Part shown: piece after piece, positions 1 through 64,000 of the stretch
Layout of the letters: each line of letters starts with the position of its first letter
Position numbering within the stretch: position 1 is the stretch's first letter
Assembly (NCBI GenBank): GCA_964642015.1
Contig: CAZXLF010000002.1
Location: forward strand, 2,717-66,716
Length of the DNA stretch: 64,000 nt
Direction: 5' to 3'
DNA from: an uncultured Planctomycetia bacterium
GTDB taxonomy: Bacteria; Omnitrophota; Gorgyraeia; 2-02-FULL-51-18
Translations under genes and position numbers: made by a program
Notes under the pieces: generated by a model
Databases searched by the model: none
Told to the model about the DNA's origin: nothing
The model's input: only the letters and a program-made list of their open reading frames with translations

Positions 1-895
1 TTGATCGGTTTCTTTGTCCCCTGTCCAAAAGCGCAATAGCTCTATAAAGAGACGGAGGATAGAATTGATTTAGACGGGAAACGGCCCCGATACCTTCTAT
101 CTTAGGGCAAAAAGGTTCAGAAGACAAAAGCTTCGCACCTTTTTTTAAAAGCCGGTCATCTGAATTGGCGACTAATGTCATCGAACTCAGTTGATGCTTC
201 CACTTTTTGAAGAAGCGTACGCGGTTTTTTAAAAGATAATCTGCGTCCCCAAAACGATATAAATGATGATGAACGACCCGTATCCTACCATTATAAATAA
301 TTTGGTATCCTGCAAGCCTGGCTCGGACACAATAGTCAATGTCCTCATACTGACATGGAAAATATCTTTCATCGAAAGGACCGATTTTTTTTATTGCGTC
401 GCGGCGCATCAGCCAGCATGGTCCTGGTAGCGCATCACACTCGCGAATATAATCTCTTTGCCCTTGATCCCTTTCATATTTACCGACCATACCGAACGGC
501 TCAAATTTAAACTCAGCTGAGAATATGAGGCCATTGGGCCAGACGACTTTGCCGCCTACAATACCTATCTGAGGGTTCAGTTGCGCGCACTGAAGCAACT
601 TTTCAAGCCATTGGGGTGTTACTTCAATATCATCGTCTAATAAAGCGACCCAGGGGTTTCTACCGGCAAACAGCGCTTTATTCGCTGCTCCTGAAAAACC
701 CAGATTTTTGGGAAGCAGCAGTAAGGAGTCTATGGAATTTCGTTGTTTACGCAGAGATTCGCGTGTGCCATCCGTGCTATGGTTATCGATGATCGTTAAC
801 GTGTAAGGAACTGATCGGGTGTGTTCACGGATAGATCTTAAGCATCGTAAGATCTTTGCACGCGCATTATAGGTGACTATGATAATGTCAACCAT
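1..895 (-). CDS. GT2 glycosyltransferase paralog, partial at the window edge. The 5' ~545 nt are identical to gene 3226..4320; the 3' part has diverged.
   Basis: Minus-strand ATG at 895..893 (MVDIIIVTYNA...). Region 348..895 is nucleotide-identical to 3773..4320; upstream, 181..347 is only ~70% similar to 3601..3784. The ORF runs off the window start. Confidence 0.55.
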   Translation of the reverse strand, partial: MVDIIIVTYNARAKILRCLRSIREHTRSVPYTLTIIDNHSTDGTRESLRKQRNSIDSLLLLPKNLGFSGAANKALFAGRNPWVALLDDDIEVTPQWLEKLLQCAQLNPQIGIVGGKVVWPNGLIFSAEFKFEPFGMVGKYERDQGQRDYIRECDALPGPCWLMRRDAIKKIGPFDERYFPCQYEDIDYCVRARLAGYQIIYNGRIRVVHHHLYRFGDADYLLKNRVRFFKKWKHQLSSMTLVANSDDRLLKKGAKLLSSEPFCPKIEGIGAVSRLNQFYPPSLYRAIALLDRGQRNRS

Positions 896-1302
896 CCATT
901 CAACCTTATCTTATTCTTATTTTGTGAATCTTTGGTATACTGACGAATAGACGCTCAAAGAATATCATTTTCAGAGTAAATAGTACACTGGGACTATGGA
1001 AGAATAAAAATGAGAGCGGCTGCAGAAGTGTGCGTTGTTTTGTGCCGATCTATGGGCGCAGTAGGCATTATGGTATACGTTATTTTAACGTCAATTCTTA
1101 TTTAACATCTTTTTTAATCAACCCACTTTTTATCCTTTATTTGGCCATTTTGAATAAATTCAATTCGATGCATCAGGATGGAAGACAGGTTCTATTTTTT
1201 TAGACAACGATCGGATTGATGAATTACCGGATCAAATCGGATCGGCATAGAGAACAACTAGCGTTGGGCATACGGAGAAACGGGTATTCAGACGTTCCAT
1301 GA

Positions 1303-2526
1303 TCAGCAAAAAATCGTTCTTAAAGCATGGACAGCTTTTTCGTTATTCCTTTTAGCATATTCATATGCTTGAAGAGATAGTTGTTTGGCAAGATCGTGGT
1401 CATCTAAAACATCCAATACTTTATTTGCGAAGTCTCTGGGCGATCTGGAAATAAGAAAAGCCTTGGCTGCTCCGTTTTCCATACCCCTCGCTCCTATTGG
1501 CGTCGTAACGAGAGGTTTAGAATGACTTAGAGCCGTCAGATTTTTCGTACTTGACCCAGTCGCAAAAACCTCCGCATTGATCACGACATCCGAGTTGCCA
1601 TAAATTTTTTCAAGATTTTTCAAAGGACCTATCTTGAAGCAAGGACTTTTCACTTTGCTGATGAGGGGGCACACTTTTCCGGCAATAATAAATTGGGCTT
1701 TTGGATTTTTAACCCTGATCAATGGAAATATATCGTGCATAAAAAATTCCACGCTCTTTCTACTGCTTTGCGTATCGCCTCCGATAAAAAGAATATTGTG
1801 ACGGGAAGTTCTTTTTATGACAGGAGCGTATAACGGGAGCCAATGTCTCACTGTGACTACTCGTTTGGCGGTCAGTTTTGAAAAATAAGCTTTATCATCA
1901 TCCTGAATGGCCATAACGATATCCGCTCTGTCGAGCGCTTTCTTTTCTTGGCTTGTTTTCAGAGAAGCAGTGTTCAGTGGAAAAATACCATGAGCTAAGA
2001 GTTTTTTATTTCTATCGGCAAACACATCGATGGTATCTAGCAGTTTGAGGATATTGGGTCCAAAACATTCCAAAGATCGTGAAGTGACGGCGTATTCCGC
2101 TATTACGGCATCGGGCCTTATAGATTTAGAAAACGAATGGAGAAATCTATCCAGACGGGTATCATACCAGTCATCCAGATGCTTTAATTCGCCGCTGATC
2201 GTTTTAGAGAGCCTGTCCGGATGCTTGATATTATAAAACTCTTCAAAATCAGGCATATAAAATCCACTTTTCCAGCATCGCTTCATTTCAGAAATATCAT
2301 CATCTTTTCTTTGGTTTTTGGCTCTCAAGTAAACAAAATGGACCTGATGTCTCAATCTTTGCAACGTTTTAAGCAAATAATAGATTCGTATTCGATTGCC
2401 AGCGTTTTGCGGATGCGTGGCGATCGGAGAAATCACCAGTATTTTTTTTGTTTTGCTGTTAGAACGCATAGCGGCAGATCGATGAACTAGCCTGGTGTAA
2501 TGGTAAAATTTTGTAGAAGATGTCAC
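1303..2526 (-). CDS. GT-B fold glycosyltransferase, GT4-like
   Basis: 407-aa ORF with N-terminal 'KILVISPIATHPQNAGNRIR' and C-terminal 'FIIAGK...GSSTK...PLVTTPIGARG', typical GT4/GT1 architecture. Confidence 0.45.
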   Translation of the reverse strand: MTSSTKFYHYTRLVHRSAAMRSNSKTKKILVISPIATHPQNAGNRIRIYYLLKTLQRLRHQVHFVYLRAKNQRKDDDISEMKRCWKSGFYMPDFEEFYNIKHPDRLSKTISGELKHLDDWYDTRLDRFLHSFSKSIRPDAVIAEYAVTSRSLECFGPNILKLLDTIDVFADRNKKLLAHGIFPLNTASLKTSQEKKALDRADIVMAIQDDDKAYFSKLTAKRVVTVRHWLPLYAPVIKRTSRHNILFIGGDTQSSRKSVEFFMHDIFPLIRVKNPKAQFIIAGKVCPLISKVKSPCFKIGPLKNLEKIYGNSDVVINAEVFATGSSTKNLTALSHSKPLVTTPIGARGMENGAAKAFLISRSPRDFANKVLDVLDDHDLAKQLSLQAYEYAKRNNEKAVHALRTIFC

Positions 2527-2598
2527 TCAAAGGCGGAAAGGATTCAAGCAAGTAAAAATCGCAATAACAGGGAAGAAGGCGCGGGTGAAAAAAGCGGA

Positions 2599-2994
2599 TT
2601 AACTACCGACCCCGATCTCGTGAAGCTGCTCGTATCTTTTCATGGTCGGTTTTTTATATAAAGCTTTGCCTTTTTTCATGGGCTCTTTGTTGTTATGCTG
2701 AGGTTTCGACTCGGCCATATCTTGGCTTTTTTCGATCAAACTTTGGCTTTCCATTTCCTTCAATAAATTTCTAACGTCCTTTTGACAGGTAGAAAAGTCT
2801 ACATTGTATTCTTCTATGATTTTCGATATTATTTGATCGAATCCTTTTTGATCGACAATCATTTTCCATATGTATCCGCTGATCTTATCGAATACAAAGT
2901 AGAAACCTCTCTCCATATTTAGTACGACCGTTTGGTCTTCAACCTTCTTCCAGGAAATCTTGTCTTTATCTACGAAATATTTTGTATGAGCCAT
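2599..2994 (-). CDS. PqqD-family protein (RiPP recognition element-like) with a Lys-rich C-terminal tail
   Basis: 'VVLNMERGFYFVFDKISGYIWKMI...DVRNLLKEMESQSLI' follows the PqqD pattern (LN-x-t-a-x-iW...DV-x-x-FL-x-x-L-x-x-x-gli). Confidence 0.5.
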   Translation of the reverse strand: MAHTKYFVDKDKISWKKVEDQTVVLNMERGFYFVFDKISGYIWKMIVDQKGFDQIISKIIEEYNVDFSTCQKDVRNLLKEMESQSLIEKSQDMAESKPQHNNKEPMKKGKALYKKPTMKRYEQLHEIGVGS

Positions 2995-3225
2995 ATCTTT
3001 GCCCTCGTTTTTGTATAGATGATGTTGACCCGTAAATCACCATATTTCAAAGTATAATAGTTTTTATAGAAACTTACAAGCCTAGCTTAGGGTCACCCTG
3101 CTGTCAGTCTCTGTAAAAAATAAGCTTCAGTTTCTCAGAATGTTCTCGTCAGGAATATGGCGTATATTGCTATAAGGCTCAAAACTATAAAAGAGGACAT
3201 CTTTTGAAGGGATAAATCCTGGAAT

Positions 3226-4320
3226 TTACGCTCGGTCAGCGATTTTTTTCATAATCGTTTTTGGAGTTAAGTATTTTAGAAAATTCCGAGCCTCATGCTG
3301 GGCACTCCTCAGCATCCCAGCTCTGCGGAAATAAATGCATAGAAGGTGGTTGATGTTGGCACGTTCTCCTTTCGTGATACCTGTGTTTTTTTTGAGCCAA
3401 CGCGAAGTGTGTGTTAATTCTGTTATTGCTTGTCTTTTTTGTCCCGCATGAAGATGCACGATGGCGCGGTACAGCGATAACGGGTAGTATTCGCTTAATC
3501 GCGAAACACCGGCGACGCCGGGCGTGCGAGGACAGAAGGGCTCTGTCGAAAGAAGCTTGGCGCCTTTTTTTAAAATGCGGTCATCCGGACGTGTGATCAA
3601 CGTCATTGGGCCCAGCAGGCGTTCCCATTTTCTGAAAAAAAACTCGGCGTTTTTTATCAGATCGCGGTTTTTGCCAAAACGATAAAGATGATGATGGATA
3701 ATTTGAACTCGACCGTTATAATAGATCTTATAGCCTGCCCGACGCACTCGAATACAATAATCAATGTCCTCATATTGGTTTGGAAAATATCTTTCATCGA
3801 AAGGACCGATTTTTTTTATTGCGTCGCGGCGCATCAGCCAGCATGGTCCTGGTAGCGCATCACACTCGCGAATATAATCTCTTTGCCCTTGATCCCTTTC
3901 ATATTTACCGACCATACCGAACGGCTCAAATTTAAACTCAGCTGAGAATATGAGGCCATTGGGCCAGACGACTTTGCCGCCTACAATACCTATCTGAGGG
4001 TTCAGTTGCGCGCACTGAAGCAACTTTTCAAGCCATTGGGGTGTTACTTCAATATCATCGTCTAATAAAGCGACCCAGGGGTTTCTACCGGCAAACAGCG
4101 CTTTATTCGCTGCTCCTGAAAAACCCAGATTTTTGGGAAGCAGCAGTAAGGAGTCTATGGAATTTCGTTGTTTACGCAGAGATTCGCGTGTGCCATCCGT
4201 GCTATGGTTATCGATGATCGTTAACGTGTAAGGAACTGATCGGGTGTGTTCACGGATAGATCTTAAGCATCGTAAGATCTTTGCACGCGCATTATAGGTG
4301 ACTATGATAATGTCAACCAT
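3226..4320 (-). CDS. Family 2 glycosyltransferase
   Basis: 364 aa. 'IIIVTYNARAKILRCLRSI...TLTIIDNHSTDGT' and 'ALLDDDIEV' (DxD) mark a GT-A fold GT2. Confidence 0.75.
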   Translation of the reverse strand: MVDIIIVTYNARAKILRCLRSIREHTRSVPYTLTIIDNHSTDGTRESLRKQRNSIDSLLLLPKNLGFSGAANKALFAGRNPWVALLDDDIEVTPQWLEKLLQCAQLNPQIGIVGGKVVWPNGLIFSAEFKFEPFGMVGKYERDQGQRDYIRECDALPGPCWLMRRDAIKKIGPFDERYFPNQYEDIDYCIRVRRAGYKIYYNGRVQIIHHHLYRFGKNRDLIKNAEFFFRKWERLLGPMTLITRPDDRILKKGAKLLSTEPFCPRTPGVAGVSRLSEYYPLSLYRAIVHLHAGQKRQAITELTHTSRWLKKNTGITKGERANINHLLCIYFRRAGMLRSAQHEARNFLKYLTPKTIMKKIADRA

Positions 4321-4420
4321 CCATTCAACCTTATCTTATTCTTATTTTGTGAATCTTTGGTATACTGACGAATAGACGCTCAAAGAATATCATTTTCAGA
4401 GTAAATAGTACACTGGGACT

Positions 4421-5572
4421 ATGGAAGAACATAGAAAAGAAAAGCTTTTTCTGTTGAATTGCCTGTTGGAGTTAGCGCAGCCGGATCGTTTCGATACCCA
4501 GTCTTCCGCAGATCTTGATTGGGACTGGATCTTCCATTTTGCTTTTTATAATCGTGTGCTGGGTTTTGTCGGTTCTGTGCTCGAGAAAAAAAAGATCTTG
4601 GAAACATTAGGCAAAGAAGGGCGCTATAAGATCTTTTTCGCGATTCAAAGCGATTTACGGAATAATGAGATCAGACGCTCCGAATTCATTGAGCTAAGTT
4701 CGATGCTAAATGTTCATTCGATTTCCGTGATTCCATTGAAAGGCATCGCACTGTCCTACCTGGTTTACGACAAACTTCCTTGCAGACAGATGGTGGATCT
4801 GGACATTTTAGTGCAAAAGGAAGACGTTGAGCGTGTGCTGAAGATATTGGTCGAAAATGAGTTTGATCCGAACAAAGGGCGCACAAGGAACCGTTGGCAT
4901 GATGAAATGAATAAAGATCGAGTTATCTCTCATGCATTGGCATTGCAGGCGAATAGCTTGGGACGATTTGCGATGAGTAACGGAAGATATCAAGTAGACG
5001 TTCATTATGATCCTATTTATGCCAAGGTGAAAATGGATTTAGAACGTGTTTGGAAGCGGTCAACGGCGTATCCATCGATCTCTCCTAACGTACGCATGCT
5101 TGACCCTGTGGATCAATTTTTTCATGTACTTATTCATACCGCTCATTCTCCGTCGATCCGGGGGCTTTTAGACTTGCTCATGATGATGTCAAAATACAGA
5201 CTGGATCCGTCCCAGATAGCGGCGGATAAGGATGCCTCCAATATTCATTGGAAAAAATCGGAAAACCTTTTAAGATCCGTGTTGCAATTGCTCGATGTAG
5301 CAGATGCAGATCATCTTCCAGACCATCTCCTAAATAATTTGGACATCTTTTTTGAGATGACCCAAACAAATGATATGAGCTCAACTCCTGATCTCGGACG
5401 GTTGCGCCGGATCAGGTCGGTTAAGGATTTTTTTCTTTATTTTCTTGGTTACATTGTTCCGAACCCTTATTTTTATAATCGACGCAAAGGGCGCTGGGCG
5501 ATGTACAAGCAGCATTGGAAATCTTTGTATTTCAGGTTTTGCGCGCTTTTTCTAAAAAAAGCCAAGAAATAA
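4421..5572 (+). CDS. Nucleotidyltransferase family protein, PF14907-like; paralog of 10261..11358 and 59317..60285
   Basis: 'ISVIPLKGIALSYLVYDKLPCRQMVDLDILVQKEDVERV' matches the shared PLKG...R-x-M-x-D-(L/I/V)-D-(L/I/V)-(L/I/V) motif of the other two copies. Confidence 0.55.
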   Translation: MEEHRKEKLFLLNCLLELAQPDRFDTQSSADLDWDWIFHFAFYNRVLGFVGSVLEKKKILETLGKEGRYKIFFAIQSDLRNNEIRRSEFIELSSMLNVHSISVIPLKGIALSYLVYDKLPCRQMVDLDILVQKEDVERVLKILVENEFDPNKGRTRNRWHDEMNKDRVISHALALQANSLGRFAMSNGRYQVDVHYDPIYAKVKMDLERVWKRSTAYPSISPNVRMLDPVDQFFHVLIHTAHSPSIRGLLDLLMMMSKYRLDPSQIAADKDASNIHWKKSENLLRSVLQLLDVADADHLPDHLLNNLDIFFEMTQTNDMSSTPDLGRLRRIRSVKDFFLYFLGYIVPNPYFYNRRKGRWAMYKQHWKSLYFRFCALFLKKAKK

Positions 5573-5639
5573 AACTTACGGATTGAGCGAGAGCCGTTAT
5601 TCAGTACGTAAAAAATTGTGGCGGGTCAAAGTTCTTTGC

Positions 5640-5938
5640 TTTTTTACGATCAATGGACGCTTTGACGATCTTGAGAGCGTGCGGCTTTAATTTTTCGCTC
5701 ACATTTTCCCAATTTTTTTCATTCAATTTTTTTCCAGATTTCTGACAAACAAGGGAAGAAGAACATAAGAGTTTTGTTCAAATTTATTTTCCATTTCCAA
5801 TGAAGATGATGGGCGGGAATAGAGTTCCCAGTCTCTGAATGCGTTTTCGCCCGTCAAAAGCGACGCCCGGAAAAGATATTTTTGCTTTGCAGTAAAGCGT
5901 TGGTTTAAAGGAAAGATTGCTGTTTTGCATAAATCCAA
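5640..5938 (-). pseudogene. Deletion scar: the N-terminal 71 aa of a nucleotidyltransferase paralog joined to the C-terminal remnant of a GT2 gene
   Basis: ORF 5723..5938 (MDLCKTAIFPLNQRF...LLPLFVRNLEKN) is ~55% identical to the N-terminus of 10261..11358. The reverse complement of 5590..5700 translates to '..HALKIVKASIDRKKAKNFD', matching the C-terminus 'NVLKIVKASIDRKKSKEL*' of GT2 7235..7954 with a 1-nt frameshift. Confidence 0.6.
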
Positions 5939-7017
5939 TAATATTTATACTAACAAGCAAAGCATATATCAGATACTGTTTTATTTTGAATAGGATGATA
6001 TCATGTTGCCAAAGGGCTTATCTTATGTCGGAAGTTGATGAGAGCGTTATCGCGGGCAAGGACAGGCTGCAGCTTAATTTTCTTTATCTGACCGAGCTCT
6101 TAGCAAATCATTTGAAGATCGGACGCAGGTATCATGATGGCATCCGGAAGAAATTTGAAGCGGCATTTTACGAGCGTTTATTGTCGGCCGGTACAACCGT
6201 GAATCCCCCCGCTCTTCCCGTAGACCGTGTTCGGAAAATATCAGCTGTTGATTTCGCGAATAGCTACCTAAAAAAATACAAACCTGTGGTACTGGAGGGT
6301 TTTTGTGGCTCCTGGCCGGCGTCGAAGAAGTGGAATTTTGACTATTTACTGAATAACTATGGAAATATCCGCATACAGGTCCCTAATAGCTCTGAGAGCG
6401 TAACATTAAGTTCGATCTTGGAATCGATCTTGAATGGATCGGAGCCGCGTTATGTTAATTTTTTACCGCTACTTTTTGCGGCGTCCGACATGAAATCCTC
6501 GGTCGATTATAATGAATTTAAAAGGATCGCAGGACTGCCTGACAAAACCATATTTGTTTCAAAACCCTATATCGGTCAAAAGACATATAAATGCAGCGTT
6601 CACAATGATATTAGCCACAATTTTTTGACGCAATTTCAAGGAGAGAAGACCGTGACACTTTTTCCGCTTTCGCAGACCCCTTTTCTTTATTCCAAGGCGG
6701 AGTGTCCGGCGCCCAGCACTTTTTCCATCCGGACGAGATTTGATAAAGGCACATTACTGGATTCGGAGTTCGAAGCGTTTCCGCTGGCGCGTTTTGCTCA
6801 GCCATTTCAAACCAAACTTTTCCCGGGCGATATCCTTTTTATACCCGCTTTTACTTGGCATCAAGTCTATTACGATACACCGACGATTGGTCTGGGGAAT
6901 TGGTGGGTGGATTTTAAAGATAATTTCCGGATCAGTCCGCTTTTTACTTTGATGAGCCTGCCCCGCTACATTGAGGGCTACCGAATGTATCGCCGTGATT
7001 CTTTTAATACAAAGTGA
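5917..7017 (+). CDS. Cupin-like / JmjC-domain protein, putative 2-oxoglutarate/Fe-dependent hydroxylase; the true start may be the ATG at 6025
   Basis: 'KYKPVVLEGFCGSWPASKKWNFDYLLNNYGNIRIQV' is the typical N-terminal block of cupin_8/JmjC proteins. His/Asp candidates lie in 'CSVHNDISHNF' and 'FTWHQVYY'. Confidence 0.45.
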   Translation: MLFCINPIIFILTSKAYIRYCFILNRMISCCQRAYLMSEVDESVIAGKDRLQLNFLYLTELLANHLKIGRRYHDGIRKKFEAAFYERLLSAGTTVNPPALPVDRVRKISAVDFANSYLKKYKPVVLEGFCGSWPASKKWNFDYLLNNYGNIRIQVPNSSESVTLSSILESILNGSEPRYVNFLPLLFAASDMKSSVDYNEFKRIAGLPDKTIFVSKPYIGQKTYKCSVHNDISHNFLTQFQGEKTVTLFPLSQTPFLYSKAECPAPSTFSIRTRFDKGTLLDSEFEAFPLARFAQPFQTKLFPGDILFIPAFTWHQVYYDTPTIGLGNWWVDFKDNFRISPLFTLMSLPRYIEGYRMYRRDSFNTK

Positions 7018-7128
7018 TTTGATATATCTTTTGAATTATTTTCAGATCCGTATTTTTATCTTTTGATCAAACGTAAAGAGATATTTTTATATTAGGCTTG
7101 AGTTTTTGTTTAATTGACGCTCTTGGGA

Positions 7129-7292
7129 AATCTTTGTATTTCAGGTTTTGCGCGCTTTTTCTAAAAAAAGCCAAGAAATAAAACTTACGGATTGAGCGAG
7201 AGCTGTTATTCAGTACGTAAAAAATTGTGGCGGGTCAAAGTTCTTTGCTTTTTTTGCGGTCAATTGACGCTTTGACGATCTTGAGAACATTT
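7129..7292. repeat. ~165-bp near-identical copy of 5516..5690: convergent gene ends of an NTase (+) and a GT2 (-) plus the intergenic spacer
   Basis: Direct comparison: 'gaaatctttgtatttcaggttttgcgcgctttttctaaaaaaagccaagaaataaaacttacggattgagcgagag...' is present at both sites. Confidence 0.8.
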
Positions 7293-7954
7293 TGTACCGT
7301 CCAGCGCGAATCATTCATTAAATGAGACAGGTTGGAATCATGGATGCGGCGAAGCGTAAGCTTATCGGGAAGAATAGCCATTGGAACGGAAGCTTCCCTC
7401 GCGCGTAAGAACCAATCAGTGTCATCTCCCATTTTAAAAGAAATATTGAAATCGCCTATTTTTTCAAATACCGACCTTCGAGACATCAGTGCACTCGGTA
7501 TGAACGACGCGGCATTGATGTCAGCCATATTTCTTTTAGTTTTTTCATCGAGCCATGATGGGATATCGGAGCCCGTTTCGATAAAATTCTTGATATGGCA
7601 TAGCACAAGTCCTTTATCGGGATTTGCCAAAAGATAATTGACCTGAAGGCGCGTTTTTTGGGGAAGCCACATATCATCCGAATCCAGGAACGAAATAAAT
7701 TCTCCCTTAGATTCCCGAAGCCCTAAATTGCGTGCTTGTGCCGGACCGATCCCTTGATGAGCCTGATAAAAATACCTGACTTTTTTGAAAGAACGGACGA
7801 CCTCGGCTGTTCGATCCGTTGAGCCGTCGTCAACAACGATAACTTCTAACGCTTCATAATCCTGTTTAAACACGCTTTTAAGAGCATCTTGAATGAATTT
7901 TTCGCGATTGTGGACAGGAATGATAACGCTTACTAGCGGTTGGCCGTTGTTCAT
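7235..7954 (-). CDS. Family 2 glycosyltransferase
   Basis: 'LVSVIIPVHNREKFIQDALKSVFKQDYEALEVIVVDDGSTDRT' and 'DSDDMW'. Confidence 0.75.
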   Translation of the reverse strand: MNNGQPLVSVIIPVHNREKFIQDALKSVFKQDYEALEVIVVDDGSTDRTAEVVRSFKKVRYFYQAHQGIGPAQARNLGLRESKGEFISFLDSDDMWLPQKTRLQVNYLLANPDKGLVLCHIKNFIETGSDIPSWLDEKTKRNMADINAASFIPSALMSRRSVFEKIGDFNISFKMGDDTDWFLRAREASVPMAILPDKLTLRRIHDSNLSHLMNDSRWTVQNVLKIVKASIDRKKSKEL

Positions 7955-7960
7955 TTGTGC

Positions 7961-9028
7961 CTACAGTCTGCCTAGCAGTTTCTCAATGCTATTTGGTATT
8001 TCGGTTAAAAGTTTGCCTGTATTCAGGCGGTAACAAGGCAATGACTTGATGATCTTTTTCAAACGCTCGAATTCAGTGGCACCCGAGTCGGGCAGTTGAA
8101 GCAAAGTGTTCGGGGCGACGGCCGAAATCGCTGAGATCGGCGAGATCTCTTCAACTGTTGTGTTTTCATTTTGCGTGTAGTGAGCGATCGTCACGGCTTT
8201 TAACGGAAACCGGTCGATCATTTTATTTTTGAAATGTTGATGCAGAAAGAATAATGATTTTTCGTCTTCCTGCCATTTCGGATCTGTAACAGCCGATATT
8301 CCGATATCAGGAAATTTATGTACGAATTGTTTGAGGAGTTTGGCGGAACTGTAAAGCGGAGAGGCGAAAGGAATATCGTTGTTGAAATAAACGTCAACAA
8401 AATCATCGGCCATCAAACTGAGCGCCGATGAGAGACAGGAAAGGGCTGTGGTTGATTTGCCCGAGCCTGATTTTCCTGCTATCAAGATGCCTCCTGACCG
8501 GTTGCCCACGGCAGCTGCGTGGACTATTTGATGCCCTTTGCTTCTAAGCCACCAGTGAAAAACTGTTTTTAAAGGAGAAGCGATCTCATACAGAGGGATT
8601 GCATTTGGATCTTTTATAAATACAAAAGCTGTTTTTTCGCGGGAATCGACAAAATAAAAATAGTTGGAGCTGCGCAGTCCGATCAGATCTTTACCTTTAA
8701 GGTAGGCGTCGTTCTCCGATATGGACTCCGGCGGTTCGATTTCGGTCGACCCGTCCCATAGATGGAACGTGAATTCGGCCCTGTCAAAAGGTTTGACTTC
8801 GGCGTGCGCGAGCGCAGCCGAAAAAAACGATTTTAAATTTGGACCTGCCGATCTAAAGATCAAATTCTGTCCGGCTATCGTGTAGTAGTATCGCTGTGCG
8901 CCCGATCTTTCAACTGCTTTCTCGAATTGCCGGCGGAAAACTTCCGTCAAAGAATTACTTGGGATTTTGATCGTGTCCAAGATCGGGATTTGGTTTGCGG
9001 TTAGGCCAGCCTTTATCGTCCACATCAT
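7961..9028 (-). CDS. HprK-related P-loop kinase, similar to the HPr kinase C-terminal domain
   Basis: 'GGILIAGKSGSGKSTTAL' resembles the HprK catalytic P-loop (GxLIxGxSGxGKSxxAL). It lies beside a PqqD-family gene and an NTase, as does the paralog 54890..55783. Confidence 0.5.
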   Translation of the reverse strand: MMWTIKAGLTANQIPILDTIKIPSNSLTEVFRRQFEKAVERSGAQRYYYTIAGQNLIFRSAGPNLKSFFSAALAHAEVKPFDRAEFTFHLWDGSTEIEPPESISENDAYLKGKDLIGLRSSNYFYFVDSREKTAFVFIKDPNAIPLYEIASPLKTVFHWWLRSKGHQIVHAAAVGNRSGGILIAGKSGSGKSTTALSCLSSALSLMADDFVDVYFNNDIPFASPLYSSAKLLKQFVHKFPDIGISAVTDPKWQEDEKSLFFLHQHFKNKMIDRFPLKAVTIAHYTQNENTTVEEISPISAISAVAPNTLLQLPDSGATEFERLKKIIKSLPCYRLNTGKLLTEIPNSIEKLLGRL

Positions 9029-9410
9029 GAATGGGGTCGGCTTGGAAGAAGTCTTGCATGTCCGTGTATTTGTGCATCACGGGCGTTTGGAATTTCGCGT
9101 TACGAAGCTCAGCGGGAATATTTTTTTTGGAGGACTCCGTGGAAGGAGAGGGGTCGGCCGTGATCAGCTCTTCTTTTTTAAGCTCATCAAGGAATTTGTT
9201 TACCGCGCCGCTGATTTGGCTCGATTCCGAATGGGTTTCTTTGGAAATGATCTCAATGATTTCATTTTCGGAACTGCCTTGGGAGATGAGATGCCATATC
9301 GCAGCGCCTGTTTTTTCGAGATTATAATAAAATCCGGCTCCCAAATGAATGATTACAGCCTCGCCGTCGATAAGTTCATGAACTACCATGGGTTGAATTT
9401 TAAAATGCAT
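8955..9410 (-). CDS. PqqD-family protein (RRE-like) with a C-terminal extension
   Basis: 'VVHELIDGEAVIIHLGAGFYYNLEKTGAAIWHLISQGSSENEIIEIIS...VNKFLDELKKEELI'. Confidence 0.6.
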   Translation of the reverse strand: MHFKIQPMVVHELIDGEAVIIHLGAGFYYNLEKTGAAIWHLISQGSSENEIIEIISKETHSESSQISGAVNKFLDELKKEELITADPSPSTESSKKNIPAELRNAKFQTPVMHKYTDMQDFFQADPIHDVDDKGWPNRKPNPDLGHDQNPK

Positions 9411-9485
9411 ATTTTAATTTTTTATATTTTTCCGAGTCTCTCTGAATGGTGACTCTAACAAATTTCATATGCTGTGTCAACGCTT

Positions 9486-10196
9486 CTAGACGGTTTTTTT
9501 ATTTTTGGGATGATTTTTTTTTCTGTCCAAGGAGGCCTTCAGCGCTTTCGCGAACTCGGCTGAAAGATATTGGCGCTGTCTGAGCGTGTTATTTTCATCG
9601 TGGAGGCGCCTGAATAACACAAGCTCTTTGACAGAGGTCATTTTTAGTCCAAGATCTTTGGCTTGCAGATGCCAGTTCAAAAATTCAGTGACCTTCCATT
9701 CCGGTTCAAAGAAACCGACTTTTAAAAAAGAAGCTTTTTTGATGAGTAAAGCGCCCGGGCAAATACCGCTCATGGGTTCTGTCGGGCGCTTGAGAGCTTT
9801 TTCCTTTTCAACGGTGAGTTCGGGAGAAAGAAAATTCCGGATCTGCCCAAATACCATATCCAAAGATTTATCATTGCTGAAAGGCGCCATCATTAATTCA
9901 AGACGATTCTCGGGCCAAACGTCATCGGCATCGAGAAAGGCGATATATTCTCCTTGGGCTAAAGTCACGCCGCGATTTTTCGGCGAAGCAAGCCCTTGAT
10001 GTTCTTGATAAAAATAGCGGATCTTCGCGCCGTAGCTTTGCGCTATTTTTTCGGTATCATCCGTCGAGCCGTCATTGATAACGATGATTTCGGTTGAAGG
10101 ATAAGTTTGGACAATCGCGCTGTCTATAGCTTCTCGCAGATATCGACCGTAGTTGTAAGCTGCAATGATGACGCTGATCAGAGGGGATCGTTTCAA
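9486..10196 (-). CDS. Family 2 glycosyltransferase
   Basis: 'LISVIIAAYNYGRYLREAIDSAIVQTYPSTEIIVINDGSTDDT' and 'LDADDVW'. Confidence 0.75.
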   Translation of the reverse strand: MKRSPLISVIIAAYNYGRYLREAIDSAIVQTYPSTEIIVINDGSTDDTEKIAQSYGAKIRYFYQEHQGLASPKNRGVTLAQGEYIAFLDADDVWPENRLELMMAPFSNDKSLDMVFGQIRNFLSPELTVEKEKALKRPTEPMSGICPGALLIKKASFLKVGFFEPEWKVTEFLNWHLQAKDLGLKMTSVKELVLFRRLHDENNTLRQRQYLSAEFAKALKASLDRKKNHPKNKKTV

Positions 10197-10260
10197 TAGA
10201 TTCTCCGCGTTTCGAAAAAGCCCAACGATTTATTCAGATCTTATCCTAACATGATGAGAA

Positions 10261-11358
10261 TTAATTAGGCGTTTTCTTTTTTAGAAGTTTATTCACCGCT
10301 GCCATGGGTAATTTCCACCATTTTTTTACATGCCATCGGTACATCAGATAAACGCGGAATCCCGATATTTTGGTAAACCAATTTTCAGATCGCATGCCGC
10401 GGTAAAATTGAGACCAAATATCCAGAGCTTTTCTAAATCTAGATCGACCGTTGCCGATAAAAGGAGAAGTATTTAATACCAAGCAGACACGCTCATCGAT
10501 GGATATTTCCAGCGCATCGAGTTCTTTCAAGACCGTTTTAGGAGCAGAGGTTCCGAGCGTTTCCATTAAATAATGAAGGCCGATGCGTAAAGCCAGACAA
10601 CGGTTTTGCCGTTTTGATCTTTCGATCACTGTGTTCCAATCAACCGGAAAGGCAGTGCTATTGACCAGCACGAACATATCCGAGACCCAACGAAGATTCC
10701 ACGCTTTCGGCTCCTGCATGAAGTGTAAAAGATCTGTTGGGCTGAGCGCCGGTACACTGATATCGTCCAAAGAAACGGCGATGGCATTTTCCCAATTTTT
10801 TTCATTGGCGAACCAATGCACGTCAATTCTTGCACCTTCTTTGTTTTCGAACTCTTTGGCGAATGAATAATCACTCACGCGGTTCCATCCGGACTCTTCC
10901 AATATCCTCAAAGCATCGTTCAGATTTTCGGGTTTGACGATAATATCCACGTCTTTCATATAACGGACACCCATGTCGCAATAGTGAGTCGTCGCTATAG
11001 ATGCTCCTTTGAAGATCATGACTTTTATGCCGCATTCGTTCATTTTTTTGATCGCCGATGCAGCCGAATGCAAAAGGATCTGATTTTTCGTCCATGTATG
11101 GCGGTAAACACCACGGTATTTGGCTGGAAGCAGTTCGCTGCGCCCATGTTTTTCCAGATTTCGAAAGAACAAAGGCAGAAGGGTATATGCTGCTTGTTCG
11201 AATTCTGCTTCTATCTCTTGCGGAGACAGTGGGCGAGAGAATTGTTCCCAACTTTTGAGAGCTTCATCGCCCTGCAGAAGGGACGCGCGTAAAAGCTGTT
11301 CATGTTCCGCCGTGAAGAGTTTTTTTAAAGGATAAATTTCGGTTTTTGTTTTTTTCAT
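10261..11358 (-). CDS. Nucleotidyltransferase family protein, PF14907-like
   Basis: 'CGIKVMIFKGASIATTHYCDMGVRYMKDVDIIVKPENLNDALRIL' is paralogous to 4421..5572 and 59317..60285. Confidence 0.55.
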   Translation of the reverse strand: MKKTKTEIYPLKKLFTAEHEQLLRASLLQGDEALKSWEQFSRPLSPQEIEAEFEQAAYTLLPLFFRNLEKHGRSELLPAKYRGVYRHTWTKNQILLHSAASAIKKMNECGIKVMIFKGASIATTHYCDMGVRYMKDVDIIVKPENLNDALRILEESGWNRVSDYSFAKEFENKEGARIDVHWFANEKNWENAIAVSLDDISVPALSPTDLLHFMQEPKAWNLRWVSDMFVLVNSTAFPVDWNTVIERSKRQNRCLALRIGLHYLMETLGTSAPKTVLKELDALEISIDERVCLVLNTSPFIGNGRSRFRKALDIWSQFYRGMRSENWFTKISGFRVYLMYRWHVKKWWKLPMAAVNKLLKKKTPN

Positions 11359-11555
11359 GACATCTTTTCAATATGCTAACAAACGCGCCGCAAGAACGCA
11401 AAACCTTCGCTTTTTTCATTAATGCCGAAAAACTTTATCAGACTGACGAATTTGGTATTAAATATAAGACCGGATATGGTCTGTAAATTTATTTAGATCC
11501 GCCGAGCCCTAAAAGGGTCTTCCCAGCCTCTAGGATCTCATGGTAACATAAAAAA

Positions 11556-13016
11556 ATGCAGGATATTTCGGCCCCATCAAATAATGCTTCGGGCGATCTT
11601 ATAAGCGTGATCATTCCTGCTTGGAACAGAGCTGCGTTCCTGGCGGATGCGATCGAGAGCGTGAATCAACAAAGACACGAAGCGCTCGAGATCATTGTCA
11701 TAGACGATGGGTCAACCGACGATACCCGAAAGATAGCGGAACAATTGAAGGGGAATATCCGCTATATTTTGCAACCTCACCGCGGTGTTGCGGCTGCGCG
11801 CAACGCCGGCATAAAAGCCGCGCGCGGAAACATCATCGCGTTTCTCGACACAGATGACCTCTGGCCTCCCTACAAATTGAACATCCAGCTCGATGCGTTG
11901 AAAAATGGCGCGTTTGAAATGGTTCTGGGCGCGTCTCGCATAGTAAAGCTTTGTGAAAATAGGCAAGAGCCGTTTGTGAGAAATAATTTATCGCCTACAT
12001 TTTCATATCATTTATCGAGCGGACTTTATCAACGAAGTGTTTTTGACAAGATCGGCTTGTTTGACGAGCGTTTGACGCCGAGCGATGATGTTGATTGGTT
12101 TCTTCGGGCACAAGAAGCGGAAGTCCGCGCTTTGATTTTAAGTCAGGAAACGGTGATATGGAGACAGCATGACAACAACATCAGCGTGGGCAAATCGATC
12201 AAAGAGCTGAACCTTTTTAAAGTTTTGAAGGGATCTGTCGACCGGCGCTCGAACGTCAAAAAGAATTTCACTGCGTTTCGTACGTTTGAATATCAAAAGC
12301 CGGATCTTATGGAGGAGCCGCTTATAAGTGTTGTCGTGCCCGTTTGCAATGGCGCGCGCTTTCTGGCAATGGCGCTCAGAAGTATTTTTGATCAATTCTA
12401 CCGTAATTTCGAAGTGATCGTTGTTGATGACGGGTCCGATGATAACAGCGCGGAGATCATAGGCTCGTTCCCAAAAATTACCGCGATCCGCCAAAAAAGA
12501 AAAGGTGTCGCAACCGCTCGCAACACCGGCATCGATGCCGCTCGGGGTGAATTCATCGCTTTTTTAGACCAAGACGATCTTTGGATGCCCAGTAAACTGT
12601 GTTTGCAGATAGCCTGCCATTTAAAGAACTCTAACATCGGTTATTCGCTGACAGGTGAAAAAATTTTTATCGAACCCGGTTCGCCGAGCCCGGCGTGGCT
12701 TAGGAGAGAGATGTTCGATGATCATATTGGTCATGTTCTAGGGGCGATCATGATTAAAAAAAATATTTTTGAACGCGTCGGACTTTTTGATCCAGCGTAC
12801 GAGATCGTTAGTGACGCAGATTGGCTTTTCCGCGCAAAGGATGCCGGAATAACCGCTTATCAATTGACAGACACATTACTTTTGAGAAGGATCCACCAGA
12901 ATAATGTTACTCACCGGCAGTCAGAAATGCGCGCTGAGCTTATGAGATCGCTCAAGGCGTCTGTGGACAGGCAAAATGCGGCTAAAGGTCGTCCATTGAA
13001 ACCTTACGCGGGTTGA
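11556..13016 (+). CDS. Two-domain (tandem) family 2 glycosyltransferase
   Basis: Two GT2 signatures: 'LISVIIPAWNRAAFLADAIESV...IIVIDDGSTDDT' near the N-terminus and 'LISVVVPVCNGARFLAMALRSI...VIVVDDGSDDNS' near aa 260. Each is followed by a DxDD block. Confidence 0.7.
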   Translation: MQDISAPSNNASGDLISVIIPAWNRAAFLADAIESVNQQRHEALEIIVIDDGSTDDTRKIAEQLKGNIRYILQPHRGVAAARNAGIKAARGNIIAFLDTDDLWPPYKLNIQLDALKNGAFEMVLGASRIVKLCENRQEPFVRNNLSPTFSYHLSSGLYQRSVFDKIGLFDERLTPSDDVDWFLRAQEAEVRALILSQETVIWRQHDNNISVGKSIKELNLFKVLKGSVDRRSNVKKNFTAFRTFEYQKPDLMEEPLISVVVPVCNGARFLAMALRSIFDQFYRNFEVIVVDDGSDDNSAEIIGSFPKITAIRQKRKGVATARNTGIDAARGEFIAFLDQDDLWMPSKLCLQIACHLKNSNIGYSLTGEKIFIEPGSPSPAWLRREMFDDHIGHVLGAIMIKKNIFERVGLFDPAYEIVSDADWLFRAKDAGITAYQLTDTLLLRRIHQNNVTHRQSEMRAELMRSLKASVDRQNAAKGRPLKPYAG

Positions 13017-13031
13017 ACGAAAGATCCCTTT

Positions 13032-14171
13032 TTAAGATTTGTCGGCAAAAAGCAAAGGAAGCGAAACGCTTCTCACGGAAGGATCGGCAAATCGAAATAT
13101 CGCTCTATCGATAACGAAATGCATATAAACCGAAGCTGAATTAAAGGCGATGAAAAAGCTTGCTATCCATGGAATAGAGAACGCAGGTTGTAGTAAGGAA
13201 AATAAGATAGGCAAGTTTTTGAACCTATTGGGATTGAACGCAGAATAGATCAGGGGTGTCAGAAAAATGGACACCGCGCACAAGACGAGAACTGTGAGCC
13301 AGAAACGCCGGCTTATGCCACCGATCCATTTGTACCATAGCGAAACCGATTGAGTGTTGCTCCTGTCATTTTGGGCCATGTGGGCGGCGAGGGCTACCGA
13401 AACGATCCAATGTTGGGCTATCCAAAGTATGAAAAAAGATAATGGCTGCAGGAAATAAGCAAGCACGCCCTGAGCCGAAAGGCCTGTCACATAAAGTATT
13501 TTCGGCAGTGAGATCTTTTTAGATCTAAATTCAAAGATGTAAAAAATAACGGTCAGACAAATGATCGAAACCGGCGCGATAATTTTTAGGAAATGAAATA
13601 GAGCGGTAAACGATGTTTGGGGCCACCATCGGTATAAAATGGAATCTTTTACAACTTTTGCGCCGTGCCCCACTTGAGCCAAAGCGACAAGTACGGATCC
13701 TACGGCCAGGCAGAATAATTTTTCGTACTTTTTGAAACCACCGCTCAAATCCTGGCGTGATCGCATGCGATAAATGCTGATAACTCCATAATGCTGAATT
13801 CCTACATGAAAAGTATTATAGAGAAAAAAGATAGTGGCTAATATCTGAGCCTTGACCATTAAACCCAAAGGGATCACGGATAGCGGCATGAATACAAAAG
13901 CGAAGACCGCAAGAAAAATAGCGATCGGCAACAGAACAAAACGCGGATATTGCCGGAGCAAAAGTGGCCGATAAGCCGGATTGCAGAAAGCGTTAAACGA
14001 AGTCGCGAAGCGGTGAGCGATTCCCAGAATTAAAGTAAGGATGATAAAAATTAATCTAAGAATTCTCGGCGCGGAATTATAAACGGCCAATATAACCAAT
14101 AGCCATATTCCTGATAGCATCCAAAATCCATCCCAATAAGCCGACCTTAGCCAGGGATTGGGGTTTTTCAT
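13032..14171 (-). CDS. Polytopic integral membrane protein, possibly a Wzy/O-antigen-polymerase-like or ligase-like protein
   Basis: 379 aa with ≥9 hydrophobic helices and no soluble domain. It sits in a glycosyltransferase neighbourhood. Confidence 0.3.
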   Translation of the reverse strand: MKNPNPWLRSAYWDGFWMLSGIWLLVILAVYNSAPRILRLIFIILTLILGIAHRFATSFNAFCNPAYRPLLLRQYPRFVLLPIAIFLAVFAFVFMPLSVIPLGLMVKAQILATIFFLYNTFHVGIQHYGVISIYRMRSRQDLSGGFKKYEKLFCLAVGSVLVALAQVGHGAKVVKDSILYRWWPQTSFTALFHFLKIIAPVSIICLTVIFYIFEFRSKKISLPKILYVTGLSAQGVLAYFLQPLSFFILWIAQHWIVSVALAAHMAQNDRSNTQSVSLWYKWIGGISRRFWLTVLVLCAVSIFLTPLIYSAFNPNRFKNLPILFSLLQPAFSIPWIASFFIAFNSASVYMHFVIDRAIFRFADPSVRSVSLPLLFADKS

Positions 14172-14434
14172 TGGGTGTCGGCACGGGATTTAGAATATAT
14201 TTATTATTATGGACTTTAATTTGATTGTCAAGCGAACTGAATCCGAATTTGAAACGTGCTGCTGCAATTTTGTCCTCAATTCTGCAGAGATATTTTCGGG
14301 TTTATTCAAAATCTTCGTAATTGCGTCAGTTGAAGCGATATATGCTGGTGTAATTTCATTTTTTTTATTATGATAATCATGTCTATACAATAGGAAACGC
14401 TAAAATCACTAAGAAAATCCCTCTCTTAAACTTC

Positions 14435-15160
14435 TTGCTCGATATTTTTGGATCTCCAAAATCCGTAAAACCAAAAATTTTGGTAATAGGCGGTTCTGGT
14501 CATGTTGGCCGATTGATCCTGCCGTTGATGTCAAATGAATTTGATATTACTGTCTATGATCTCGTTAAACCGCCTAAAGGTTCATGGAAATTTGTCCACG
14601 GCGATGTCCTCAATTTTTTGTCGCTTTGCAAAGCTTGTCAAAATCAAGCGGCGATAGTTTATCTGGCCATGGGAAAGCCGGATGATGATATTCATGCTGC
14701 TTATGATGTGAACGTAAAAGGTCTGCATCTTGCGCTTGAAGCGGCTTGGAAGGCTAAAGTTCCGCGAGCTGTTTATGCTAGCACGTTGTCGATTTATGAA
14801 GACCTTCCCCGGTTCGATGAAGGCGGTGCCGATGATGAAGCGATGGCACCAAGGCCAAGCAGGGTATATGGTTTAAGTAAATTTTTCGGTGAAGAAGTCT
14901 GCCGATTTGTTTCCCGAAAACGCGGAATGACAATATTCGCATTGAGGCTTTTTTTACCTGTTTCTCAGGAAGAACGGCGTGAAAAAAGTATCGCAAGACC
15001 CGTTGATTGCCGAACCAGCGCTCCCGATGTTGCGCGTGCGTTTATCGCAGCGCTTAATACCAGGTATCAAGGCTTCGAAGTTTTTCATATCACCGGCGAT
15101 AGAACGGGCAAAGCATTCTCGCATAGCAAAGCCAAAAAGATCCTGAATTGGTCTCTCTAG
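14435..15160 (+). CDS. NAD(P)-dependent epimerase/dehydratase-family oxidoreductase
   Basis: N-terminal Rossmann motif 'ILVIGGSGHVGRLILPLM', 241 aa. Confidence 0.45.
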   Translation: MLDIFGSPKSVKPKILVIGGSGHVGRLILPLMSNEFDITVYDLVKPPKGSWKFVHGDVLNFLSLCKACQNQAAIVYLAMGKPDDDIHAAYDVNVKGLHLALEAAWKAKVPRAVYASTLSIYEDLPRFDEGGADDEAMAPRPSRVYGLSKFFGEEVCRFVSRKRGMTIFALRLFLPVSQEERREKSIARPVDCRTSAPDVARAFIAALNTRYQGFEVFHITGDRTGKAFSHSKAKKILNWSL

Positions 15161-15261
15161 CTTTTCCATATAAATTGATATGATTCTGCTGTCAACGGAT
15201 CTAAAGAAGTAAGTTTCGAATTTAGTTTGAGTTTTTGTTTAATTGACGCTCTTGGTCGGGC

Positions 15262-15345
15262 AGGATAGAATACGTTTTTTCTATGGTGGGCGCCTGCCTG
15301 CCGGCAGGCAGGTAGCTCAGCTGGGTTAGAGCGTCTGACTGTGGC
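15262..15345 (+). repeat. Composite repeat: a conserved leader, a 22-bp perfect palindrome, and a truncated 5' copy of tRNA-His that ends in the anticodon loop
   Basis: 'caggatagaatacgtttttctatggtgggcgcctgcctgccggcaggcaggtagctcagctgggttagagcgtctgactgtggctc'. Compare the intact tRNA-His at 22998 and the second copy at 20628. Confidence 0.7.
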
Positions 15346-15736
15346 TCTTATCAAGGGCTTTAACACCGTTTCGTTTGGTTTCATTTCTTTTTACAATCCC
15401 TCTACTTAGCGATTTACATGATTTACATGGTGTATGTGACTTAGCTTTGTTTTGGTTGGTGTTTGTCACAATTTTTTCGCATTAAAAATAACCGCGATCA
15501 GAACAACGCGATTCGTTTGAAATAGTTAAACCTCCAGAATATGTAGTCCACGACTATTTAAATTTGACCTCGCAATCAATTGCTTGAAGTCCCAGTTGAA
15601 ACTGTTTTTACTAACTATTTATTATTAAAAGCGATAAGATACTACCCAAATTATGCCGAAAATTTTTAAACGAATATTAAACACCTGCTATATATTATAA
15701 AAAAAAGTACTATAATAATAGGAGAAGGATATCTTT

Positions 15737-16876
15737 GTGAAAGCCATCGCCGTTTTTCCGTCTAAAAAAGAGATCAAGCTTATAGATTATGCTCTTCCCG
15801 AGATAACCAAGCCGACCGACGTCAAAGTCCGTGTTCTCGAAGTCGGTATTTGCGGAACCGATAAAGATATCTGTACATTTCAGTACGGTACTTCGCCGGT
15901 AGGCTCCGAATATTTGGTGATCGGCCATGAGTGTTTGGCCCAGGTGGTCAAGGTCGGTTCGAAAGTATCAGGTCTATCCGTCGGCGATCTGGTGGTGCCG
16001 ATGGTCCGGCGGCCGTGCCATCACCGGAGCTGTTTTGCCTGCCGGGCCGACCGCCAGGATTTTTGCTTCACGGGTGATTTCACCGAGAGAGGCATCAAAG
16101 AGGCGCACGGCTTTATGACGGAGTTTGTCGTCGACGATGAAAAATATTTTAATCGCGTGCCGAAGGAATTACGCGATGTCGCTATTCTTACGGAACCTCT
16201 GACGATCGCTGAGAAAGCGCTGATACAGATCTGGCAGGTGCAGCAGAGACTTCCCTGGGGACCGGGACCGAAAGGGCAAAAGCCGGGTTACTGTCACAAA
16301 GCGGTTGTTTTAGGAGCGGGGCCTGTGGGGCTTTTAGGAGCGATGGCGCTCTTGAATGCGCGTTTTGAAACCACTGTTTATTCGCGCGAATCGATCTCAA
16401 GTCCCGAAGCTTCTTTTATCCAGTCTGTAGGAGGATCTTATGTTTCCTCCGAGGCCGAAACGTTGGATGATTTTGCAAAGCGCATAGGCAATATGGATCT
16501 TGTGTATGAAGCCACGGGAGCCGCGCAGATCTCTTTTGACATGATGAAAGTGTTGGGCACGAATGGTGTCATGGTTTTCACGGGAATCCCCGGAATAAAA
16601 GGCCCGATAGAGGTCGAAGCGGATCAGATCATGAGGAATATGGTGCTGAAGAATCAGGTTTTTTTTGGGACAGTCAATGCGGGCCGCCAAGCGTTTAAGT
16701 CAGCTATTAAGGATCTGGCAATTTTTGAAAAGCGCTGGCCGAAAGCCGTTCGTTCGCTGATCACCGGCCGTTACGAGATGGAGAACTACCGTGATCTTCT
16801 TTTAGGGCCCAAGAAAGGGATAAAAAATATTTTAGTGCTGGATAAAAATCCTACGATAAAAAAGGCGAAAAAATAA
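15737..16876 (+). CDS. Zinc-dependent alcohol/sugar dehydrogenase of the MDR family (GTG start)
   Basis: 'GHECLAQVVKVG', 'VLGAGPVGLLGAMAL', and Cys ligands 'CHHRSCFAC'. Confidence 0.65.
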   Translation: MKAIAVFPSKKEIKLIDYALPEITKPTDVKVRVLEVGICGTDKDICTFQYGTSPVGSEYLVIGHECLAQVVKVGSKVSGLSVGDLVVPMVRRPCHHRSCFACRADRQDFCFTGDFTERGIKEAHGFMTEFVVDDEKYFNRVPKELRDVAILTEPLTIAEKALIQIWQVQQRLPWGPGPKGQKPGYCHKAVVLGAGPVGLLGAMALLNARFETTVYSRESISSPEASFIQSVGGSYVSSEAETLDDFAKRIGNMDLVYEATGAAQISFDMMKVLGTNGVMVFTGIPGIKGPIEVEADQIMRNMVLKNQVFFGTVNAGRQAFKSAIKDLAIFEKRWPKAVRSLITGRYEMENYRDLLLGPKKGIKNILVLDKNPTIKKAKK

Positions 16877-16881
16877 TTTTA

Positions 16882-17517
16882 ATGGTCTCTCATTTGATTG
16901 ATATTTCCGTAACGTTAAAATCCGGAATGGTCCATTGGCCCGGCGACCCGCCGGTTAAGATCACCGGCACGCACTCTATTTCAAAAGGAGATGCTGCGAA
17001 TGTATCGAAGATCGATATGGGCTCTCACACCGGGACTCATATGGACGCGCCGTATCATTTTATTCCGGCCGGAAAAAAAATAGATCAGATGCCGCTTGAC
17101 GCGGTTGTCGGCGAGGCGAGAGTCATAGAAATTCGTGATAAAAAGTCCGTCAAGCCGGAAGAGTTGAGGCGTCATAATATTCGACGCGGTGAAAGAATTT
17201 TAATTAAGACCGTCAATTCATCCCGATGCTGGAAAAAAAATTCGTTCGCGGAAGATTTTGTATATATTTCTCTTGAAGCAGCAAAGTTTTTGGCCGAACG
17301 CCGCATCCGAGCGGTCGGCGTCGATTATCTTTCTGTCGGAGGCTATAAAGAGGATGGTTCTGCCACACACCGCGCGCTTTTAAAAAGCGGGATCTGGATC
17401 ATCGAAGGTTTAAATCTATCGGGTGTAAAAGCCGGAAAGTATGAGCTTATTTGTCTTCCGCTGAAATTTTGGCATGGAGACGGAGCGCCGGCCCGCGCGA
17501 TTTTGAGGAAAAAGTAA
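16882..17517 (+). CDS. Cyclase-family protein, arylformamidase-like
   Basis: The HxGTHxDAPxH motif appears as 'GSHTGTHMDAPYHF'. Confidence 0.65.
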   Translation: MVSHLIDISVTLKSGMVHWPGDPPVKITGTHSISKGDAANVSKIDMGSHTGTHMDAPYHFIPAGKKIDQMPLDAVVGEARVIEIRDKKSVKPEELRRHNIRRGERILIKTVNSSRCWKKNSFAEDFVYISLEAAKFLAERRIRAVGVDYLSVGGYKEDGSATHRALLKSGIWIIEGLNLSGVKAGKYELICLPLKFWHGDGAPARAILRKK

Positions 17518-17530
17518 AAGGAGAAAAGTT

Positions 17531-18502
17531 ATGGCCAGTAAAATGGAATGGGGACTTGTGGGCATGGGAAAAATGGGAGCGAATCTGGCTCTCCAAGCGC
17601 TTGAAAAAGGCATGAACGTCGTAGGTTTTGATTTGAAAAAAGCGCCGGATGAATATTTGAAAGCGGGCCTTGTTCAGATCCCGCGCATTGAAGATTTTAA
17701 ACAGAAGCTTTCGAAACCGCGCGCTATCTTTGTTTATATTCCCGCAGGACCTGCGGTTGACAAAGTTCTCGATGATCTGGCTTCAAAGCTGGAGGTGGGA
17801 GATATTTTGGTGGACGGAGGAAATTCTTACTGGGGAGATTCGATACGGCGTCACCGGAGATTCAAATCAAAAGGAATTCATTTTGTTGATCTCGGGACCA
17901 GCGGAGGAGTTGACGGTGCGCGTCACGGAGCCTGCTTCATGGCCGGAGGCGAAAAAGAAGCGATAGCCAGGATCGAGCCAATATTAAAAGAGTTGGCGAT
18001 CAAAGACGGCTATGTTCACGCGGGCCCTCCGGGCGCGGGACATTTCACGAAATTGGTTCACAACGGCATTGAATTTGGAATGCTTCAAGCGATCGGCGAA
18101 GGAATAGACCTTTTGGAACATTATCGCGATAAATTGGATGTCGCCGAAGTTTTGCGTTGTTGGCGCCATGGTTCGGTGATCCGTTCGTGGCTTGTGGATC
18201 TTATGGAAGCGGCTTACCGTTCCGACGGCGGTCTTGAAAAAATCCCGCCGTATGTTGAAGATACGGGCGAGGTCAATTGGCTCGTAGACGACGCGATGCA
18301 TATGGAAGTGCCGGTGCCGGTCATCGCACAGTCGGTGATGCAGCTGTTGGCTTCAAGGGACCAAAAAAAATATTGGGCGCGCGCGATCGCAATGATGCGT
18401 CATGGTTTTGGCGGGCATCCTTTCAGCGCGGATCAGGGGATAGTCCGCGAGCGCCGCGAAGGCCGTATCGGAGGATTTTTGAAAGAGGGCCAAGATGCCT
18501 AG
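17531..18502 (+). CDS. gnd: 6-phosphogluconate dehydrogenase (decarboxylating)-like, short Gnd/YqeC type
   Basis: 'GLVGMGKMGANLALQALEKGMNVVGFD' and 'HFVDLGTSGG', ~320 aa. Confidence 0.6.
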   Translation: MASKMEWGLVGMGKMGANLALQALEKGMNVVGFDLKKAPDEYLKAGLVQIPRIEDFKQKLSKPRAIFVYIPAGPAVDKVLDDLASKLEVGDILVDGGNSYWGDSIRRHRRFKSKGIHFVDLGTSGGVDGARHGACFMAGGEKEAIARIEPILKELAIKDGYVHAGPPGAGHFTKLVHNGIEFGMLQAIGEGIDLLEHYRDKLDVAEVLRCWRHGSVIRSWLVDLMEAAYRSDGGLEKIPPYVEDTGEVNWLVDDAMHMEVPVPVIAQSVMQLLASRDQKKYWARAIAMMRHGFGGHPFSADQGIVRERREGRIGGFLKEGQDA

Positions 18503-20471
18503 AAATATTCCGGTCGGTAACGGTTCACTGCTCGTGATGTTCGATGAAAATTATTTGATCAGGGACCTGTATTTCCCGCACGTCGGTTCGGAAAATCACA
18601 CGATAGGACATCCTTTCAGATTTGCCGTGTGGGTAGACGGCCAATTCAGCGAAATGGGCCCCGAATGGCAAAAAGAATTGCGTTATTTGGACGACGGCTT
18701 GACGACCGAGGTGAAGGCTAAAAACGACAGACTCGGCATTGAGCTTGTTTGCTCCGACGCGGTGGATTTTCATCTGAATGTTTATATCAAGAAAATTACC
18801 GTAAAAAATCTAAGGAACCAGGCTAGGGATCTACGCTTATTTTTCAGCCACGATTTTCATATTTCAGGAAACGAAGTCGGCGATACGGCCAATTATGACC
18901 CCAGAAATCAGGCGCTGATCCATTACAAAGACAAACGGTATTTTTTGATCAATTGTTGTAATGAAAAAAAATACGGCGTCGAGCATTTCGCCTGCGGGCT
19001 TAAAGAAACTCAGGGGTTGGAAGGGACTTGGAGAGATGCCGAGGACGGCGTACTTTCCGGTAGCGCCGTGGCTCAGGGTTCCGTGGACTCGACGGCAGGA
19101 ATAAATGTACCGTTGGCCGCCAACTCATCGGCAACCGCTTATTATTGGATATGCGCCGGAAAAAATTATCAGGAAGTGATAGCGTTGAATAAAACTGTCC
19201 AAGAAAAAACGCCTGAACTCCTGCTGAGCCGCACGTCGAATTATTGGAAACTCTGGATCAGCAAAGAATTGTGCCCCGACGGTGAAATGCTTTCACAGAA
19301 AATTTTTCAGCTTCTCAAAAGAAGCCTTCTCATCATACGTACTCAAATAGACAACGACGGCGCGGTCATTGCCGCCAATGACACAGATATCCTGGCTTTT
19401 TCCAGAGATACATACTCTTATATGTGGCCGAGAGACGGCGCTTTTGTGACGGCCTCGCTGATCGAAGCCGGCTATTCGGAAGCCTCCAGAAAATTTTTTA
19501 ATTTTTGTAACAATCTCATCGATCCGGATGGTTTTTTCCTCCACAAATTCAGTCCTGACGGTTCTGTAGGCAGCACTTGGCACGCTTGGTGGAGGGACGG
19601 GCATCATGAACTTGCGATCCAGGAAGATGAGACCGCGCTCGTGCTATGGGCGCTTTGGCGCCATTTTGACCGTTTTCATGATGTGGAATTTATCAAACCG
19701 CTTTATCGCAATATGATCATACGCGCAGCGGAGTTCATGGTGCGTTATCGTGACGAGAAAACAAAACTTCCGCAGCCTTCCTACGATTTATGGGAAGAAC
19801 GCCGCGGTGTGCACACTTTTACGGTTTCAACGGTTTTTGCCGGCCTCACGGCCGCGGCGAATTTTGCCGAGGCCTTCGGAGAAAATGATCTGTCCGCCAA
19901 ATATCGCGCGGCGGCGCAGGAGATAAAGCAATCAATGAAACAGTATATGTTTCATAAAGACTTGAACCGCTTTGCCAAGATAGCTAACCCAAATCAGGCC
20001 AACGGAAAATATGATCTTGATATGACGATTGACGCGAGCCTTATCGGCTTGTGGTACTTTGGCGTTTTTGCTCCGGAGGATCCGTTGGTGGCGTCTACCA
20101 TGAAAGCCGTTTATGATAGGCTTTGGGTAAAAATAGGCGCGGGAGGCATGGCCCGGTACGAAAATGACGCTTATTATCAGGTCGAGAAGAATGACATTCA
20201 GAACGTCCCGGGAAATCCTTGGTTTATCTGCACGCTTTGGTGGGCGCAGTATTTAATCGCAAAGGCCAAAACAAAAGAAGATTTAAAAGAACCTTTCCGA
20301 ATTCTTGAATGGGCCGCGGATCATGCGATGCCTTCGGGTGTGTTGGCTGAACAGGTCCATCCGCGAACGGATGCGCCTCTTTCGGTCTCTCCTCTAACCT
20401 GGAGTCACGCGGCATATGTGCTCGCTGTGTTTGAATATGTCGATCGTACGAATTGTATCAACGCTAAATAA
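18495..20471 (+). CDS. Glycoside hydrolase family 15 (glucoamylase/glucodextranase-like)
   Basis: GH15 motifs 'SYMWPRDGAFV' and 'YDLWEERRG', 658 aa. Confidence 0.6.
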   Translation: MPRNIPVGNGSLLVMFDENYLIRDLYFPHVGSENHTIGHPFRFAVWVDGQFSEMGPEWQKELRYLDDGLTTEVKAKNDRLGIELVCSDAVDFHLNVYIKKITVKNLRNQARDLRLFFSHDFHISGNEVGDTANYDPRNQALIHYKDKRYFLINCCNEKKYGVEHFACGLKETQGLEGTWRDAEDGVLSGSAVAQGSVDSTAGINVPLAANSSATAYYWICAGKNYQEVIALNKTVQEKTPELLLSRTSNYWKLWISKELCPDGEMLSQKIFQLLKRSLLIIRTQIDNDGAVIAANDTDILAFSRDTYSYMWPRDGAFVTASLIEAGYSEASRKFFNFCNNLIDPDGFFLHKFSPDGSVGSTWHAWWRDGHHELAIQEDETALVLWALWRHFDRFHDVEFIKPLYRNMIIRAAEFMVRYRDEKTKLPQPSYDLWEERRGVHTFTVSTVFAGLTAAANFAEAFGENDLSAKYRAAAQEIKQSMKQYMFHKDLNRFAKIANPNQANGKYDLDMTIDASLIGLWYFGVFAPEDPLVASTMKAVYDRLWVKIGAGGMARYENDAYYQVEKNDIQNVPGNPWFICTLWWAQYLIAKAKTKEDLKEPFRILEWAADHAMPSGVLAEQVHPRTDAPLSVSPLTWSHAAYVLAVFEYVDRTNCINAK

Positions 20472-20627
20472 AAGGAAATTATCTAAAAACCTAAAAAATC
20501 CATTAGTTTAGTGAAAAATATTTTATCGCGACCTTTTAACGTATATGTTATTGATTCATACCCAACCTCAGCTATCCATATAGTGAAATTCTGATCTTTT
20601 TGTTTAATTGAAGTTCTTTGCTGGGCA

Positions 20628-20770
20628 GGATAGAATACGGTTTTTCTATGGTGGGCGCCTGCCTGCCGGCTGGCAGGTAAAGCGTCGGCGGACTTCACAG
20701 CGCGTGTCGATTTTGAAAGAATTTGGTGGGCGTAGCTCAGCTTGGTTTGAGCGTCTGACTGCGGCTCTGC
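20628..20770 (+). repeat. Second composite repeat: leader, palindrome variant, tRNA-His upstream region, and a truncated 5' tRNA-His copy
   Basis: 'gggcaggatagaatacggtttttctatggtgggcgcctgcctgccggctggcagg...aaagcgtcggcggacttcacagcgcgtgtcgattttgaaagaatttggtgggcgtagctcagcttggtttgagcgtctgactgcggctc' is near-identical to 22908..23040 up to the anticodon loop. Confidence 0.7.
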
Positions 20771-21006
20771 CCAGAGCTTTATCACCATTTCATTTAGTTT
20801 GATTTTCATTCACAATCTCTCGAAACACGACTCCGCCATTTACCACCAATTACGTGGTTTGATACACTGTTTGCTACTATAGTGCCACTGGTTTATAACT
20901 TGCAGTTAGCGCAGGGCGAGATGAGGATATACAATAGGAGTTCGATTTGATAAAATCTATTTTCATCAAAATATTTTTTAAGGGGTATATTTGATCTATT
21001 AAATCC

Positions 21007-21288
21007 ATGAAATTAAAATATCCCTTTTTTCTCACAGTACCTTTTCTCTTAATATCCAATACTATTTATGCTGAAAAACAAAACACACAGGAGGATTTGT
21101 ATTCTGGGATAAAAAAGGATATCGGCGATCCTGACCGCCCTTTTCAGGTAAAGTTGAACGAATATAATGCCTATTTTTCTACGGGTGAAGAGGCGAATGC
21201 GGATCAAGATGATTCAGAGGAAATTGCAATAAAAGACCCAGATAAAACGTCCCCTTATTTTGAAGTAGGTCTCAGGAAAAAATATTAG
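21007..21288 (+). CDS. Small secreted hypothetical protein
   Basis: N-terminal signal peptide 'MKLKYPFFLTVPFLLISNTIYA', acidic tail. Confidence 0.35.
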   Translation: MKLKYPFFLTVPFLLISNTIYAEKQNTQEDLYSGIKKDIGDPDRPFQVKLNEYNAYFSTGEEANADQDDSEEIAIKDPDKTSPYFEVGLRKKY

Positions 21289-21307
21289 ATAATTAAAAAC
21301 AAGATAA

Positions 21308-22624
21308 ATGTTAACCAAATTTATTGATAGTATAACTTCCAAGGCATCACCTCAAAAGGTTGGCCAGCGTCTCAGGAGTACTCCGCGTAGCTATTTTGAT
21401 TGGAGAAAAGAAAAGAGCTTTAAAGCCGTCGTGAAATATGCCTATAAAAACTCGCCGTTCTATAAACGTAAATTTGAAGAGTTTAAGATTGATCCTAATA
21501 AAGTAAAAAAACCGGAAGATTTGGGTAATTTTTACACTGTTCCGGAAGATATCATTAACTTTGCCGAGGAATTTTTATGTCAAAAACCTCATATTGTTTT
21601 CGAATCTTCGGGAACCACAGGAAAGAATAAAAGGATTTATTTCACACAAGAAGAGCTGAATAACATCGGTAAATACAATGCCATCGGTTTATACGGTTTG
21701 GGTCTTTCCCCGGAAGATCGCATTGTCAATGCTTTTGATTTTTGTGTTTGGATTCCAGGAATGGTTACCCATAAAGGCATAGAGAGAGCTAAGATTTTCT
21801 GCATGGCCGCCGGAAAGATCGAACCGATGGAAGTATATAAACGAATACCCATTTACAAATTTAATGTCGTAATGGGAGAACCGACCTGGCTTATCAAACT
21901 GACCGAGTTAGCGGAAAAGCACGGTTCTCATCCTTTAAAAATGATCATCGGCGGTGCAGAGGCGATGCCGGAAGCGGCCAGGCCCTGGATGGAGAAAGTG
22001 TGGCAGGGAGCTAAAGTTCGTATGGCTTATGGAACAGTCGAGTCGGGCGGTACCCTTGCATTTGAACTTGATCCCGTATGCAAGGCCTATCACGTTAATG
22101 AAAACAATTTTTATGTGGAAATATTCAATCCTGATGAGAACGGTTTTGGAGAAGTCGTCTTTACGACATTAGACAGGACAACAATGCCACTCATTCGGTA
22201 TAGAAATCGCGATATCAGCAAGATCATAGAAGAAAAATGCTACTGCGGACTGTCTTACCGAAAACTGGAGAAGATTCGCGGGCGTACCGATGAGATGGTT
22301 GTTGCGTCCGGTGGCAACTTGTATCCGCTCATGTTTCAAGAGATTTTAAAAGATATTCCAGGAATATCGAATGATTGGCAAGTCATTTTTATGCTGAAAG
22401 GGATCAAAGAAGTCATGCAGTTTCATTTAGAAACCCACACAATGAATGGTGCCAATAAGATCCTGGAAGAAAAGATTTTTGAGAATATCCAAAGGCTTTA
22501 CCCCGATCTTTGGAAGAATTATATGTTAGGGATTTTTAAGATCGATTTTGCTTACCATTTGCCAAACAGTATTCGCACTCAAAGAAAAATGGTTCGTTTG
22601 GTCGATAGACGATATGTCGACTGA
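21308..22624 (+). CDS. Adenylate-forming enzyme, PaaK / CapK / F390-synthetase family
   Basis: 'FESSGTTGKNKRIYF' (AMP-binding P-loop) and 'YGTVESGG'. Confidence 0.6.
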   Translation: MLTKFIDSITSKASPQKVGQRLRSTPRSYFDWRKEKSFKAVVKYAYKNSPFYKRKFEEFKIDPNKVKKPEDLGNFYTVPEDIINFAEEFLCQKPHIVFESSGTTGKNKRIYFTQEELNNIGKYNAIGLYGLGLSPEDRIVNAFDFCVWIPGMVTHKGIERAKIFCMAAGKIEPMEVYKRIPIYKFNVVMGEPTWLIKLTELAEKHGSHPLKMIIGGAEAMPEAARPWMEKVWQGAKVRMAYGTVESGGTLAFELDPVCKAYHVNENNFYVEIFNPDENGFGEVVFTTLDRTTMPLIRYRNRDISKIIEEKCYCGLSYRKLEKIRGRTDEMVVASGGNLYPLMFQEILKDIPGISNDWQVIFMLKGIKEVMQFHLETHTMNGANKILEEKIFENIQRLYPDLWKNYMLGIFKIDFAYHLPNSIRTQRKMVRLVDRRYVD

Positions 22625-22997
22625 AAAAGATTTATTTATATTCTATCCAGTATTTTTTTTGATGCTGTGAATGAGAGTGACATTTGTCATCCGAATCAGA
22701 GTCAGACGACGCTCTAAAGACTGTTTTATATTTTACCGTAACTCGTTCTAAACTCAGAAAGAGAATGCGTTAAGTAGTTTGGTCTAACTCTCGCCTAACA
22801 CAATAAGCCCCACCAAATAGGTAATTGACCTTCAAAGGCAAAATCAATAGAATACCAATGCTACCCGAACACTTTTTTCAACATTCTTTTTTAGTTTAGG
22901 TTTTTTGGTGGGCGCCTGCCTGCCGGCAGGCAGGCAGTTCAGCCCGCCACTAAAGCGTCGGCGGACTTCGCAGCGCGTGTCGATTTTGAAAGAATTT

Positions 22998-23076
22998 GGT
23001 GGGCGTAGCTCAGCTTGGTTAGAGCGTCTGACTGTGGCTCAGAAGGTCGCGAGTTCAAATCTCGTCGCCCACCCCA
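22998..23076 (+). tRNA. tRNA-His (GUG) with encoded G-1 and CCA
   Basis: Cloverleaf read by hand. Acceptor gtgggcg/cgcccac, extra 5' G opposite discriminator C, anticodon loop 'ctGTGgc', T-arm gcgagttcaaatctcgt, 3' CCA. Confidence 0.85.
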
Positions 23077-23301
23077 GATTTTGAAGCTGATTTTTTATTT
23101 CTACCCCAAAATCCATAGTGGGTTTTAGGATTTGAAGAGAGCGCCAAAATTAGCGAACGGTCCTGACCCAGCCCGCCTGCCGGAAGACGGGGAGCCGAGG
23201 TGCACTGCCTGAATTGTAAATAGTGAAGGCAGAGAATAAAAAAGATCTCACCCGAGGTCTTGCGGCTGTGATTATAATGCGAGGCTCTAAGTCGGCGGCA
23301 A

Positions 23302-25557
23302 TCAGTTCTTTTTATCGAGAATTTCGCGGATGATAAGCAGAAGTTCGGCGTGTGTATAAGGTTTTTGTATAAAGCGACAGCCTTTATCCAGCCATTTTTG
23401 CACGACGCTCTGGTCGGAATAACCCGAAGTGAAGAGGATCTTCATTTCGGGGTATTTTTTGAACACATTTTCTGCCAGTTCGTTTCCGCCCATTTGAGGC
23501 ATCACCATATCGGTGAAGATCAGTTTTGGCGCAGACACGTGGCCGCTCAATATTTTTAACGCTTCGAGCCCGGTAGAAGCTTCTTCCACTTGAAAACCCT
23601 GATGAGTGAGGATTTGAAAAGCCAGCGTGCGGACAAGCTCTTCATCCTCTACGATAAGGATAGACTCAATGCCGCGTGGCAACGGCGAAGAAGCCGTAGT
23701 TTCTTTTTTATCTATTTTTTCATCGGAAGGCGGTAGATAGACAAGGAACGCAGTGCCTTTACCGACCTCGCTTTCGGCATAGATGTAACCTCTTGACTGT
23801 TTGACGATACCGTATACGGTCGCAAGACCCAAACCGGTGCCTTTACCTTTTTCCTTTGTCGTAAAAAAAGGCTCGAACAAATGTGATTTGACCTCGGAAG
23901 GAATGCCGCAACCCGTATCTTTTATTTTCAATAAAACATAATCTCCAGGGATCATGCCCATGTAGTGTGCAGCGGTTTTAGAGTCGACCGCCGTTTCCGA
24001 AGTCTCAATGATAAGCTTCCCTCCGTTCGGCATCGCATCTCGGGCGTTCACGACTAAGTTCATCAGAACTTGTTCGATCTGAGCGGGGTCCACTTTGATC
24101 GGTTTCAAATTCTCATTCAGAATAACGACCATCTCAATATCTTCGCGTAATAACCGGCGGAGGAGTTTATCGGTATTTCGAATGATCTCGTTCAAATCCA
24201 TCACTTTGATCTGGAAGATCTGTTTACGGCTGAACGCCAGAAGCTGGCGCGTGAGGTTCGCGGCACGATCCCCGGTCTTCCGTATTTCTTGAACATAGTT
24301 CAGAATAGGACTTTCAGGAGTTATTTTGGAAAGCAAAAGGTCGCAGTTGCCGAGAACAATTGTCAAAAGATTATTGAAATCGTGGGCAACCCCGCCGGCC
24401 AACCGTCCGACCGCCTCCATTTTTTGCGCTTGTCTGAATTGAGCCTCCAGCTTTTTATCGGATGAAATGTCCTGCTTGATCGCTATGAAATGCGTAATTT
24501 TATTCTCGGCGTCTTTAACAGGAGTAATCGTTTGTTTTTCAAAATAAAGCGAGCTATCTTTTCGGCGATTGATCAACTCGCCGGTCCATGTATTTCCGGC
24601 AAGGATCGTTGCCCATAATTGTTTGTACAGCTCAGGTGATTGCTCTCCGGATTTCAGGATGCGCGGTGTTTTTCCGACAGCTTCCTCAAAAGAGTAGCCC
24701 GTCATATTTGTGAAAGAGATATTTACCCATAGGATCACGCCATGCACGTCCGTGATCACGATCCCGTTCGATGCCGCTTCGAGCGTTTTCGATTGAAGGG
24801 CCATCTTCTCTTCATTTGTTTTGCGCTCGGTGATGTCGCGCGCGATGCCTGTGATGCTTTCAACTTCGCCGTTTGGATCTAAAATGGGGATCAATTTGGT
24901 GCTGAGCCATCTCTCACCGGTAGGGAACAAAAGTTTTTCTTCTAAGTGATATGATTTCTTGGATTGTATTACGGTCTCAAAATTTTTCTTTATCCATAGA
25001 TAATCTTTTTCAGAGAAGATCTCACTTAAATATTTTCCGATCACCTGATCCGGAGGCGCCTTGAACAAGCTTGCGGAAAAAGTGTTGGCGTAGATTATAC
25101 GGCAATCTTTTCTGCATTGAAAGATCGCATCTTCGGCCGATTCGGTTAGTGTTTTATACCGTTGCTCGCTTTCTGATAAAGCATTTTGCATTTTTTTTCT
25201 GTGTTCTATATCTCTGAGTACGATCAGTATTTCTGAATCGCCATCATCATATTTGATCAGCTGGGAATGGACTTCATAGGGATGTCGGGAACCATCTTTA
25301 AATATAAACTCCATTTCATACGGAGGCCTTTCTTTCTGGACCAATGTCAGCGCAAATTCACTCATTGCTTTTGGAAGTGACAATGCTGAAATGACACCGG
25401 CTGTGGCAAACGAGTGTCCAACCAGCTCAGAGGAGGAGTAGCCGGAAATTTTTTCAGCCTGGTGATTTAGACTTTTTATGGACCCGTTAGAAGCGAGCAC
25501 TACGATGGGGTCCGGCGCTGAAAATAGCAGTTTTTCGTACCGATCGTTTTTATTCAT
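23302..25557 (-). CDS. Hybrid sensor histidine kinase with multiple PAS domains and a C-terminal receiver
   Basis: H-box 'VAHDFNNLLTIVLGNCDLL', HATPase G-boxes, C-terminal 'ILIVEDEELVR...TDMVMPQMGG'. Confidence 0.8.
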   Translation of the reverse strand: MNKNDRYEKLLFSAPDPIVVLASNGSIKSLNHQAEKISGYSSSELVGHSFATAGVISALSLPKAMSEFALTLVQKERPPYEMEFIFKDGSRHPYEVHSQLIKYDDGDSEILIVLRDIEHRKKMQNALSESEQRYKTLTESAEDAIFQCRKDCRIIYANTFSASLFKAPPDQVIGKYLSEIFSEKDYLWIKKNFETVIQSKKSYHLEEKLLFPTGERWLSTKLIPILDPNGEVESITGIARDITERKTNEEKMALQSKTLEAASNGIVITDVHGVILWVNISFTNMTGYSFEEAVGKTPRILKSGEQSPELYKQLWATILAGNTWTGELINRRKDSSLYFEKQTITPVKDAENKITHFIAIKQDISSDKKLEAQFRQAQKMEAVGRLAGGVAHDFNNLLTIVLGNCDLLLSKITPESPILNYVQEIRKTGDRAANLTRQLLAFSRKQIFQIKVMDLNEIIRNTDKLLRRLLREDIEMVVILNENLKPIKVDPAQIEQVLMNLVVNARDAMPNGGKLIIETSETAVDSKTAAHYMGMIPGDYVLLKIKDTGCGIPSEVKSHLFEPFFTTKEKGKGTGLGLATVYGIVKQSRGYIYAESEVGKGTAFLVYLPPSDEKIDKKETTASSPLPRGIESILIVEDEELVRTLAFQILTHQGFQVEEASTGLEALKILSGHVSAPKLIFTDMVMPQMGGNELAENVFKKYPEMKILFTSGYSDQSVVQKWLDKGCRFIQKPYTHAELLLIIREILDKKN

Positions 25558-25707
25558 ACAAATTTTCAGATAGAACGGCGATTATTGTATTATGAATTAT
25601 AAATGCTATACTATATTAATATATTTTAACAAAAAGCAAAAGATAGCATATTATACTACATTATAATAAGTAAACAGAGCTAAATCAACAGCCAAACTAT
25701 TATTCAA

Positions 25708-26487
25708 ATGGTAGAGACTGACCCAAAAAAAGATCTGTTAACCGACGAATCAGAAAAAACCAAAATATTGTGGTTTTTGGGCCTGTTATCAATTTGCACG
25801 ACACCGATCTTTATCTATGGATATTCCAAATGGGGGGCGCCGGCTGCGAGCTTCGCCGTCCTTTTGTCGGTACCGTTTTTTTTACTCAATTATATTATAT
25901 GGCGTATTTTTCATTCTTCGGCTTTTGCCGGTAATTTTATCATTGCGATAGGTTATTTTTTATTTTTGGCCATCTCTATCTATACCGGAGGTGTGGATTC
26001 ACCGGCAATCATATGGACAGTCGCTATACCCATGGTCGCGACGACTATTTGCGGTCTAAGATCGGGATTTGTCTGGTTTGTGCTGGTGGTTCTAAAGATC
26101 GGTATTTTAGAATGGATGGATTTTCACGGGAACCATTTTATACATGAGATCCCCGAAGGAAGGGAGTTAGATATAGCTTTTTGCGTTAATACGATAGCGG
26201 TCGTATTTTTTACTTTTTTTATTTCCGCAAGTTCCGAATTTTATAAAGAAAAATATCTTAAGAGGATCAGAGAAAGCAATGAACAGCTCCAAAAAGCGTT
26301 GGATAGCATCCGCACTTTAAAAGGCCTTTTGCCGATCTGCGCCTGGTGTAAAAAGATCCGCAATGACAAGGGTTATTGGGACAAATTGGAAACGTATGTG
26401 TCCGCGAATACGGAAGCCGAATTCACGCATGGCATTTGCCCTGAGTGTTTGTCCAAGCAGATAAAGAAAGTTAATCCTGCGCTGTGA
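25708..26487 (+). CDS. Membrane sensor protein: a 6–7 TM N-terminal domain and a C-terminal Cys-rich zinc-ribbon-like motif
   Basis: Hydrophobic helices, then 'LKGLLPICAWCKKIRNDKGYWDKLETYVSANTEAEFTHGICPEC'. Confidence 0.4.
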   Translation: MVETDPKKDLLTDESEKTKILWFLGLLSICTTPIFIYGYSKWGAPAASFAVLLSVPFFLLNYIIWRIFHSSAFAGNFIIAIGYFLFLAISIYTGGVDSPAIIWTVAIPMVATTICGLRSGFVWFVLVVLKIGILEWMDFHGNHFIHEIPEGRELDIAFCVNTIAVVFFTFFISASSEFYKEKYLKRIRESNEQLQKALDSIRTLKGLLPICAWCKKIRNDKGYWDKLETYVSANTEAEFTHGICPECLSKQIKKVNPAL

Positions 26488-26506
26488 AAATCAAGGCTGA
26501 GTTCTA

Positions 26507-27043
26507 ATGGACAAAAGCGTTATGAACGGAGAGGCGGTGTTATTGGCGCGGTGGCAGAGTGAAGACGACCCTGCCGCGCTGAGGTCATTGTTGCAGCGTT
26601 ACCTGAAATCAAGTTACGCGTTAATATTGAATCTCACCGGCTGTGACCGGAATACAGCTTATGAATTTACCGCCTCAATTCTCGCCAAAAGCATAGAATC
26701 CCTCAATAGTTCTTCTCATGCCTTTTTTCTGCCGGCGTTGCAACTGCTGGTGGATGAATGTTCTCGGATCAGTCCGGCCGCTTTTTTCGATTCCTCACAG
26801 TTTTTGAGTTTACCGCCAGAAAAACGCGAGTCTGCCAAAGTATTAAAAGAAGCGCTTTTTGCGCTGCCGTACGGATCGAGAACAATGATCTTGTTAAGAG
26901 ATCAATTGAATTTGTCTTACAAAGAGATCTCGGACGTATTAGCCATAACGGAAAGGGAAGCGCGCTCGACGACTTTTCGCATCCGCGGTGAACTGAGAGA
27001 TAAGATCGAGGAAGCTTTAAATCGTCATCGAGGAAAGCCATGA
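26507..27043 (+). CDS. ECF-type RNA polymerase sigma factor
   Basis: Region-4-like 'LSYKEISDVLAITEREARSTTFRIRGELRDKIEE'. It is translationally coupled to a downstream anti-sigma-like gene. Confidence 0.5.
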   Translation: MDKSVMNGEAVLLARWQSEDDPAALRSLLQRYLKSSYALILNLTGCDRNTAYEFTASILAKSIESLNSSSHAFFLPALQLLVDECSRISPAAFFDSSQFLSLPPEKRESAKVLKEALFALPYGSRTMILLRDQLNLSYKEISDVLAITEREARSTTFRIRGELRDKIEEALNRHRGKP

Positions 27044-27855
27044 CTTGCCAGGAGACGCGTCAGAAACTGACGTCTTATTTGGAAGACCTTTTGCAGGAAA
27101 ATGAGTATCAAGAGGTCAGAGAGCATTTAAGCGAATGTTCAAAATGCAAATCATATGCAGACGCAACCGGTTCTTTATCCTACAAGATCTGGGAATTGGG
27201 TGAGGTCCCGGTACCGGAAGACCTTCTTTCGACGATCCTTTTTCGGTTAAAACATCCCGAACCCGGAAAGGTCGCACGAACAGAAATAGATCATCCGCCT
27301 CAAGCCAAGGCCAAAGCAAACCCGGTTTTGATCGGCACGTTGCTTATTTTGGGAGCTTCGACGTTTTTTTTCGCAGGAATGCATTTGAAATCGGCCACTT
27401 CTTTGGGCCGTCAATCATCCGAGACATCGCCGCCTAATATAAACATGGGTCGGTCCGCGATCTCACCACTTGAAACCACAACGGAAATGATCAAAACTAT
27501 TCTTTATGGGATGAAAGGCGCTTCAAGCGACGAGAAGATTGCCAAATTAGAAAGCATGCTGGCTGAATCAAATAAACGACCGACCTCATTAAAAGACTGG
27601 AGGCCGGTGCATTGGCACTATCATGTATCTAGTTCGAGCCAGGCGGAACTGTTGCAATTGATCCGCGATCAAGGTTTAACGATCGATTATGAGTCGTCAA
27701 AATTTTTATTATTGTATGTTCCCAAGTCCAAATTAGGGGCGTTCGACCGCGGAATGAGCGGTCTCAGCGGAATCACGACTGAGTTTAACAAATCGGAAAT
27801 AAAGAACGTGACGGACGAATCCGTGCAAGTTTCTGTTTTTATGATCGATAAATAA
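27040..27855 (+). CDS. Putative anti-sigma factor (zf-HC2-like N-terminus and a TM segment)
   Basis: 'HLSECSKCKSY' follows the Hx3Cx2C pattern; a single TM 'VLIGTLLILGASTFFFAG' follows. The start overlaps the sigma-factor stop. Confidence 0.45.
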   Translation: MTCQETRQKLTSYLEDLLQENEYQEVREHLSECSKCKSYADATGSLSYKIWELGEVPVPEDLLSTILFRLKHPEPGKVARTEIDHPPQAKAKANPVLIGTLLILGASTFFFAGMHLKSATSLGRQSSETSPPNINMGRSAISPLETTTEMIKTILYGMKGASSDEKIAKLESMLAESNKRPTSLKDWRPVHWHYHVSSSSQAELLQLIRDQGLTIDYESSKFLLLYVPKSKLGAFDRGMSGLSGITTEFNKSEIKNVTDESVQVSVFMIDK

Positions 27856-27857
27856 CC

Positions 27858-28622
27858 ATGTCGCATATACTTGTCGTTGATGATGATCTTCAGATCCGTG
27901 AATTGGCTCGCAATGTTTTAAGCGACGCAGGGCATAAGATCGTCACGGTGCCGAGTGCCGAGCAGGCGTTTGAGGAAGTTAACTCGCGTATCTTCGATCT
28001 TATTTTGCTGGATGTCAATATGTCCGGGGAATCCGGAGTCTCATTTTTAAAGAAGATCCGAGCGGCGAAAAATGCCACTCCCATCGTGGTCTATTCGGGC
28101 ATGATCACAACAGACGATGAAAAAGAACTTCGGATGGCAGGCGCAAATGAGATCATCCGAAAAGGCGAAAGCGTCGGCAAATTAACGGCACAGATCGAAA
28201 AGGTCTTGAAGGCCTCGGGACATCTGTTTCAAGAGCCGTTAAAAACTTCGGATCGAGCGATCCTGATCGTGGATGATGAACACGCGATCCGCATGCTTTT
28301 GACGAGTTTTTTCAGATCGAAAAATTTCCGGACGGTGGAGGCTGAGAACGGGCAAAAAGCCATCGAGGCGGCCCAGCGTGAAAAACCTTTGGCGGTGTTA
28401 TTGGATATTCAGATGCCTGTCATGGACGGTTTGACCACTTTGCAGAAACTTCTCCAAATTTATCCAAAATTGGGTGTGGTGATGGTTACTGCGGAACAGG
28501 ATGACGAAAAAGTTCATCGCGCGATAGATCTCGGTGCTTACGGTTACGTGATCAAACCATTTGATTTTGTTTATTTGGACCTGGTGGTCATGTCCAAACT
28601 CATTATTGCCGGAAGTTATTGA
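27858..28622 (+). CDS. Response regulator with two tandem receiver domains
   Basis: 'ILVVDDDLQIREL...LLDVNMSGESG' and 'ILIVDDEHAIRML...LLDIQMPVMDG'. Confidence 0.7.
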   Translation: MSHILVVDDDLQIRELARNVLSDAGHKIVTVPSAEQAFEEVNSRIFDLILLDVNMSGESGVSFLKKIRAAKNATPIVVYSGMITTDDEKELRMAGANEIIRKGESVGKLTAQIEKVLKASGHLFQEPLKTSDRAILIVDDEHAIRMLLTSFFRSKNFRTVEAENGQKAIEAAQREKPLAVLLDIQMPVMDGLTTLQKLLQIYPKLGVVMVTAEQDDEKVHRAIDLGAYGYVIKPFDFVYLDLVVMSKLIIAGSY

Positions 28623-28637
28623 GCGAGGAGATGTGAT

Positions 28638-29063
28638 ATGGATCAATTTTTGTTAAAGAAACAACAAGTGTTCCATTCCATGGAATCGATCACTTTTACT
28701 TGGTTTGTTGTGGTTACTACCATCGTGATCATCATTTATGGGTATAATAAATATAGACAGTTAGAAAGAGAGATCTCGCTGGGCATCCACATGTTCAATG
28801 CCAAGATCTTTATGCCCGATAGAGCGATGTTCGATCAATACAAGAATAAAAAAATGCTGCTCGGCAACGATTTTATTAAAATGTATAAAGACGATGCTTT
28901 GAGGGAACACTTGTTGAAAAAGGAAGTCAGCTATTATCAGGAGCTATTAAAAATAGTCGATAACTTAAATACCCTTAAATTTTACAAACGTCTAGCAGTG
29001 ATTATTCTGGTCGGTACGGCTTCCATCGAGATTTTTTTTGTATGGTCTGCTTTTTCTCTGTGA
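28638..29063 (+). CDS. Small membrane protein, hypothetical
   Basis: Two predicted TM helices, one near each end. Confidence 0.3.
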   Translation: MDQFLLKKQQVFHSMESITFTWFVVVTTIVIIIYGYNKYRQLEREISLGIHMFNAKIFMPDRAMFDQYKNKKMLLGNDFIKMYKDDALREHLLKKEVSYYQELLKIVDNLNTLKFYKRLAVIILVGTASIEIFFVWSAFSL

Positions 29064-29115
29064 TTTAAATGACAGGTCTAAAGGTTATATTGAAATTTTG
29101 AAAGGAGGTAATGCA

Positions 29116-29505
29116 ATGTCGATCGATGTGCATCATTTACGTTTCGCAGTGGTGGATGATGACCACCTGATTTTGGAAGTGTTTGCTTCGCTTATGCATC
29201 AATCAAATTATCATGCCGATTTTTTTTCCACGTTCGATCAGGCTTACAAAGCTATAACGGCCCACCCGGGACGATATGATCTTCTGATCACCGACATTTT
29301 TATGCCTGACGGTAACGGCATTGATTTTGCAAAAAAGATCAGGGTTGTTTTCCCCGACATTCCGATTTTGTTCATGACAGGGAGCGGGACGGACGAGCTC
29401 AAACAGCAGGCGTTAAATCTTGGCCGTGTTAGTTTTTTGGAAAAACCGTTTCATTTATCAAGCGTTTTAGAGGGAACGATAGTCAAATTTTTATCTGATA
29501 AATGA
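29116..29505 (+). CDS. Single-domain response regulator, CheY-like
   Basis: 'RFAVVDDDHLILEVF...LLITDIFMPDGNG...K'. An in-frame ATG at 29116 lies inside ORF 29038..29505. Confidence 0.6.
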   Translation: MSIDVHHLRFAVVDDDHLILEVFASLMHQSNYHADFFSTFDQAYKAITAHPGRYDLLITDIFMPDGNGIDFAKKIRVVFPDIPILFMTGSGTDELKQQALNLGRVSFLEKPFHLSSVLEGTIVKFLSDK

Positions 29506-29758
29506 CCTATCTGTATAATATTTTGAATCTCTAGGTTTGATTTAACCTATCGAAGTGAGCAGCTCGAAGAAGCCATTGGTTAACTGTTTCTGACTCAGCC
29601 TGCCGGCAGGAAGGGAATTGAGGGCGGGGTCTGCTTTGTTCTAAATTTAACTATTTTGTATATGGCTGGACAGTATTTGGTTTTTTTGGTAGAATTGTCG
29701 TTACTTATTGGGTGACCAGCGCTCATTGCCAATTGTATTATAAAGGCGGTAGTGAAGG

Positions 29759-30115
29759 ATGATGTCTAAACAGGCGATAGAAGAAAAGAGATCGTCTCGT
29801 AGAGCCAGTTGCCAAGCTTATTCTCAATTCAAAAACCTGGACTCTAAAATCCCGTCAGCCTATAATGAAACCTTTATAAGTGACATATCTGAAGGTGGTT
29901 TGCGCTTTCGTTCCCCCCAATTTATTCCGGTACATCATCGGTTATCGCTGAAAATTGATATTCCCAAAGCTCCTAGTATCGAAGTTATCGCAAAACCTGC
30001 CTGGATCAAAGAGCTCCCGAACCTCGAGCAATACGATGTCGGCGTACAATTTCTTACGCTGTCAGACACCGATAAATTTCTTCTTAAAAAATTCTTCGGC
30101 GTTTCCGCGATCTAA
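29759..30115 (+). CDS. PilZ-domain protein (c-di-GMP receptor-like)
   Basis: 'RRSSRRASCQ' (RxxxR) and 'DISEGGLRF' (DxSxGG). Confidence 0.55.
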   Translation: MMSKQAIEEKRSSRRASCQAYSQFKNLDSKIPSAYNETFISDISEGGLRFRSPQFIPVHHRLSLKIDIPKAPSIEVIAKPAWIKELPNLEQYDVGVQFLTLSDTDKFLLKKFFGVSAI

Positions 30116-30161
30116 ACCGCCGGTCAATCCATTATTAAATGTCGGCCTCGTTTTATCGATC

Positions 30162-30941
30162 ATGCTAAGTATGATTTTAACTCCAAGTGTGACTCAGGCG
30201 GACGAAGCCCCTAAAGAATTGCCGGGCGGATGGCGGCTTGTGTGGCATGACGAATTTAACGGTGGTCAGCTGGATACTTCAAAATGGACGGCCGGAGATC
30301 TAGCTCTCAATACCGGCACAGTCGAATACTACACGCCCGAAGATATTTATGTACACGATGGTGTTTTAACGATTCGCAGCCAAAAACGTCCCATGGGAGG
30401 ACGCCAGTATACCTCAGGATTGGTGTCAACTTACGGTAAATTCGCAATAACCTACGGTCGATTCGAGATATGCACGAGACTTTCCAAGGGCCAGGGTATT
30501 TTGTCGGCACAAACGCTTATGCCCATTAATAAAAGTGGAAGTTGGTCTCCTCAGATCGATATTGCGGAACTTCTTGGTCATGAACCCAATAAGATCCATA
30601 TGCTGCACCAGTATGGCACCGTTGATAAACACAAACATTATGGCGGCGTCTATGTAGGTCCCGATTTTTCAAATGATTTCCACATTTTTGCGGTGGAATG
30701 GGAACCGGACGAGATAAGGTGGTATGTCGATGGGGCCATGCGTTTTTCGACTAAGGACAACATCCCACATATGCCTATGAATATTATTTTAATTACAGAG
30801 GTGGGCGGTGAATGGGCAGGTTCTCCGACAAAAAAGACCGTGTTTCCTCAATACCATGACATTGATTATGTGCGTGTGTACGCCAAAGCCAACACTAATA
30901 TTGAGATCGCGGGTTCCAAAATCTCTAAAAATGCTATATAA
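30162..30941 (+). CDS. Glycoside hydrolase family 16 (beta-glucanase/laminarinase-like), secreted
   Basis: 'GGWRLVWHDEFNG' and the catalytic 'SWSPQIDIAELLGH' (ExDxxE). An in-frame ATG at 30162 precedes a signal-like 'MLSMILTPSVTQA'. Confidence 0.65.
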   Translation: MLSMILTPSVTQADEAPKELPGGWRLVWHDEFNGGQLDTSKWTAGDLALNTGTVEYYTPEDIYVHDGVLTIRSQKRPMGGRQYTSGLVSTYGKFAITYGRFEICTRLSKGQGILSAQTLMPINKSGSWSPQIDIAELLGHEPNKIHMLHQYGTVDKHKHYGGVYVGPDFSNDFHIFAVEWEPDEIRWYVDGAMRFSTKDNIPHMPMNIILITEVGGEWAGSPTKKTVFPQYHDIDYVRVYAKANTNIEIAGSKISKNAI

Positions 30942-30987
30942 AAAAGATAAAATGAATGATAACCTATGCAATTACTATACTGCTCAA

Positions 30988-31803
30988 ATGCCGATTTTTA
31001 AATATAGGGTCCAAAGGTTGCTTGTTCCCGTGATGATATTGTGTTGTTTATCATTTTCCGATGCCGTCAAAGCGGATGTTCCGAAAGAGCTCGCCGGAGG
31101 ATGGCGGCTTGTGTGGCATGACGAATTTGATGGAAATAAGTTGGATAGCTCAAAGTGGGTCGCTGAAGACGCGGCGCTTGAGAAAAATAATGAGGGCGAA
31201 TATTATACGCCGGAAGACGTTTCCGTTCATGATGGGTTTCTGACTCTGCGCAGCGAAAAACGTGATATGGGCGGCCGTCATTATACGTCAGGTTTGGTTG
31301 AGACTCGCGGTAAGTTTGCAAGAGTTTATGGCCGCTTCGAGATCCGCGCCAAATTACCGAAAGGTCAAGGCATCTGGCCGGCACATTGGTTGATGCCGGA
31401 TGATGATAGTTGGCCGCCTGAGATCGACATCATGGAGCTTATCGGGCACTATCCGAATAGGATCTATATGACGAATCATTTCACGAGCGCTGAAGGCGGG
31501 CCCACGTGGCACGGCGACAGTTTTACGGGTTCGGATTTTTCCAAGGATTTCCATGTTTTTGCGGTGGAGTGGGAACCGGATGAAATAAGATGGTACATTG
31601 ACGGCGTTGAGAGATTCTCGACGAAAGAAAATATCCCCAATGTCCCTATGAGGATCATTTTAAATACCGCCGTGGGAGGTGATTGGCCGGGTTATCCCAC
31701 AAAGAAGACAGTTTTCCCGCAATTTCATGACATTGATTATGTGCGTGTGTACGCCAAGATCAATACCAGCATCGAATTTGCCGATCCCAAAGACTCTGCC
31801 TAA
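30988..31803 (+). CDS. Glycoside hydrolase family 16, tandem paralog
   Basis: 'GGWRLVWHDEFDG' and 'WPPEIDIMELIGH'. A signal peptide 'MPIFKYRVQRLLVPVMILCCLSFSDAVKA' starts at the in-frame ATG at 30988. Confidence 0.65.
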   Translation: MPIFKYRVQRLLVPVMILCCLSFSDAVKADVPKELAGGWRLVWHDEFDGNKLDSSKWVAEDAALEKNNEGEYYTPEDVSVHDGFLTLRSEKRDMGGRHYTSGLVETRGKFARVYGRFEIRAKLPKGQGIWPAHWLMPDDDSWPPEIDIMELIGHYPNRIYMTNHFTSAEGGPTWHGDSFTGSDFSKDFHVFAVEWEPDEIRWYIDGVERFSTKENIPNVPMRIILNTAVGGDWPGYPTKKTVFPQFHDIDYVRVYAKINTSIEFADPKDSA

Positions 31804-31908
31804 AAAACATTAGAAAGACCACTAAGACCGAGAGAGGCAGTTCTATAAAAACTCGATCCTTTTCTTTTGGTTTAGGCAAACGCTGTGATAGAATTAACTT
31901 TCAAAATC

Positions 31909-33033
31909 ATGACGATGCGCCAAGATCCCATCAAAGTTTTGGTCGTTGAGGCTCCTGCAAAAGATACGCAGCAGATCAGACAGATCCTTTCCGGCAAAAA
32001 AGACCCGTCGTACTCCGTCGAATCGGAAACAAACCAGAGAGTGGCGCTCGAGCGTGTTTTGAAAAGTGATATTCATGTCGTTCTGATGGATGAGTCGGCA
32101 CTGAGGTCCCCAGGTTCACAAGTTATCGATCATTGGGCGGATAAGTCATCTTCAACACCTATTATTATCATCGCTGACGGCGAGAACCAGGAATATGTTC
32201 AAAAAGCCATTGAAAAAGGCGCGCAAGATTTTTTATTAAGATCGGATATCGATGAGCGGATCCTGCCGCGCGTGATCAAATACGCGATGGAGCGTAAAGT
32301 TTCCGAGGAAAGAACAAGGTCGCTTGCGAATAGAGGCCTGGCTTTTGTGTCGCTGGTCTCGCATGAACTTCGTGCGCCTCTGGCGATAGTGAAAGAAGGT
32401 GTGAATCTGGTTTTGGACAAGATCCTTGGAAAGACCAATCAAAAACAGCACCAAGTTCTGACGGCCACCCGCCGCAATATTAATCGGCTTGATCAGATCA
32501 TCACGAATATGCTGGATATTTCTAAGATCGAAGCAGGCGACATCAGGCTGCAAAAACAATGGTTCGATCTGGTCGATGTCGTGAAAAAGGTCATCGGTTC
32601 ATATGACCTTCAGATCAGGGAAAAGAAACTCAATTTGCGTGTCACTTTTTCGGGCCAGACCGTGGAAGTTTACGCCGACAAATACAGGATTTTTCAAATT
32701 TTATCTAATTTGATCGGCAATGCCATTAAATTTTCCGAGAAAGGCACCATCACGATTGCGGCTTTCGAAAAGTCGGGTCATATAGAATGTTCTATTTCGG
32801 ACAATGGTGTCGGTATCGCGAAAGATGATCTGGCGAAAGTGTTTTGCAAATTCCAGCCGTTTGGATGGACGCCCGGCGGAGGCGAAAAAGGCATGGGGTT
32901 GGGGCTTGCGATTTCTAAGTCTCTTGTCGAGCTTCACAGCGGCACGATCCAAGTTGAAAGCCAATTGGGCAAAGGATCTTGTTTCACGTTCTCTTTGCCC
33001 AAAGAGCCGACTTCAAAATTCGGCAGGGTGTAG
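31909..33033 (+). CDS. Hybrid response-regulator/histidine kinase: N-terminal receiver followed by HisKA and HATPase
   Basis: 'IKVLVVEA...VVLMDE' receiver, 'VSLVSHELRAPLAIV' H-box, and 'GLGLAISKSLVELHSG'. Confidence 0.65.
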   Translation: MTMRQDPIKVLVVEAPAKDTQQIRQILSGKKDPSYSVESETNQRVALERVLKSDIHVVLMDESALRSPGSQVIDHWADKSSSTPIIIIADGENQEYVQKAIEKGAQDFLLRSDIDERILPRVIKYAMERKVSEERTRSLANRGLAFVSLVSHELRAPLAIVKEGVNLVLDKILGKTNQKQHQVLTATRRNINRLDQIITNMLDISKIEAGDIRLQKQWFDLVDVVKKVIGSYDLQIREKKLNLRVTFSGQTVEVYADKYRIFQILSNLIGNAIKFSEKGTITIAAFEKSGHIECSISDNGVGIAKDDLAKVFCKFQPFGWTPGGGEKGMGLGLAISKSLVELHSGTIQVESQLGKGSCFTFSLPKEPTSKFGRV

Positions 33034-33035
33034 CT

Positions 33036-33422
33036 ATGTCCGAAAAAAAGAAAATATTGATCATTGATGACGAGATTGAATTTGTCGACATGATCTCAAT
33101 GAGGCTTCAAGCCTCCGGTTATAATGTAGTGGCTGTGTACGATGGCGACAGCGTGTTGAACAAAGTTCGGTCGGAAAAGCCGGATCTTATCATATTAGAC
33201 GTCATGCTTCCGAAGGCGGATGGTTATCAGGTCTGTGAGCTGATTAAAAAGGATCCTATCGTTTCAAAGATCCCTATTGTCGTGCTGACTGCAAAGGACC
33301 CATCCCGCGAAGTGGATGATATCCGGAAGACCGGCGTCGAAGATTGTTTCATAAAACCATTTGACCCTAAACAACTTCTGGCTAAGATCAAACAACTTAT
33401 TAAAAATCCTTCCCAAGACTAG
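33036..33422 (+). CDS. Single-domain response regulator
   Basis: 'KILIIDDEIEFVDMI...LIILDVMLPKADG'. Confidence 0.65.
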   Translation: MSEKKKILIIDDEIEFVDMISMRLQASGYNVVAVYDGDSVLNKVRSEKPDLIILDVMLPKADGYQVCELIKKDPIVSKIPIVVLTAKDPSREVDDIRKTGVEDCFIKPFDPKQLLAKIKQLIKNPSQD

Positions 33423-33427
33423 AATTT

Positions 33428-33501
33428 GTGCCCATAGCTCAATTGGATAGAGCGCTTCCCTCCGAAGGAAGAGGTTGCTGGTTCAACTCCAGTTGGGCAC
33501 G
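33428..33501 (+). tRNA. tRNA-Arg (CCG); CCA not encoded
   Basis: Acceptor gtgccca/tgggcac, anticodon loop 'ctCCGaa', T-arm gctggttcaactccagt. Confidence 0.75.
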
Positions 33502-33595
33502 AATTTCATTAAAAAATTTTAATCTTAAGATTAATTTTTAACTGGACTAAGCGTTTTCAAGTGCTAGAATATGCTCCCTATCTAAAGGAGGTCTT

Positions 33596-34849
33596 ATGGT
33601 TAAACACAAGAATAAAAACTTTATATTTGCTAAGTATTTTATAGCAGTATTGGCTTTGGCGTTGGGATTTTCGTATTCGAGCGCTTGGGCCGGTTATACC
33701 GATAAAAGTTATCACGAGGGAGAATTGCATACCTATAAACACCCCGGACAGGCGTCTTTCACGGGCCCTTTTGATTACGGCTCTAAGGAAACTCCTTCGC
33801 CAGCAGTTGAGCCTTCGGCTCCCGAAGGAAAATGCAATTGTTTCACTTTTGATGGCACAAAATCCTATGATCCTGATCGCGAAAAATTGACCTATGCTTG
33901 GAATTTCGGAGATGGCAATACAAGTGACCAACCGGTTGTCAAGCATTGCTACGACAAGGCAGGTGAATATAACGTTACGCTTACGGTAACAGATTCCTCA
34001 GGGCATGTTTGCGGCAACGGTGTTACTTCAACAAAAGTAAATGCCAATTATCCTCCTGTTGCGAAAGCGGGCGAAAACAAGGAAGCTTGCTTAGGCGAAG
34101 CGATCTCTTTCGACGGTTCAGGTTCTACGGCTTCTTCAGCGACACCGAAGTACAGCTGGGATTTTGGTGATGGTGAAACGGGCGATGGAGTTCGTGTCAG
34201 CCATAATTATCAAAAGCCTGGTACTTACCGTGTTCGTTTGACTGTGGATGACGGAAAAGGGACAGAATGTTCCGTGGCCACGGATTCTATCAATGCTGTA
34301 GTCACTGAAAGAGCGTCTGTTAAACTTGAGGGTCCGAAAGCCACATGTGTCGGCAACTCTGCGCATTTTGAAGCCAATGGTTCCGGTGTATCCAAGTATA
34401 CTTGGGATTTCGGCGATGGCACTACCGCTGAAGGCGGTTCCAGCGCAACGCATACCTATGAGAAAGGCGGTACTTATACGGTGAGAGTGACTGGGGATTC
34501 CGGTCACGGCGGAAGCTGCGCGGTTGCTTCGGATAGCACGACCATTAAAGTTAATTCTTCTCCGATCGCAAAGGCAGGACAAAATCTTGCTTGCTGCGTG
34601 GACAAGGATACTACTTTTGATGGCTCAGGTTCCAGCTCTCCGGACGGCAGACAGTTAAGCTATCACTGGGATTTTGGTGACGGCGAAAGTGCTGACGGTG
34701 CAAAGGTCACACACGCTTATAAGAAGAATGGCCAATATCGTGTGATCTTGACGGTCAAAGATGATTCCGGGAGCGATTGCAGCTCAGCCAGCGATTCTTT
34801 CACGGCTGATGTGAATGGAAAACCGGAAGCGGTCATTGAAGTCAGGTAA
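33596..34849 (+). CDS. Secreted protein with four PKD-like repeats
   Basis: Signal peptide, then four repeats carrying 'Y(A/S/T/H)W(N/D)FGDG' and 'Y.V.LTV.D' blocks. Confidence 0.6.
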   Translation: MVKHKNKNFIFAKYFIAVLALALGFSYSSAWAGYTDKSYHEGELHTYKHPGQASFTGPFDYGSKETPSPAVEPSAPEGKCNCFTFDGTKSYDPDREKLTYAWNFGDGNTSDQPVVKHCYDKAGEYNVTLTVTDSSGHVCGNGVTSTKVNANYPPVAKAGENKEACLGEAISFDGSGSTASSATPKYSWDFGDGETGDGVRVSHNYQKPGTYRVRLTVDDGKGTECSVATDSINAVVTERASVKLEGPKATCVGNSAHFEANGSGVSKYTWDFGDGTTAEGGSSATHTYEKGGTYTVRVTGDSGHGGSCAVASDSTTIKVNSSPIAKAGQNLACCVDKDTTFDGSGSSSPDGRQLSYHWDFGDGESADGAKVTHAYKKNGQYRVILTVKDDSGSDCSSASDSFTADVNGKPEAVIEVR

Positions 34850-34953
34850 TTTGTAGTTTTTCAAGATCATGGGCAGCTCATTTTAAAAATGGGCTGCCCA
34901 TTTTTTTGTCGAGTCGGTCACCATTTAATTTTATATCTGAAGAAGGAGATTAG

Positions 34954-35448
34954 ATGATCAACAATCCTAATGATTTACTTAATCCTGTGTTGAAAATAGG
35001 CGAAAATAAAATACTAAATGAATTCAAAGCTTTTATCATGCGCGGCAATGTGCTTGATATGGCGATTGGTGTGATCATCGGCGGAGCGTTCGGTAAAATA
35101 GTCTCATCGCTTGTGAGTGATGTTTTAATGCCGCCGATCGGCCGGTTGATGGGAGGCGTGGATTTTTCGAATCTTTTTATCAATCTCGGAAAAACATCCT
35201 ACGCTACCCTGAAAGATGCGCAAACCGCAGGAGCTCCCACACTTAATTATGGTTTGTTCTTGAATGCGATATTGAATTTTATGATTGTTGCCGCGACTAT
35301 ATTCATTCTCGTCAGGCAAGTCAGCAAACTCTATCCGAAGCCGGCGGAAGCGCCCGCAGTGCCAACGACCAAAGAATGCCGGTATTGTCTTTCGGCGGTA
35401 CCCATCAAGGCGACACGTTGCGCGCACTGCACTTCTGAAAATATATGA
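34954..35448 (+). CDS. mscL: Large-conductance mechanosensitive channel MscL with a C-terminal CxxC..CxxC extension
   Basis: '[40 protein letters not shown]' is near-identical to the MscL TM1 consensus. The tail is '[18 protein letters not shown]'. Confidence 0.75.
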
Positions 35449-35457
35449 TAATTTTGT

Positions 35458-35982
35458 ATGATCAAAAGCCTGTTTAATCGGAAAAACCCGCACATTATCG
35501 CGTGGCTGGCCGTTTTTCTCGTTTGCAGTCAAGTTCCTGTATTCAGTGAATCCGGTCTGGTGCATACAAAGAAATTCGGCGGGCTGAATGATGACGAAGT
35601 CATTTCGATGCGGGAGCTCAGACAAAGACAGCTAAGGCATGATCATCTGATTTTAATCGACGCGCGCGGTAAAAAAAGTTACGAAGAAGGTCATCTAGAA
35701 AACGCCATCCTTTCTTTGCCCGAAGACTACTACAAGAAAGAAGCGCTCTTTAAACAGGGCATTATTGCGCAATCCCCAAGCGTGGACCAGGCGCTTTCGG
35801 ATGCGATGGCATCTTATCCGAAAGGCACCCCAATCGTTACATATTGCAATGATGGTTGCCAAGCCAGTGCTGTTTTGCTGCTTAAGATCAAGCGTCTTGG
35901 ATTTCAAAATGTGCGTGCGATGGAAGGTGGTTTTCAATCTTGGCAATCTAAAGGCTATCCTATTATTATGGGCAAGTCTTGA
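35458..35982 (+). CDS. Secreted rhodanese-domain protein
   Basis: Signal peptide, then 'YCNDGCQASAVLLLKIKRLGFQNVRAMEGGFQSWQSKGYP' (active-site Cys loop). Confidence 0.55.
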   Translation: MIKSLFNRKNPHIIAWLAVFLVCSQVPVFSESGLVHTKKFGGLNDDEVISMRELRQRQLRHDHLILIDARGKKSYEEGHLENAILSLPEDYYKKEALFKQGIIAQSPSVDQALSDAMASYPKGTPIVTYCNDGCQASAVLLLKIKRLGFQNVRAMEGGFQSWQSKGYPIIMGKS

Positions 35983-37409
35983 TTGGCGTAAACTTCGCAT
36001 TGCAAAAAAGAAACGGTCTTTTGCCTGTGGCCGGCATTGTTTTGATATGGGCCATCCTCACCTTACCGCTTATCGGCCATATTCAAGAGTTTAAATGGGA
36101 AGAAGGCAGGCATTTTTTTGCGGCCCAATCCATTTTAAGGAGCGGTAATTTTTTTTCTTACACCGTTCAAGGAGAGCGATTCATCATCAGGCCTCCGTTT
36201 TATATTTGGGTCGTTACGGTTTTTGCCAAGTTGTTCGGCTCGCTAAACTCAATTTCACTTCGATTGCCGTCAGCCCTGTCCAGTCTCATTATGGGATTGT
36301 CGATCTATATGTTCTTAAAGGGCCGCAGTTCTCCAGAGGCGGCGTTTTTTGCAAGCCTGTGTTTTTTTACTTTTCCCAATACATTTCAGCAGTCTACCGT
36401 TGGGGAGATCGACATGTTCTTAGCCATGACTTTGTTTTTGGCTATTCTTTTATGGGTGCGGATCTATTCGGTGAAATTATTCCGTATCAGAGATGCGTTA
36501 TGGTTCACATTCTGCTTGATGATCGCAAATTTAGTTAAGTGGCCTACTTTTTCGATCATCCTGTCGGCCTCGCTATTGATGACGATGTTCTTAGAGCAAA
36601 AGACCGCTACTGTGAGAATATTGGTTCTCTCGACAGCGATAGCCATTCTTCCTGTCCTAATCTGGTGTGTTCATAATTATCGACCCGGCGATTCGAGCCT
36701 GTTTTTTTATTTGATGACCAAATTAGGAAGTCCTATCAGTCTCCGGGCTTATGTGGGTCATAAATGGCAGCTTTTGGGTGAGATCCTAGAAGATTTTTCC
36801 CCATGGATTTTTATTGCGCCAATTTTTATTTTAATGAACGTCTTTGGTAAAAAAAGAATACGCGAAAATTCTTTGTTTTTAATGTTTGTTATTTATGTTT
36901 TGGTGAGCGTTTTAATAGTTTTGGTAAGTCCGAATACCAGACCATATTATTTGACCCCTGTATCGCCGGTTCTGGCAATCATGATGGGGTATTTGTATTT
37001 TGATTTCAAGGAAAAGGGATCGCGCAGATTTTTATCGGCACTCCGCCTTTTAGTGCTTTGTTTGGTTTCATACGGTATTTTTTATAATATAAATTTCATC
37101 GCGACAGCAAAAGAAAAGCATTCTTATAACCAGAAAAACGCGCAGATCATTGATCAATATGTGAAAGACAATATAATTTACTTACCGGATGTATATTTTA
37201 TGAACCAGGTAATTTATTTAAAGTCCAGGTACAAATTTATATCGTTAAAACCGGATTTTTTCGTTGGGAAAGATAGGCTCTTTATGATCAGGGAGCGGGA
37301 TTATGTTCAGCTGTTGTCGCAGCCTTTTGTGCGCAAGGACAAGTTGTTGACGGTCGCTTCATTGGATTATGGGAACGCTGGAAAGGCTTTTTTGATAAGG
37401 ACCGTATAA
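35979..37409 (+). CDS. Membrane glycosyltransferase of the GT39 / ArnT / PMT family
   Basis: 476 aa with ~11 TM helices. The N-terminal region has a 'hydrophilic loop after TM1' architecture typical of GT-C ArnT/PMT_2 proteins. Confidence 0.4.
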   Translation: MIGVNFALQKRNGLLPVAGIVLIWAILTLPLIGHIQEFKWEEGRHFFAAQSILRSGNFFSYTVQGERFIIRPPFYIWVVTVFAKLFGSLNSISLRLPSALSSLIMGLSIYMFLKGRSSPEAAFFASLCFFTFPNTFQQSTVGEIDMFLAMTLFLAILLWVRIYSVKLFRIRDALWFTFCLMIANLVKWPTFSIILSASLLMTMFLEQKTATVRILVLSTAIAILPVLIWCVHNYRPGDSSLFFYLMTKLGSPISLRAYVGHKWQLLGEILEDFSPWIFIAPIFILMNVFGKKRIRENSLFLMFVIYVLVSVLIVLVSPNTRPYYLTPVSPVLAIMMGYLYFDFKEKGSRRFLSALRLLVLCLVSYGIFYNINFIATAKEKHSYNQKNAQIIDQYVKDNIIYLPDVYFMNQVIYLKSRYKFISLKPDFFVGKDRLFMIRERDYVQLLSQPFVRKDKLLTVASLDYGNAGKAFLIRTV

Positions 37410-37490
37410 TGAATAATGAACCGGATAAAAAATAAAAAGGTCTTATGTCAAAAACCTTATCTATGGTATTGTGGGATCCCTCGGATTTTC

Positions 37491-37564
37491 GCGCCCATAG
37501 CTCAGCCGGATAGAGCGACTGGCTTCGAACCAGTAGGCCGCAGGTTCGAGTCCTGCTGGGCGCA
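37491..37564 (+). tRNA. tRNA-Arg (UCG); CCA not encoded
   Basis: Acceptor gcgccca/tgggcgc, anticodon loop 'ctTCGaa', T-arm gcaggttcgagtcctgc. Confidence 0.75.
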
Positions 37565-37770
37565 TATTTTTTTGTAGGAATTGGCACAGGACTCGAAGAG
37601 AGTGCCAAGTTTATGAACTGCGACGGCTAGGAGCAGTGCCCGCCGCAGAGCGTAGGCGGGTCCGCCAATCAGTTTGGCGGAAATGCGGCGAGTGGCCGAC
37701 CTGAAGCGAACGTAAGTGAGCGGAAGGCGCCGAGTCCTGCTGGGCGCATATTTTTTCGATATAAATCCAG
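37565..37770 (+). repeat. tRNA-trailing element E1. It opens with an inverted copy of the tRNA-Arg T-arm, has a conserved ~100-bp core, and ends with a direct duplicate of the tRNA-Arg 3' end plus T-run.
   Basis: 'caggactcgaagagagtgccaag...gcgagtggccgacctgaagcgaacgtaagtgagcggaaggcgccgagtcctgctgggcgcatatttttt'. The last ~25 nt equal the tRNA 3' end at 37540..37572. Confidence 0.7.
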
Positions 37771-37911
37771 AAATTCATAGATAAAACTAAATAACACTAG
37801 GCATTTCCGATATTTAAGCAGCTTAATTTAAGTTTGTCATAATGACGGTTTTTAGCTAGAATAGCACGTTCATGTAAAGCGGTATTTTTGGATGAGTGCG
37901 GGTCGATTTTT

Positions 37912-37984
<73 letters not shown>

Positions 37985-38122
37985 CGGTTTTTTGGAATAG
38001 CAATAGGGATCGAAGTGAGCCGCACGTTTTTGAGTTGCGATGGTAGGAGCAACGAATGCGGCAAGTGGTCGACCCGAAGCGAAAGCAGAGGGCTCCGATC
38101 CCTGCGCGGCACATAGTTTTTT
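37985..38122 (+). repeat. tRNA-trailing element E2, same family. It starts with an inverted tRNA-Lys T-arm and ends with a diverged duplicate of the tRNA-Lys 3' end.
   Basis: 'agggatcgaagtgagccgcacgtttttgagttgcgatggtaggagcaacgaatgcggcaagtggtcgacccgaagcgaaagcagagggctccgatccctgcgcggcacatagtttttt'. Confidence 0.7.
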
Positions 38123-38140
38123 ATATATGTAAATTTTTCC

Positions 38141-38222
38141 GGGCGGATGGCGAAACTGGCAGACGCGTCAGCCTTAGGAGCTGATGGGGCAACCCTTGGA
38201 GGTTCGAGTCCTCTTCCGCCCA
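38141..38222 (+). tRNA. tRNA-Leu (UAG) with a long variable arm; CCA not encoded
   Basis: Acceptor gggcgga/tccgccc, anticodon loop 'ctTAGga', long variable arm 'tggggcaacccttgg', T-arm ggaggttcgagtcctct. Confidence 0.65.
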
Positions 38223-38268
38223 AGATTTAATGGGTGAGAAAGAGTTAAGGCGACTCTAAAAGATTTCG

Positions 38269-38344
<76 letters not shown>

Positions 38345-38485
38345 TTTTATGATAAAAGCGGTTTAGGATTCGAAGTGAGCCGCAGTTTATGAGCTGCGAC
38401 GGGTAGAAGCAGCGAGTGCGGCGAGTGGCCGACCCGTAGCGAGCGTAAGCGAGCGAAGGGCGCCGAATCCCTTCTCTCGCTCCAT
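38345..38485 (+). repeat. tRNA-trailing element E3, same family. It starts with an inverted tRNA-Gly T-arm and ends with a diverged duplicate of the tRNA-Gly 3' end, including CCA.
   Basis: 'aggattcgaagtgagccgcagtttatgagctgcgacgggtagaagcagcgagtgcggcgagtggccgacccgtagcgagcgtaagcgagcgaagggcgccgaatcccttctctcgctcca'. Confidence 0.7.
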
Positions 38486-38516
38486 ACTTTGTAGTCGATA
38501 GGAGAAACGAAACAAC

Positions 38517-38981
38517 ATGAAAATCGTTGATTTCTTGAACGAAAAAGCGGTTACAGCGGATATTAAGGCCTCCAACAAAGAAGGAGTGATCAGAGAGTTG
38601 GTGGATCTTTTGGCGAAGGCGGAAGGTATAAAAAGCAAAGAAGATCTTGTCAAAACATTATTGAATCGCGAGGCGCTTGGCAGCACCGGAATCGGTCAAG
38701 GGGTCGGGATCCCTCATGGCAAAACCAATACGGTCAAGAAGCTTGTCGCTGCGTTCGGTATCTGCCACGAAGGTGTGAATTTTGATGCTTTAGACGGCGA
38801 ACCGGTTTATATATTTTTCTTGTTGGTCGCTCCCGAAGATTCAGCTGGACCGCATTTGAAGGCGTTGGCGCGGATATCCCGACTACTTAAAGATAAATTT
38901 TTCAGGGAATCTCTAAAATCTCTAACTGACGAAAAAGCCATTCTCAAGCTTCTCCGCGAAGAAGACGCTAAAAAGCCCTAA
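38517..38981 (+). CDS. ptsN: PTS EIIA-Ntr (nitrogen-regulatory IIA, fructose-type EIIA)
   Basis: 'KIVDFLNEKAVTADIKASNKEGVIRELVDLL...GIGQGVGIPHGKT' includes the His-phosphorylation region. Confidence 0.65.
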   Translation: MKIVDFLNEKAVTADIKASNKEGVIRELVDLLAKAEGIKSKEDLVKTLLNREALGSTGIGQGVGIPHGKTNTVKKLVAAFGICHEGVNFDALDGEPVYIFFLLVAPEDSAGPHLKALARISRLLKDKFFRESLKSLTDEKAILKLLREEDAKKP

Positions 38982-39076
38982 TCCTGCTTTCAAGGGAGCG
39001 TTCAATGATTTTAAGATTAATCGCGGGGTGAGGTGTGTTTATGATTTTGAAACTCTAATAAAGGTATTAAAGATCT

Positions 39077-40330
39077 ATGGGGTTATTTAAGTGGTTATAT
39101 CCGGGCATGCGGGTGAAGCGTTGGGTGTTTTTGTGCTGCTTCGGTATTATTTTGTGTTCGATGGGTTTTGTCCTGACAGTCATGGAAGCTCAAAAGACAA
39201 GCGGAAGTTTGATAGTTCTGCTGGGTGTAGGTCTTGTCGCGATCAGCATTCGCAAGATCATTAAATCTGTGGTGACGGTACTTTTGCCTCAAAGGGAGAA
39301 CGAGCTTGTCAACATTATGTATCAGAAGAGGTATCTGGAAAGAGGGGCGAAGGTCGTCGCGATCGGAGGAGGTTCGGGGCTATCCGTACTTTTGCACGGC
39401 TTAAAACAATTCACCTCGAACATCACAGCGGTGGTCACTGTTGCTGATGATGGAGGCTCTTCCGGACGATTAAGAAGCCAATTCAATATGCCTCCTCCGG
39501 GAGATATAAGAAATTGCCTGGTTGCTTTGGCTGATGCGGAACCCATGATGAGCGACCTGTTTCAATTCCGTTTTCAGGAATCCGGCGAACTTGAAGGACA
39601 TAATTTTGGCAATCTCTTTATTTTGGCTATGCTCAAAGTCACAGGCGATTTTGAAAAGGCGATCAAAGAATCCAGTAAGATCCTTGCGATCCGCGGCCGT
39701 GTGGTGCCATCGACGCTGAAGAAAGTAACACTTTTGGCACAGCATAAGGACGGCACGCAAACCAAAGGCGAAAGCAACATTTCCAAAGTAAAGAATCCTA
39801 TCGAGCGCTTATATTTAAAACCGGAAGGATGCAGCGCGACTGAAGATGCGCTTCAAGCGATACAAAATGCTGATGCCATTGTTATTGGTCCCGGCAGTTT
39901 GTATACGAGCATCTTGCCGAATCTTTTGATCGAAGATCTTGCTGCGGCTTTGGCGCGGACCAGCGCGCCTAAAATTTATATATGCAACGTCATGACTCAG
40001 CCGCATGAAACAGATCATTTCAGTGTTTTTGATCACGTGAATACGATCATTGAACATACTCGGCCGGATATTTTGAGCCATGTGTTGGTGAACACCGGCC
40101 ATTTGCCTCAGAGTATTTTAAAAAAATATGAGGCGGAGGAAGCGTTTCCTGTTGTCGTGGATGTTCCGAAGGTGAAGAGCCTGGGCTATTCGATCATCGA
40201 AGCAAATATCGTCAACTGCGTGGACACGATCAGACATAATCCTAGAAGAGTGTCGAAAGTGATCATCGATATTATTAATTCTACAAAAAAGAAAATCACC
40301 GACGAAAAGAGAAAAAAAGAGAATCATTGA
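39077..40330 (+). CDS. yvcK: YvcK / UPF0052 (CofD-like gluconeogenesis factor) family protein with an N-terminal two-TM extension
   Basis: 'VVAIGGGSGLSVLLHGLKQFTSNITAVVTVADDGGSSGRLR' is the YvcK signature. The first ~70 aa are hydrophobic. Confidence 0.65.
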   Translation: MGLFKWLYPGMRVKRWVFLCCFGIILCSMGFVLTVMEAQKTSGSLIVLLGVGLVAISIRKIIKSVVTVLLPQRENELVNIMYQKRYLERGAKVVAIGGGSGLSVLLHGLKQFTSNITAVVTVADDGGSSGRLRSQFNMPPPGDIRNCLVALADAEPMMSDLFQFRFQESGELEGHNFGNLFILAMLKVTGDFEKAIKESSKILAIRGRVVPSTLKKVTLLAQHKDGTQTKGESNISKVKNPIERLYLKPEGCSATEDALQAIQNADAIVIGPGSLYTSILPNLLIEDLAAALARTSAPKIYICNVMTQPHETDHFSVFDHVNTIIEHTRPDILSHVLVNTGHLPQSILKKYEAEEAFPVVVDVPKVKSLGYSIIEANIVNCVDTIRHNPRRVSKVIIDIINSTKKKITDEKRKKENH

Positions 40331-42321
40331 TGGTAAAACCATACAAGAATCTGATCATTTGCGTGCACTCGCATCAGCCGGTAGGCAATTTCGATAATGT
40401 TTTCGAAGAAGCGTACCAAAAATCTTATAAGCCCTTTTTTGAGGCATTTGAAAGACACGCTTCCATTCCTTTGTCTTGCCATTTTTCAGGCAGTTTGATC
40501 GATTGGCTTGAGAAACATAGGCCTGAATTCATACAGCTTCTCAAGAAAATGTCCGATCGGGGGCAGATCGAATTTGTCGGCGGCGGATATTACGAGCCGA
40601 TCTATGGATTGATCCCTAAAAAAGATTTGCAGGGCCAGATCAGTATGATGTCCGAAAAGATCCGGGAGTTGTTCGGAAAAAAATTCGAAGGCGTGTGGCT
40701 GACCGAACGCGTGTGGGACCCGGATTTGGTAACGCCTCTCAAAAAAGCAGGCATTCAATTCACTATTCTTGATGATCTGCATTTTGAAAAGGCGGGGTTG
40801 GCTGCGCCGATCAAAGGATATTATCAGACCAAACAAGGTAAAGATTCTTTAGATCTTTTTGCCTCGATGAAACAATTGAGATATTTAATGCCCTTTAGGA
40901 AAGCCGAAGAAACTTTTCATTTTATTCATGCGACTGAAGCCGGACCTCAGGATGTTTTTGTTTTCGCCGATGACTGCGAAAAATTCGGCATGTGGCCAGG
41001 CACCTATGATTGGGTTTATAAAGAGGAATGGCTGGACAAATTTTTAAAACTTCTTGAAAAAGATGAAGTAGTTAAAGCGTGCTCGTTCAAGGATTGCCGC
41101 CAAAGTTTCGGTCCAAAAAGTGTTGTAAAGATCCCCCACGCGAGTTACAGCGAAATGATGGAATGGTCTGACGGAAATTTTTACAATTTTATGAAAAAAT
41201 ATCCGGAAAGCCGGTATATGCGTGATCGGATGTGGGCGGTCAGCGAAGCTGTTGGGAGCATATCTTCGAGCAACGGTTCATTTGAGAAAGCGCGTTCCGC
41301 CAAAGCGGCTCTTTACCGCGCGCAGTGCAATTGTTCTTACTGGCATGGTGTGTTTGGTGGCCTTTATCTGCATCATTTGCGGTCAGCCGTGTTCGAAAAT
41401 CTTATTCAGGCGGAACATTACCTTTGCCAGATCGATAAAAAACGCTTTAAAAAAGAGTCCGCTCTTATTTATCCTGAAAAACTTGAATCCGGTCAGCGAT
41501 GGAAGATAGCGCAGAAAGATCTTGTGAGTTTTTTTAACGGTGCATACGGCGGAGCGCTTGAGGAATTGGATACTATCCCAAAACATGTGAACTTGATGTG
41601 TAATCTTCAGCGGCGTAAAGAAAAGTATCACGAAGTGGCTATGAAAAAAAGTTCTGAAGGCACTAGCGGGTCAGAACCTCTTTCGATCCATGAATTGCTC
41701 GGAAACAAAGAGAGTGGACTTGAACAGCACCTTCATTACGATCTTTTCCGACGGCTTTCGTTCATGGATCATTTCTTTCGCGAAGCGTTGATACCGGATG
41801 AGTTCGCAAAGTCCTCTTATTCCGAAGCCGGTGATTTTATAGCAGCTTCGTATAGAGCCGCCATTCATTCCCGAAAAGGAGTCAAAGAACTGAGTTTCGA
41901 GAAAACTGGCCAAGTATTTCTGGATCGTAAAAAATATCCTGTAACTGTGAATAAAATTATTTCTCCCAAAGGATCTTCGGCGTTAAAAGCACATTATTTA
42001 ATCACTAATCGCGGCACCGCTGTGCTAAGGTGCGCATTCGGAGTGGAATTCAATTTTTCTATAGGCGACAGCCAGGCGATGAAAGGACTCGACCAGAAGG
42101 GGATCAGGGAATGGATTTTTAACGATTCGTGGCGGGACATACGGATCGAACTTCACTCTAAGGAACCCATGGATCTTATCGCGGTCCCCGTGGACACGGT
42201 GTCGGAATCTGAATCAGGTTTGGAGAAGACCTACCAAGAATTAGGTGTTTTGCTTCAAAAAAATATTGTTTTAGATCCCAAACAAACCTTAGAACAGGTT
42301 TTGGAGCTAAGCGTCGTTTGA
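40327..42321 (+). CDS. Glycoside hydrolase family 57 (alpha-glucan-active)
   Basis: 'LIICVHSHQPVGNFDNVFEEAYQKSYKPFFEAFERHASIPLSCHFSGSLIDWLE' is the GH57 N-terminal catalytic block. Confidence 0.6.
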   Translation: MMVKPYKNLIICVHSHQPVGNFDNVFEEAYQKSYKPFFEAFERHASIPLSCHFSGSLIDWLEKHRPEFIQLLKKMSDRGQIEFVGGGYYEPIYGLIPKKDLQGQISMMSEKIRELFGKKFEGVWLTERVWDPDLVTPLKKAGIQFTILDDLHFEKAGLAAPIKGYYQTKQGKDSLDLFASMKQLRYLMPFRKAEETFHFIHATEAGPQDVFVFADDCEKFGMWPGTYDWVYKEEWLDKFLKLLEKDEVVKACSFKDCRQSFGPKSVVKIPHASYSEMMEWSDGNFYNFMKKYPESRYMRDRMWAVSEAVGSISSSNGSFEKARSAKAALYRAQCNCSYWHGVFGGLYLHHLRSAVFENLIQAEHYLCQIDKKRFKKESALIYPEKLESGQRWKIAQKDLVSFFNGAYGGALEELDTIPKHVNLMCNLQRRKEKYHEVAMKKSSEGTSGSEPLSIHELLGNKESGLEQHLHYDLFRRLSFMDHFFREALIPDEFAKSSYSEAGDFIAASYRAAIHSRKGVKELSFEKTGQVFLDRKKYPVTVNKIISPKGSSALKAHYLITNRGTAVLRCAFGVEFNFSIGDSQAMKGLDQKGIREWIFNDSWRDIRIELHSKEPMDLIAVPVDTVSESESGLEKTYQELGVLLQKNIVLDPKQTLEQVLELSVV

Positions 42322-42620
42322 TGTTTATCAAAAAAAAAATTAAAATAAGCAGTACCCAAGGCTTGCACGCCAGGCCTGCATCCATATTTGTGCGTATTGC
42401 AAATAAATTCGAATCGGATATTGTGGTAAAAAAAGGTTCTGAAAGTGTCAACGGAAAATCGATCATGGGACTTTTAGTGTTGGCCGCCAATCAGGGCAGC
42501 ACGATCGAGATCGAGATCAGCGGGCCCGATGCCCAGCAGGCCATGGATGAGCTTGAATATTTTTTGTTGCATGACCCGGAAAACGATGGCAAAGAATTGG
42601 ATAGTGGACAGAAAGATTAA
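42318..42620 (+). CDS. ptsH: Phosphocarrier protein HPr
   Basis: 'GLHARPASIFV' (His15 site) and 'GKSIMGLLVLAA' (Ser46 region). Confidence 0.8.
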   Translation: MMFIKKKIKISSTQGLHARPASIFVRIANKFESDIVVKKGSESVNGKSIMGLLVLAANQGSTIEIEISGPDAQQAMDELEYFLLHDPENDGKELDSGQKD

Positions 42621-42623
42621 ACA

Positions 42624-44375
42624 ATGAAAACGATCAAAGGTATCGCCGCATCACCAGGAGTTGCGATCGGCAAGGCTTTCTTGCTGGACAGCGAAGACAT
42701 GGTGATCTCCAAAAAGATCATCAAGGAGTCTATGATCCCCAGGGAGATCGCGCGTTTTGAAGAAGCGCTCACTAAAACCCGGGCGGAAATCTTGGGCATC
42801 CGAGACAAAATTTCTCAGGAAATAGGTCAGGAACACGGCAATATTTTTAACGCCCATCTTTTGGTCATCGAGGACCGCGCGCTTATAGAAGAAGTAATCG
42901 GCCGGATCAAGAAGGAAAAGGTCACCAGTGATTACGTGTTTTCCCAAGTCCTTAAGAAATATATTCAGTCTTTCCTGAACATCGATGATGAGTATATCCG
43001 TGAACGTGTCAGCGATATCAATGACGTCGGCCGCCGAATCATCAGACATCTGGTCGGGGGGCAAAGAGCTTCGTTGAGTGATTTGAAGGAAAAGGTGATC
43101 GTGATCGCGTATGATCTTTCTCCGAGCGATACAGCAGTGATGCACCGCCGGAACGTGATCGGCTTTGCGACGGATATCGGCGGACGCACTTCTCATACCG
43201 CTATCATGGCCAAATCCCTTGAGATACCGGCGGTCGTCGGTATTGAATTTGCCACAAGACAAATCAAAAGCGGCGACATGCTGATCGTGGACGGCAGTCA
43301 GGGAGTCGTGATCATCAACCCGACCGCAAGCGAGCTTCAGAAATACAAACAGGAGCTGATCCGCTATCAGGAGTTCGGTAAGGGACTCAAAAAATTAAAA
43401 GATTTGCCATGCATAACTTCGGATGGCAGACGCATCGAATTATCAGCCAACATTGAAATGCCTGAAGAAACAATCTCCGTGCTTTCGCACGGCGCCGACG
43501 GCATCGGACTTTACCGTACCGAATTCTTGTACATGAACCGCACGGATCTGCCTTCCGAAGACGAGCAGTATCATGCGTACCGGAAAGTCGTGAAAGAAAT
43601 GGCTCCAAAGCCGGTCATCATCAGAACGTTCGATCTCGGGGGAGACAAGTTTTTATCCCATCTTGAGATGCCTCGGGAAATGAACCCTTTCTTGGGATGG
43701 CGTGCGATCCGTTTTTGTTTAGCGCGGCCTGAAATCTTTAAAGTACAGCTCAGAGCGATCCTCCGCGCCAGCGCGCACGGAAAGCTTCGCATGATGTATC
43801 CGATGATCTCAGGGCTTGGGGAATTAAAAGAGGCCAACAAAGTTTTAGAAGAAGTTAAGGTAGAACTTCGCTCTAAAAAGGTCAATTTTGACGAAAATAT
43901 CGAAGTCGGCGCTATGATCGAGATCCCATCCGCGGCGATCGCATGCGATATCCTGGCGCCGGAGGTGAATTTTTTTAGTATCGGCACCAATGATTTGATC
44001 CAATATGCCTTGGCCGTTGACAGGATCAACGAAAAGATAGCGTATCTTTATGAACCTGCTCACCCGGCTGTTTTACGGCTTATCAAGAACATCATCGATA
44101 CGGGCCATTCGAAGCATATTTGGATCGGCATGTGCGGCGAGATGGCGGGCGATCCTGTTTTGACCCCTATCTTGATAGGTCTTGGTATCGATGAGATATC
44201 GACCTCTCCTTTAATGCTTCCTGAGGTCAAGAAGATCATCCGTTCGATGAATTTTGAGGAGTCCAAAAAGATCGCTCAGCATGCTTTGGATCTGCCCACC
44301 GGCCAGGAAGTCGTCAGATATTTAAAGATAAAGAACGAAGAGATCGCTAAAAGGTCACAAACAAAAACCAGATAG
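42624..44375 (+). CDS. ptsI: Phosphoenolpyruvate–protein phosphotransferase (Enzyme I)
   Basis: 583 aa with 'GGRTSHTAIMAKSLEIPAVVG' (active-site His) and a PEP-utilising C-terminal domain. Confidence 0.8.
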   Translation: MKTIKGIAASPGVAIGKAFLLDSEDMVISKKIIKESMIPREIARFEEALTKTRAEILGIRDKISQEIGQEHGNIFNAHLLVIEDRALIEEVIGRIKKEKVTSDYVFSQVLKKYIQSFLNIDDEYIRERVSDINDVGRRIIRHLVGGQRASLSDLKEKVIVIAYDLSPSDTAVMHRRNVIGFATDIGGRTSHTAIMAKSLEIPAVVGIEFATRQIKSGDMLIVDGSQGVVIINPTASELQKYKQELIRYQEFGKGLKKLKDLPCITSDGRRIELSANIEMPEETISVLSHGADGIGLYRTEFLYMNRTDLPSEDEQYHAYRKVVKEMAPKPVIIRTFDLGGDKFLSHLEMPREMNPFLGWRAIRFCLARPEIFKVQLRAILRASAHGKLRMMYPMISGLGELKEANKVLEEVKVELRSKKVNFDENIEVGAMIEIPSAAIACDILAPEVNFFSIGTNDLIQYALAVDRINEKIAYLYEPAHPAVLRLIKNIIDTGHSKHIWIGMCGEMAGDPVLTPILIGLGIDEISTSPLMLPEVKKIIRSMNFEESKKIAQHALDLPTGQEVVRYLKIKNEEIAKRSQTKTR

Positions 44376-44389
44376 ATCAAGGAAAAAAG

Positions 44390-45136
44390 ATGAAAGCAGT
44401 CATACTTGCGGCAGGCTATGCGACACGTTTATACCCTTTGACACTTAATAAGCCCAAATGCCTTTTAACCGTTGGCTATCAGACGATCCTTGATTCTCTT
44501 TGCGACAAACTCAATGAATTAAAATCATTGGATGAATTGATCATCGTGACGAACGCGAAATTTTACGATCAGCTGTCTGATTGGAAGAAAAACGCCAAAT
44601 CGCGTTTGCCGATCCGCATCGTGAACGACGGTACAACGTCCAACGATAATCGTCTCGGCGCGATCGGCGATCTTCGGTTCACGATCCAGCAATGCCATAT
44701 CCAGTCGGACATTTTGATGTTGGCGAGCGATAACCTCTTTGATGCCGGCCTATCCGCTTTTGAGAGCTTCGCTGGTTTGAAGGGAGGGGCGGTAAGCGTG
44801 GGATTGTACGATATTAAAGATTCAAGCCTGGCATCCAAAAAATTCGGAGTACTGGAAGTGAATAGTTCATCAGAAGTGATCGGGATAGAAGAGAAACCTG
44901 AATTTCCGAAATCCAGCCTGATCGGGATGGGGATTTACTATTTCCCAAAAGATTCCCTTAAATTGATCGACGAGTATTTGAGCGACCAGGCTGCTAACGA
45001 CGCCCCCGGACATTATATACGGTGGCTTGTGGGAAGGATCAAAATTTTTGGCTTTCTGTTTTCAGGGATGTGGTATGATATCGGGAATTTAAAAGCGCTT
45101 GAAGATGCTAACCAGGCGTATCAGCATAAAAAGTAA
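44390..45136 (+). CDS. Sugar-phosphate nucleotidyltransferase (NTP_transferase family)
   Basis: 'MKAVILAAGYATRLYPLTLNKPKCLL'. Confidence 0.65.
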   Translation: MKAVILAAGYATRLYPLTLNKPKCLLTVGYQTILDSLCDKLNELKSLDELIIVTNAKFYDQLSDWKKNAKSRLPIRIVNDGTTSNDNRLGAIGDLRFTIQQCHIQSDILMLASDNLFDAGLSAFESFAGLKGGAVSVGLYDIKDSSLASKKFGVLEVNSSSEVIGIEEKPEFPKSSLIGMGIYYFPKDSLKLIDEYLSDQAANDAPGHYIRWLVGRIKIFGFLFSGMWYDIGNLKALEDANQAYQHKK

Positions 45137-45154
45137 TCAGTAAAAGGAAAGATC

Positions 45155-46300
45155 ATGAGACCGCAAAATTATTTATTCACATCAGAGAGTGTCACAGAAG
45201 GCCATCCGGATAAAGTGGCGGACCAGATCTCGGACGCGGTATTGGACGCGATCTTGGACAAAGATCCCAATGGCCGCGTAGCTTGCGAAACGCTTGTTAC
45301 GACCGGCCTTGTTTTTGTGGCAGGTGAGATCACGACATCTTGTTATGCGGATATCCCGAAGATCGCGCGAAGCACGGTAAAACGGATCGGATATGATGAC
45401 CCTATTTATGGATTTGACTCTGATTCCTGCTCGGTGGTCACCTCTATTCAAGGACAGTCACCGGACATTGCGATGGGTGTGAATGTGGGGGGCGCTGGAG
45501 ATCAAGGGATGATGTTTGGTTATGCGACCAATGAGACGCCGGAGTATATGCCTTTGGCAATTTCATTAGCGCATAAGCTGACCCGTCGCGTTTCAGAGCT
45601 CCGCAAAAGTAAAACACTGCCTTACCTAAGGCCCGACGGAAAATCTCAGGTGACTATTGAGTATAAGAATGAAAGGCCTGCTCGTGTAGATACGGTAGTG
45701 ATCAGTGTCCACCACAGCCCGAAGGCAAAGCTCAAAGAGATCGCATCTGATATGAAGAAACTCGTGATCGAAAAAGTGATCCCTTCCGGTTATCTTGATA
45801 AAAAGACCAAATTTTATATCAATCCTACCGGCCGTTTTGAAGTAGGCGGACCTCAGGCCGATACGGGGCTTACCGGCCGTAAAATTATCGCTGATACTTA
45901 TGGTGGATATGGCGCGCACGGCGGAGGCGCTTTCTCCGGTAAGGATCCCACAAAAGTGGATAGATCTGCGTCTTACATGGCTCGATATATTGCTAAAAAC
46001 ATCGTTGCAGCGAAGCTCGCCGACAAATGCGAGATCCAGATCGCTTATGCGATCGGCATTGCCGAACCTGTTTCGGTAATGGTGAATACCTATAATACAG
46101 GAAAGATCCCTAACGAGGAGATCAGTAAATTGATCTCAAAGCATTTTGACCTCACCCCCGCAGGGATCATCCGTGATCTGAAATTGCGCAGGCCTATTTA
46201 CAGCGCGACCGCTGCCTATGGCCATTTCGGACGCAACGATGAAGGTTTTTCCTGGGAAGAATTGGATAAGGTTTCCGCGCTTCGAAAAGGCATTGCGTAG
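45155..46300 (+). CDS. metK: S-adenosylmethionine synthetase
   Basis: '[25 protein letters not shown]' and '[17 protein letters not shown]'. Confidence 0.9.
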
Positions 46301-46340
46301 AATTTTTCAAAGATCAATCGCTTCTGGCAAGCTTAAATAA

Positions 46341-48696
<2,356 letters not shown>

Positions 48697-48697
<1 letters not shown>

Positions 48698-49797
48698 CAG
48701 TGTTTAGCCAATCTGTAAAATAGAAGCACACCCAGTCCTCCGACCAAGAAATTCGAGAATTGGAGCGCCAAAAATGGCGGTGCCATGCCTTTTTGGGCCA
48801 ATGTTTTTCCGCCAATAAGCAGAAGCCAATAAAGCGTCATTAAGCCGAGACTGATGCCGAAGCTGATGGATTTTTCGCTCCGGCGTGTCGTGATGCCCAA
48901 AGGGATACCTATTAATAGGAAGGCGAGGCTTGAAAATGCAATGGCGATCTTGTTATGTATCTCGGCAGAAAGCGGGTAAGTCGCTTTGATCCCTTCTTTT
49001 CCGAGTCGATCGATCTCGTCCCTGAGTTCCCGGATCATCATGTCCTTGGGTTTCTTCGATATTTCCTGCGGTTGTTTAATGTTGGAAATGTTCAATGGAA
49101 GGTCGTAGGTCTTAAAGTTCAACTTAAAAAGTTTCGCGGGATCTTTCGGATCCGGCTCATCGCTGACGCCGTGGATCAATTTTAGTTTGATCATGTTCAT
49201 TTCAGGGACCGATATCAGCTCGCCTTTTTGCGCGATGATCGTCCGGGTAGGCTTTCCTTCCTGCGGCTGATAGATGCGGATGCCTTTGAGTTTATTTTTA
49301 TCAATCTCGTAAATGAATATGACGAAATTCTTGAATTTTTTTATGAATACTCCTTCTTCCAGTGCGGCCTGCGGGCTTTCGATACCTATCTGAGTTAGCA
49401 ATTGCCGGTACGCGTGGAGACTGGCCGAGGCGATCTGATCCGACAAGAGAAAAGAGGATAAACACAGGATCAATACCGAAACGATAAGAGGCGAGACTAA
49501 TCTGACGATACTGATACCGCTTGCGCGTATAGCCATGATCTCATTATCCAAAGAAAGTTTTCCAAAAGAAAGCAGCGTAGCCACGAGTACTGAAATAGGG
49601 ATGATGAACGTTAAAAGATAAGGAAACGAATAAAATAAAAGTTTCAGGATCAGAATGATGTCGACGTCTTTATTGAAGATAAGATCGGCCATTTGGACCA
49701 GACCGCGCCCGAGTAGCATCACAAAAATAAGTGATACAAGGCAGGAAAAGAACGGCGTAAAAAATTCGGCCAAAATATAGTTTCTTAATAGCTTCAA
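48697..49797 (-). CDS. lptF: LptF/LptG-family LPS export permease (YjgP/YjgQ)
   Basis: 366 aa, the same architecture. Its start overlaps the downstream paralog's stop by 1 nt. Confidence 0.55.
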
Positions 49798-49801
49798 AAT
49801 T

Positions 49802-50545
49802 TTACTCCCCCCGAGCTAGTGTCAGAACGGTCACTGAGGCGGCGCCCGATCTTTTTAAGGTTTTAGCGCATTCGGAAGCGGTATAACCGGTTGTCAATAT
49901 ATCATCGATCAATAAAAGGCGTTTAGAATGGAACTCGTCACTGTTCCTGACCAAAAAAGCGCCTTTGACATTCATTTTACGCTGATTCTTGGCTAAAAGT
50001 GATTGAGGAGCACCCGGATGAATGTGGATCAAATTGCCGGATGAATGGGATATTCCGCAATGCTTGGCTATTTCCGAAGAGATCAGCTCTGATTGATCAA
50101 ATCCTCTTTCCAGCCATCGTTCTTTAGATATGGGAACGGCTAGTGTTATATCGTAATCCGTTTTGATCAGATATTTCTCGATAAATTCGCGCATTAATTT
50201 TATGAAGTAATATTTTAAATATTTTCTATTCTCGAATTTATACAAATGTATCAATTGACGCATTGGCCCCTCATAAACTGCGCAAGCGTATGCGCGATCA
50301 AAAGCGAAGGATTCATCCTGACATTCAGTACATCGGACAGCTGGTTGCGCCAAAGTCCGACCGCAGCTTATGCAATGAGGTGCATTGATAAGCTTTGCTT
50401 TGGCCTGGCAAGTTCCACAGACCCCTAAAGGAGGATTTGGAGCCATAGAAATGCTGCAAATCGCGCATTCAACAGGGTAAACAAGAGCGGATAGAGATTC
50501 CAGTAAGTTATTCATCATAAACAAGTTAACTATAGCACCGGCCAA
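49802..50545 (-). CDS. comF: ComF-family protein (double zinc ribbon plus phosphoribosyltransferase domain)
   Basis: N-terminal 'CAICS...CGTCQ...CISCG...CTECQ' and PRTase 'LLIDDILTTGYTASECA'. Confidence 0.65.
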   Translation of the reverse strand: MAGAIVNLFMMNNLLESLSALVYPVECAICSISMAPNPPLGVCGTCQAKAKLINAPHCISCGRTLAQPAVRCTECQDESFAFDRAYACAVYEGPMRQLIHLYKFENRKYLKYYFIKLMREFIEKYLIKTDYDITLAVPISKERWLERGFDQSELISSEIAKHCGISHSSGNLIHIHPGAPQSLLAKNQRKMNVKGAFLVRNSDEFHSKRLLLIDDILTTGYTASECAKTLKRSGAASVTVLTLARGE

Positions 50546-50607
50546 ACGGATAGGTCAAGCAGCTGGAATTCATGGAAAAAGCATAATTTTCCGATATAAT
50601 CTTTCCC

Positions 50608-51273
50608 ATGAAGAATCAGATCATGAGAGACCTGCCCGAAATACTAAAGATTCTCAAGAAAGAAGTCGTCCAATGGAAGGCGCCTATCGTCGGCACTTTT
50701 GTTACTGCCAAAAACGCGCCTTTTAAGATCCTTATTTCGACGGTTTTAAGTTTGCGCACTAAAGATAAGACAACTGAAGAAGCCAGCCATCGCTTGTTCG
50801 CTTTGGCGGACACGCCTGAAAAAATGGTGAATTTAAGCATTTCGCAAATTGAAAAAGCAATTTATCCAGTGGGTTTTTATCACACGAAAGCCAAAAATAT
50901 TCTGGATATTTGCAAGACCTTGATAGAAAAGTTTGATAGTCGCGTGCCGGACGATCTTGATACGCTTTTAACGCTGAAAGGCGTCGGCCGTAAAACAGCG
51001 AATCTTGTCGTGACGGTCGGCTATAATAAATTGGGCATTTGTGTTGACACGCATGTCCATCGCATTTCTAATCGGTGGGGTTTGGTCAAAACAAAAACCC
51101 CGGAAGAAACAGAGATGGCTTTAAGAAAAATCCTGCCGAAACGCTATTGGATCATTTTCAATGACATTCTCGTGGCGTATGGACAGAATTTATGTGTTCC
51201 GGTCTCGCCGTTTTGTAGCCGTTGCAAGATCAGCCAATTTTGTCCCAAAAAGAGTGTTACGACGAGGCGTTAA
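50608..51273 (+). CDS. nth: Endonuclease III-like HhH-GPD DNA glycosylase with a 4Fe-4S cluster
   Basis: 'LLTLKGVGRKTANLVV' HhH-GPD and C-terminal 'CVPVSPFCSRCKISQFC'. Confidence 0.7.
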   Translation: MKNQIMRDLPEILKILKKEVVQWKAPIVGTFVTAKNAPFKILISTVLSLRTKDKTTEEASHRLFALADTPEKMVNLSISQIEKAIYPVGFYHTKAKNILDICKTLIEKFDSRVPDDLDTLLTLKGVGRKTANLVVTVGYNKLGICVDTHVHRISNRWGLVKTKTPEETEMALRKILPKRYWIIFNDILVAYGQNLCVPVSPFCSRCKISQFCPKKSVTTRR

Positions 51274-51288
51274 TCTGTCTAAAGAGGA

Positions 51289-52308
51289 ATGATTGCAGGC
51301 TATCAAAAAACCGTGAATAAAAAAATCAACTCATTAAATATTTCTATTTTTTTTGGGATCTTTTTTTTATGCGCTACAGTTAGCTACAGCATTGTTTATT
51401 CAAATATTCAGAATTTTTCTTTGTCTCCGGCAATGGGAAATCTGGACACGCAAATTTACCTATCAATGTACAAAGGAGAACCCGTCCAGCGCTATGAAGG
51501 ACGCCGCGTCTTAGTCCCTTTTTTGGCACGGTCCTTGCCTGATTTTCCGCCGTCTTTTTTTGCTAAAGACCACGAATTATCCGGATCATGGACGGCAATA
51601 GTAAAATTCGGAGTCGTTAATTATTTTTTTCTCACAGCCGCGGGAATAGTATTTTTTTACTACTTAAAACAGGCTAAGTTCTCAAATTGGGAATCTGTCG
51701 CCGGATGCCTTTTATTTTATTCGGCAAGGCCTGTGGTCCAGAATGCGGGCCTACCTTTGCCCGATGCGGCTTCGTATTTTTTCTTGGCGATCTGTTTTTA
51801 TTCTATTCAAGTCGAAAATAGATGGCTGCTTTTTGTTGGTTTTTTATTGGGCATTTTTGCGAAAGAATCTGTTTTTTTGGTGATCCCAGCGCTTCTTTTT
51901 TCAGAACATAAGCTTAGATCGAAAATGCTATATGTGCTTATCCCCGGGATTGTAACTTATTCGATTTGTCATTGCGCCATTGTCTTACCCAGACCCAATC
52001 TAACGAATATGCTTTTAGTTTCAGCGCGCTATTTTATTGATACTTTTACTCACGTGAATAGGCTGATAGATCTTTTTTCGTCATTCGGGTTGCTTTGGTT
52101 GCCGGCGTTTTTTTCATTAACATTTCCTGAATTGCCGATAGAGCACCGTCGATGGAAGTGGTTAATTCCATTTATGCTTGCTGTCATTTTTATTTTCAGC
52201 ATGAATCTTGGGCGGATATTATTTGTCGTATTTCCTGTCGTGATCCCGCTGTCATTATTTGGACTGCGCAGGTTTTTGGCAGAAAAAAGTCATGGCTCAA
52301 CGTCATAA
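51289..52308 (+). CDS. Polytopic membrane protein, hypothetical
   Basis: 339 aa with ~9 hydrophobic helices and no recognisable motif. Confidence 0.3.
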   Translation: MIAGYQKTVNKKINSLNISIFFGIFFLCATVSYSIVYSNIQNFSLSPAMGNLDTQIYLSMYKGEPVQRYEGRRVLVPFLARSLPDFPPSFFAKDHELSGSWTAIVKFGVVNYFFLTAAGIVFFYYLKQAKFSNWESVAGCLLFYSARPVVQNAGLPLPDAASYFFLAICFYSIQVENRWLLFVGFLLGIFAKESVFLVIPALLFSEHKLRSKMLYVLIPGIVTYSICHCAIVLPRPNLTNMLLVSARYFIDTFTHVNRLIDLFSSFGLLWLPAFFSLTFPELPIEHRRWKWLIPFMLAVIFIFSMNLGRILFVVFPVVIPLSLFGLRRFLAEKSHGSTS

Positions 52309-52361
52309 TTATGTAGATGAAATGAGACGCATTATGTACAATAATCTTTACAGGGGGTCTC

Positions 52362-52658
52362 ATGGATACGAAAGATCTGATCTTTTCAAAAAATCCCAAT
52401 TTTGTCTTCCGCCAGATAGCCGGTGAGTCTTTATTGATCCCGATCCGAAAAAAACTGAATCAAGTGAACAGTCTTTACGTCTTAAATGAGACAGCGGCCG
52501 CTTTTTGGAACCGGTTGGACGGCCAATGCTCCATAAACCGCATTTTGAATGATCTCACGCAGGTATTCGATGTGTCACTCGAGCAACTTGAGCAAGATAC
52601 GTCAGTGTTGGTCCAGGATCTTTTGAGCATCGAGGCTATTCAAGAAGCCATTTCTTAA
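52362..52658 (+). CDS. PqqD-family RiPP recognition element (peptide chaperone)
   Basis: 'FRQIAGESLLIPIRKKLNQVNSLYVLNETAAAFWNRLDGQCSINRILNDLTQVFDVSLEQLEQDTSVLVQDLLSIEAI' is a strong PqqD pattern. Confidence 0.75.
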   Translation: MDTKDLIFSKNPNFVFRQIAGESLLIPIRKKLNQVNSLYVLNETAAAFWNRLDGQCSINRILNDLTQVFDVSLEQLEQDTSVLVQDLLSIEAIQEAIS

Positions 52659-52675
52659 TTCTAAAAAATGGAAGA

Positions 52676-53575
52676 ATGGATAAAATAGATCTAAAAATTC
52701 CCAGCCATTATCCACTTCACTGCCAATGGGAAATCACCTGTCGATGCAATTTGCGCTGTGTGATGTGCTACACCGATTGTTTTAATACGCCGCAAAAGAT
52801 CAAAGAAGAGCTGTCTACGGCGGAGATACTTCGGATCATGGGCGAGCTTGCTGAGGCGGGATGTCTTGAGCTGACGCTCACCGGAGGCGAACCTTTCGCA
52901 AGGCCTGATTTTTTTGAGATCTATGATTACGCGAAAGAAAAAGGCTTTCTTATCATCATATTTTCTAACGGAACCTTGATCACTGAAAAGATCGCCGATC
53001 GCTTTGCTATAAATCCGCCCGAGCGCATCGAAATCAGTTTTCACGGTCTTACCGAACGATCCTTTGAAGCGATCACAAAGGGGGCTGGTTCCTACCATAA
53101 ATGCCTGGAAGCGATCCGTTTGCTTCTGGAGCGCCGCATTCCGCTTGTCTTAAAAAGTGTGGCGATGACGGTCAACAAGGATGAAGTTCTGGCGATCAAG
53201 AAATTCTCTAAAGAGCTGGGGCCTGTGGTTTATCATCTCGGCGAAGAAATACGGATGGCCATCGACGGAGGTGAAGCGCCTTTTCAATATCAGCTTTCCG
53301 AGCAAGAACTTGAAACGATCCACCGGCAGGATCCGGCTATTTGGAAAGAGGCTTGTTGCAAAAAAGAGTCTCCTGTACCTGTTTGTCAAAGCGCGAGGCA
53401 AAATTTTCACATTGATGCCTATGGGCAGCTTCAACGCTGTTCGGGTAACCGCTTGGCGAGCTATGACCTGCGCTCAGGCTCATTCAAAGAAGGTTTTTAT
53501 CGATTTCTTCAAGATTTTCCTTGTCCGGCAAAGTGCAATGAAGCGGTAAAAACGGAAATTTATGGGTTGTTATGA
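52676..53575 (+). CDS. Radical SAM enzyme with a C-terminal Cys-rich SPASM/twitch-like domain (rSAM-1)
   Basis: 'CQWEITCRCNLRCVMCYTD' carries the CX3CX2C motif. The C-terminal Cys run is 'CCKKESPVPVCQSA...RCSGN...CPAKC'. Confidence 0.75.
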   Translation: MDKIDLKIPSHYPLHCQWEITCRCNLRCVMCYTDCFNTPQKIKEELSTAEILRIMGELAEAGCLELTLTGGEPFARPDFFEIYDYAKEKGFLIIIFSNGTLITEKIADRFAINPPERIEISFHGLTERSFEAITKGAGSYHKCLEAIRLLLERRIPLVLKSVAMTVNKDEVLAIKKFSKELGPVVYHLGEEIRMAIDGGEAPFQYQLSEQELETIHRQDPAIWKEACCKKESPVPVCQSARQNFHIDAYGQLQRCSGNRLASYDLRSGSFKEGFYRFLQDFPCPAKCNEAVKTEIYGLL

Positions 53576-54693
53576 TCTTAAATCCGAATAAGATCTCCAA
53601 AATGGAATATGGTGATTTTAGTCTTAACATTCATGAGAAGGCCGGCACAGAATGCGTGATCAAAGCGCAGATGGAACTTACTTACCGCTGCAATCTCCAT
53701 TGCCGTCATTGTTATACCGACCCTTTCAATCGTAAGGAGTATTTCCCTAAAGAAATGGAATTGGCGGAGGTTAAAAGGATTCTTGATGAAATGGCGGCGT
53801 TGGGGATCTTATGGCTTAACTTCACCGGCGGCGAAGCGTTGATGAGAAAGGATTTCTTTGAGATCTATGATTACGCGTGGGCTAAAGGTTTTATTTTGAC
53901 GCTTTATACCAACGGCACCATGATCACTGAATCGGTGATCAACAAATTAAAAGATAAACCGCCGTTTTTTATCGATGTCTCATGTCACTCGATAACCGAA
54001 GAGAGTTTTGATTGGTTTACGCAAGTCAAAGGGTCGTTTCGTCATTTTCTCAAGAGCATGGAACTCTTGAAAGCGAGCGGCTTGCCTTTCCGGATGAAAA
54101 CGATCGGGATGAATTGGAACAAGAAAGAGCTGCCGTACATAAAGGAATATGTCGAATCTTTTGGGATTTCCTTTCATCCAACCACAGCTCTTTATCCAAG
54201 ATTAACCGGCGATCTTGAGCCTTTGAAATTGAGGCTTTCTCCTGAGGAAGCGGTCGATCTGCAGGTTGGATCAGAGGTATTTCAGGAAGATGAATGTCTT
54301 GACTCAGACTCTGTTTACAGCACTATTCCAAACCGACTTTATCGCTGTACTTGCGCGACTAATGCGATCCATATCAACGCATGGGCGGAACTTGGCACCT
54401 GCGGGTTGGAATATGAGGCCAGAGCTTCTCTTCGAGAATATTCTTTAAAGGAGGCTATCTCACAGGTTTTTGAGAAAGTTCGCTCGCTCAGGTTTGAAAC
54501 AAACACACCTTGCCGGGATTGTTCGCTATTCTCATTTTGCAACAAAAAGCCGACCTCTGCGCGTTGGGAATTCAAAGACCCCCAGAGGGCGAATCCTTAT
54601 GAATGTGATGTAGCTTTTTTAAAAGCGTCGCGGTTAACAGGTAAAACACAAATGCACCCGTTAAAAAAAGAGGAGAGTGGCTATGCCGGATAA
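53572..54693 (+). CDS. Radical SAM enzyme with a SPASM-like C-terminal domain (rSAM-2)
   Basis: 'YRCNLHCRHCYTD', and C-terminal 'CTCATNA...GTCG...CRDCSLFSFC'. It is paralogous to rSAM-1 ('FFEIYDYA..KGF...ysNGT.IT'). Confidence 0.75.
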   Translation: MILNPNKISKMEYGDFSLNIHEKAGTECVIKAQMELTYRCNLHCRHCYTDPFNRKEYFPKEMELAEVKRILDEMAALGILWLNFTGGEALMRKDFFEIYDYAWAKGFILTLYTNGTMITESVINKLKDKPPFFIDVSCHSITEESFDWFTQVKGSFRHFLKSMELLKASGLPFRMKTIGMNWNKKELPYIKEYVESFGISFHPTTALYPRLTGDLEPLKLRLSPEEAVDLQVGSEVFQEDECLDSDSVYSTIPNRLYRCTCATNAIHINAWAELGTCGLEYEARASLREYSLKEAISQVFEKVRSLRFETNTPCRDCSLFSFCNKKPTSARWEFKDPQRANPYECDVAFLKASRLTGKTQMHPLKKEESGYAG

Positions 54694-54865
54694 AAAGAAG
54701 TACATTACGCCTCAAATATTTGAGGTCCCGTTAAGGCAAGAACAGGCTGTGCTTACTAGTTGCAATACTAATTGGTCCAATTCTACATCCGGCGGAAATG
54801 GCAAGTGCACCAGCGGTGGATGTAAAAATGGAGGAGGGACCAATAATGCAAACCCTCCATCTTAA
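54683..54865 (+). CDS. Candidate RiPP precursor peptide, 60 aa: MPDKKKYITPQIFEVPLRQEQAVLTSCNTNWSNSTSGGNGKCTSGGCKNGGGTNNANPPS
   Basis: A Shine–Dalgarno 'aggagag' lies 7 nt upstream of the ATG (an alternative GTG is at 54677). The charged/hydrophobic leader is followed by a Gly/Ser/Thr/Asn-rich core with 3 Cys, 1 Trp and 2 Lys. The gene sits between rSAM-2 and the kinase. Confidence 0.7.
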   Translation: MPDKKKYITPQIFEVPLRQEQAVLTSCNTNWSNSTSGGNGKCTSGGCKNGGGTNNANPPS

Positions 54866-54889
54866 ACGCTTATTTCAAGACTAGTCCAA

Positions 54890-55783
54890 ATGCTGATTTC
54901 ATTGGGGATTGGCGGCTATAAAGTTTCAATAGAAGAGCCTAGAGATCGTTTCTGCTTTTTTTGGCCTCTTGCTAGATTTGAACCATTTCTTTCTAATGAA
55001 ACAGCGAATTCAGATATCACTGTTAAAGTCCATATCGTTAAAAAACTAGCAGTGCTTAATAATGAAAATTTGATCTTTGATTCCGGAATAGGTTATTGGA
55101 AACTTTATGATAATGGGCCTAAGGGTTATTTATTTGAAAGTTGCCGTGCAGAGAATGGCCGGCTTTTTTTGCAAGCGGCCATATCGCATGATCTTTCAGA
55201 GGTTGAAGTGACCGTCAAAGAAACCCGCATGAAAGGTAGTGCGCGCGGCGGTTGGGGGCCTGCCACTATTATCAGTCCGCTTCTCGAATTTGTGCTTCAG
55301 GAGAAACTTGCTAGAGATGGCGGCGTGATGCTTCACAGCTCCGCAATATTGGCAGAAAATGAAGTGCTTGTTTTTTTTGGCCCTTCCGGTGCCGGTAAAT
55401 CAACAGCGGCAAATTTTTTTCTGAATAAAGGATATACAGTTCTCAATGATGAGCGCGTGATCATCCGGCGGGAAGGCGACGAGTTTAAAGCATATGGTAC
55501 TCCATGGCCCGGTTCAAGTTTTCTTTATTCGGGTGCACAGGGTCGAATGAGACAGATTTTTAAAATCGGCCATGGGCAGGGAAAGCATATGTTAAATAAA
55601 ATGTCGACCAGAGTAATGATGGCCACTTTATTTCAAGAGGCCTACTTGCCCCATTGGACCGTGATGGGAATGGATAAAACAACTCGTTTTTTTGAGGAAC
55701 TGGCAACTACTTTTGGTTCTCTTGAACTTTTATTTTGTAAATCTTCGGATATCGTTGACTTCCTAACAGAAATTTTTTTTTAA
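54890..55783 (+). CDS. HprK-related P-loop kinase (HPr kinase C-terminal-domain-like)
   Basis: 'VLVFFGPSGAGKSTAANFF' Walker A. Its size and context match 7961..9028. Confidence 0.55.
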   Translation: MLISLGIGGYKVSIEEPRDRFCFFWPLARFEPFLSNETANSDITVKVHIVKKLAVLNNENLIFDSGIGYWKLYDNGPKGYLFESCRAENGRLFLQAAISHDLSEVEVTVKETRMKGSARGGWGPATIISPLLEFVLQEKLARDGGVMLHSSAILAENEVLVFFGPSGAGKSTAANFFLNKGYTVLNDERVIIRREGDEFKAYGTPWPGSSFLYSGAQGRMRQIFKIGHGQGKHMLNKMSTRVMMATLFQEAYLPHWTVMGMDKTTRFFEELATTFGSLELLFCKSSDIVDFLTEIFF

Positions 55784-55796
55784 TGCGAGTCATTTA

Positions 55797-56843
55797 ATGA
55801 AAATTTTAAACGAGAATATTCTCTATCAATCCGTCGCTTTAGGTTCAAAGACCGAAAAGATACCTTCAAAAGTTTTATTTGAGTTAACTTATGGCTGCAA
55901 TTTCCGCTGCGTACATTGTTATAATCCCACACATCAGGCGCGGCCTGAAGAGCTTTCAACAAAAGAAATACATCGAATCTTAAATGAAATTGCAGACTTG
56001 GGTGTTTTATCTATCATTTTTACAGGCGGGGAATTATTTACACGTCCTGATATTTTAGAAATTCTCGAGCATGCCAAGCGATTAGGGCTTTTAATCGACA
56101 TTTTTACCAATGCGAGCCTGTTAACAGACTTGATCGTTAAAAGGCTTGATGAATTAGGGATCCGCGACATGGTCGTTTCGATTTATGGAACGACTCCGTC
56201 CACATTTGAAAAGGTCACTCGTCAAGCGAACTCTTATGAGCGTTTCTTGCGTGGAATCGTGGCGCTTGCAAAATCCTCTTTGAATGTCCACATTCGAATT
56301 CCTCTATTAACTTTGAATAAACATGAAGCCGAGACCGCCAAACTGTTTGTCGAAAGTATGGGATTTCCGTTTCGCTTTTATCTTGAAATTGAGCCTCGCC
56401 AAGATGGTAATCAAGAACCGTTGCAGTACAATCTTAATGCGGGTGAAAAAATGGATATTTTAAAAAGATTACGTCCAGAGGCTTTGGAAAAACCTCCTTT
56501 TGAAGAAAAGCAATTTTCAACGGATTTTATTGAATGCGCTTGCGGTAAGGAACAGTTCGCAGTGACTCCCTACGGAAAAATGAACTTTTGCGTTTCTTTT
56601 CCAACACCGAATTATGACTTGCGCTGCGGTACCGTCAAAGAAGGCTGGCAAATACTTCAGAAATTGGTCCGAGAAGCTAAACCCAATGAAAATTATCATT
56701 GTCCTGGCTGTGACGTCCGGTCGTTTTGCCAGCAAGGTCGTAGCGATGCCTGGCTCGAAACAGGCGACATGAGCGTATGCCTCCCACGTTTTAAAGAAGC
56801 CGCCACTCTTCATAAGACAGCGGTCATTCATAAGACGATCTGA
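55797..56843 (+). CDS. Radical SAM enzyme with a SPASM-like C-terminal domain (rSAM-3)
   Basis: 'YGCNFRCVHCYNP', and C-terminal 'CACGKEQ...CVSF...RCGT...CPGCDVRSFCQ'. Confidence 0.75.
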   Translation: MKILNENILYQSVALGSKTEKIPSKVLFELTYGCNFRCVHCYNPTHQARPEELSTKEIHRILNEIADLGVLSIIFTGGELFTRPDILEILEHAKRLGLLIDIFTNASLLTDLIVKRLDELGIRDMVVSIYGTTPSTFEKVTRQANSYERFLRGIVALAKSSLNVHIRIPLLTLNKHEAETAKLFVESMGFPFRFYLEIEPRQDGNQEPLQYNLNAGEKMDILKRLRPEALEKPPFEEKQFSTDFIECACGKEQFAVTPYGKMNFCVSFPTPNYDLRCGTVKEGWQILQKLVREAKPNENYHCPGCDVRSFCQQGRSDAWLETGDMSVCLPRFKEAATLHKTAVIHKTI

Positions 56844-56955
56844 TGAGGGTCTGTAGCCGGATGGGCTGGTTGATTTTAAGATTGTTTTATTGGTTGCGTT
56901 CAAGCATACCAGCGTTTTTTAATGAGGGCGGTGCCAACTTCGCTGCGCTGTACCC

Positions 56956-57777
56956 ATGATCAATCTGTTACAATCCACGGAATCAGATGGAAGATTTTCC
57001 TTGCAAGAAATAATACAAACAGAGGATTCCGATCTGTCGCTTACTTTTAAGACGGCTGGTTGGAGCATGTTTCCTACGTTAAGGAACAATGACTGCATTG
57101 AGCTTTCGAGAATCCAAGATTACGAAGTAGGAGATCTTGTTGTTTTTCGTCAAAATAACAGGTTAATTTGCCACCGCATCTCAGAGATTCATTTGAATGG
57201 CCGGATACGGACGAGTAGTATCGGAGGTGAACATTTCATTCGGCAAAACGATATTTTGGGCAAAGTCAATTCGATCATTCGAGGCAAAAACCATTTTTGT
57301 CCTTCGAAAACCCAGAAAAAACTACAACTATTCGATCGTTTTTGGATCCATTTGAATATAAATTTAGAAACTATTCAGAATAAGTGTCGTGAATTAATGT
57401 TTGATGTATTTGTTTTGATCAACCGGATCCTGATCTTTAATCAGATCATTTTATTTTTTATGAATAAAAACGTTCACTATTCGATCGGTTCTAAAGCTCA
57501 GGTTGGTCCATTGGATTGCTACCGATTGATTCCTGTTCAGAAAAAGCTCACGCAAGGTTCGATGATTGCGTTAAAGGAAAGTCTAAAAAATGGTAAAGAC
57601 TGTTCAATCCTTGTCGCGCAATTGGCAGGACGTTATGCGGCGACTTTTGAATTTGCTTCAGGCAAAGTATGGCTTCATGACCGTCTAAAAATTACGAATT
57701 TCAAAGCAGAGATTTCACGCTTTGCAGAAAAACTGTGTCACGAATTGAAAGGATATTGTGAACTTAGCGGTGATTGA
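56956..57777 (+). CDS. S24/S26-type serine peptidase domain (signal-peptidase-I/LexA-like) fused to a ~180-aa uncharacterised C-terminal domain; candidate leader peptidase
   Basis: 'TAGWSMFPTLRNNDCIELSRIQDYEVGDLVVF' matches the G-x-SM-x-PTL catalytic-Ser box of S26/S24 peptidases. Confidence 0.5.
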   Translation: MINLLQSTESDGRFSLQEIIQTEDSDLSLTFKTAGWSMFPTLRNNDCIELSRIQDYEVGDLVVFRQNNRLICHRISEIHLNGRIRTSSIGGEHFIRQNDILGKVNSIIRGKNHFCPSKTQKKLQLFDRFWIHLNINLETIQNKCRELMFDVFVLINRILIFNQIILFFMNKNVHYSIGSKAQVGPLDCYRLIPVQKKLTQGSMIALKESLKNGKDCSILVAQLAGRYAATFEFASGKVWLHDRLKITNFKAEISRFAEKLCHELKGYCELSGD

Positions 57778-58558
57778 AGCAACAAATCTAACAAAAACCT
57801 ACTCAGCCGGCACGGGATTATTGGACTGGCTTTTTCGGAATTCATCTATGAAGCCAAAAACAACGGCTCTCAACGGTGTAAATTTACGCATCGAGAAAGG
57901 CGAAATCATCACTTTGCTTGGGCCTAACGGCGCAGGCAAAACGACCCTCATAAAAATTTTAGCCGGTCTTATGACTCCGGACAGTGGTAACGTTAATATT
58001 TGCGGTTTTGACACGGTCAAAGATCTTGCGAAAACTAAACAGTGCGTGAGTCTAGTGCTGGGTGAAGAGAAGAGTTTTTACTGGCGGCTTACAGGACGTC
58101 AAAATCTCGAGTTTTTTGGAATTCTTTACAATCTTTCAAGAGATCGCATCCGCCAAAAGATCAAACAGGCGGCCGAGCTTCTTGACCTCGATCTGGACAA
58201 ACGCTACCAGGAATGTTCGACGGGTATGAAATTTCGTCTGGCGCTGGCGCGTGGATTTTTGAGCGATGCAAAATTGATCCTGATGGATGAACCGACTAGA
58301 AGTTTGGATCCTAATGTAGCAAACCGGCTGAGGGAATTGATCAAAACAATGCGTAACGAGAAAGGATGCGCGTTTTTTTTCGCCACACACGATGTCCATG
58401 AGGCCGAAACGGTCGCCGATAGGATTGTAATCTTGGATCAGGGAAAGATCAGGGCAAGCGGAAGATTGAGCGATCTAAGAAATATTTTAGGGAACAATGA
58501 GGCATCAGTGGAAGATATCTTTCAGCGTGTGACCATCGAGGATCAGTATGTTTTTTAG
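57758..58558 (+). CDS. ABC transporter ATP-binding protein
   Basis: Walker A 'GPNGAGKTT', Q-loop, signature-like 'CSTGMKFRLALARG', Walker B 'ILMDEPT'. Confidence 0.8.
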   Translation: MNLAVIEATNLTKTYSAGTGLLDWLFRNSSMKPKTTALNGVNLRIEKGEIITLLGPNGAGKTTLIKILAGLMTPDSGNVNICGFDTVKDLAKTKQCVSLVLGEEKSFYWRLTGRQNLEFFGILYNLSRDRIRQKIKQAAELLDLDLDKRYQECSTGMKFRLALARGFLSDAKLILMDEPTRSLDPNVANRLRELIKTMRNEKGCAFFFATHDVHEAETVADRIVILDQGKIRASGRLSDLRNILGNNEASVEDIFQRVTIEDQYVF

Positions 58559-59357
58559 AAAATTTTTTGCGATCATATACCGCGATGCGCTCGAAGCATT
58601 AAGTTACAAAACCGCATTTTTTACCGATTTATTAGCGATGACAGCACAGCTCTTGATCTTCTTTTTTGTGGGGCGCATGATCGGGCCGCAGGCAGCCCCG
58701 TTTCTTAGTGAATATGGCGGTGAGTATTTTCCATTCGTGCTTATTGGTATTGCTGTCGCAGGGTTTTGTATGGCCGGTACGAACAGCTTCACTGGTACGA
58801 TCATGAAGGAGCAGGGCGACGGAACGCTTGAGGCCATTTTTGTGACCCCGACCTCTCTTGGTGTATTCATGTTCACGGGATTTATTCGGACATTCGTTTC
58901 AAGCTCCTGTCGGGTATTTGTGTTTTTATTGATGGGGTTGTTATTTTTTAAGATACGTTTACCTATGGTTAACATCCCGGTTTTCTTGCTTCTTCTGGTC
59001 TTGTCGATGGTCGTTTTTGGAAGTTTTGGGCTTTTTTCAGGAGGAGCATTGCTCGTGCTTAAAAGAGGTGATCCTTTCACGCATTTGTTCAATGCCGCTT
59101 CTCGTTTTCTTGCAGGCGTTTATTTTCCTGTTACGCTTCTGCCGCTGTGGCTTCAAAAGGTTTCTTTATGGATGCCGATGACCTATGCGCTTCAGGCGAT
59201 AAGAAAGGCGGTTCTAATCGGTGCCTCTGTTCATGATCTGCAGGCGGAGATGATCACACTGGCGCTTTTTTCGGCCGTTTTATTTTTTTGCGGCATAGCT
59301 TTTTTTAACTGGTGTTTTGAGAAAGCTCGAAAGGAAGGATCCCTTGCTTTCCGCTAA
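58548..59357 (+). CDS. ABC-2 type transporter permease
   Basis: 269 aa with six TM helices. Its start overlaps the ATPase gene end. Confidence 0.65.
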   Translation: MFFRKFFAIIYRDALEALSYKTAFFTDLLAMTAQLLIFFFVGRMIGPQAAPFLSEYGGEYFPFVLIGIAVAGFCMAGTNSFTGTIMKEQGDGTLEAIFVTPTSLGVFMFTGFIRTFVSSSCRVFVFLLMGLLFFKIRLPMVNIPVFLLLLVLSMVVFGSFGLFSGGALLVLKRGDPFTHLFNAASRFLAGVYFPVTLLPLWLQKVSLWMPMTYALQAIRKAVLIGASVHDLQAEMITLALFSAVLFFCGIAFFNWCFEKARKEGSLAFR

Positions 59358-60285
59358 ACCATTTTTGGAAGAAACTTTTTCCACGAACCACTTGGATTAC
59401 GAACGTGTGCTTACCCGAAACCGCAGGAGGCTTGATTTCCTTTTGGAGCTCGAAAGCGATCTAGCGATGGAGAACGTTGATCTTTTACCTTTAAAAGGGA
59501 TGGATCTTTTAATACGCGCTTATCCCTCGCTGGGAATGCGCCCGATGACTGATATTGATCTCCTCATCCATAAAAAAGACATCCCAAAAGTGAAGCGGTT
59601 GCTGGAGCATAAAGATCTGCAATGGTCCGCTGATGAGAACCTTAGCTACTATGACCCCAATTCTTTTATCATTTTAGATATCGTTTGGAATGTCTGGTAC
59701 ATGCCGGACTCGCGGCCGGTTTGGCAGCGTTCATCGCTTTATGCGACAAATGAAGGCAAAGCATTAAAATTGATGCATTCCGAAGATGCTTTGACCTATT
59801 TGATCGCTTATACGATAGCGCATCGCACAGAAATAAATTCTATTTTTTTACAAGACCTCAAATTTTTTTTGGATAAAGAATCCCATAAAATTGATTGGGA
59901 CCACTGGGCTTCAACAGTGAAAAACCTTCACTTAGGCCCAACAGTTTTTTATGGGTTGTCTTACGTCAGAAAAAGTGGGCTCGAAAGCATTCCGGAAGAA
60001 ATAGTTTGTAAACTTCGTCCAACCTCCTATGCGGAAAAAAAATTAAATTTTTATTATCAAAATGTTTTGGAACTAAAAAAAAAGCCGGCGAATTATTTGC
60101 GGACTTGGCTAAGTTATCCGGGATGGAGAGGTAAAATAAAGCTATTACGTATTAAATTTTTGCCTTCCAAATGGCAATTTGAATTGCGTTTTGGACGAAA
60201 AAGCTGGTTAAAATACCTGATTTTTTGCTTCGCCCATCCTTTCTGTGTATTATTCCGTGCCCTCACTGGCCCTTTTATTGAATAA
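59317..60285 (+). CDS. Nucleotidyltransferase family protein, PF14907-like
   Basis: 'VDLLPLKGMDLLIRAYPSLGMRPMTDIDLLIHKKDIPKV' carries the same motif as 4421..5572 and 10261..11358. Confidence 0.55.
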   Translation: MRKLERKDPLLSAKPFLEETFSTNHLDYERVLTRNRRRLDFLLELESDLAMENVDLLPLKGMDLLIRAYPSLGMRPMTDIDLLIHKKDIPKVKRLLEHKDLQWSADENLSYYDPNSFIILDIVWNVWYMPDSRPVWQRSSLYATNEGKALKLMHSEDALTYLIAYTIAHRTEINSIFLQDLKFFLDKESHKIDWDHWASTVKNLHLGPTVFYGLSYVRKSGLESIPEEIVCKLRPTSYAEKKLNFYYQNVLELKKKPANYLRTWLSYPGWRGKIKLLRIKFLPSKWQFELRFGRKSWLKYLIFCFAHPFCVLFRALTGPFIE

Positions 60286-60547
60286 AAAACAGATTTCATC
60301 GGATTATATCTTCTCAAAAAGTCATCAGCAGATGCTTCGCGATCTTGATAAGCATGATACTTTAATTGAACTGGTCCGGCACTCTTGCGGAGCGTTGCAG
60401 ACTATGAAAAATGATGCGCTCGGCAAGCATTTTTTACTTTGCGCTGAACTCGCGGATCGAATACAGGCGAAACGATTAGTTCGAACTCACCGCTGGAATC
60501 AAATGAATAATTTATTGCATCTGATAGAGCAGGATATTAATTCATAG
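60245..60547 (+). CDS. Hypothetical small protein; the start is uncertain and may be a later Met
   Basis: 100-aa ORF overlapping the 3' end of the previous gene, with no recognisable motif. Confidence 0.2.
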   Translation: MYYSVPSLALLLNKKQISSDYIFSKSHQQMLRDLDKHDTLIELVRHSCGALQTMKNDALGKHFLLCAELADRIQAKRLVRTHRWNQMNNLLHLIEQDINS

Positions 60548-60726
60548 CAGATTAAGTTAAACGACCAAAGTCTTAAATTTTTGAATCTAAGCCAATTGTT
60601 GCCATTTTTTGTCTTTTGTGTAATAATTGTAAACTGTTGTAATTTTTTAGTAAAAAAAGTTATATAAATATAACATCATATTGCTGTAAACATAAAGAGA
60701 AACACATTTTAATAGTCTGAGCTATT

Positions 60727-62085
60727 ATGCTGATTAGCGCTCGAACGAAGGGGATGATTGTCCCGTTCTTAAACTCATTTTTTATTTTAGGTATTACGAT
60801 AGCTTATGCAGCTGATATGCAATCCGGAATTCAATCCAATAGCGGACAAAATTTTGCTACAATACAGAATGCAGAGAAATATACAATCCAACCGCAGGAT
60901 AAACTTAATATTCAAGTGGCAGGAGAAAATGACTTGTGCGGAGTTTTTGTCGTAGGTCCTCAAGGGGATATTAACTACCCGCTTTTGGGAGCCGTTTATA
61001 TTCAGGGGCTTTCTTTGGGAGAGGTGAAGGATTTTTTGACAGATAGTCTCGGCAAGAAGTATTTGGTGAATCCGCGGGTACAGGTCACATTCTCTGAAAT
61101 GCCTCAACGTTCGATATCAGAAAAATCTTTGCCCGCAAGCGTTCCTACAGTCCCATCTATTCAAGATGTGTTAGCCAAAGTTCAAAATACAAAATCGGAT
61201 AACTCACAAGATTTGAAATCAGAGATCATGAGCATGATAACCCCATCTCCAGCAACCAAAGCAGAGTCTTTGATGAATTATAGCGACGCTGGAGCAACTA
61301 GTTTTGATAGCGATATTATCGACACGGGGGACAAATTGAACATTCAAGTTTATAAAGAGCCTGATCTCTCCGGCGTTTTCAGCGTGAACTCTTCAGGTAA
61401 GATCAATTATCCGTTGCTCGGTGAGGTTTATGCTCAATCGCTTTCGCTAGAAGAACTCAAACAGTTCCTTTATGACAAATTGAATGAAAAATATGTTACA
61501 AATCCTCAAATTGAGATTACGATCACAGAAAGCTCTACTAAATCTGTTTCGATGCTTGGTCAGATCAACAAGCCGGGCAATTATATTTTGACACATCACC
61601 TTACGCTTTTAAAATTGATCTCTCAGAACGGGGGCTTTACTCCTGATGCGTCGACTAAAAATGTCCGTATTGTCAGAACCAATGGTGACGGAAAAAAAGA
61701 GACTTTGGAAGTTGACGTTGATAAGGTAATTCAAGGACTAGCCGATGATGTGATCCTGAGATCAGGGGACATTATATTTGTGGATTTCAGGAGTAAGGAA
61801 GAAGTTAAGAAAGAAGTTGCAAAGAATTATATTACCCTCTTAGGGCAGGTAGCAAAGCCGGGGAATTATTTCTATAGCCCAAAGTTGACGTTGATCCGCC
61901 TGATCGGCGAAGCCGGAGGTTTTTCACCTTCAGCTGCGACTAACAGAATAAAGATCGTACGCAATGGTAAAGATGGTAAGCAGCAGATTTTATTTGTGGA
62001 TGCCGGGCGGATCATGGGCGGCGGTGTGAAGGATCTTGAGGTGGAAGAAGGGGATCTTATTATTGTGCCTGAATCTTATTTTTAA
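60727..62085 (+). CDS. Polysaccharide export protein, Wza-like, with duplicated Poly_export/SLBB modules
   Basis: Signal peptide, then two 'PDY.L.pGD.L.I.V'-like blocks ('YTIQPQDKLNIQVAGENDL', 'IDTGDKLNIQVYKEPDL') and SLBB-like 'GDIIFV'/'GDLIIVPESYF'. Confidence 0.6.
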   Translation: MLISARTKGMIVPFLNSFFILGITIAYAADMQSGIQSNSGQNFATIQNAEKYTIQPQDKLNIQVAGENDLCGVFVVGPQGDINYPLLGAVYIQGLSLGEVKDFLTDSLGKKYLVNPRVQVTFSEMPQRSISEKSLPASVPTVPSIQDVLAKVQNTKSDNSQDLKSEIMSMITPSPATKAESLMNYSDAGATSFDSDIIDTGDKLNIQVYKEPDLSGVFSVNSSGKINYPLLGEVYAQSLSLEELKQFLYDKLNEKYVTNPQIEITITESSTKSVSMLGQINKPGNYILTHHLTLLKLISQNGGFTPDASTKNVRIVRTNGDGKKETLEVDVDKVIQGLADDVILRSGDIIFVDFRSKEEVKKEVAKNYITLLGQVAKPGNYFYSPKLTLIRLIGEAGGFSPSAATNRIKIVRNGKDGKQQILFVDAGRIMGGGVKDLEVEEGDLIIVPESYF

Positions 62086-62093
62086 GAATCGAT

Positions 62094-63914
62094 ATGCCAG
62101 ATAATGATGAATTAGCCAAGAATTCTGCAATCATGATGTCGGATGAGATGCCGTCCAATGATTGGTTGGAGTATTGGTACGTTTTTTTGGCACACGCATG
62201 GATCATCGGAGCTATTACGACGGTTTTTTTTATCGTATCGGCTTTCCATTTTTTTAGTCTGCCTAATCTTTATACGGCTACGACCACGATCTTAGCTTAC
62301 CCGGCCGATAACCCTATCCAGCAATCATCCCATCAAGATGTCCAAACGCCTACGTATGGCCAAGAGGAGGAATATTACGGCACACAATTGGCTATTCTGA
62401 CCGGTATGGAAGTCGAAGAAGAGGCCATCAAAGAGCTTGGAGGCAACGTAGCCGATTATACGGTCAATGCCGAGCATGTGCATGACACAAGGATCCTATC
62501 GTTATCCGTGACCCATCGCGATCCTGAGGTCGCTGCCAAAGTAGCTAATAAGTTCGCCGAGGTCTTTGTGAGGGAAAGTAAGCGTGAAGGCGCATTCATC
62601 GGACAGCAGATTTTAAAATTCCTGCCAGATGATCAGAAAGTCTCAAATCCGAATCCTGTTTTGCAAGCCGGGGGCGCATCGGGAGATAATCTGTCTGGGT
62701 TCAGTAAGCAGGAATTTGCTTCATCGTTAGTGAATGTCTCCAATGACCCTCAGATCCAGCAGCTTAGAAGTGAAAAGCTAGGGATTCTTTCAAAGTTGAC
62801 CGAATTATCACAGCGATACAAATCCGAACATCCGATAATTCTCGATTTAAATCAGCGTCTGGGTATTATTGAAAATGAGATCAAGGCAAGGACCGAAACC
62901 ATATTGAGCAATGTTAAGGCGAACCTTGCTGGCGAGACGAACGTGACGAACATTAAGGTATTGCAGGAAGCCCGCGTTCCGTCAGGCCCCTCTCAGCCCA
63001 ATCGTTTTAAAGGCATTCTTTTATGGACGCTCGGAGGGTTTTTTATCAGTACTTTTTTTGTGTTTCTATTCGAGTTTTCTAACCAAAAGATACGCGATGA
63101 ACATGACGCGACAGCCATGGGTCTGACTTTTTTAGGTTACATCCCCTTGACTAAGGATTTCTTAGTTAGACGCCGAACTAGTGGCTATCATCCAGAAGAT
63201 GTGGATCTGATCAAAGTGCTTAAATCCAATTCTACTTTAGCTGATTCAGTCGCTAATGCGCGCACACATATCCTTTTTTCGATGCCTTATGAAAAGTCGC
63301 GACGCATCATGTTGACAAGCGCTATACCTGGTGAAGGTAAATCAACGCTTGCAGCGCTACTAGCTATTTCGTTGACCACTTTGGGAAGGAATATCTTGTT
63401 GATTGATGCGGATCTAAGAAAGCCTTCTCTGCACAGGTATTTGGGTTTTAGAAATGAAAAAGGATTGACCGATTATCTTGTTGGAACAGCTACGCTGGAT
63501 GAGGTCGTTCAATCTTTGAAAGGTAATTCTTTACAAATGATCACAGCGGGGTCCATATCCCCTAATCCCTCAGAACTATTATCTTCCGAAAGGTTTCGTG
63601 AGCTTTTGGATAAATGCGGAGAACGATTTGATAGGGTCGTCATCGATGTTCCTCCGGTACTGTATATTCCCGATGGGCTTATTGTTGCCAAAGTCGTTCA
63701 TACGGGCATTTTGATCTGTGGAGCCGGTATGGTGCATAAGAGAACTATTCAGCAGGTAAAAGAAAAATTTGATTCAGTAGGTTACTCATTTATCGGCACG
63801 ATCATTAACCGTGCCGATTTTGACAGACAAGCTTATCGCTATAAGTACTATGGTAATTATAAGAGTTATTACAATACCGCGCGTCAGCAACCGATTGTTA
63901 TTCAGCATCGTTGA
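62094..63914 (+). CDS. Polysaccharide co-polymerase / BY-kinase (Wzc/ExoP-like), with a Wzz domain, a Walker ATPase and a Tyr-rich C-terminal tail
   Basis: Two TMs flank a periplasmic domain. Walker A is 'AIPGEGKSTLAALLA', and there is a DxD motif. The C-terminal tail is 'YRYKYYGNYKSYY'. Confidence 0.6.
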   Translation: MPDNDELAKNSAIMMSDEMPSNDWLEYWYVFLAHAWIIGAITTVFFIVSAFHFFSLPNLYTATTTILAYPADNPIQQSSHQDVQTPTYGQEEEYYGTQLAILTGMEVEEEAIKELGGNVADYTVNAEHVHDTRILSLSVTHRDPEVAAKVANKFAEVFVRESKREGAFIGQQILKFLPDDQKVSNPNPVLQAGGASGDNLSGFSKQEFASSLVNVSNDPQIQQLRSEKLGILSKLTELSQRYKSEHPIILDLNQRLGIIENEIKARTETILSNVKANLAGETNVTNIKVLQEARVPSGPSQPNRFKGILLWTLGGFFISTFFVFLFEFSNQKIRDEHDATAMGLTFLGYIPLTKDFLVRRRTSGYHPEDVDLIKVLKSNSTLADSVANARTHILFSMPYEKSRRIMLTSAIPGEGKSTLAALLAISLTTLGRNILLIDADLRKPSLHRYLGFRNEKGLTDYLVGTATLDEVVQSLKGNSLQMITAGSISPNPSELLSSERFRELLDKCGERFDRVVIDVPPVLYIPDGLIVAKVVHTGILICGAGMVHKRTIQQVKEKFDSVGYSFIGTIINRADFDRQAYRYKYYGNYKSYYNTARQQPIVIQHR

Positions 63915-64000
63915 AGAATGATCCGTTTTATGCGGAGGAAATAATGTTTAAAAACGAGATTAAGATGAGTTCGATCGTTCATTGCAGTCCGGATCAAGTG

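Follow-up and report, generated by a model that had tools for sequence, protein, structure and literature searches.

The window, by which we mean the whole 64-kb stretch of DNA analysed here, carries two genes for P-loop kinases, designated K1 and K2. Both open reading frames, and the P-loop sequences quoted for them in the first-pass annotation, proved to be real. K1 lies within a string of plus-strand genes (52362-60285) separated by gaps of no more than 112 nt, which we refer to as the K1 operon.

52362..52658, + strand: PqqD-family RRE (RiPP recognition element); PF05402, E 3e-13
52676..53575, + strand: radical SAM enzyme 1, 299 aa; PF04055, E 6.7e-25
53572..54693, + strand: radical SAM enzyme 2, 373 aa, with a Cys-rich C-terminal region; PF04055, E 1e-22
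54683..54865, + strand: 60-aa precursor peptide, MPDKKKYITPQIFEVPLRQEQAVLTSCNTNWSNSTSGGNGKCTSGGCKNGGGTNNANPPS; Shine-Dalgarno sequence, gene call on the source contig, homologues
54890..55783, + strand: K1, putative ScmC-family kinase with PEPCK/HprK fold, predicted precursor-peptide Ser kinase; 297 aa, GPSGAGKST
55797..56843, + strand: radical SAM enzyme 3, 348 aa; PF04055, E 8.9e-25
56956..57777, + strand: S24/S26 archaeal-type signal-peptidase-I-like protein, predicted leader peptidase (LppS analogue); TIGR02228, PF00717
57758..58558, + strand: ABC transporter ATPase; PF00005, E 6.7e-27
58548..59357, + strand: ABC-2 type permease; PF01061, E 9.1e-13
59317..60285, + strand: NTP_transf_5 nucleotidyltransferase (NTase) of PsmN/LppN type; PF14907, E 6.7e-27, DxD motif DIDLL

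The gene caller places the start of the last gene at 59344. The PqqD and PF14907 genes had been described as lying next to the kinase; they do share its operon, but three genes separate PqqD from K1 and four separate K1 from the NTase. The precursor ATG is preceded, 7 nt upstream, by the Shine-Dalgarno sequence GAGGAG. Concerning the radical SAM enzymes, the best NCBIfam matches of enzyme 1 were NirJ2/AhbD/ScmE/MftC-type models, all far under cut-off, while enzyme 2 aligned with positions 7-323 of the 339 in the mycofactocin maturase model. SkfB and PqqE are the nearest solved relatives of enzyme 2, as they are of enzyme 3 (PqqE, E 5.8e-15). The top NCBIfam match of the S26-like protein was sigpep_I_arch (TIGR02228). 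Wza/Wzc polysaccharide export genes adjoin the operon. Promoter and terminator scans between 51 and 61 kb performed no better than shuffled sequences, and the uniform GC content (0.43-0.455) over the K1 and K2 loci and the PTS region gave no signal of horizontal transfer.

K2 is found on the opposite strand, in an operon spanning 7235-11358. This operon and the neighbouring genes of related families are as follows.

2599..2994, - strand: third PqqD/RRE gene, 131 aa, with a degenerate tail ending in YKKPTMKRYEQLHEIGVGS; PF05402, E 5.1e-15
4421..5572, + strand: second NTP_transf_5 gene in the K2 neighbourhood; PF14907, E 2.7e-33, DLDIL motif
7235..7954, - strand: GT2 glycosyltransferase, 239 aa, 6 nt downstream of K2; PF00535, E 1.5e-37
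7961..9028, - strand: K2, HprK-like kinase of a second family; 355 aa, AGKSGSGKST
8955..9410, - strand: PqqD/RRE domain with a fused conserved C-terminal tail; PF05402, E 6.4e-14
9486..10196, - strand: GT2 glycosyltransferase, 236 aa; PF00535, E 6.6e-33
10261..11358, - strand: NTP_transf_5 nucleotidyltransferase, first gene of the K2 operon; PF14907, E 1.5e-30, DVDII motif
11556..13016, + strand: double GT2 glycosyltransferase, divergent from the K2 operon; PF00535 in two stretches, E 4.2e-68

Here the PqqD gene is directly upstream of the kinase, with the PF14907 gene one gene further. The 300-aa NCBI call for K2 is probably too short. No radical SAM gene was found in the K2 operon in spite of the PqqD gene.

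Family and fold of K1 and K2

In both families the likeness to HprK takes in an extended block around the P-loop, including a His some 15 residues ahead of it and two consecutive acidic residues some 17 residues behind it (H149, G164-T172 and D187-E188 in K1; H170, G185-T193 and D208-D209 in K2). Within each family, little or no variation is seen at the His, at the Lys-Ser/Thr of the P-loop or at the acidic pair, of which the second residue is Glu instead of Asp in K1 and the proteins nearest to it. In PsmK, a kinase of lasso peptide tailoring, this pair (D158/D159) is essential (PMC8498205, PMC6993621).

Among the NCBIfam models, both kinases best matched HprK_rel_B, HprK_rel_A and ScmC, and K2 additionally matched the HPr(Ser) kinase model. 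The matches agree with the proposed HprK relationship at the level of the superfamily, but the scores (17-33 bits) were all far under the curated cut-offs of 125 (ScmC), 200 (HprK_rel_A/B) and 240 (HPr kinase). Against TIGR04352 and TIGR04355 (HprK-related kinases A and B), K1 scored 25.4 and 27.8 bits and K2 32.8 and 30.8 bits, and against TIGR04249 (ScmC) K1 reached only 18.6 bits. K2 scored 31.5 bits with TIGR00679 (HPr kinase) and 30.0 with PF07475 (cut-off 33.3), neither of which gave a match with K1. In precomputed Pfam data, K1 matches PF27840 (ScmC) at E <= 1e-5, and the homologues of K2 mostly match PF27840 (faintly in the two loci inspected) and/or PF07475. The statement in the first-pass annotation that HprK-related kinase families are catalogued was correct: NCBIfam holds ScmC/ScmD/ScmE/ScmF, HprK_rel_A and HprK_rel_B, and Pfam holds PF27840.

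Profiles built from the K1 and K2 families match HprK and PEPCK sequences beyond the P-loop. The N-domain of each kinase aligns with that of PEPCK, and PEPCK was also the closest whole-protein fold. Judged from these family models and the fold comparison, K1 and K2 are kinases with two domains and belong to the PEP-carboxykinase/HPr-kinase P-loop superfamily, as had been assumed. They differ from ATP-dependent PEP carboxykinase in having about half its size and a genomic context of peptide modification, and the PEPCK_ATP match was 15.6 bits against a cut-off of 26.5. With HprK/P they share the catalytic-domain fold and the His, GxSGxGKS and DD motifs.

K2 had been called a second copy of K1. 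This overstates their relatedness, as BLASTP gave 30% identity over 91 aa around the P-loop. Profile-profile comparison detected full-length homology (98% probability, E 2.5e-14, 259 columns), and by these alignments the two are members of different, distantly related families and not recent paralogs. The K1 family comprises 2,957 cluster representatives at E <= 1e-30, with clusters formed at 50% identity.

We then considered HPr, one of the substrates that had been suggested. A canonical HPr with the Ser46 context is indeed encoded in the window (42318-42620; PF00381, E 1.9e-29; GLHARPA and NGKSIMG retained). Genes for Enzyme I and EIIA-Ntr are located near it. As the annotation also stated, there is no canonical HprK/P among the scanned ORFs of at least 120 aa in the 64-kb window, nor in the precomputed Pfam data. 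Together with the similarity to the HprK catalytic core, closest in K2, these observations could mean that K1 or K2 replaces the missing enzyme and phosphorylates Ser46. We regard this as extremely improbable. HPr is an unlikely substrate because the kinase genes are not linked to PTS genes (about 12 kb and 33 kb from ptsH, and neither of them near ptsI), because the HprK N-terminal domain (PF02603) gave no match in K1 or K2, a PEPCK-like N-domain standing in its place, and because both genes belong to peptide-modification cassettes conserved across phyla with RRE, NTase, peptidase or GT2 genes. The scores with the HPr kinase model given above also argue against it, and a canonical hprK may lie elsewhere, because the 64 kb examined are part of a contig of 352 kb or more. 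Most likely, K1 and K2 would phosphorylate a ribosomal peptide and not HPr.

The K1 operon and its predicted precursor peptide

K1-type cassettes recur in MAGs labelled Omnitrophica, Nitrospiraceae, Schekmanbacteria, Deltaproteobacteria and Pseudomonadota. What recurs is PqqD with one to three radical SAM genes, a small ORF and the genes for the kinase and an S26-like peptidase, often joined by NTP_transf_5; a conserved precursor gene lies directly upstream of the kinase. The PqqD/RRE gene heads the cassettes in L001, L003, L004 and L017-L020, and in L018 and L019 no NTP_transf_5 gene lies close to the kinase. The SMxP (S37) and HR (H73) motifs of the peptidase are invariant across six cassettes; L001 was left out of the peptidase count, as the small S26 profile matched an annotated GNAT gene there and was unreliable. 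In L004 the S26-like peptidase is fused to the NTase, which parallels the NTase-B2 fusions reported in lasso clusters. A profile search of contigs with a narrow K1 alignment returned only five distant loci and was dominated by the generic P-loop pattern; in these five, an NTase and/or PqqD gene adjoins the kinase-like gene. The expected co-occurrence of such kinases with PqqD and PF14907 genes was thus seen in many other genomes.

By gene content, the closest characterized system is that of LppK, from the clusters for linear polyphosphorylated peptides (LPP; LppA/K/B/S/D/N of Paenibacillus alginolyticus; Popov et al. 2026, PMC13381572). LppK polyphosphorylates Ser3 of the core, near the leader-core junction rather than at the C-terminus, and does not accept Thr; LppS is a TIGR02228-type Ser/His/Asp leader peptidase assisted by the RRE; and LppN is an NTP_transf_5 protein (Popov Supplementary Data 2) that was inactive in a heterologous host (PMC13381572). 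LPP clusters lie in glycosyltransferase-rich capsule loci and are reported as restricted to Bacillota (PMC13381572). All five components are present in the K1 operon, namely a discrete PqqD-type RRE, an HprK-like kinase, a TIGR02228-type signal-peptidase-I-like protein, NTP_transf_5 and an exporter, a likeness that rests on shared family-level matches (TIGR02228, PqqD, NTP_transf_5). The YxxP leader motif and the polysaccharide/glycosyltransferase surroundings are also common to both. On the other hand, the K1 operon has three additional radical SAM enzymes, its exporter is of the ABC-2 type whereas that of LPP is MsbA-like, and its short, conserved core contains three Cys and ends in an invariant Ser, in contrast to the variable C-termini and Ser3 acceptor of LPP. 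The host is a diderm and not a member of the Bacillota, and relatives are found in MAGs that carry the labels Nitrospiraceae, Omnitrophica and Deltaproteobacteria. The K1 operon is thus predicted to be a RiPP gene cluster combining the LPP gene set with three radical SAM enzymes.

Two further systems were compared. In lasso peptide tailoring (PadeK, ThcoK and PsmK, with PsmN), an HprK-superfamily kinase with the acidic pair acts on the C-terminal Ser of the precursor, and an RRE (B1) and a partner NTase, at times fused to the leader protease, are present as in the K1 operon; PsmN is needed for attachment of a hexose to the phosphate (PMC8498205, PMC6993621). The K1 leader peptidase differs in being S26-like, and genes of the K1 and K2 loci gave no match to the lasso cyclase (Asn-synthase-like C) or the B2 cysteine protease/transglutaminase-core. 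The K1 operon also resembles the SynChlorMet (SCM) cassette, with a Pfam ScmC match, a PqqD homolog and three PF04055 genes (PqqE-like radical SAM enzymes), which is the content by which an ScmC cassette is recognized. ScmC, ScmD, ScmE and ScmF (TIGR04248-04251) are all among the matches of the corresponding genes, but far under the equivalog cut-offs (ScmC 18.6 vs 125, ScmD 24 vs 100, ScmE/F 56-92 vs 400). Literature searches on SynChlorMet found no paper or experimental characterization, and ScmC returned only unrelated acronyms.

The precursor peptide carries a YxxP leader motif (Y7-P10), Cys27, Cys42 and Cys47, and a C-terminal Ser60. It has 34 database homologs. Among the distinct precursor homologs compared, YxxP is invariant, a Cys is found at +20 from its Tyr in 38/38, and three Cys in 35/39. 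A C-terminal Ser, the sole invariant hydroxyl residue, is present in 38/39, a count of residue conservation and not of phosphorylation; the residue preceding it varies. Even the diverged cassettes with a single radical SAM gene (L018-L020) have precursors ending in GIGS, GAGS and ASGS. Outside this group, a distant K1 relative on a Butyrivibrio plasmid adjoins a YxxP peptide ending in Trp. The C-terminal Ser of the paeninodin and pseudomycoidin lasso precursors, like Ser3 of the LPP core, is a target of HprK homologs (PMC8498205, PMC6993621, PMC13381572). K1 probably phosphorylates the 60-aa precursor at Ser60. The earlier proposal of phosphorylation in a Ser/Thr-rich core holds insofar as a peptide substrate is the best reading, but the data do not suggest diffuse phosphorylation of such a core, since the only invariant Ser is C-terminal. 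Nor would such a reaction be unusual chemistry for a RiPP, as had been supposed: HprK homologs phosphorylate the paeninodin, pseudomycoidin and LPP precursors, and K1 and K2 would accordingly bring no new chemistry.

K1 might instead phosphorylate the precursor at Thr25/Ser26, just before Cys27 (+18/+19 from the YxxP Tyr), in the manner of LppK, whose target Ser3 lies 18 residues after the YxxP Tyr; the C-terminal Ser would then owe its conservation to something else, for example to being recognized by the exporter or a radical SAM enzyme. In K1-type precursors Ser is found at +18 in 29/38 and at +21 in 32/38. We consider this site rather unlikely: +18 is Thr, Ala, Gly or Val in 9/38, the window's own precursor has Thr, which LppK refuses, L018 and L019 have neither Ser nor Thr from +18 to +21, and the only invariant hydroxyl residue is at the C-terminus. 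Of the LPP consensus YxxPxVLxHQxIxFETxxS, K1 precursors display YxxPx[IL], while the remainder differs (..FRVxLNxEQAILSACS).

Class III/IV lanthipeptide synthetases phosphorylate Ser and then eliminate the phosphate to give dehydroalanine. Such kinase-then-elimination logic, together with the three conserved Cys and the conserved Ser residues of the core, raises the thought that phosphorylation by K1 is transient, with Cys adding to dehydroalanine to form a thioether and the mature product free of phosphate. This is very unlikely in our view, as family-model searches found no lyase or cyclase domain in the operon, radical SAM enzymes are present to handle the Cys residues, and the NTP_transf_5 partner works on a retained phosphate in pseudomycoidin.

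With Ser60 as the favored acceptor, the pathway would begin with binding of the YxxP motif by the RRE, followed by modification of the core by the radical SAM enzymes, probably at the three conserved Cys. K1 would then transfer phosphate(s) from ATP to a Ser hydroxyl, Ser60 being the likeliest site and Thr25/Ser26, with the LppK spacing, the alternative. The NTP_transf_5 enzyme may attach a hexose-type group to the phosphate, after which the S26-like peptidase would cut off the leader and the ABC-2 pump export the product. Taking the cassettes together, we find it fairly likely that K1 and K2 serve RRE-guided peptide modification and not the PTS, K1 phosphorylating its precursor and K2 taking part in a related phosphorylation and glycosylation.

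To our knowledge, phosphorylated RiPPs are rare, and HprK-type peptide kinases have so far been shown only in lasso peptides and the Bacillota-restricted LPP. The K1 operon and its relatives suggest that the module of RRE, kinase, S26-like peptidase, NTase and exporter also occurs in distant diderm lineages, that it can be combined with radical SAM cross-linking, and that the family to which it belongs is very large, numbering about 3,000 clusters at 50% identity. The invariant C-terminal Ser offers a concrete candidate acceptor.

The K2 cassette and its conserved RRE tail

The K2 operon is a second, separately conserved cassette of NTase, GT2, RRE-with-tail, K2 and GT2 genes. Unlike LPP clusters, it contains no leader peptidase. 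Among metagenomic loci, K2 lies directly 3' of the RRE-tail gene in 40/44 informative cases and is followed by GT2 genes in 24/27; the NTase is present in nine of the ten long K2-type loci. The K1 and S26 profiles matched none of 80 K2-type loci. The analysis thereby reveals a second widespread cassette, in which an RRE is fused to a conserved peptide.

A separate precursor was not found for K2. Small ORFs ending in Ser looked random, and an all-against-all comparison of the small ORFs of the window, L007 and L008 yielded only antisense GT2 frames and local duplications. The tail of the RRE protein (F107-Q-T-P-V-M...K114-Y-T116-D-M...D-P-I-H-D-V-D...G-W-P136) is conserved in L007, L008, L022 and 70 distinct metagenomic homologs, with the family pattern FxxPxL...KY(T/S)DM...DPIHxVD..GWP. 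We speculate that this tail, with Thr116 as acceptor, is the best candidate substrate of K2. The proposed acceptor position is Glu in 3/70, and at least one of these loci (L008) retains the kinase.

Both cassettes lie in polysaccharide loci, which bears on what such phosphopeptides serve for. One reading is that the kinases have a substrate other than a peptide, which could be a sugar, nucleotide or lipid-linked glycan in exopolysaccharide synthesis, or that they are ATP-binding scaffolds that lack kinase activity. Glycosyltransferase and polysaccharide-export genes surround both loci, GT2 domains are fused to several K2 homologs (P0073, P0140, P0152, P0180 and P0184), and in L021 the kinase, NTase, peptidase and ABC-2 genes lie within a GT/AsnB cluster without PqqD. 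The fold, moreover, is nearest that of PEPCK, a small-molecule kinase. We nevertheless hold this reading to be quite improbable, taking into account that an RRE gene is adjacent in nearly all loci, that a precursor gene precedes the kinase in K1-type cassettes, that the catalytic residues are conserved, and that the characterized relatives within the same gene set are peptide kinases.

A peptide substrate could also be linked to polysaccharide synthesis directly. The RRE protein bears a leader-like FxxPxL motif and, C-terminally, a strictly conserved 30-residue 'core', and the K2-type cassette may form a protein-priming system complete in itself, in which RRE and substrate are fused. K2 might phosphorylate the Thr/Ser at +9 (Thr116 here), NTP_transf_5 and two to four GT2s might build a phosphate-linked glycan, and the RRE-tail protein might provide a surface glycopolymer with its peptide primer or anchor. 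The K1 peptide, cross-linked by radical SAM enzymes, phosphorylated at its C-terminus and encoded beside Wza/Wzc, may then be a second glycan-bearing peptide. We consider this scheme as a whole unlikely; if true, LPP-like phospho(glyco)peptides would be a pan-bacterial, exopolysaccharide-linked family and not a speciality of Bacillota. A K2-type cassette is also present on a plasmid of Crinalium epipsammum PCC 9333.

Two HprK-like kinases

The first-pass annotation had singled out two P-loop ORFs as HPr-kinase-like, K1 (54890-55783, +; 297 aa with GPSGAGKST) and K2 (7961-9028, −; 355 aa with AGKSGSGKST), and both proved to be real. A Walker A motif by itself is little evidence, and the ABC ATPase of the K1 operon also carries one. 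We found that in both K1 and K2 a longer HprK-like block surrounds the motif. When 30 relatives of K1 and 33 relatives of K2 were aligned, a His ~15 residues upstream of the P-loop (H149 in K1, H170 in K2), the Lys-Ser/Thr of the P-loop and an acidic pair ~17 residues downstream (D187-E188 and D208-D209) were invariant or nearly so in each family. The core of the L. casei HprK aligned with residues 169-219 of K2. In terms of NCBIfam models, the top matches were, in order, HprK_rel_B, HprK_rel_A and ScmC for K1, and HprK_rel_A, HPr(Ser) kinase and HprK_rel_B for K2, with scores (17-33 bits) far under the cut-offs of 125-240. Unrelated P-loop kinases did not match either protein better. The HprK N-terminal domain is absent from both, and K1 and K2 display a PEPCK-like two-domain architecture with an HprK-like catalytic core.

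K2 had been described as a second copy of K1, but the two are not recent duplicates; BLASTP gave 30% identity over 91 residues only. Profile-profile comparison revealed homology that extends through both domains (259 columns, 98% probability, E 2.5e-14). K1 and almost all of its relatives have PF27840 (ScmC) as their precomputed Pfam assignment. This ScmC-type family is large; 1.84 billion representatives were searched with a profile, which detected 2,957 clusters at a threshold of E <= 1e-30 and, at E <= 1e-10, 14,018. The K2 protein at NCBI (P0068, 300 aa) begins 55 codons downstream of the long-ORF start. The longer form is favoured by homologues and by the AF2 model (helix 24-42, pLDDT >90), and starting at 9028 results in a 74-nt overlap with the end of the PqqD gene.

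The K1 operon, its precursor and a proposed pathway

K1 is encoded within ten genes on the + strand (52362-60285) separated by gaps of <=112 nt. The PqqD and PF14907 companions that had been noticed for K1 are the first and last of these.

Genes of the K1 operon
52362-52658, +, gene 1, PqqD-family RiPP recognition element (RRE)
+, genes 2 and 3, radical SAM enzymes
54683-54865, +, gene 4, 60-aa ORF
54890-55783, +, gene 5, K1
+, gene 6, radical SAM enzyme
+, gene 7, S24/S26-like protein
+, genes 8 and 9, ABC ATPase, then ABC-2 permease
59317-60285, +, gene 10, NTP_transf_5 (PF14907) nucleotidyltransferase (NTase)

The operon is followed by Wza- and Wzc-like genes of polysaccharide export. Beyond these and the window end, the same contig harbours genes for another PqqD (98 aa), a 246-aa protein and another NTP_transf_5 (L009, 19055-20894), and this genome stretch therefore contains at least four PqqD and at least four PF14907 genes. 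The gene order of the K1 operon was also found in Omnitrophica-labelled (L001) and Nitrospiraceae-labelled (L004/L005) MAGs and on an ENA contig that carries no label (L003), and L017-L020 hold shorter versions with just one radical SAM gene. The best match of the S24/S26-like protein was archaeal-type signal peptidase I (TIGR02228); its SMxP...HR signature is invariant across six cassettes, and the L004 version of the protein is an NTase fusion. In three of the short ScmC cassettes, the gene directly upstream of PqqD is a very large Peptidase_C25 encoding a gingipain-like surface protein (L018, 1-1233; L019, 1-4942; L020, 1-5385). Another locus, L021 (2641-9211), carries an ScmC-family kinase, NTP_transf_5, an S26-like peptidase and an ABC-2 transporter within a GT1/GT2/AsnB-type cluster. 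Neither a PqqD nor a radical SAM gene was present in this cluster, and the kinase-NTase-peptidase module can therefore exist without an RRE.

The primary structure of the 60-aa ORF was then examined. The ORF is preceded by a GAGGAG ribosome-binding site and is annotated as a gene in the source contig. A profile built from four precursors detected 34 database homologues, and the resulting set of 39 distinct sequences includes three peptides of diverged cassettes. All 39 share the leader KKxYxxPx[IL][FY]xVxLxxEQAIL, and Tyr-x-x-Pro is the RRE-binding motif of lasso and LPP (linear polyphosphorylated peptide) leaders (PMC13381572). A Cys lies at exactly +20 from this Tyr in 38/38 precursors, and 35 of the 39 contain three Cys. 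The C-terminal residue is Ser in 38/39, preceded by a variable residue (P, L, Q, T, A, G); the sole exception departs midway from near-identical relatives and looks frameshifted.

The proposal that K1 and K2 are superfamily kinases with a peptide as the likely substrate was upheld, but the view that this would be unusual RiPP chemistry is outdated, as HprK homologues of lasso clusters and LppK already phosphorylate precursor Ser residues (PMC8498205, PMC6993621, PMC13381572). In lasso clusters, PadeK, PsmK and proteobacterial kinases phosphorylate the precursor's C-terminal Ser on its side chain, in some cases repeatedly, and the D158A/D159A variant of PsmK lacks activity; PsmN, an "uncharacterised NTP transferase", is required for the addition of one or two hexoses to the Ser phosphate, and the NTase is at times fused to the B2 leader protease (PMC8498205, PMC6993621). 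The LPP family was defined in May 2026 by Popov et al. from clusters inside glycosyltransferase-rich capsule loci, in which LppK polyphosphorylates core Ser3 and cleavage by LppS depends on the RRE (PMC13381572). The supplementary table equates LPP genes with TIGR02228, PqqD and NTP_transf_5, and the kinases seldom match Hpr_kinase_C (PMC13381572). The genes of the window behave in the same way, and the complete LPP gene set is thus present in the K1 operon, with the three radical SAM enzymes as an addition. Radical SAM enzymes are not mentioned in the LPP paper, according to which LPPs occur in Bacillota only (PMC13381572), whereas K1-type cassettes were found in MAGs whose labels are Nitrospiraceae, Omnitrophica, Schekmanbacteria, Deltaproteobacteria and Pseudomonadota. 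The SCM cassette of NCBIfam (ScmC/D/E/F) is the catalogued bioinformatic relative, on which we found no experimental work in the literature. Elaborated with radical SAM enzymes, the K1 locus is a relative of the LPP and phosphorylated lasso systems from outside Bacillota, and both the K1 and K2 loci vary an established theme and can be tested directly.

We propose that the RRE would bind the YxxP leader, after which the radical SAM enzymes, for which PqqE and SkfB, a thioether-forming enzyme, are the closest solved relatives, would modify the Cys-containing core. K1 would then phosphorylate a Ser, and the NTase might decorate the phosphate; the DxD motif is kept in all three NTases of the window. 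The S26-like peptidase would remove the leader, and the ABC-2 pump would export the product. As the acceptor of K1 we favour Ser60, judging from the precursor alignment, because no other hydroxyl residue is invariant and because the C-terminal Ser persists in L018 and L019, whose peptides have no Ser or Thr at the LppK-equivalent position. Alternatively, the acceptor may be LppK-like, at +18 from the Tyr. This position is Ser in 29/38 precursors and Thr in the peptide of the window, and LppK did not accept Thr (PMC13381572). A distant K1 relative on a Butyrivibrio plasmid resides in an LPP-like cluster, and the YxxP peptide of that cluster has Trp at its C-terminus. The acceptor position clearly varies among subfamilies.

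The K2 operon and its RRE-tail cassette

K2 lies in an operon of five genes on the − strand, from 11358 to 7235.

Genes of the K2 operon, in order
10261-11358, −, NTase (PF14907)
−, GT2
8955-9410, −, PqqD
7961-9028, −, K2
−, GT2

Further GT2 genes, a second NTase (4421-5572), a cupin and a third PqqD are close by, and the PqqD and PF14907 neighbours previously noticed for K2 are confirmed. A word-indexed search identified at least 418 family members, several fused to a GT2 domain. The cassette also occurs on a Terriglobales-labelled contig (L007), on an ENA contig where K2 and GT2 are fused (L008) and on a Crinalium epipsammum PCC 9333 plasmid, with "HPr kinase" as the RefSeq gene name.

PqqD proteins associated with K2 are ~150 aa rather than ~95 aa, and share a fused, highly conserved C-terminal tail (residues 107-136 in the window protein; also in L024-L103) that no Pfam or NCBIfam model covers. 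A metagenome scan with this tail gave 286 relatives, and 80 loci were kept. K2 was directly downstream of the RRE-tail gene in 40/44 loci with enough sequence, GT2 genes came next in 24/27, and an NTase was present in 9/10 long loci; the S26-peptidase and K1 profiles had no match in any of the 80. The K2 locus is a distinct, widespread RRE-tail/kinase/GT2/NTase cassette.

Among 70 distinct tails we recognized the motif F-x-x-P-x-L-x-K-[YF]-[T49/S18/E3]-D-M-[QE]-[DE]-LLLL-D-P-[IV]-H-x-V-D-[ED]-x-G-W-P, which opens with an aromatic-x-x-Pro-x-Leu element resembling the RRE-binding motif of leaders and has a conserved hydroxyl at a single position (Thr116 of the window protein). We looked for a separate K2 precursor and found none. 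Speculatively, the RRE protein may bear its own substrate or docking peptide. That the tail hydroxyl is simply the acceptor of K2 is at odds with Glu variants in which K2 is retained, as in L008.

The third PqqD (2599-2994, −, 131 aa) has a degenerate RRE tail (YKKPTMKRYEQLHEIGVGS), and its Gly-Ser end resembles the precursors of short ScmC cassettes (GIGS, GAGS, ASGS). GT2 units of ~235 aa (7235-7954, −; 9486-10196, −; 11556-13016, +) share a C-terminal K-[AG]-S-[ILV]-D-R-[KRQ] followed by a basic tail. On the 3.7-Mb contig L006, a tandem array with a period of ~98 bp (11540-12530) lies directly downstream of a K2 homologue, near which PqqD, GT2 and NTase were not called.

HPr and other features of the window

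As annotated, the HPr gene (42318-42620) retains the His15 and Ser46 contexts, and no canonical HprK was found among the scanned window ORFs of >=120 aa. Enzyme I (42624-44375) and EIIA-Ntr (38517-38981) are nearby. We consider it highly improbable that HPr is the substrate of K1 or K2, as neither kinase (~12 kb and ~33 kb away, respectively) is linked to the PTS genes. A canonical hprK may be present elsewhere in the genome, since the window represents 64 kb of a ~352-kb contig. The region 38517-44375 forms a nitrogen-PTS-like string of EIIA-Ntr, a CofD/YvcK-like protein, a GH57 glucanotransferase, HPr and Enzyme I, with no HprK or RapZ-type gene inside it. Two tandem overlapping GH16-family ORFs at 29955-31803 (29955-30941 and 30808-31803) could represent either two paralogues or one gene with a frameshift.

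Several local duplications were found near the window start. The GT2 gene at 3226-4320 is duplicated there (1-950 versus 3426-4375, 89-100% over segments). In addition, a 129-nt stretch is 99% identical between 5517-5645 and 7126-7254, corresponding to the 3' flanks of the NTase (4421-5572) and GT2 (7235-7954) genes. ORFs 5601-5726 and 5723-5938 (region 5601-5938, −) are an apparent remnant in which a GT2 C-terminus is joined to an NTase N-terminus.

Follow-up and report, generated by a model that had tools for sequence, protein, structure and literature searches.

A soluble signal-peptidase-fold Ser/His protein as candidate leader peptidase of a radical SAM RiPP cluster

Removal of the leader from RiPP precursors is usually the work of C39, S8, S9, M16 or transglutaminase-like proteases. 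Which enzyme, then, trims the precursor in a cluster with three radical SAM genes that lies within a 64,000-nucleotide (nt) stretch of DNA from an uncultured Planctomycetia bacterium (GCA_964642015.1 CAZXLF010000002.1:2717-66716; hereafter, this whole stretch is called 'the window')? Family searches of the cluster core genes revealed a single recognisable protease and no second one. Our analysis established the fold of this protein, the conservation of its Ser, His and Arg residues, the GNAT ancestry of its C-terminal half, its co-occurrence with the other cluster genes and its fusions to some of them. Taken together, these make this soluble peptidase the best candidate for the precursor-trimming enzyme of the cluster.

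The gene and its cluster

The peptidase reading frame is the one delimited by the original prediction, matching it to the nucleotide (Table 1), and its start codon is supported by the homologues, which open with the same MI..L. The catalytic box, formerly placed at about residues 33–41, is indeed present and occupies residues 34–42 within FKTAGWSMFPTLRNND (translated from the ORF at 56956..57777). The Ser37 codon (AGC) corresponds to 57064-57066, and the codons of Cys72-His73-Arg74 (tgc cac cgc) to 57169-57177. The gene also stands directly before the ABC exporter, as had been stated, with the ATPase ORF starting at 57758 and overlapping the end of the peptidase ORF by 20 nt. A scan for promoters and terminators did no better than on shuffled sequence and does not inform the limits of the operon.

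Table 1 Features of the peptidase and of the surrounding cluster in the window
Feature	Coordinates	Strand	Remarks
PqqD-family protein, presumed leader-binding RRE	52362..52658	+	Pfam PqqD, 50.3 bits; syntenic in nearly all loci
Radical SAM enzyme 1	52676..53575	+	Family searches, synteny
Radical SAM enzyme 2	53572..54693	+	Family searches, synteny
Precursor peptide, 60 aa	54683..54865	+	MPDKKKYITPQIFEVPLRQEQAVLTSCNTNWSNSTSGGNGKCTSGGCKNGGGTNNANPPS; presumed substrate, three Cys, C-terminal Ser
ScmC-like, HprK-related P-loop protein	54890..55783	+	Precomputed Pfam match PF27840 ScmC
Radical SAM enzyme 3 (rSAM3)	55797..56843	+	Family searches; immediately upstream of peptidase
Peptidase ORF	56956..57777	+	ATG start, 273 aa; Ser/His peptidase, then helical hairpin, then truncated GNAT-like domain
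N-terminal arm, aa 1-28	56956..57039	+	Conserved motif, disordered in model
Peptidase core, aa 29-118	57040..57309	+	Beta-barrel, LexA/SPase I fold; Ser37, Cys72-His73-Arg74, candidate Glu92 (57229-57231)
Helical hairpin, aa 125-172	57328..57471	+	Equivalent of GNAT alpha1/alpha2; holds sole hydrophobic stretch
Truncated GNAT-like beta-sheet and final helix, aa 173-273	57472..57774	+	Ends inside GNAT helix alpha3
ABC transporter ATPase, DrrA-like	57758..58558	+	Overlaps peptidase stop by 20 nt
ABC-2 type permease, DrrB-like	58548..59357	+	Family search
NTP_transf_5 (PF14907) nucleotidyltransferase-like protein	59317..60285	+	Fused to peptidase in other genomes

The gene content resembles that of the SynChlorMet (SCM) cassette, which likewise combines a PqqD-like protein, an HprK-related ScmC-like protein and several radical SAM/SPASM proteins. 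The SCM equivalogs (TIGR04248-04251), however, score far below their cut-offs here (ScmC 18.6 against 125, ScmD 24.2 against 100, ScmE 92 against 400 and ScmF 77 against 400); judged by these family comparisons, the cluster is related to, yet distinct from, the SynChlorMet system. The literature that we covered on this cluster, on SynChlorMet, on PF14907 and on Nitrospira RiPP/SPASM systems, a coverage that is incomplete, contains no description of the system.

The window has a G+C content of 44%, and its synteny points to an Omnitrophota-like organism. Between an HhH-GPD glycosylase gene and the PqqD gene, it encodes a 339-aa multi-pass membrane protein (51289-52308, + strand) with no Pfam or NCBIfam match; the Omnitrophica contig (L122), syntenic in other respects, has no such gene there. 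Polysaccharide export genes of Wza-like (Poly_export/SLBB) and Wzz/tyrosine-kinase-like type lie 3′ of the cluster (60727-63914, + strand). The contig continues, just beyond the end of the window, with a second PqqD gene, a gene for a product of 246 aa and another NTP_transf_5 gene (L001 16989-19359). Six tRNA genes (His, Arg x2, Lys, Leu and Gly) are found at 22999-38344, with four of them clustered at 37491-38344.

A minimal peptidase core with a putative Ser/His active site

The proposal of an S24/S26-type peptidase domain is borne out in that the core is a clan-SF domain with an intact nucleophile Ser, and its three-dimensional fold is that of clan SF (LexA/signal peptidase-like). At the level of family models, Peptidase_S24 (PF00717) matches residues 14-84 with 25.7 bits against a gathering threshold of 23.3. 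Peptidase_S26 (PF10502) remains below its cut-off, with 19.7 against 22.9, and the NCBIfam signal-peptidase equivalogs TIGR02228 (27.6 against 51.85) and TIGR02227 (19.9 against 47) are below theirs; we count these low S26 scores against a role as leader peptidase. A word-index protein search with the single sequence returned only the protein itself, and a PDB sequence search with the full-length protein gave no match. A full HMMER scan over 1.84 billion representatives yielded 245 relatives at E<=1e-3, 25 of them at E<=1e-10, for which public databases offer only the names 'S24/S26 family peptidase', 'signal peptidase I' and 'hypothetical protein'.

Searched against the PDB, the N-terminal 120 residues gave a single, weak match, to human SEC11A (E 0.018), in an alignment that pairs its S56 with S37 and its H96-R97 with H73-R74, and sets 'IVHRV' opposite 'ICHRI'. 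In SEC11A, Ser56 and the box D residue His96 stand where the bacterial enzymes have their Ser-Lys dyad, a triad is formed with Asp122, and Asp116 is salt-bridged to Arg97 (10.1101/2020.11.11.378711). Residues S37, M38, P40, D46, C72, H73, R74, V104 and R109 do not vary among 26 aligned full-length homologues, and the 150 best representatives have the His without exception, the Arg in 149 cases and, as nucleophile, Ser in 139 and Cys in 6. Since Ser and Cys are the two usual protease nucleophiles, their exchange is the pattern expected of a working active site.

The best structural match is SipA, a non-catalytic signal-peptidase homologue, and this counts against the leader-peptidase reading. 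By analogy with SipA of S. pyogenes, the window protein could be a scaffold or chaperone that binds the precursor or holds NTP_transf_5 and the transporter together, but we regard this as quite unlikely: Ser, His and Arg are essentially invariant in 150 diverged representatives, with Cys as the only replacement for Ser, as would be expected of an active site.

A conserved catalytic Lys had been suggested as the feature to look for, with its absence pointing to a degenerate domain. No Lys is conserved at the general-base (box D) position, where the motif is C-H-R and the His is invariant, as in SEC11 and SipW. To take the missing Lys as a refutation would therefore be a false negative, because His, not Lys, occupies the box D position. 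The box E 'GD' is kept by most homologues, and its Asp (D116 of SEC11A) is absent from the window protein and from its three closest relatives (P0002-P0004), a further point against the leader-peptidase reading. At the columns of window residues E92 and H93, in a loop whose alignment is uncertain, about 24 of the 26 sequences have an acidic residue, and Glu92 is possibly the third catalytic residue. Cys72 (57169-57171), adjacent to the His, is invariant in 49/49 relatives that have the C-terminal domain and is A, V, L, I or S in shorter stand-alone relatives.

On the basis of these residues, the domain is a minimal clan-SF peptidase of LexA-like size and solubility, with Sec11/SipW-like catalytic residues. 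Because it passes the S24 threshold without a Ser/Lys dyad, and has S26B boxes without a membrane anchor or S26 scores above the cut-offs, it is best described as a distinct clan-SF subfamily and as a member of neither family. It shares with the S26B enzymes (human SEC11A/C and yeast Sec11) the fold, the box B Ser in 'SM.P' and the 'HR' of box D, but it differs from them in having no transmembrane (TM) anchor or membrane-facing active site, a much smaller core (~90 aa), an extra N-terminal arm, a C-terminal GNAT-derived domain and, in the window copy, no box E 'GD', and its presumed substrate is a cytoplasmic RiPP leader instead of a Sec signal peptide. SipW of B. subtilis, also of the S26B type, is a dedicated peptidase that is encoded next to its own substrate. 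Whereas LexA, UmuD and lambda cI (S24) use Ser/Lys, the family of the window peptidase has its invariant His at the base position; it has no helix-turn-helix, and it stands in a biosynthetic context and not in an SOS or prophage context.

N-terminal arm and solubility

The core is preceded by a hydrophilic arm (aa 1-28) with a conserved MIxxL...FSLxD(L/V) motif, of which aa 1-24 have a pLDDT <50 in the model; neither a helix-turn-helix nor any other Pfam domain was found in aa 1-30. Lying before the catalytic core, this arm (MIxxL...FSLxDL) recalls the one that is cleaved in UmuD and LexA. The original prediction noted no obvious TM anchor, which holds for the family as a whole: the N terminus is hydrophilic and has neither a TM anchor nor a signal sequence. 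The one hydrophobic stretch of the window protein, aa 147-170 (Kyte-Doolittle 2.1), was considered as a TM anchor and rejected, as the homologues are amphipathic and basic there and the model puts the stretch in the GNAT alpha1-alpha2 hairpin. The amphipathic and basic character of this hairpin in the homologues means that the family is not membrane-anchored.

These features bear on whether the protein could be a LexA/UmuD-type self-cleaving regulator, or a membrane signal peptidase for the neighbouring polysaccharide-export genes. Either role might be suggested by the Pfam match to Peptidase_S24, by relatives entered in databases as 'signal peptidase I' or 'S24/S26 family peptidase' and by the Wza/Wzz-like genes downstream (60727-63914). 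We find both barely credible, given that the protein has no DNA-binding domain, no Ser/Lys dyad and no N-terminal TM anchor or signal sequence, and that in Nitrospirota the gene accompanies those for rSAM, PqqD and ScmC with no polysaccharide export genes after it.

The C-terminal half is derived from a GNAT domain

The C-terminal half had been described as an unknown domain of ~180 aa without a recognisable motif. The latter is true of sequence searches: aa 121-273 gave no match in Pfam, GNAT models included, nothing meaningful in a PDB profile search and none in NCBIfam. At the level of fold and family, however, the domain is GNAT-derived, and its fold is that of a truncated GNAT. A profile of aa 121-273 detected it in ~50/150 representatives, so that, as the original prediction had asked, the domain does recur in homologues.

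The GNAT fold match extends over 65-89 residues only. Sister proteins encoded in the same gene clusters follow the window protein colinearly before running on into a complete GNAT; they comprise the L053 ORF 9863-10798, which reaches 39.9 bits on Pfam Acetyltransf_1, the proteins P0200, P0201 and P0038, and a minus-strand ORF of locus L065. The 265-280-aa subfamily to which the window protein belongs stops inside helix alpha3, without beta5-alpha4-beta6-beta7, and the window protein does not have the complete GNAT fold (beta1-alpha1-alpha2-beta2-4-alpha3-beta5-alpha4-beta6-7). Where the sisters have YRGLGVA as CoA loop (RGLGxA) and the Nitrospirota short forms have GLGLE, the window protein reads ITNFKAE (...RLKITNFKAE...), and the acetyl-CoA pyrophosphate-binding loop R/Q-x-x-G-x-G/A is absent from it. 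Compared with GNAT N-acetyltransferases, it thus has only the first half of the fold (alpha1-alpha2, the strands to beta4 and alpha3) and has lost the CoA loop.

Judged by these alignments, what remains in the C-terminal half is a truncated GNAT, very probably inactive as a transferase; with both the CoA loop and the latter part of the fold lost, it most likely has only a docking or scaffold role. It is accordingly hard to see the protein as mainly an acyl- or aminoacyl-transferase whose peptidase-like half merely positions the peptide N terminus. This is very unlikely for a subfamily that ends in alpha3 and for a window copy with no glycine-rich CoA loop and no Pfam GNAT match.

The peptidase travels with the cluster

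A genome scan seeded on the peptidase gave 36 loci, mostly from Nitrospiraceae/Nitrospira MAGs, and also from Methylomirabilota, Bacteroidia, Planctomycetales and others. Nearly all closer relatives (L003-L029) have the gene order PqqD-rSAM-rSAM-precursor(1-3 copies)-ScmC-rSAM-NTP5-peptidase, an arrangement seen in ~25 Nitrospirota MAGs and others. As a scan of this kind is biased towards the peptidase, a metagenome scan was seeded on rSAM3 instead, and the best 80 of its 507 relatives were kept. Among these 80, the peptidase gene is present in 48/49 loci with at least 2.2 kb of downstream sequence and in 30/30 loci with at least 5 kb. The one exception, the rSAM3-seeded locus L060, has no peptidase gene within 4 kb, which we count against the leader-peptidase reading. 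Absence of the gene from otherwise conserved clusters had been named as a finding that would speak against this role, and the 48 of 49 loci answer that concern. The peptidase travels with the precursor and the modifying enzymes, as is expected of a conserved RiPP-cluster gene.

Candidatus Omnitrophica CG1_02_46_14 encodes the closest homologue (P0002, entered as 'hypothetical protein'), which has 31% identity and comes from a fully syntenic locus, including the ABC genes and the flanking housekeeping genes. Between these two loci, the identity is 31% for the peptidase and 33% for NTP_transf_5 (over 79 aa only), and it reaches 63-71% for the genes of rSAM and PqqD. With the exception of NTP_transf_5, no gene of the cluster thus evolves faster than the peptidase, which could reflect relaxed constraint and counts against the leader-peptidase reading.

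The precursor and its presumed cleavage

The window precursor matched nothing in Pfam or NCBIfam. A set of 84 distinct precursor sequences has the consensus MxxKKPYxxPQLFRVxLNxEQAILSACSLxxxxxxxGGxxxCRxxxxGCKRxxxxxxxDSGxRPS, in which L16, Q20, A21 and C26 are invariant and conservation drops past the first Cys. The end of the leader, Q-A-(I)-(L)-x-x-C, is common to all 84, with a small residue (A, S, T or V) before the Cys (...EQA(I/V)L(S/T)xC). A C-terminal Ser is present in 83 of them. The family has three conserved Cys, a number that matches that of the radical SAM genes, and Nitrospira loci carry 1-3 tandem precursor copies.

Strong conservation of the N-terminal 26 residues, with variability in the core beyond them, is how leader and core are usually arranged, and such an arrangement needs a leader peptidase. 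Two scissile bonds are plausible from the alignment, one after the Ala of Q-A and one just before the first Cys. The combination of A, S, T or V at P1 with Leu at P3 before the first Cys resembles the signal-peptidase -3/-1 rule.

Lasso-peptide clusters contain HPr-kinase-like enzymes that phosphorylate a Ser conserved at the C terminus of the precursor, and hexose is added to this Ser by a nucleotidyltransferase homologue (PMC9266682). By analogy, ScmC and NTP_transf_5 may phosphorylate or decorate the C-terminal Ser in a similar way. The presence of this Ser together with ScmC and NTP_transf_5 also recalls the lasso peptides paeninodin and pseudomycoidin. The frequent fusion of peptidase and NTP_transf_5 would be explained if both act on the same peptide.

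The fusion could also point to the C terminus as the site of action, if NTP_transf_5 works on the C-terminal Ser as in lasso peptides, and a conserved arm, disordered in the model, precedes the core as in UmuD and LexA. Both would fit an active peptidase with another target, be it a C-terminal tail or follower, another cluster protein, its own arm in the manner of UmuD, or a function in immunity or degradation. We nonetheless consider such a target unlikely: the terminal Ser of 83/84 precursors indicates that the C terminus is kept and not trimmed, the 26-residue N terminus and variable core have the layout of leader and core, and the N-terminal fusion of the peptidase to an ABC exporter, described below, mirrors the leader-cleaving PCATs.

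Gene fusions link the peptidase to NTP_transf_5 and to ABC exporters

A Pfam scan of longer relatives revealed NTP_transf_5-peptidase fusions (P0020, P0032 and P0112), and in loci L003 and L019 the adjacent NTP5 and peptidase frames are joined as one ORF. The order peptidase-GNAT-NTP_transf_5 is found in P0038 and P0053, with a like layout but no detected GNAT model in P0061, and P0046 is a methyltransferase-peptidase fusion. In various genomes, NTP_transf_5 (PF14907) is thus fused to the peptidase, to peptidase-GNAT or to a polysaccharide deacetylase domain (L053 9037-12562 and P-series relatives). A SAM methyltransferase is inserted before the peptidase, or fused to it, in some lineages.

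A link to export is provided by a peptidase-ABC_membrane-ABC_tran fusion of 749 aa (P0101; 12 near-identical members), which in L119-L121 lies directly 3′ of PqqD and ScmC-like genes, in a short cluster with no rSAM genes. None of the small ORFs upstream of the fusion in L119 is precursor-like. The encoded protein (L119 2510-5948, also L120 and L121; P0101/P0152) is a PCAT-like transporter with a signal-peptidase-fold domain in place of C39. In the Bacteroidia locus L028, PqqD, ScmC, peptidase and ABC are separate genes; this locus and the fusion in L119-L121 together define PqqD, ScmC, peptidase and ABC exporter as a recurrent module. An ABC gene beside the minus-strand peptidase-GNAT gene of L065 was also considered as an exporter link and was rejected, being by eye like a housekeeping ABC-F protein, with two ATPase halves and no membrane domain.

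PCATs (C39) resemble the system proposed here in that the leader is removed just before or during ABC export, and the ABC fusion of the relatives has the same layout. The window, by contrast, encodes the peptidase as a protein of its own, and export is assigned to an ABC-2 (DrrAB-like) pump. Set against PCATs, LanP (S8), lasso B2 and WprP2 (S9), the peptidase is a clan-SF Ser/His enzyme, unrelated to the papain-like Cys, subtilisin and prolyl oligopeptidase types.

Discussion

We think it probable that the window protein acts in the cytoplasm as an endopeptidase, using Ser37 and His73 to free the modified precursor of its leader ahead of ABC-2 export. Catalysis would depend on a Ser37/His73 dyad, possibly with Glu92, following the chemistry of SEC11 and SipW and not the Ser/Lys chemistry of LexA and LepB. 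In the pathway whose activity, substrate, cleavage site and order of steps we infer, the PqqD protein would bind the 60-aa precursor through its conserved leader, and the three radical SAM enzymes would then modify it. The HprK-like ScmC and NTP_transf_5 would next probably decorate the invariant C-terminal Ser. Still in the cytoplasm, the peptidase would cut off the leader at some point in the segment from the invariant Gln-Ala to the first invariant Cys (...EQA/IL(S/T)x/C...), and the product would be exported by the ABC-2 transporter, whose genes follow with an overlap. The GNAT remnant of the window protein would act as a docking or scaffold domain; in sister enzymes that have a full GNAT, cleavage of the precursor could be followed by acylation of the new N terminus.

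Our coverage of the RiPP literature, which is incomplete so that absence is not proof, yielded no cluster-encoded S24/S26 leader peptidase. Tentatively, and with somewhat more doubt than confidence, we suggest that the window protein may be the first representative of a new RiPP leader peptidase class. Such a class would be a cytoplasmic Ser/His enzyme of signal-peptidase fold, ancestrally a 'cleave-and-cap' peptidase-GNAT, that works in a complex with NTP_transf_5 and the ABC exporter and has replaced C39 in some PCAT-type lineages. It would mark a large Nitrospirota/Omnitrophota RiPP family with three radical SAM enzymes, three Cys and a decorated C-terminal Ser.

If this is true, a soluble Ser/His enzyme of signal-peptidase fold would be a new type of protease for the RiPP toolbox, and a Sec11/SipW-type active site would be able to work away from the membrane. 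The fusions of the peptidase to GNAT, to NTP_transf_5 and to ABC domains provide testable hypotheses on the order of steps and on the function of PF14907. The peptide-modification pathway that the gene marks is conserved and seems not to have been studied so far, with >500 rSAM3 relatives in the metagenome scan; it is present in nitrite-oxidising Nitrospira and their relatives, environmentally important bacteria with few known natural products.
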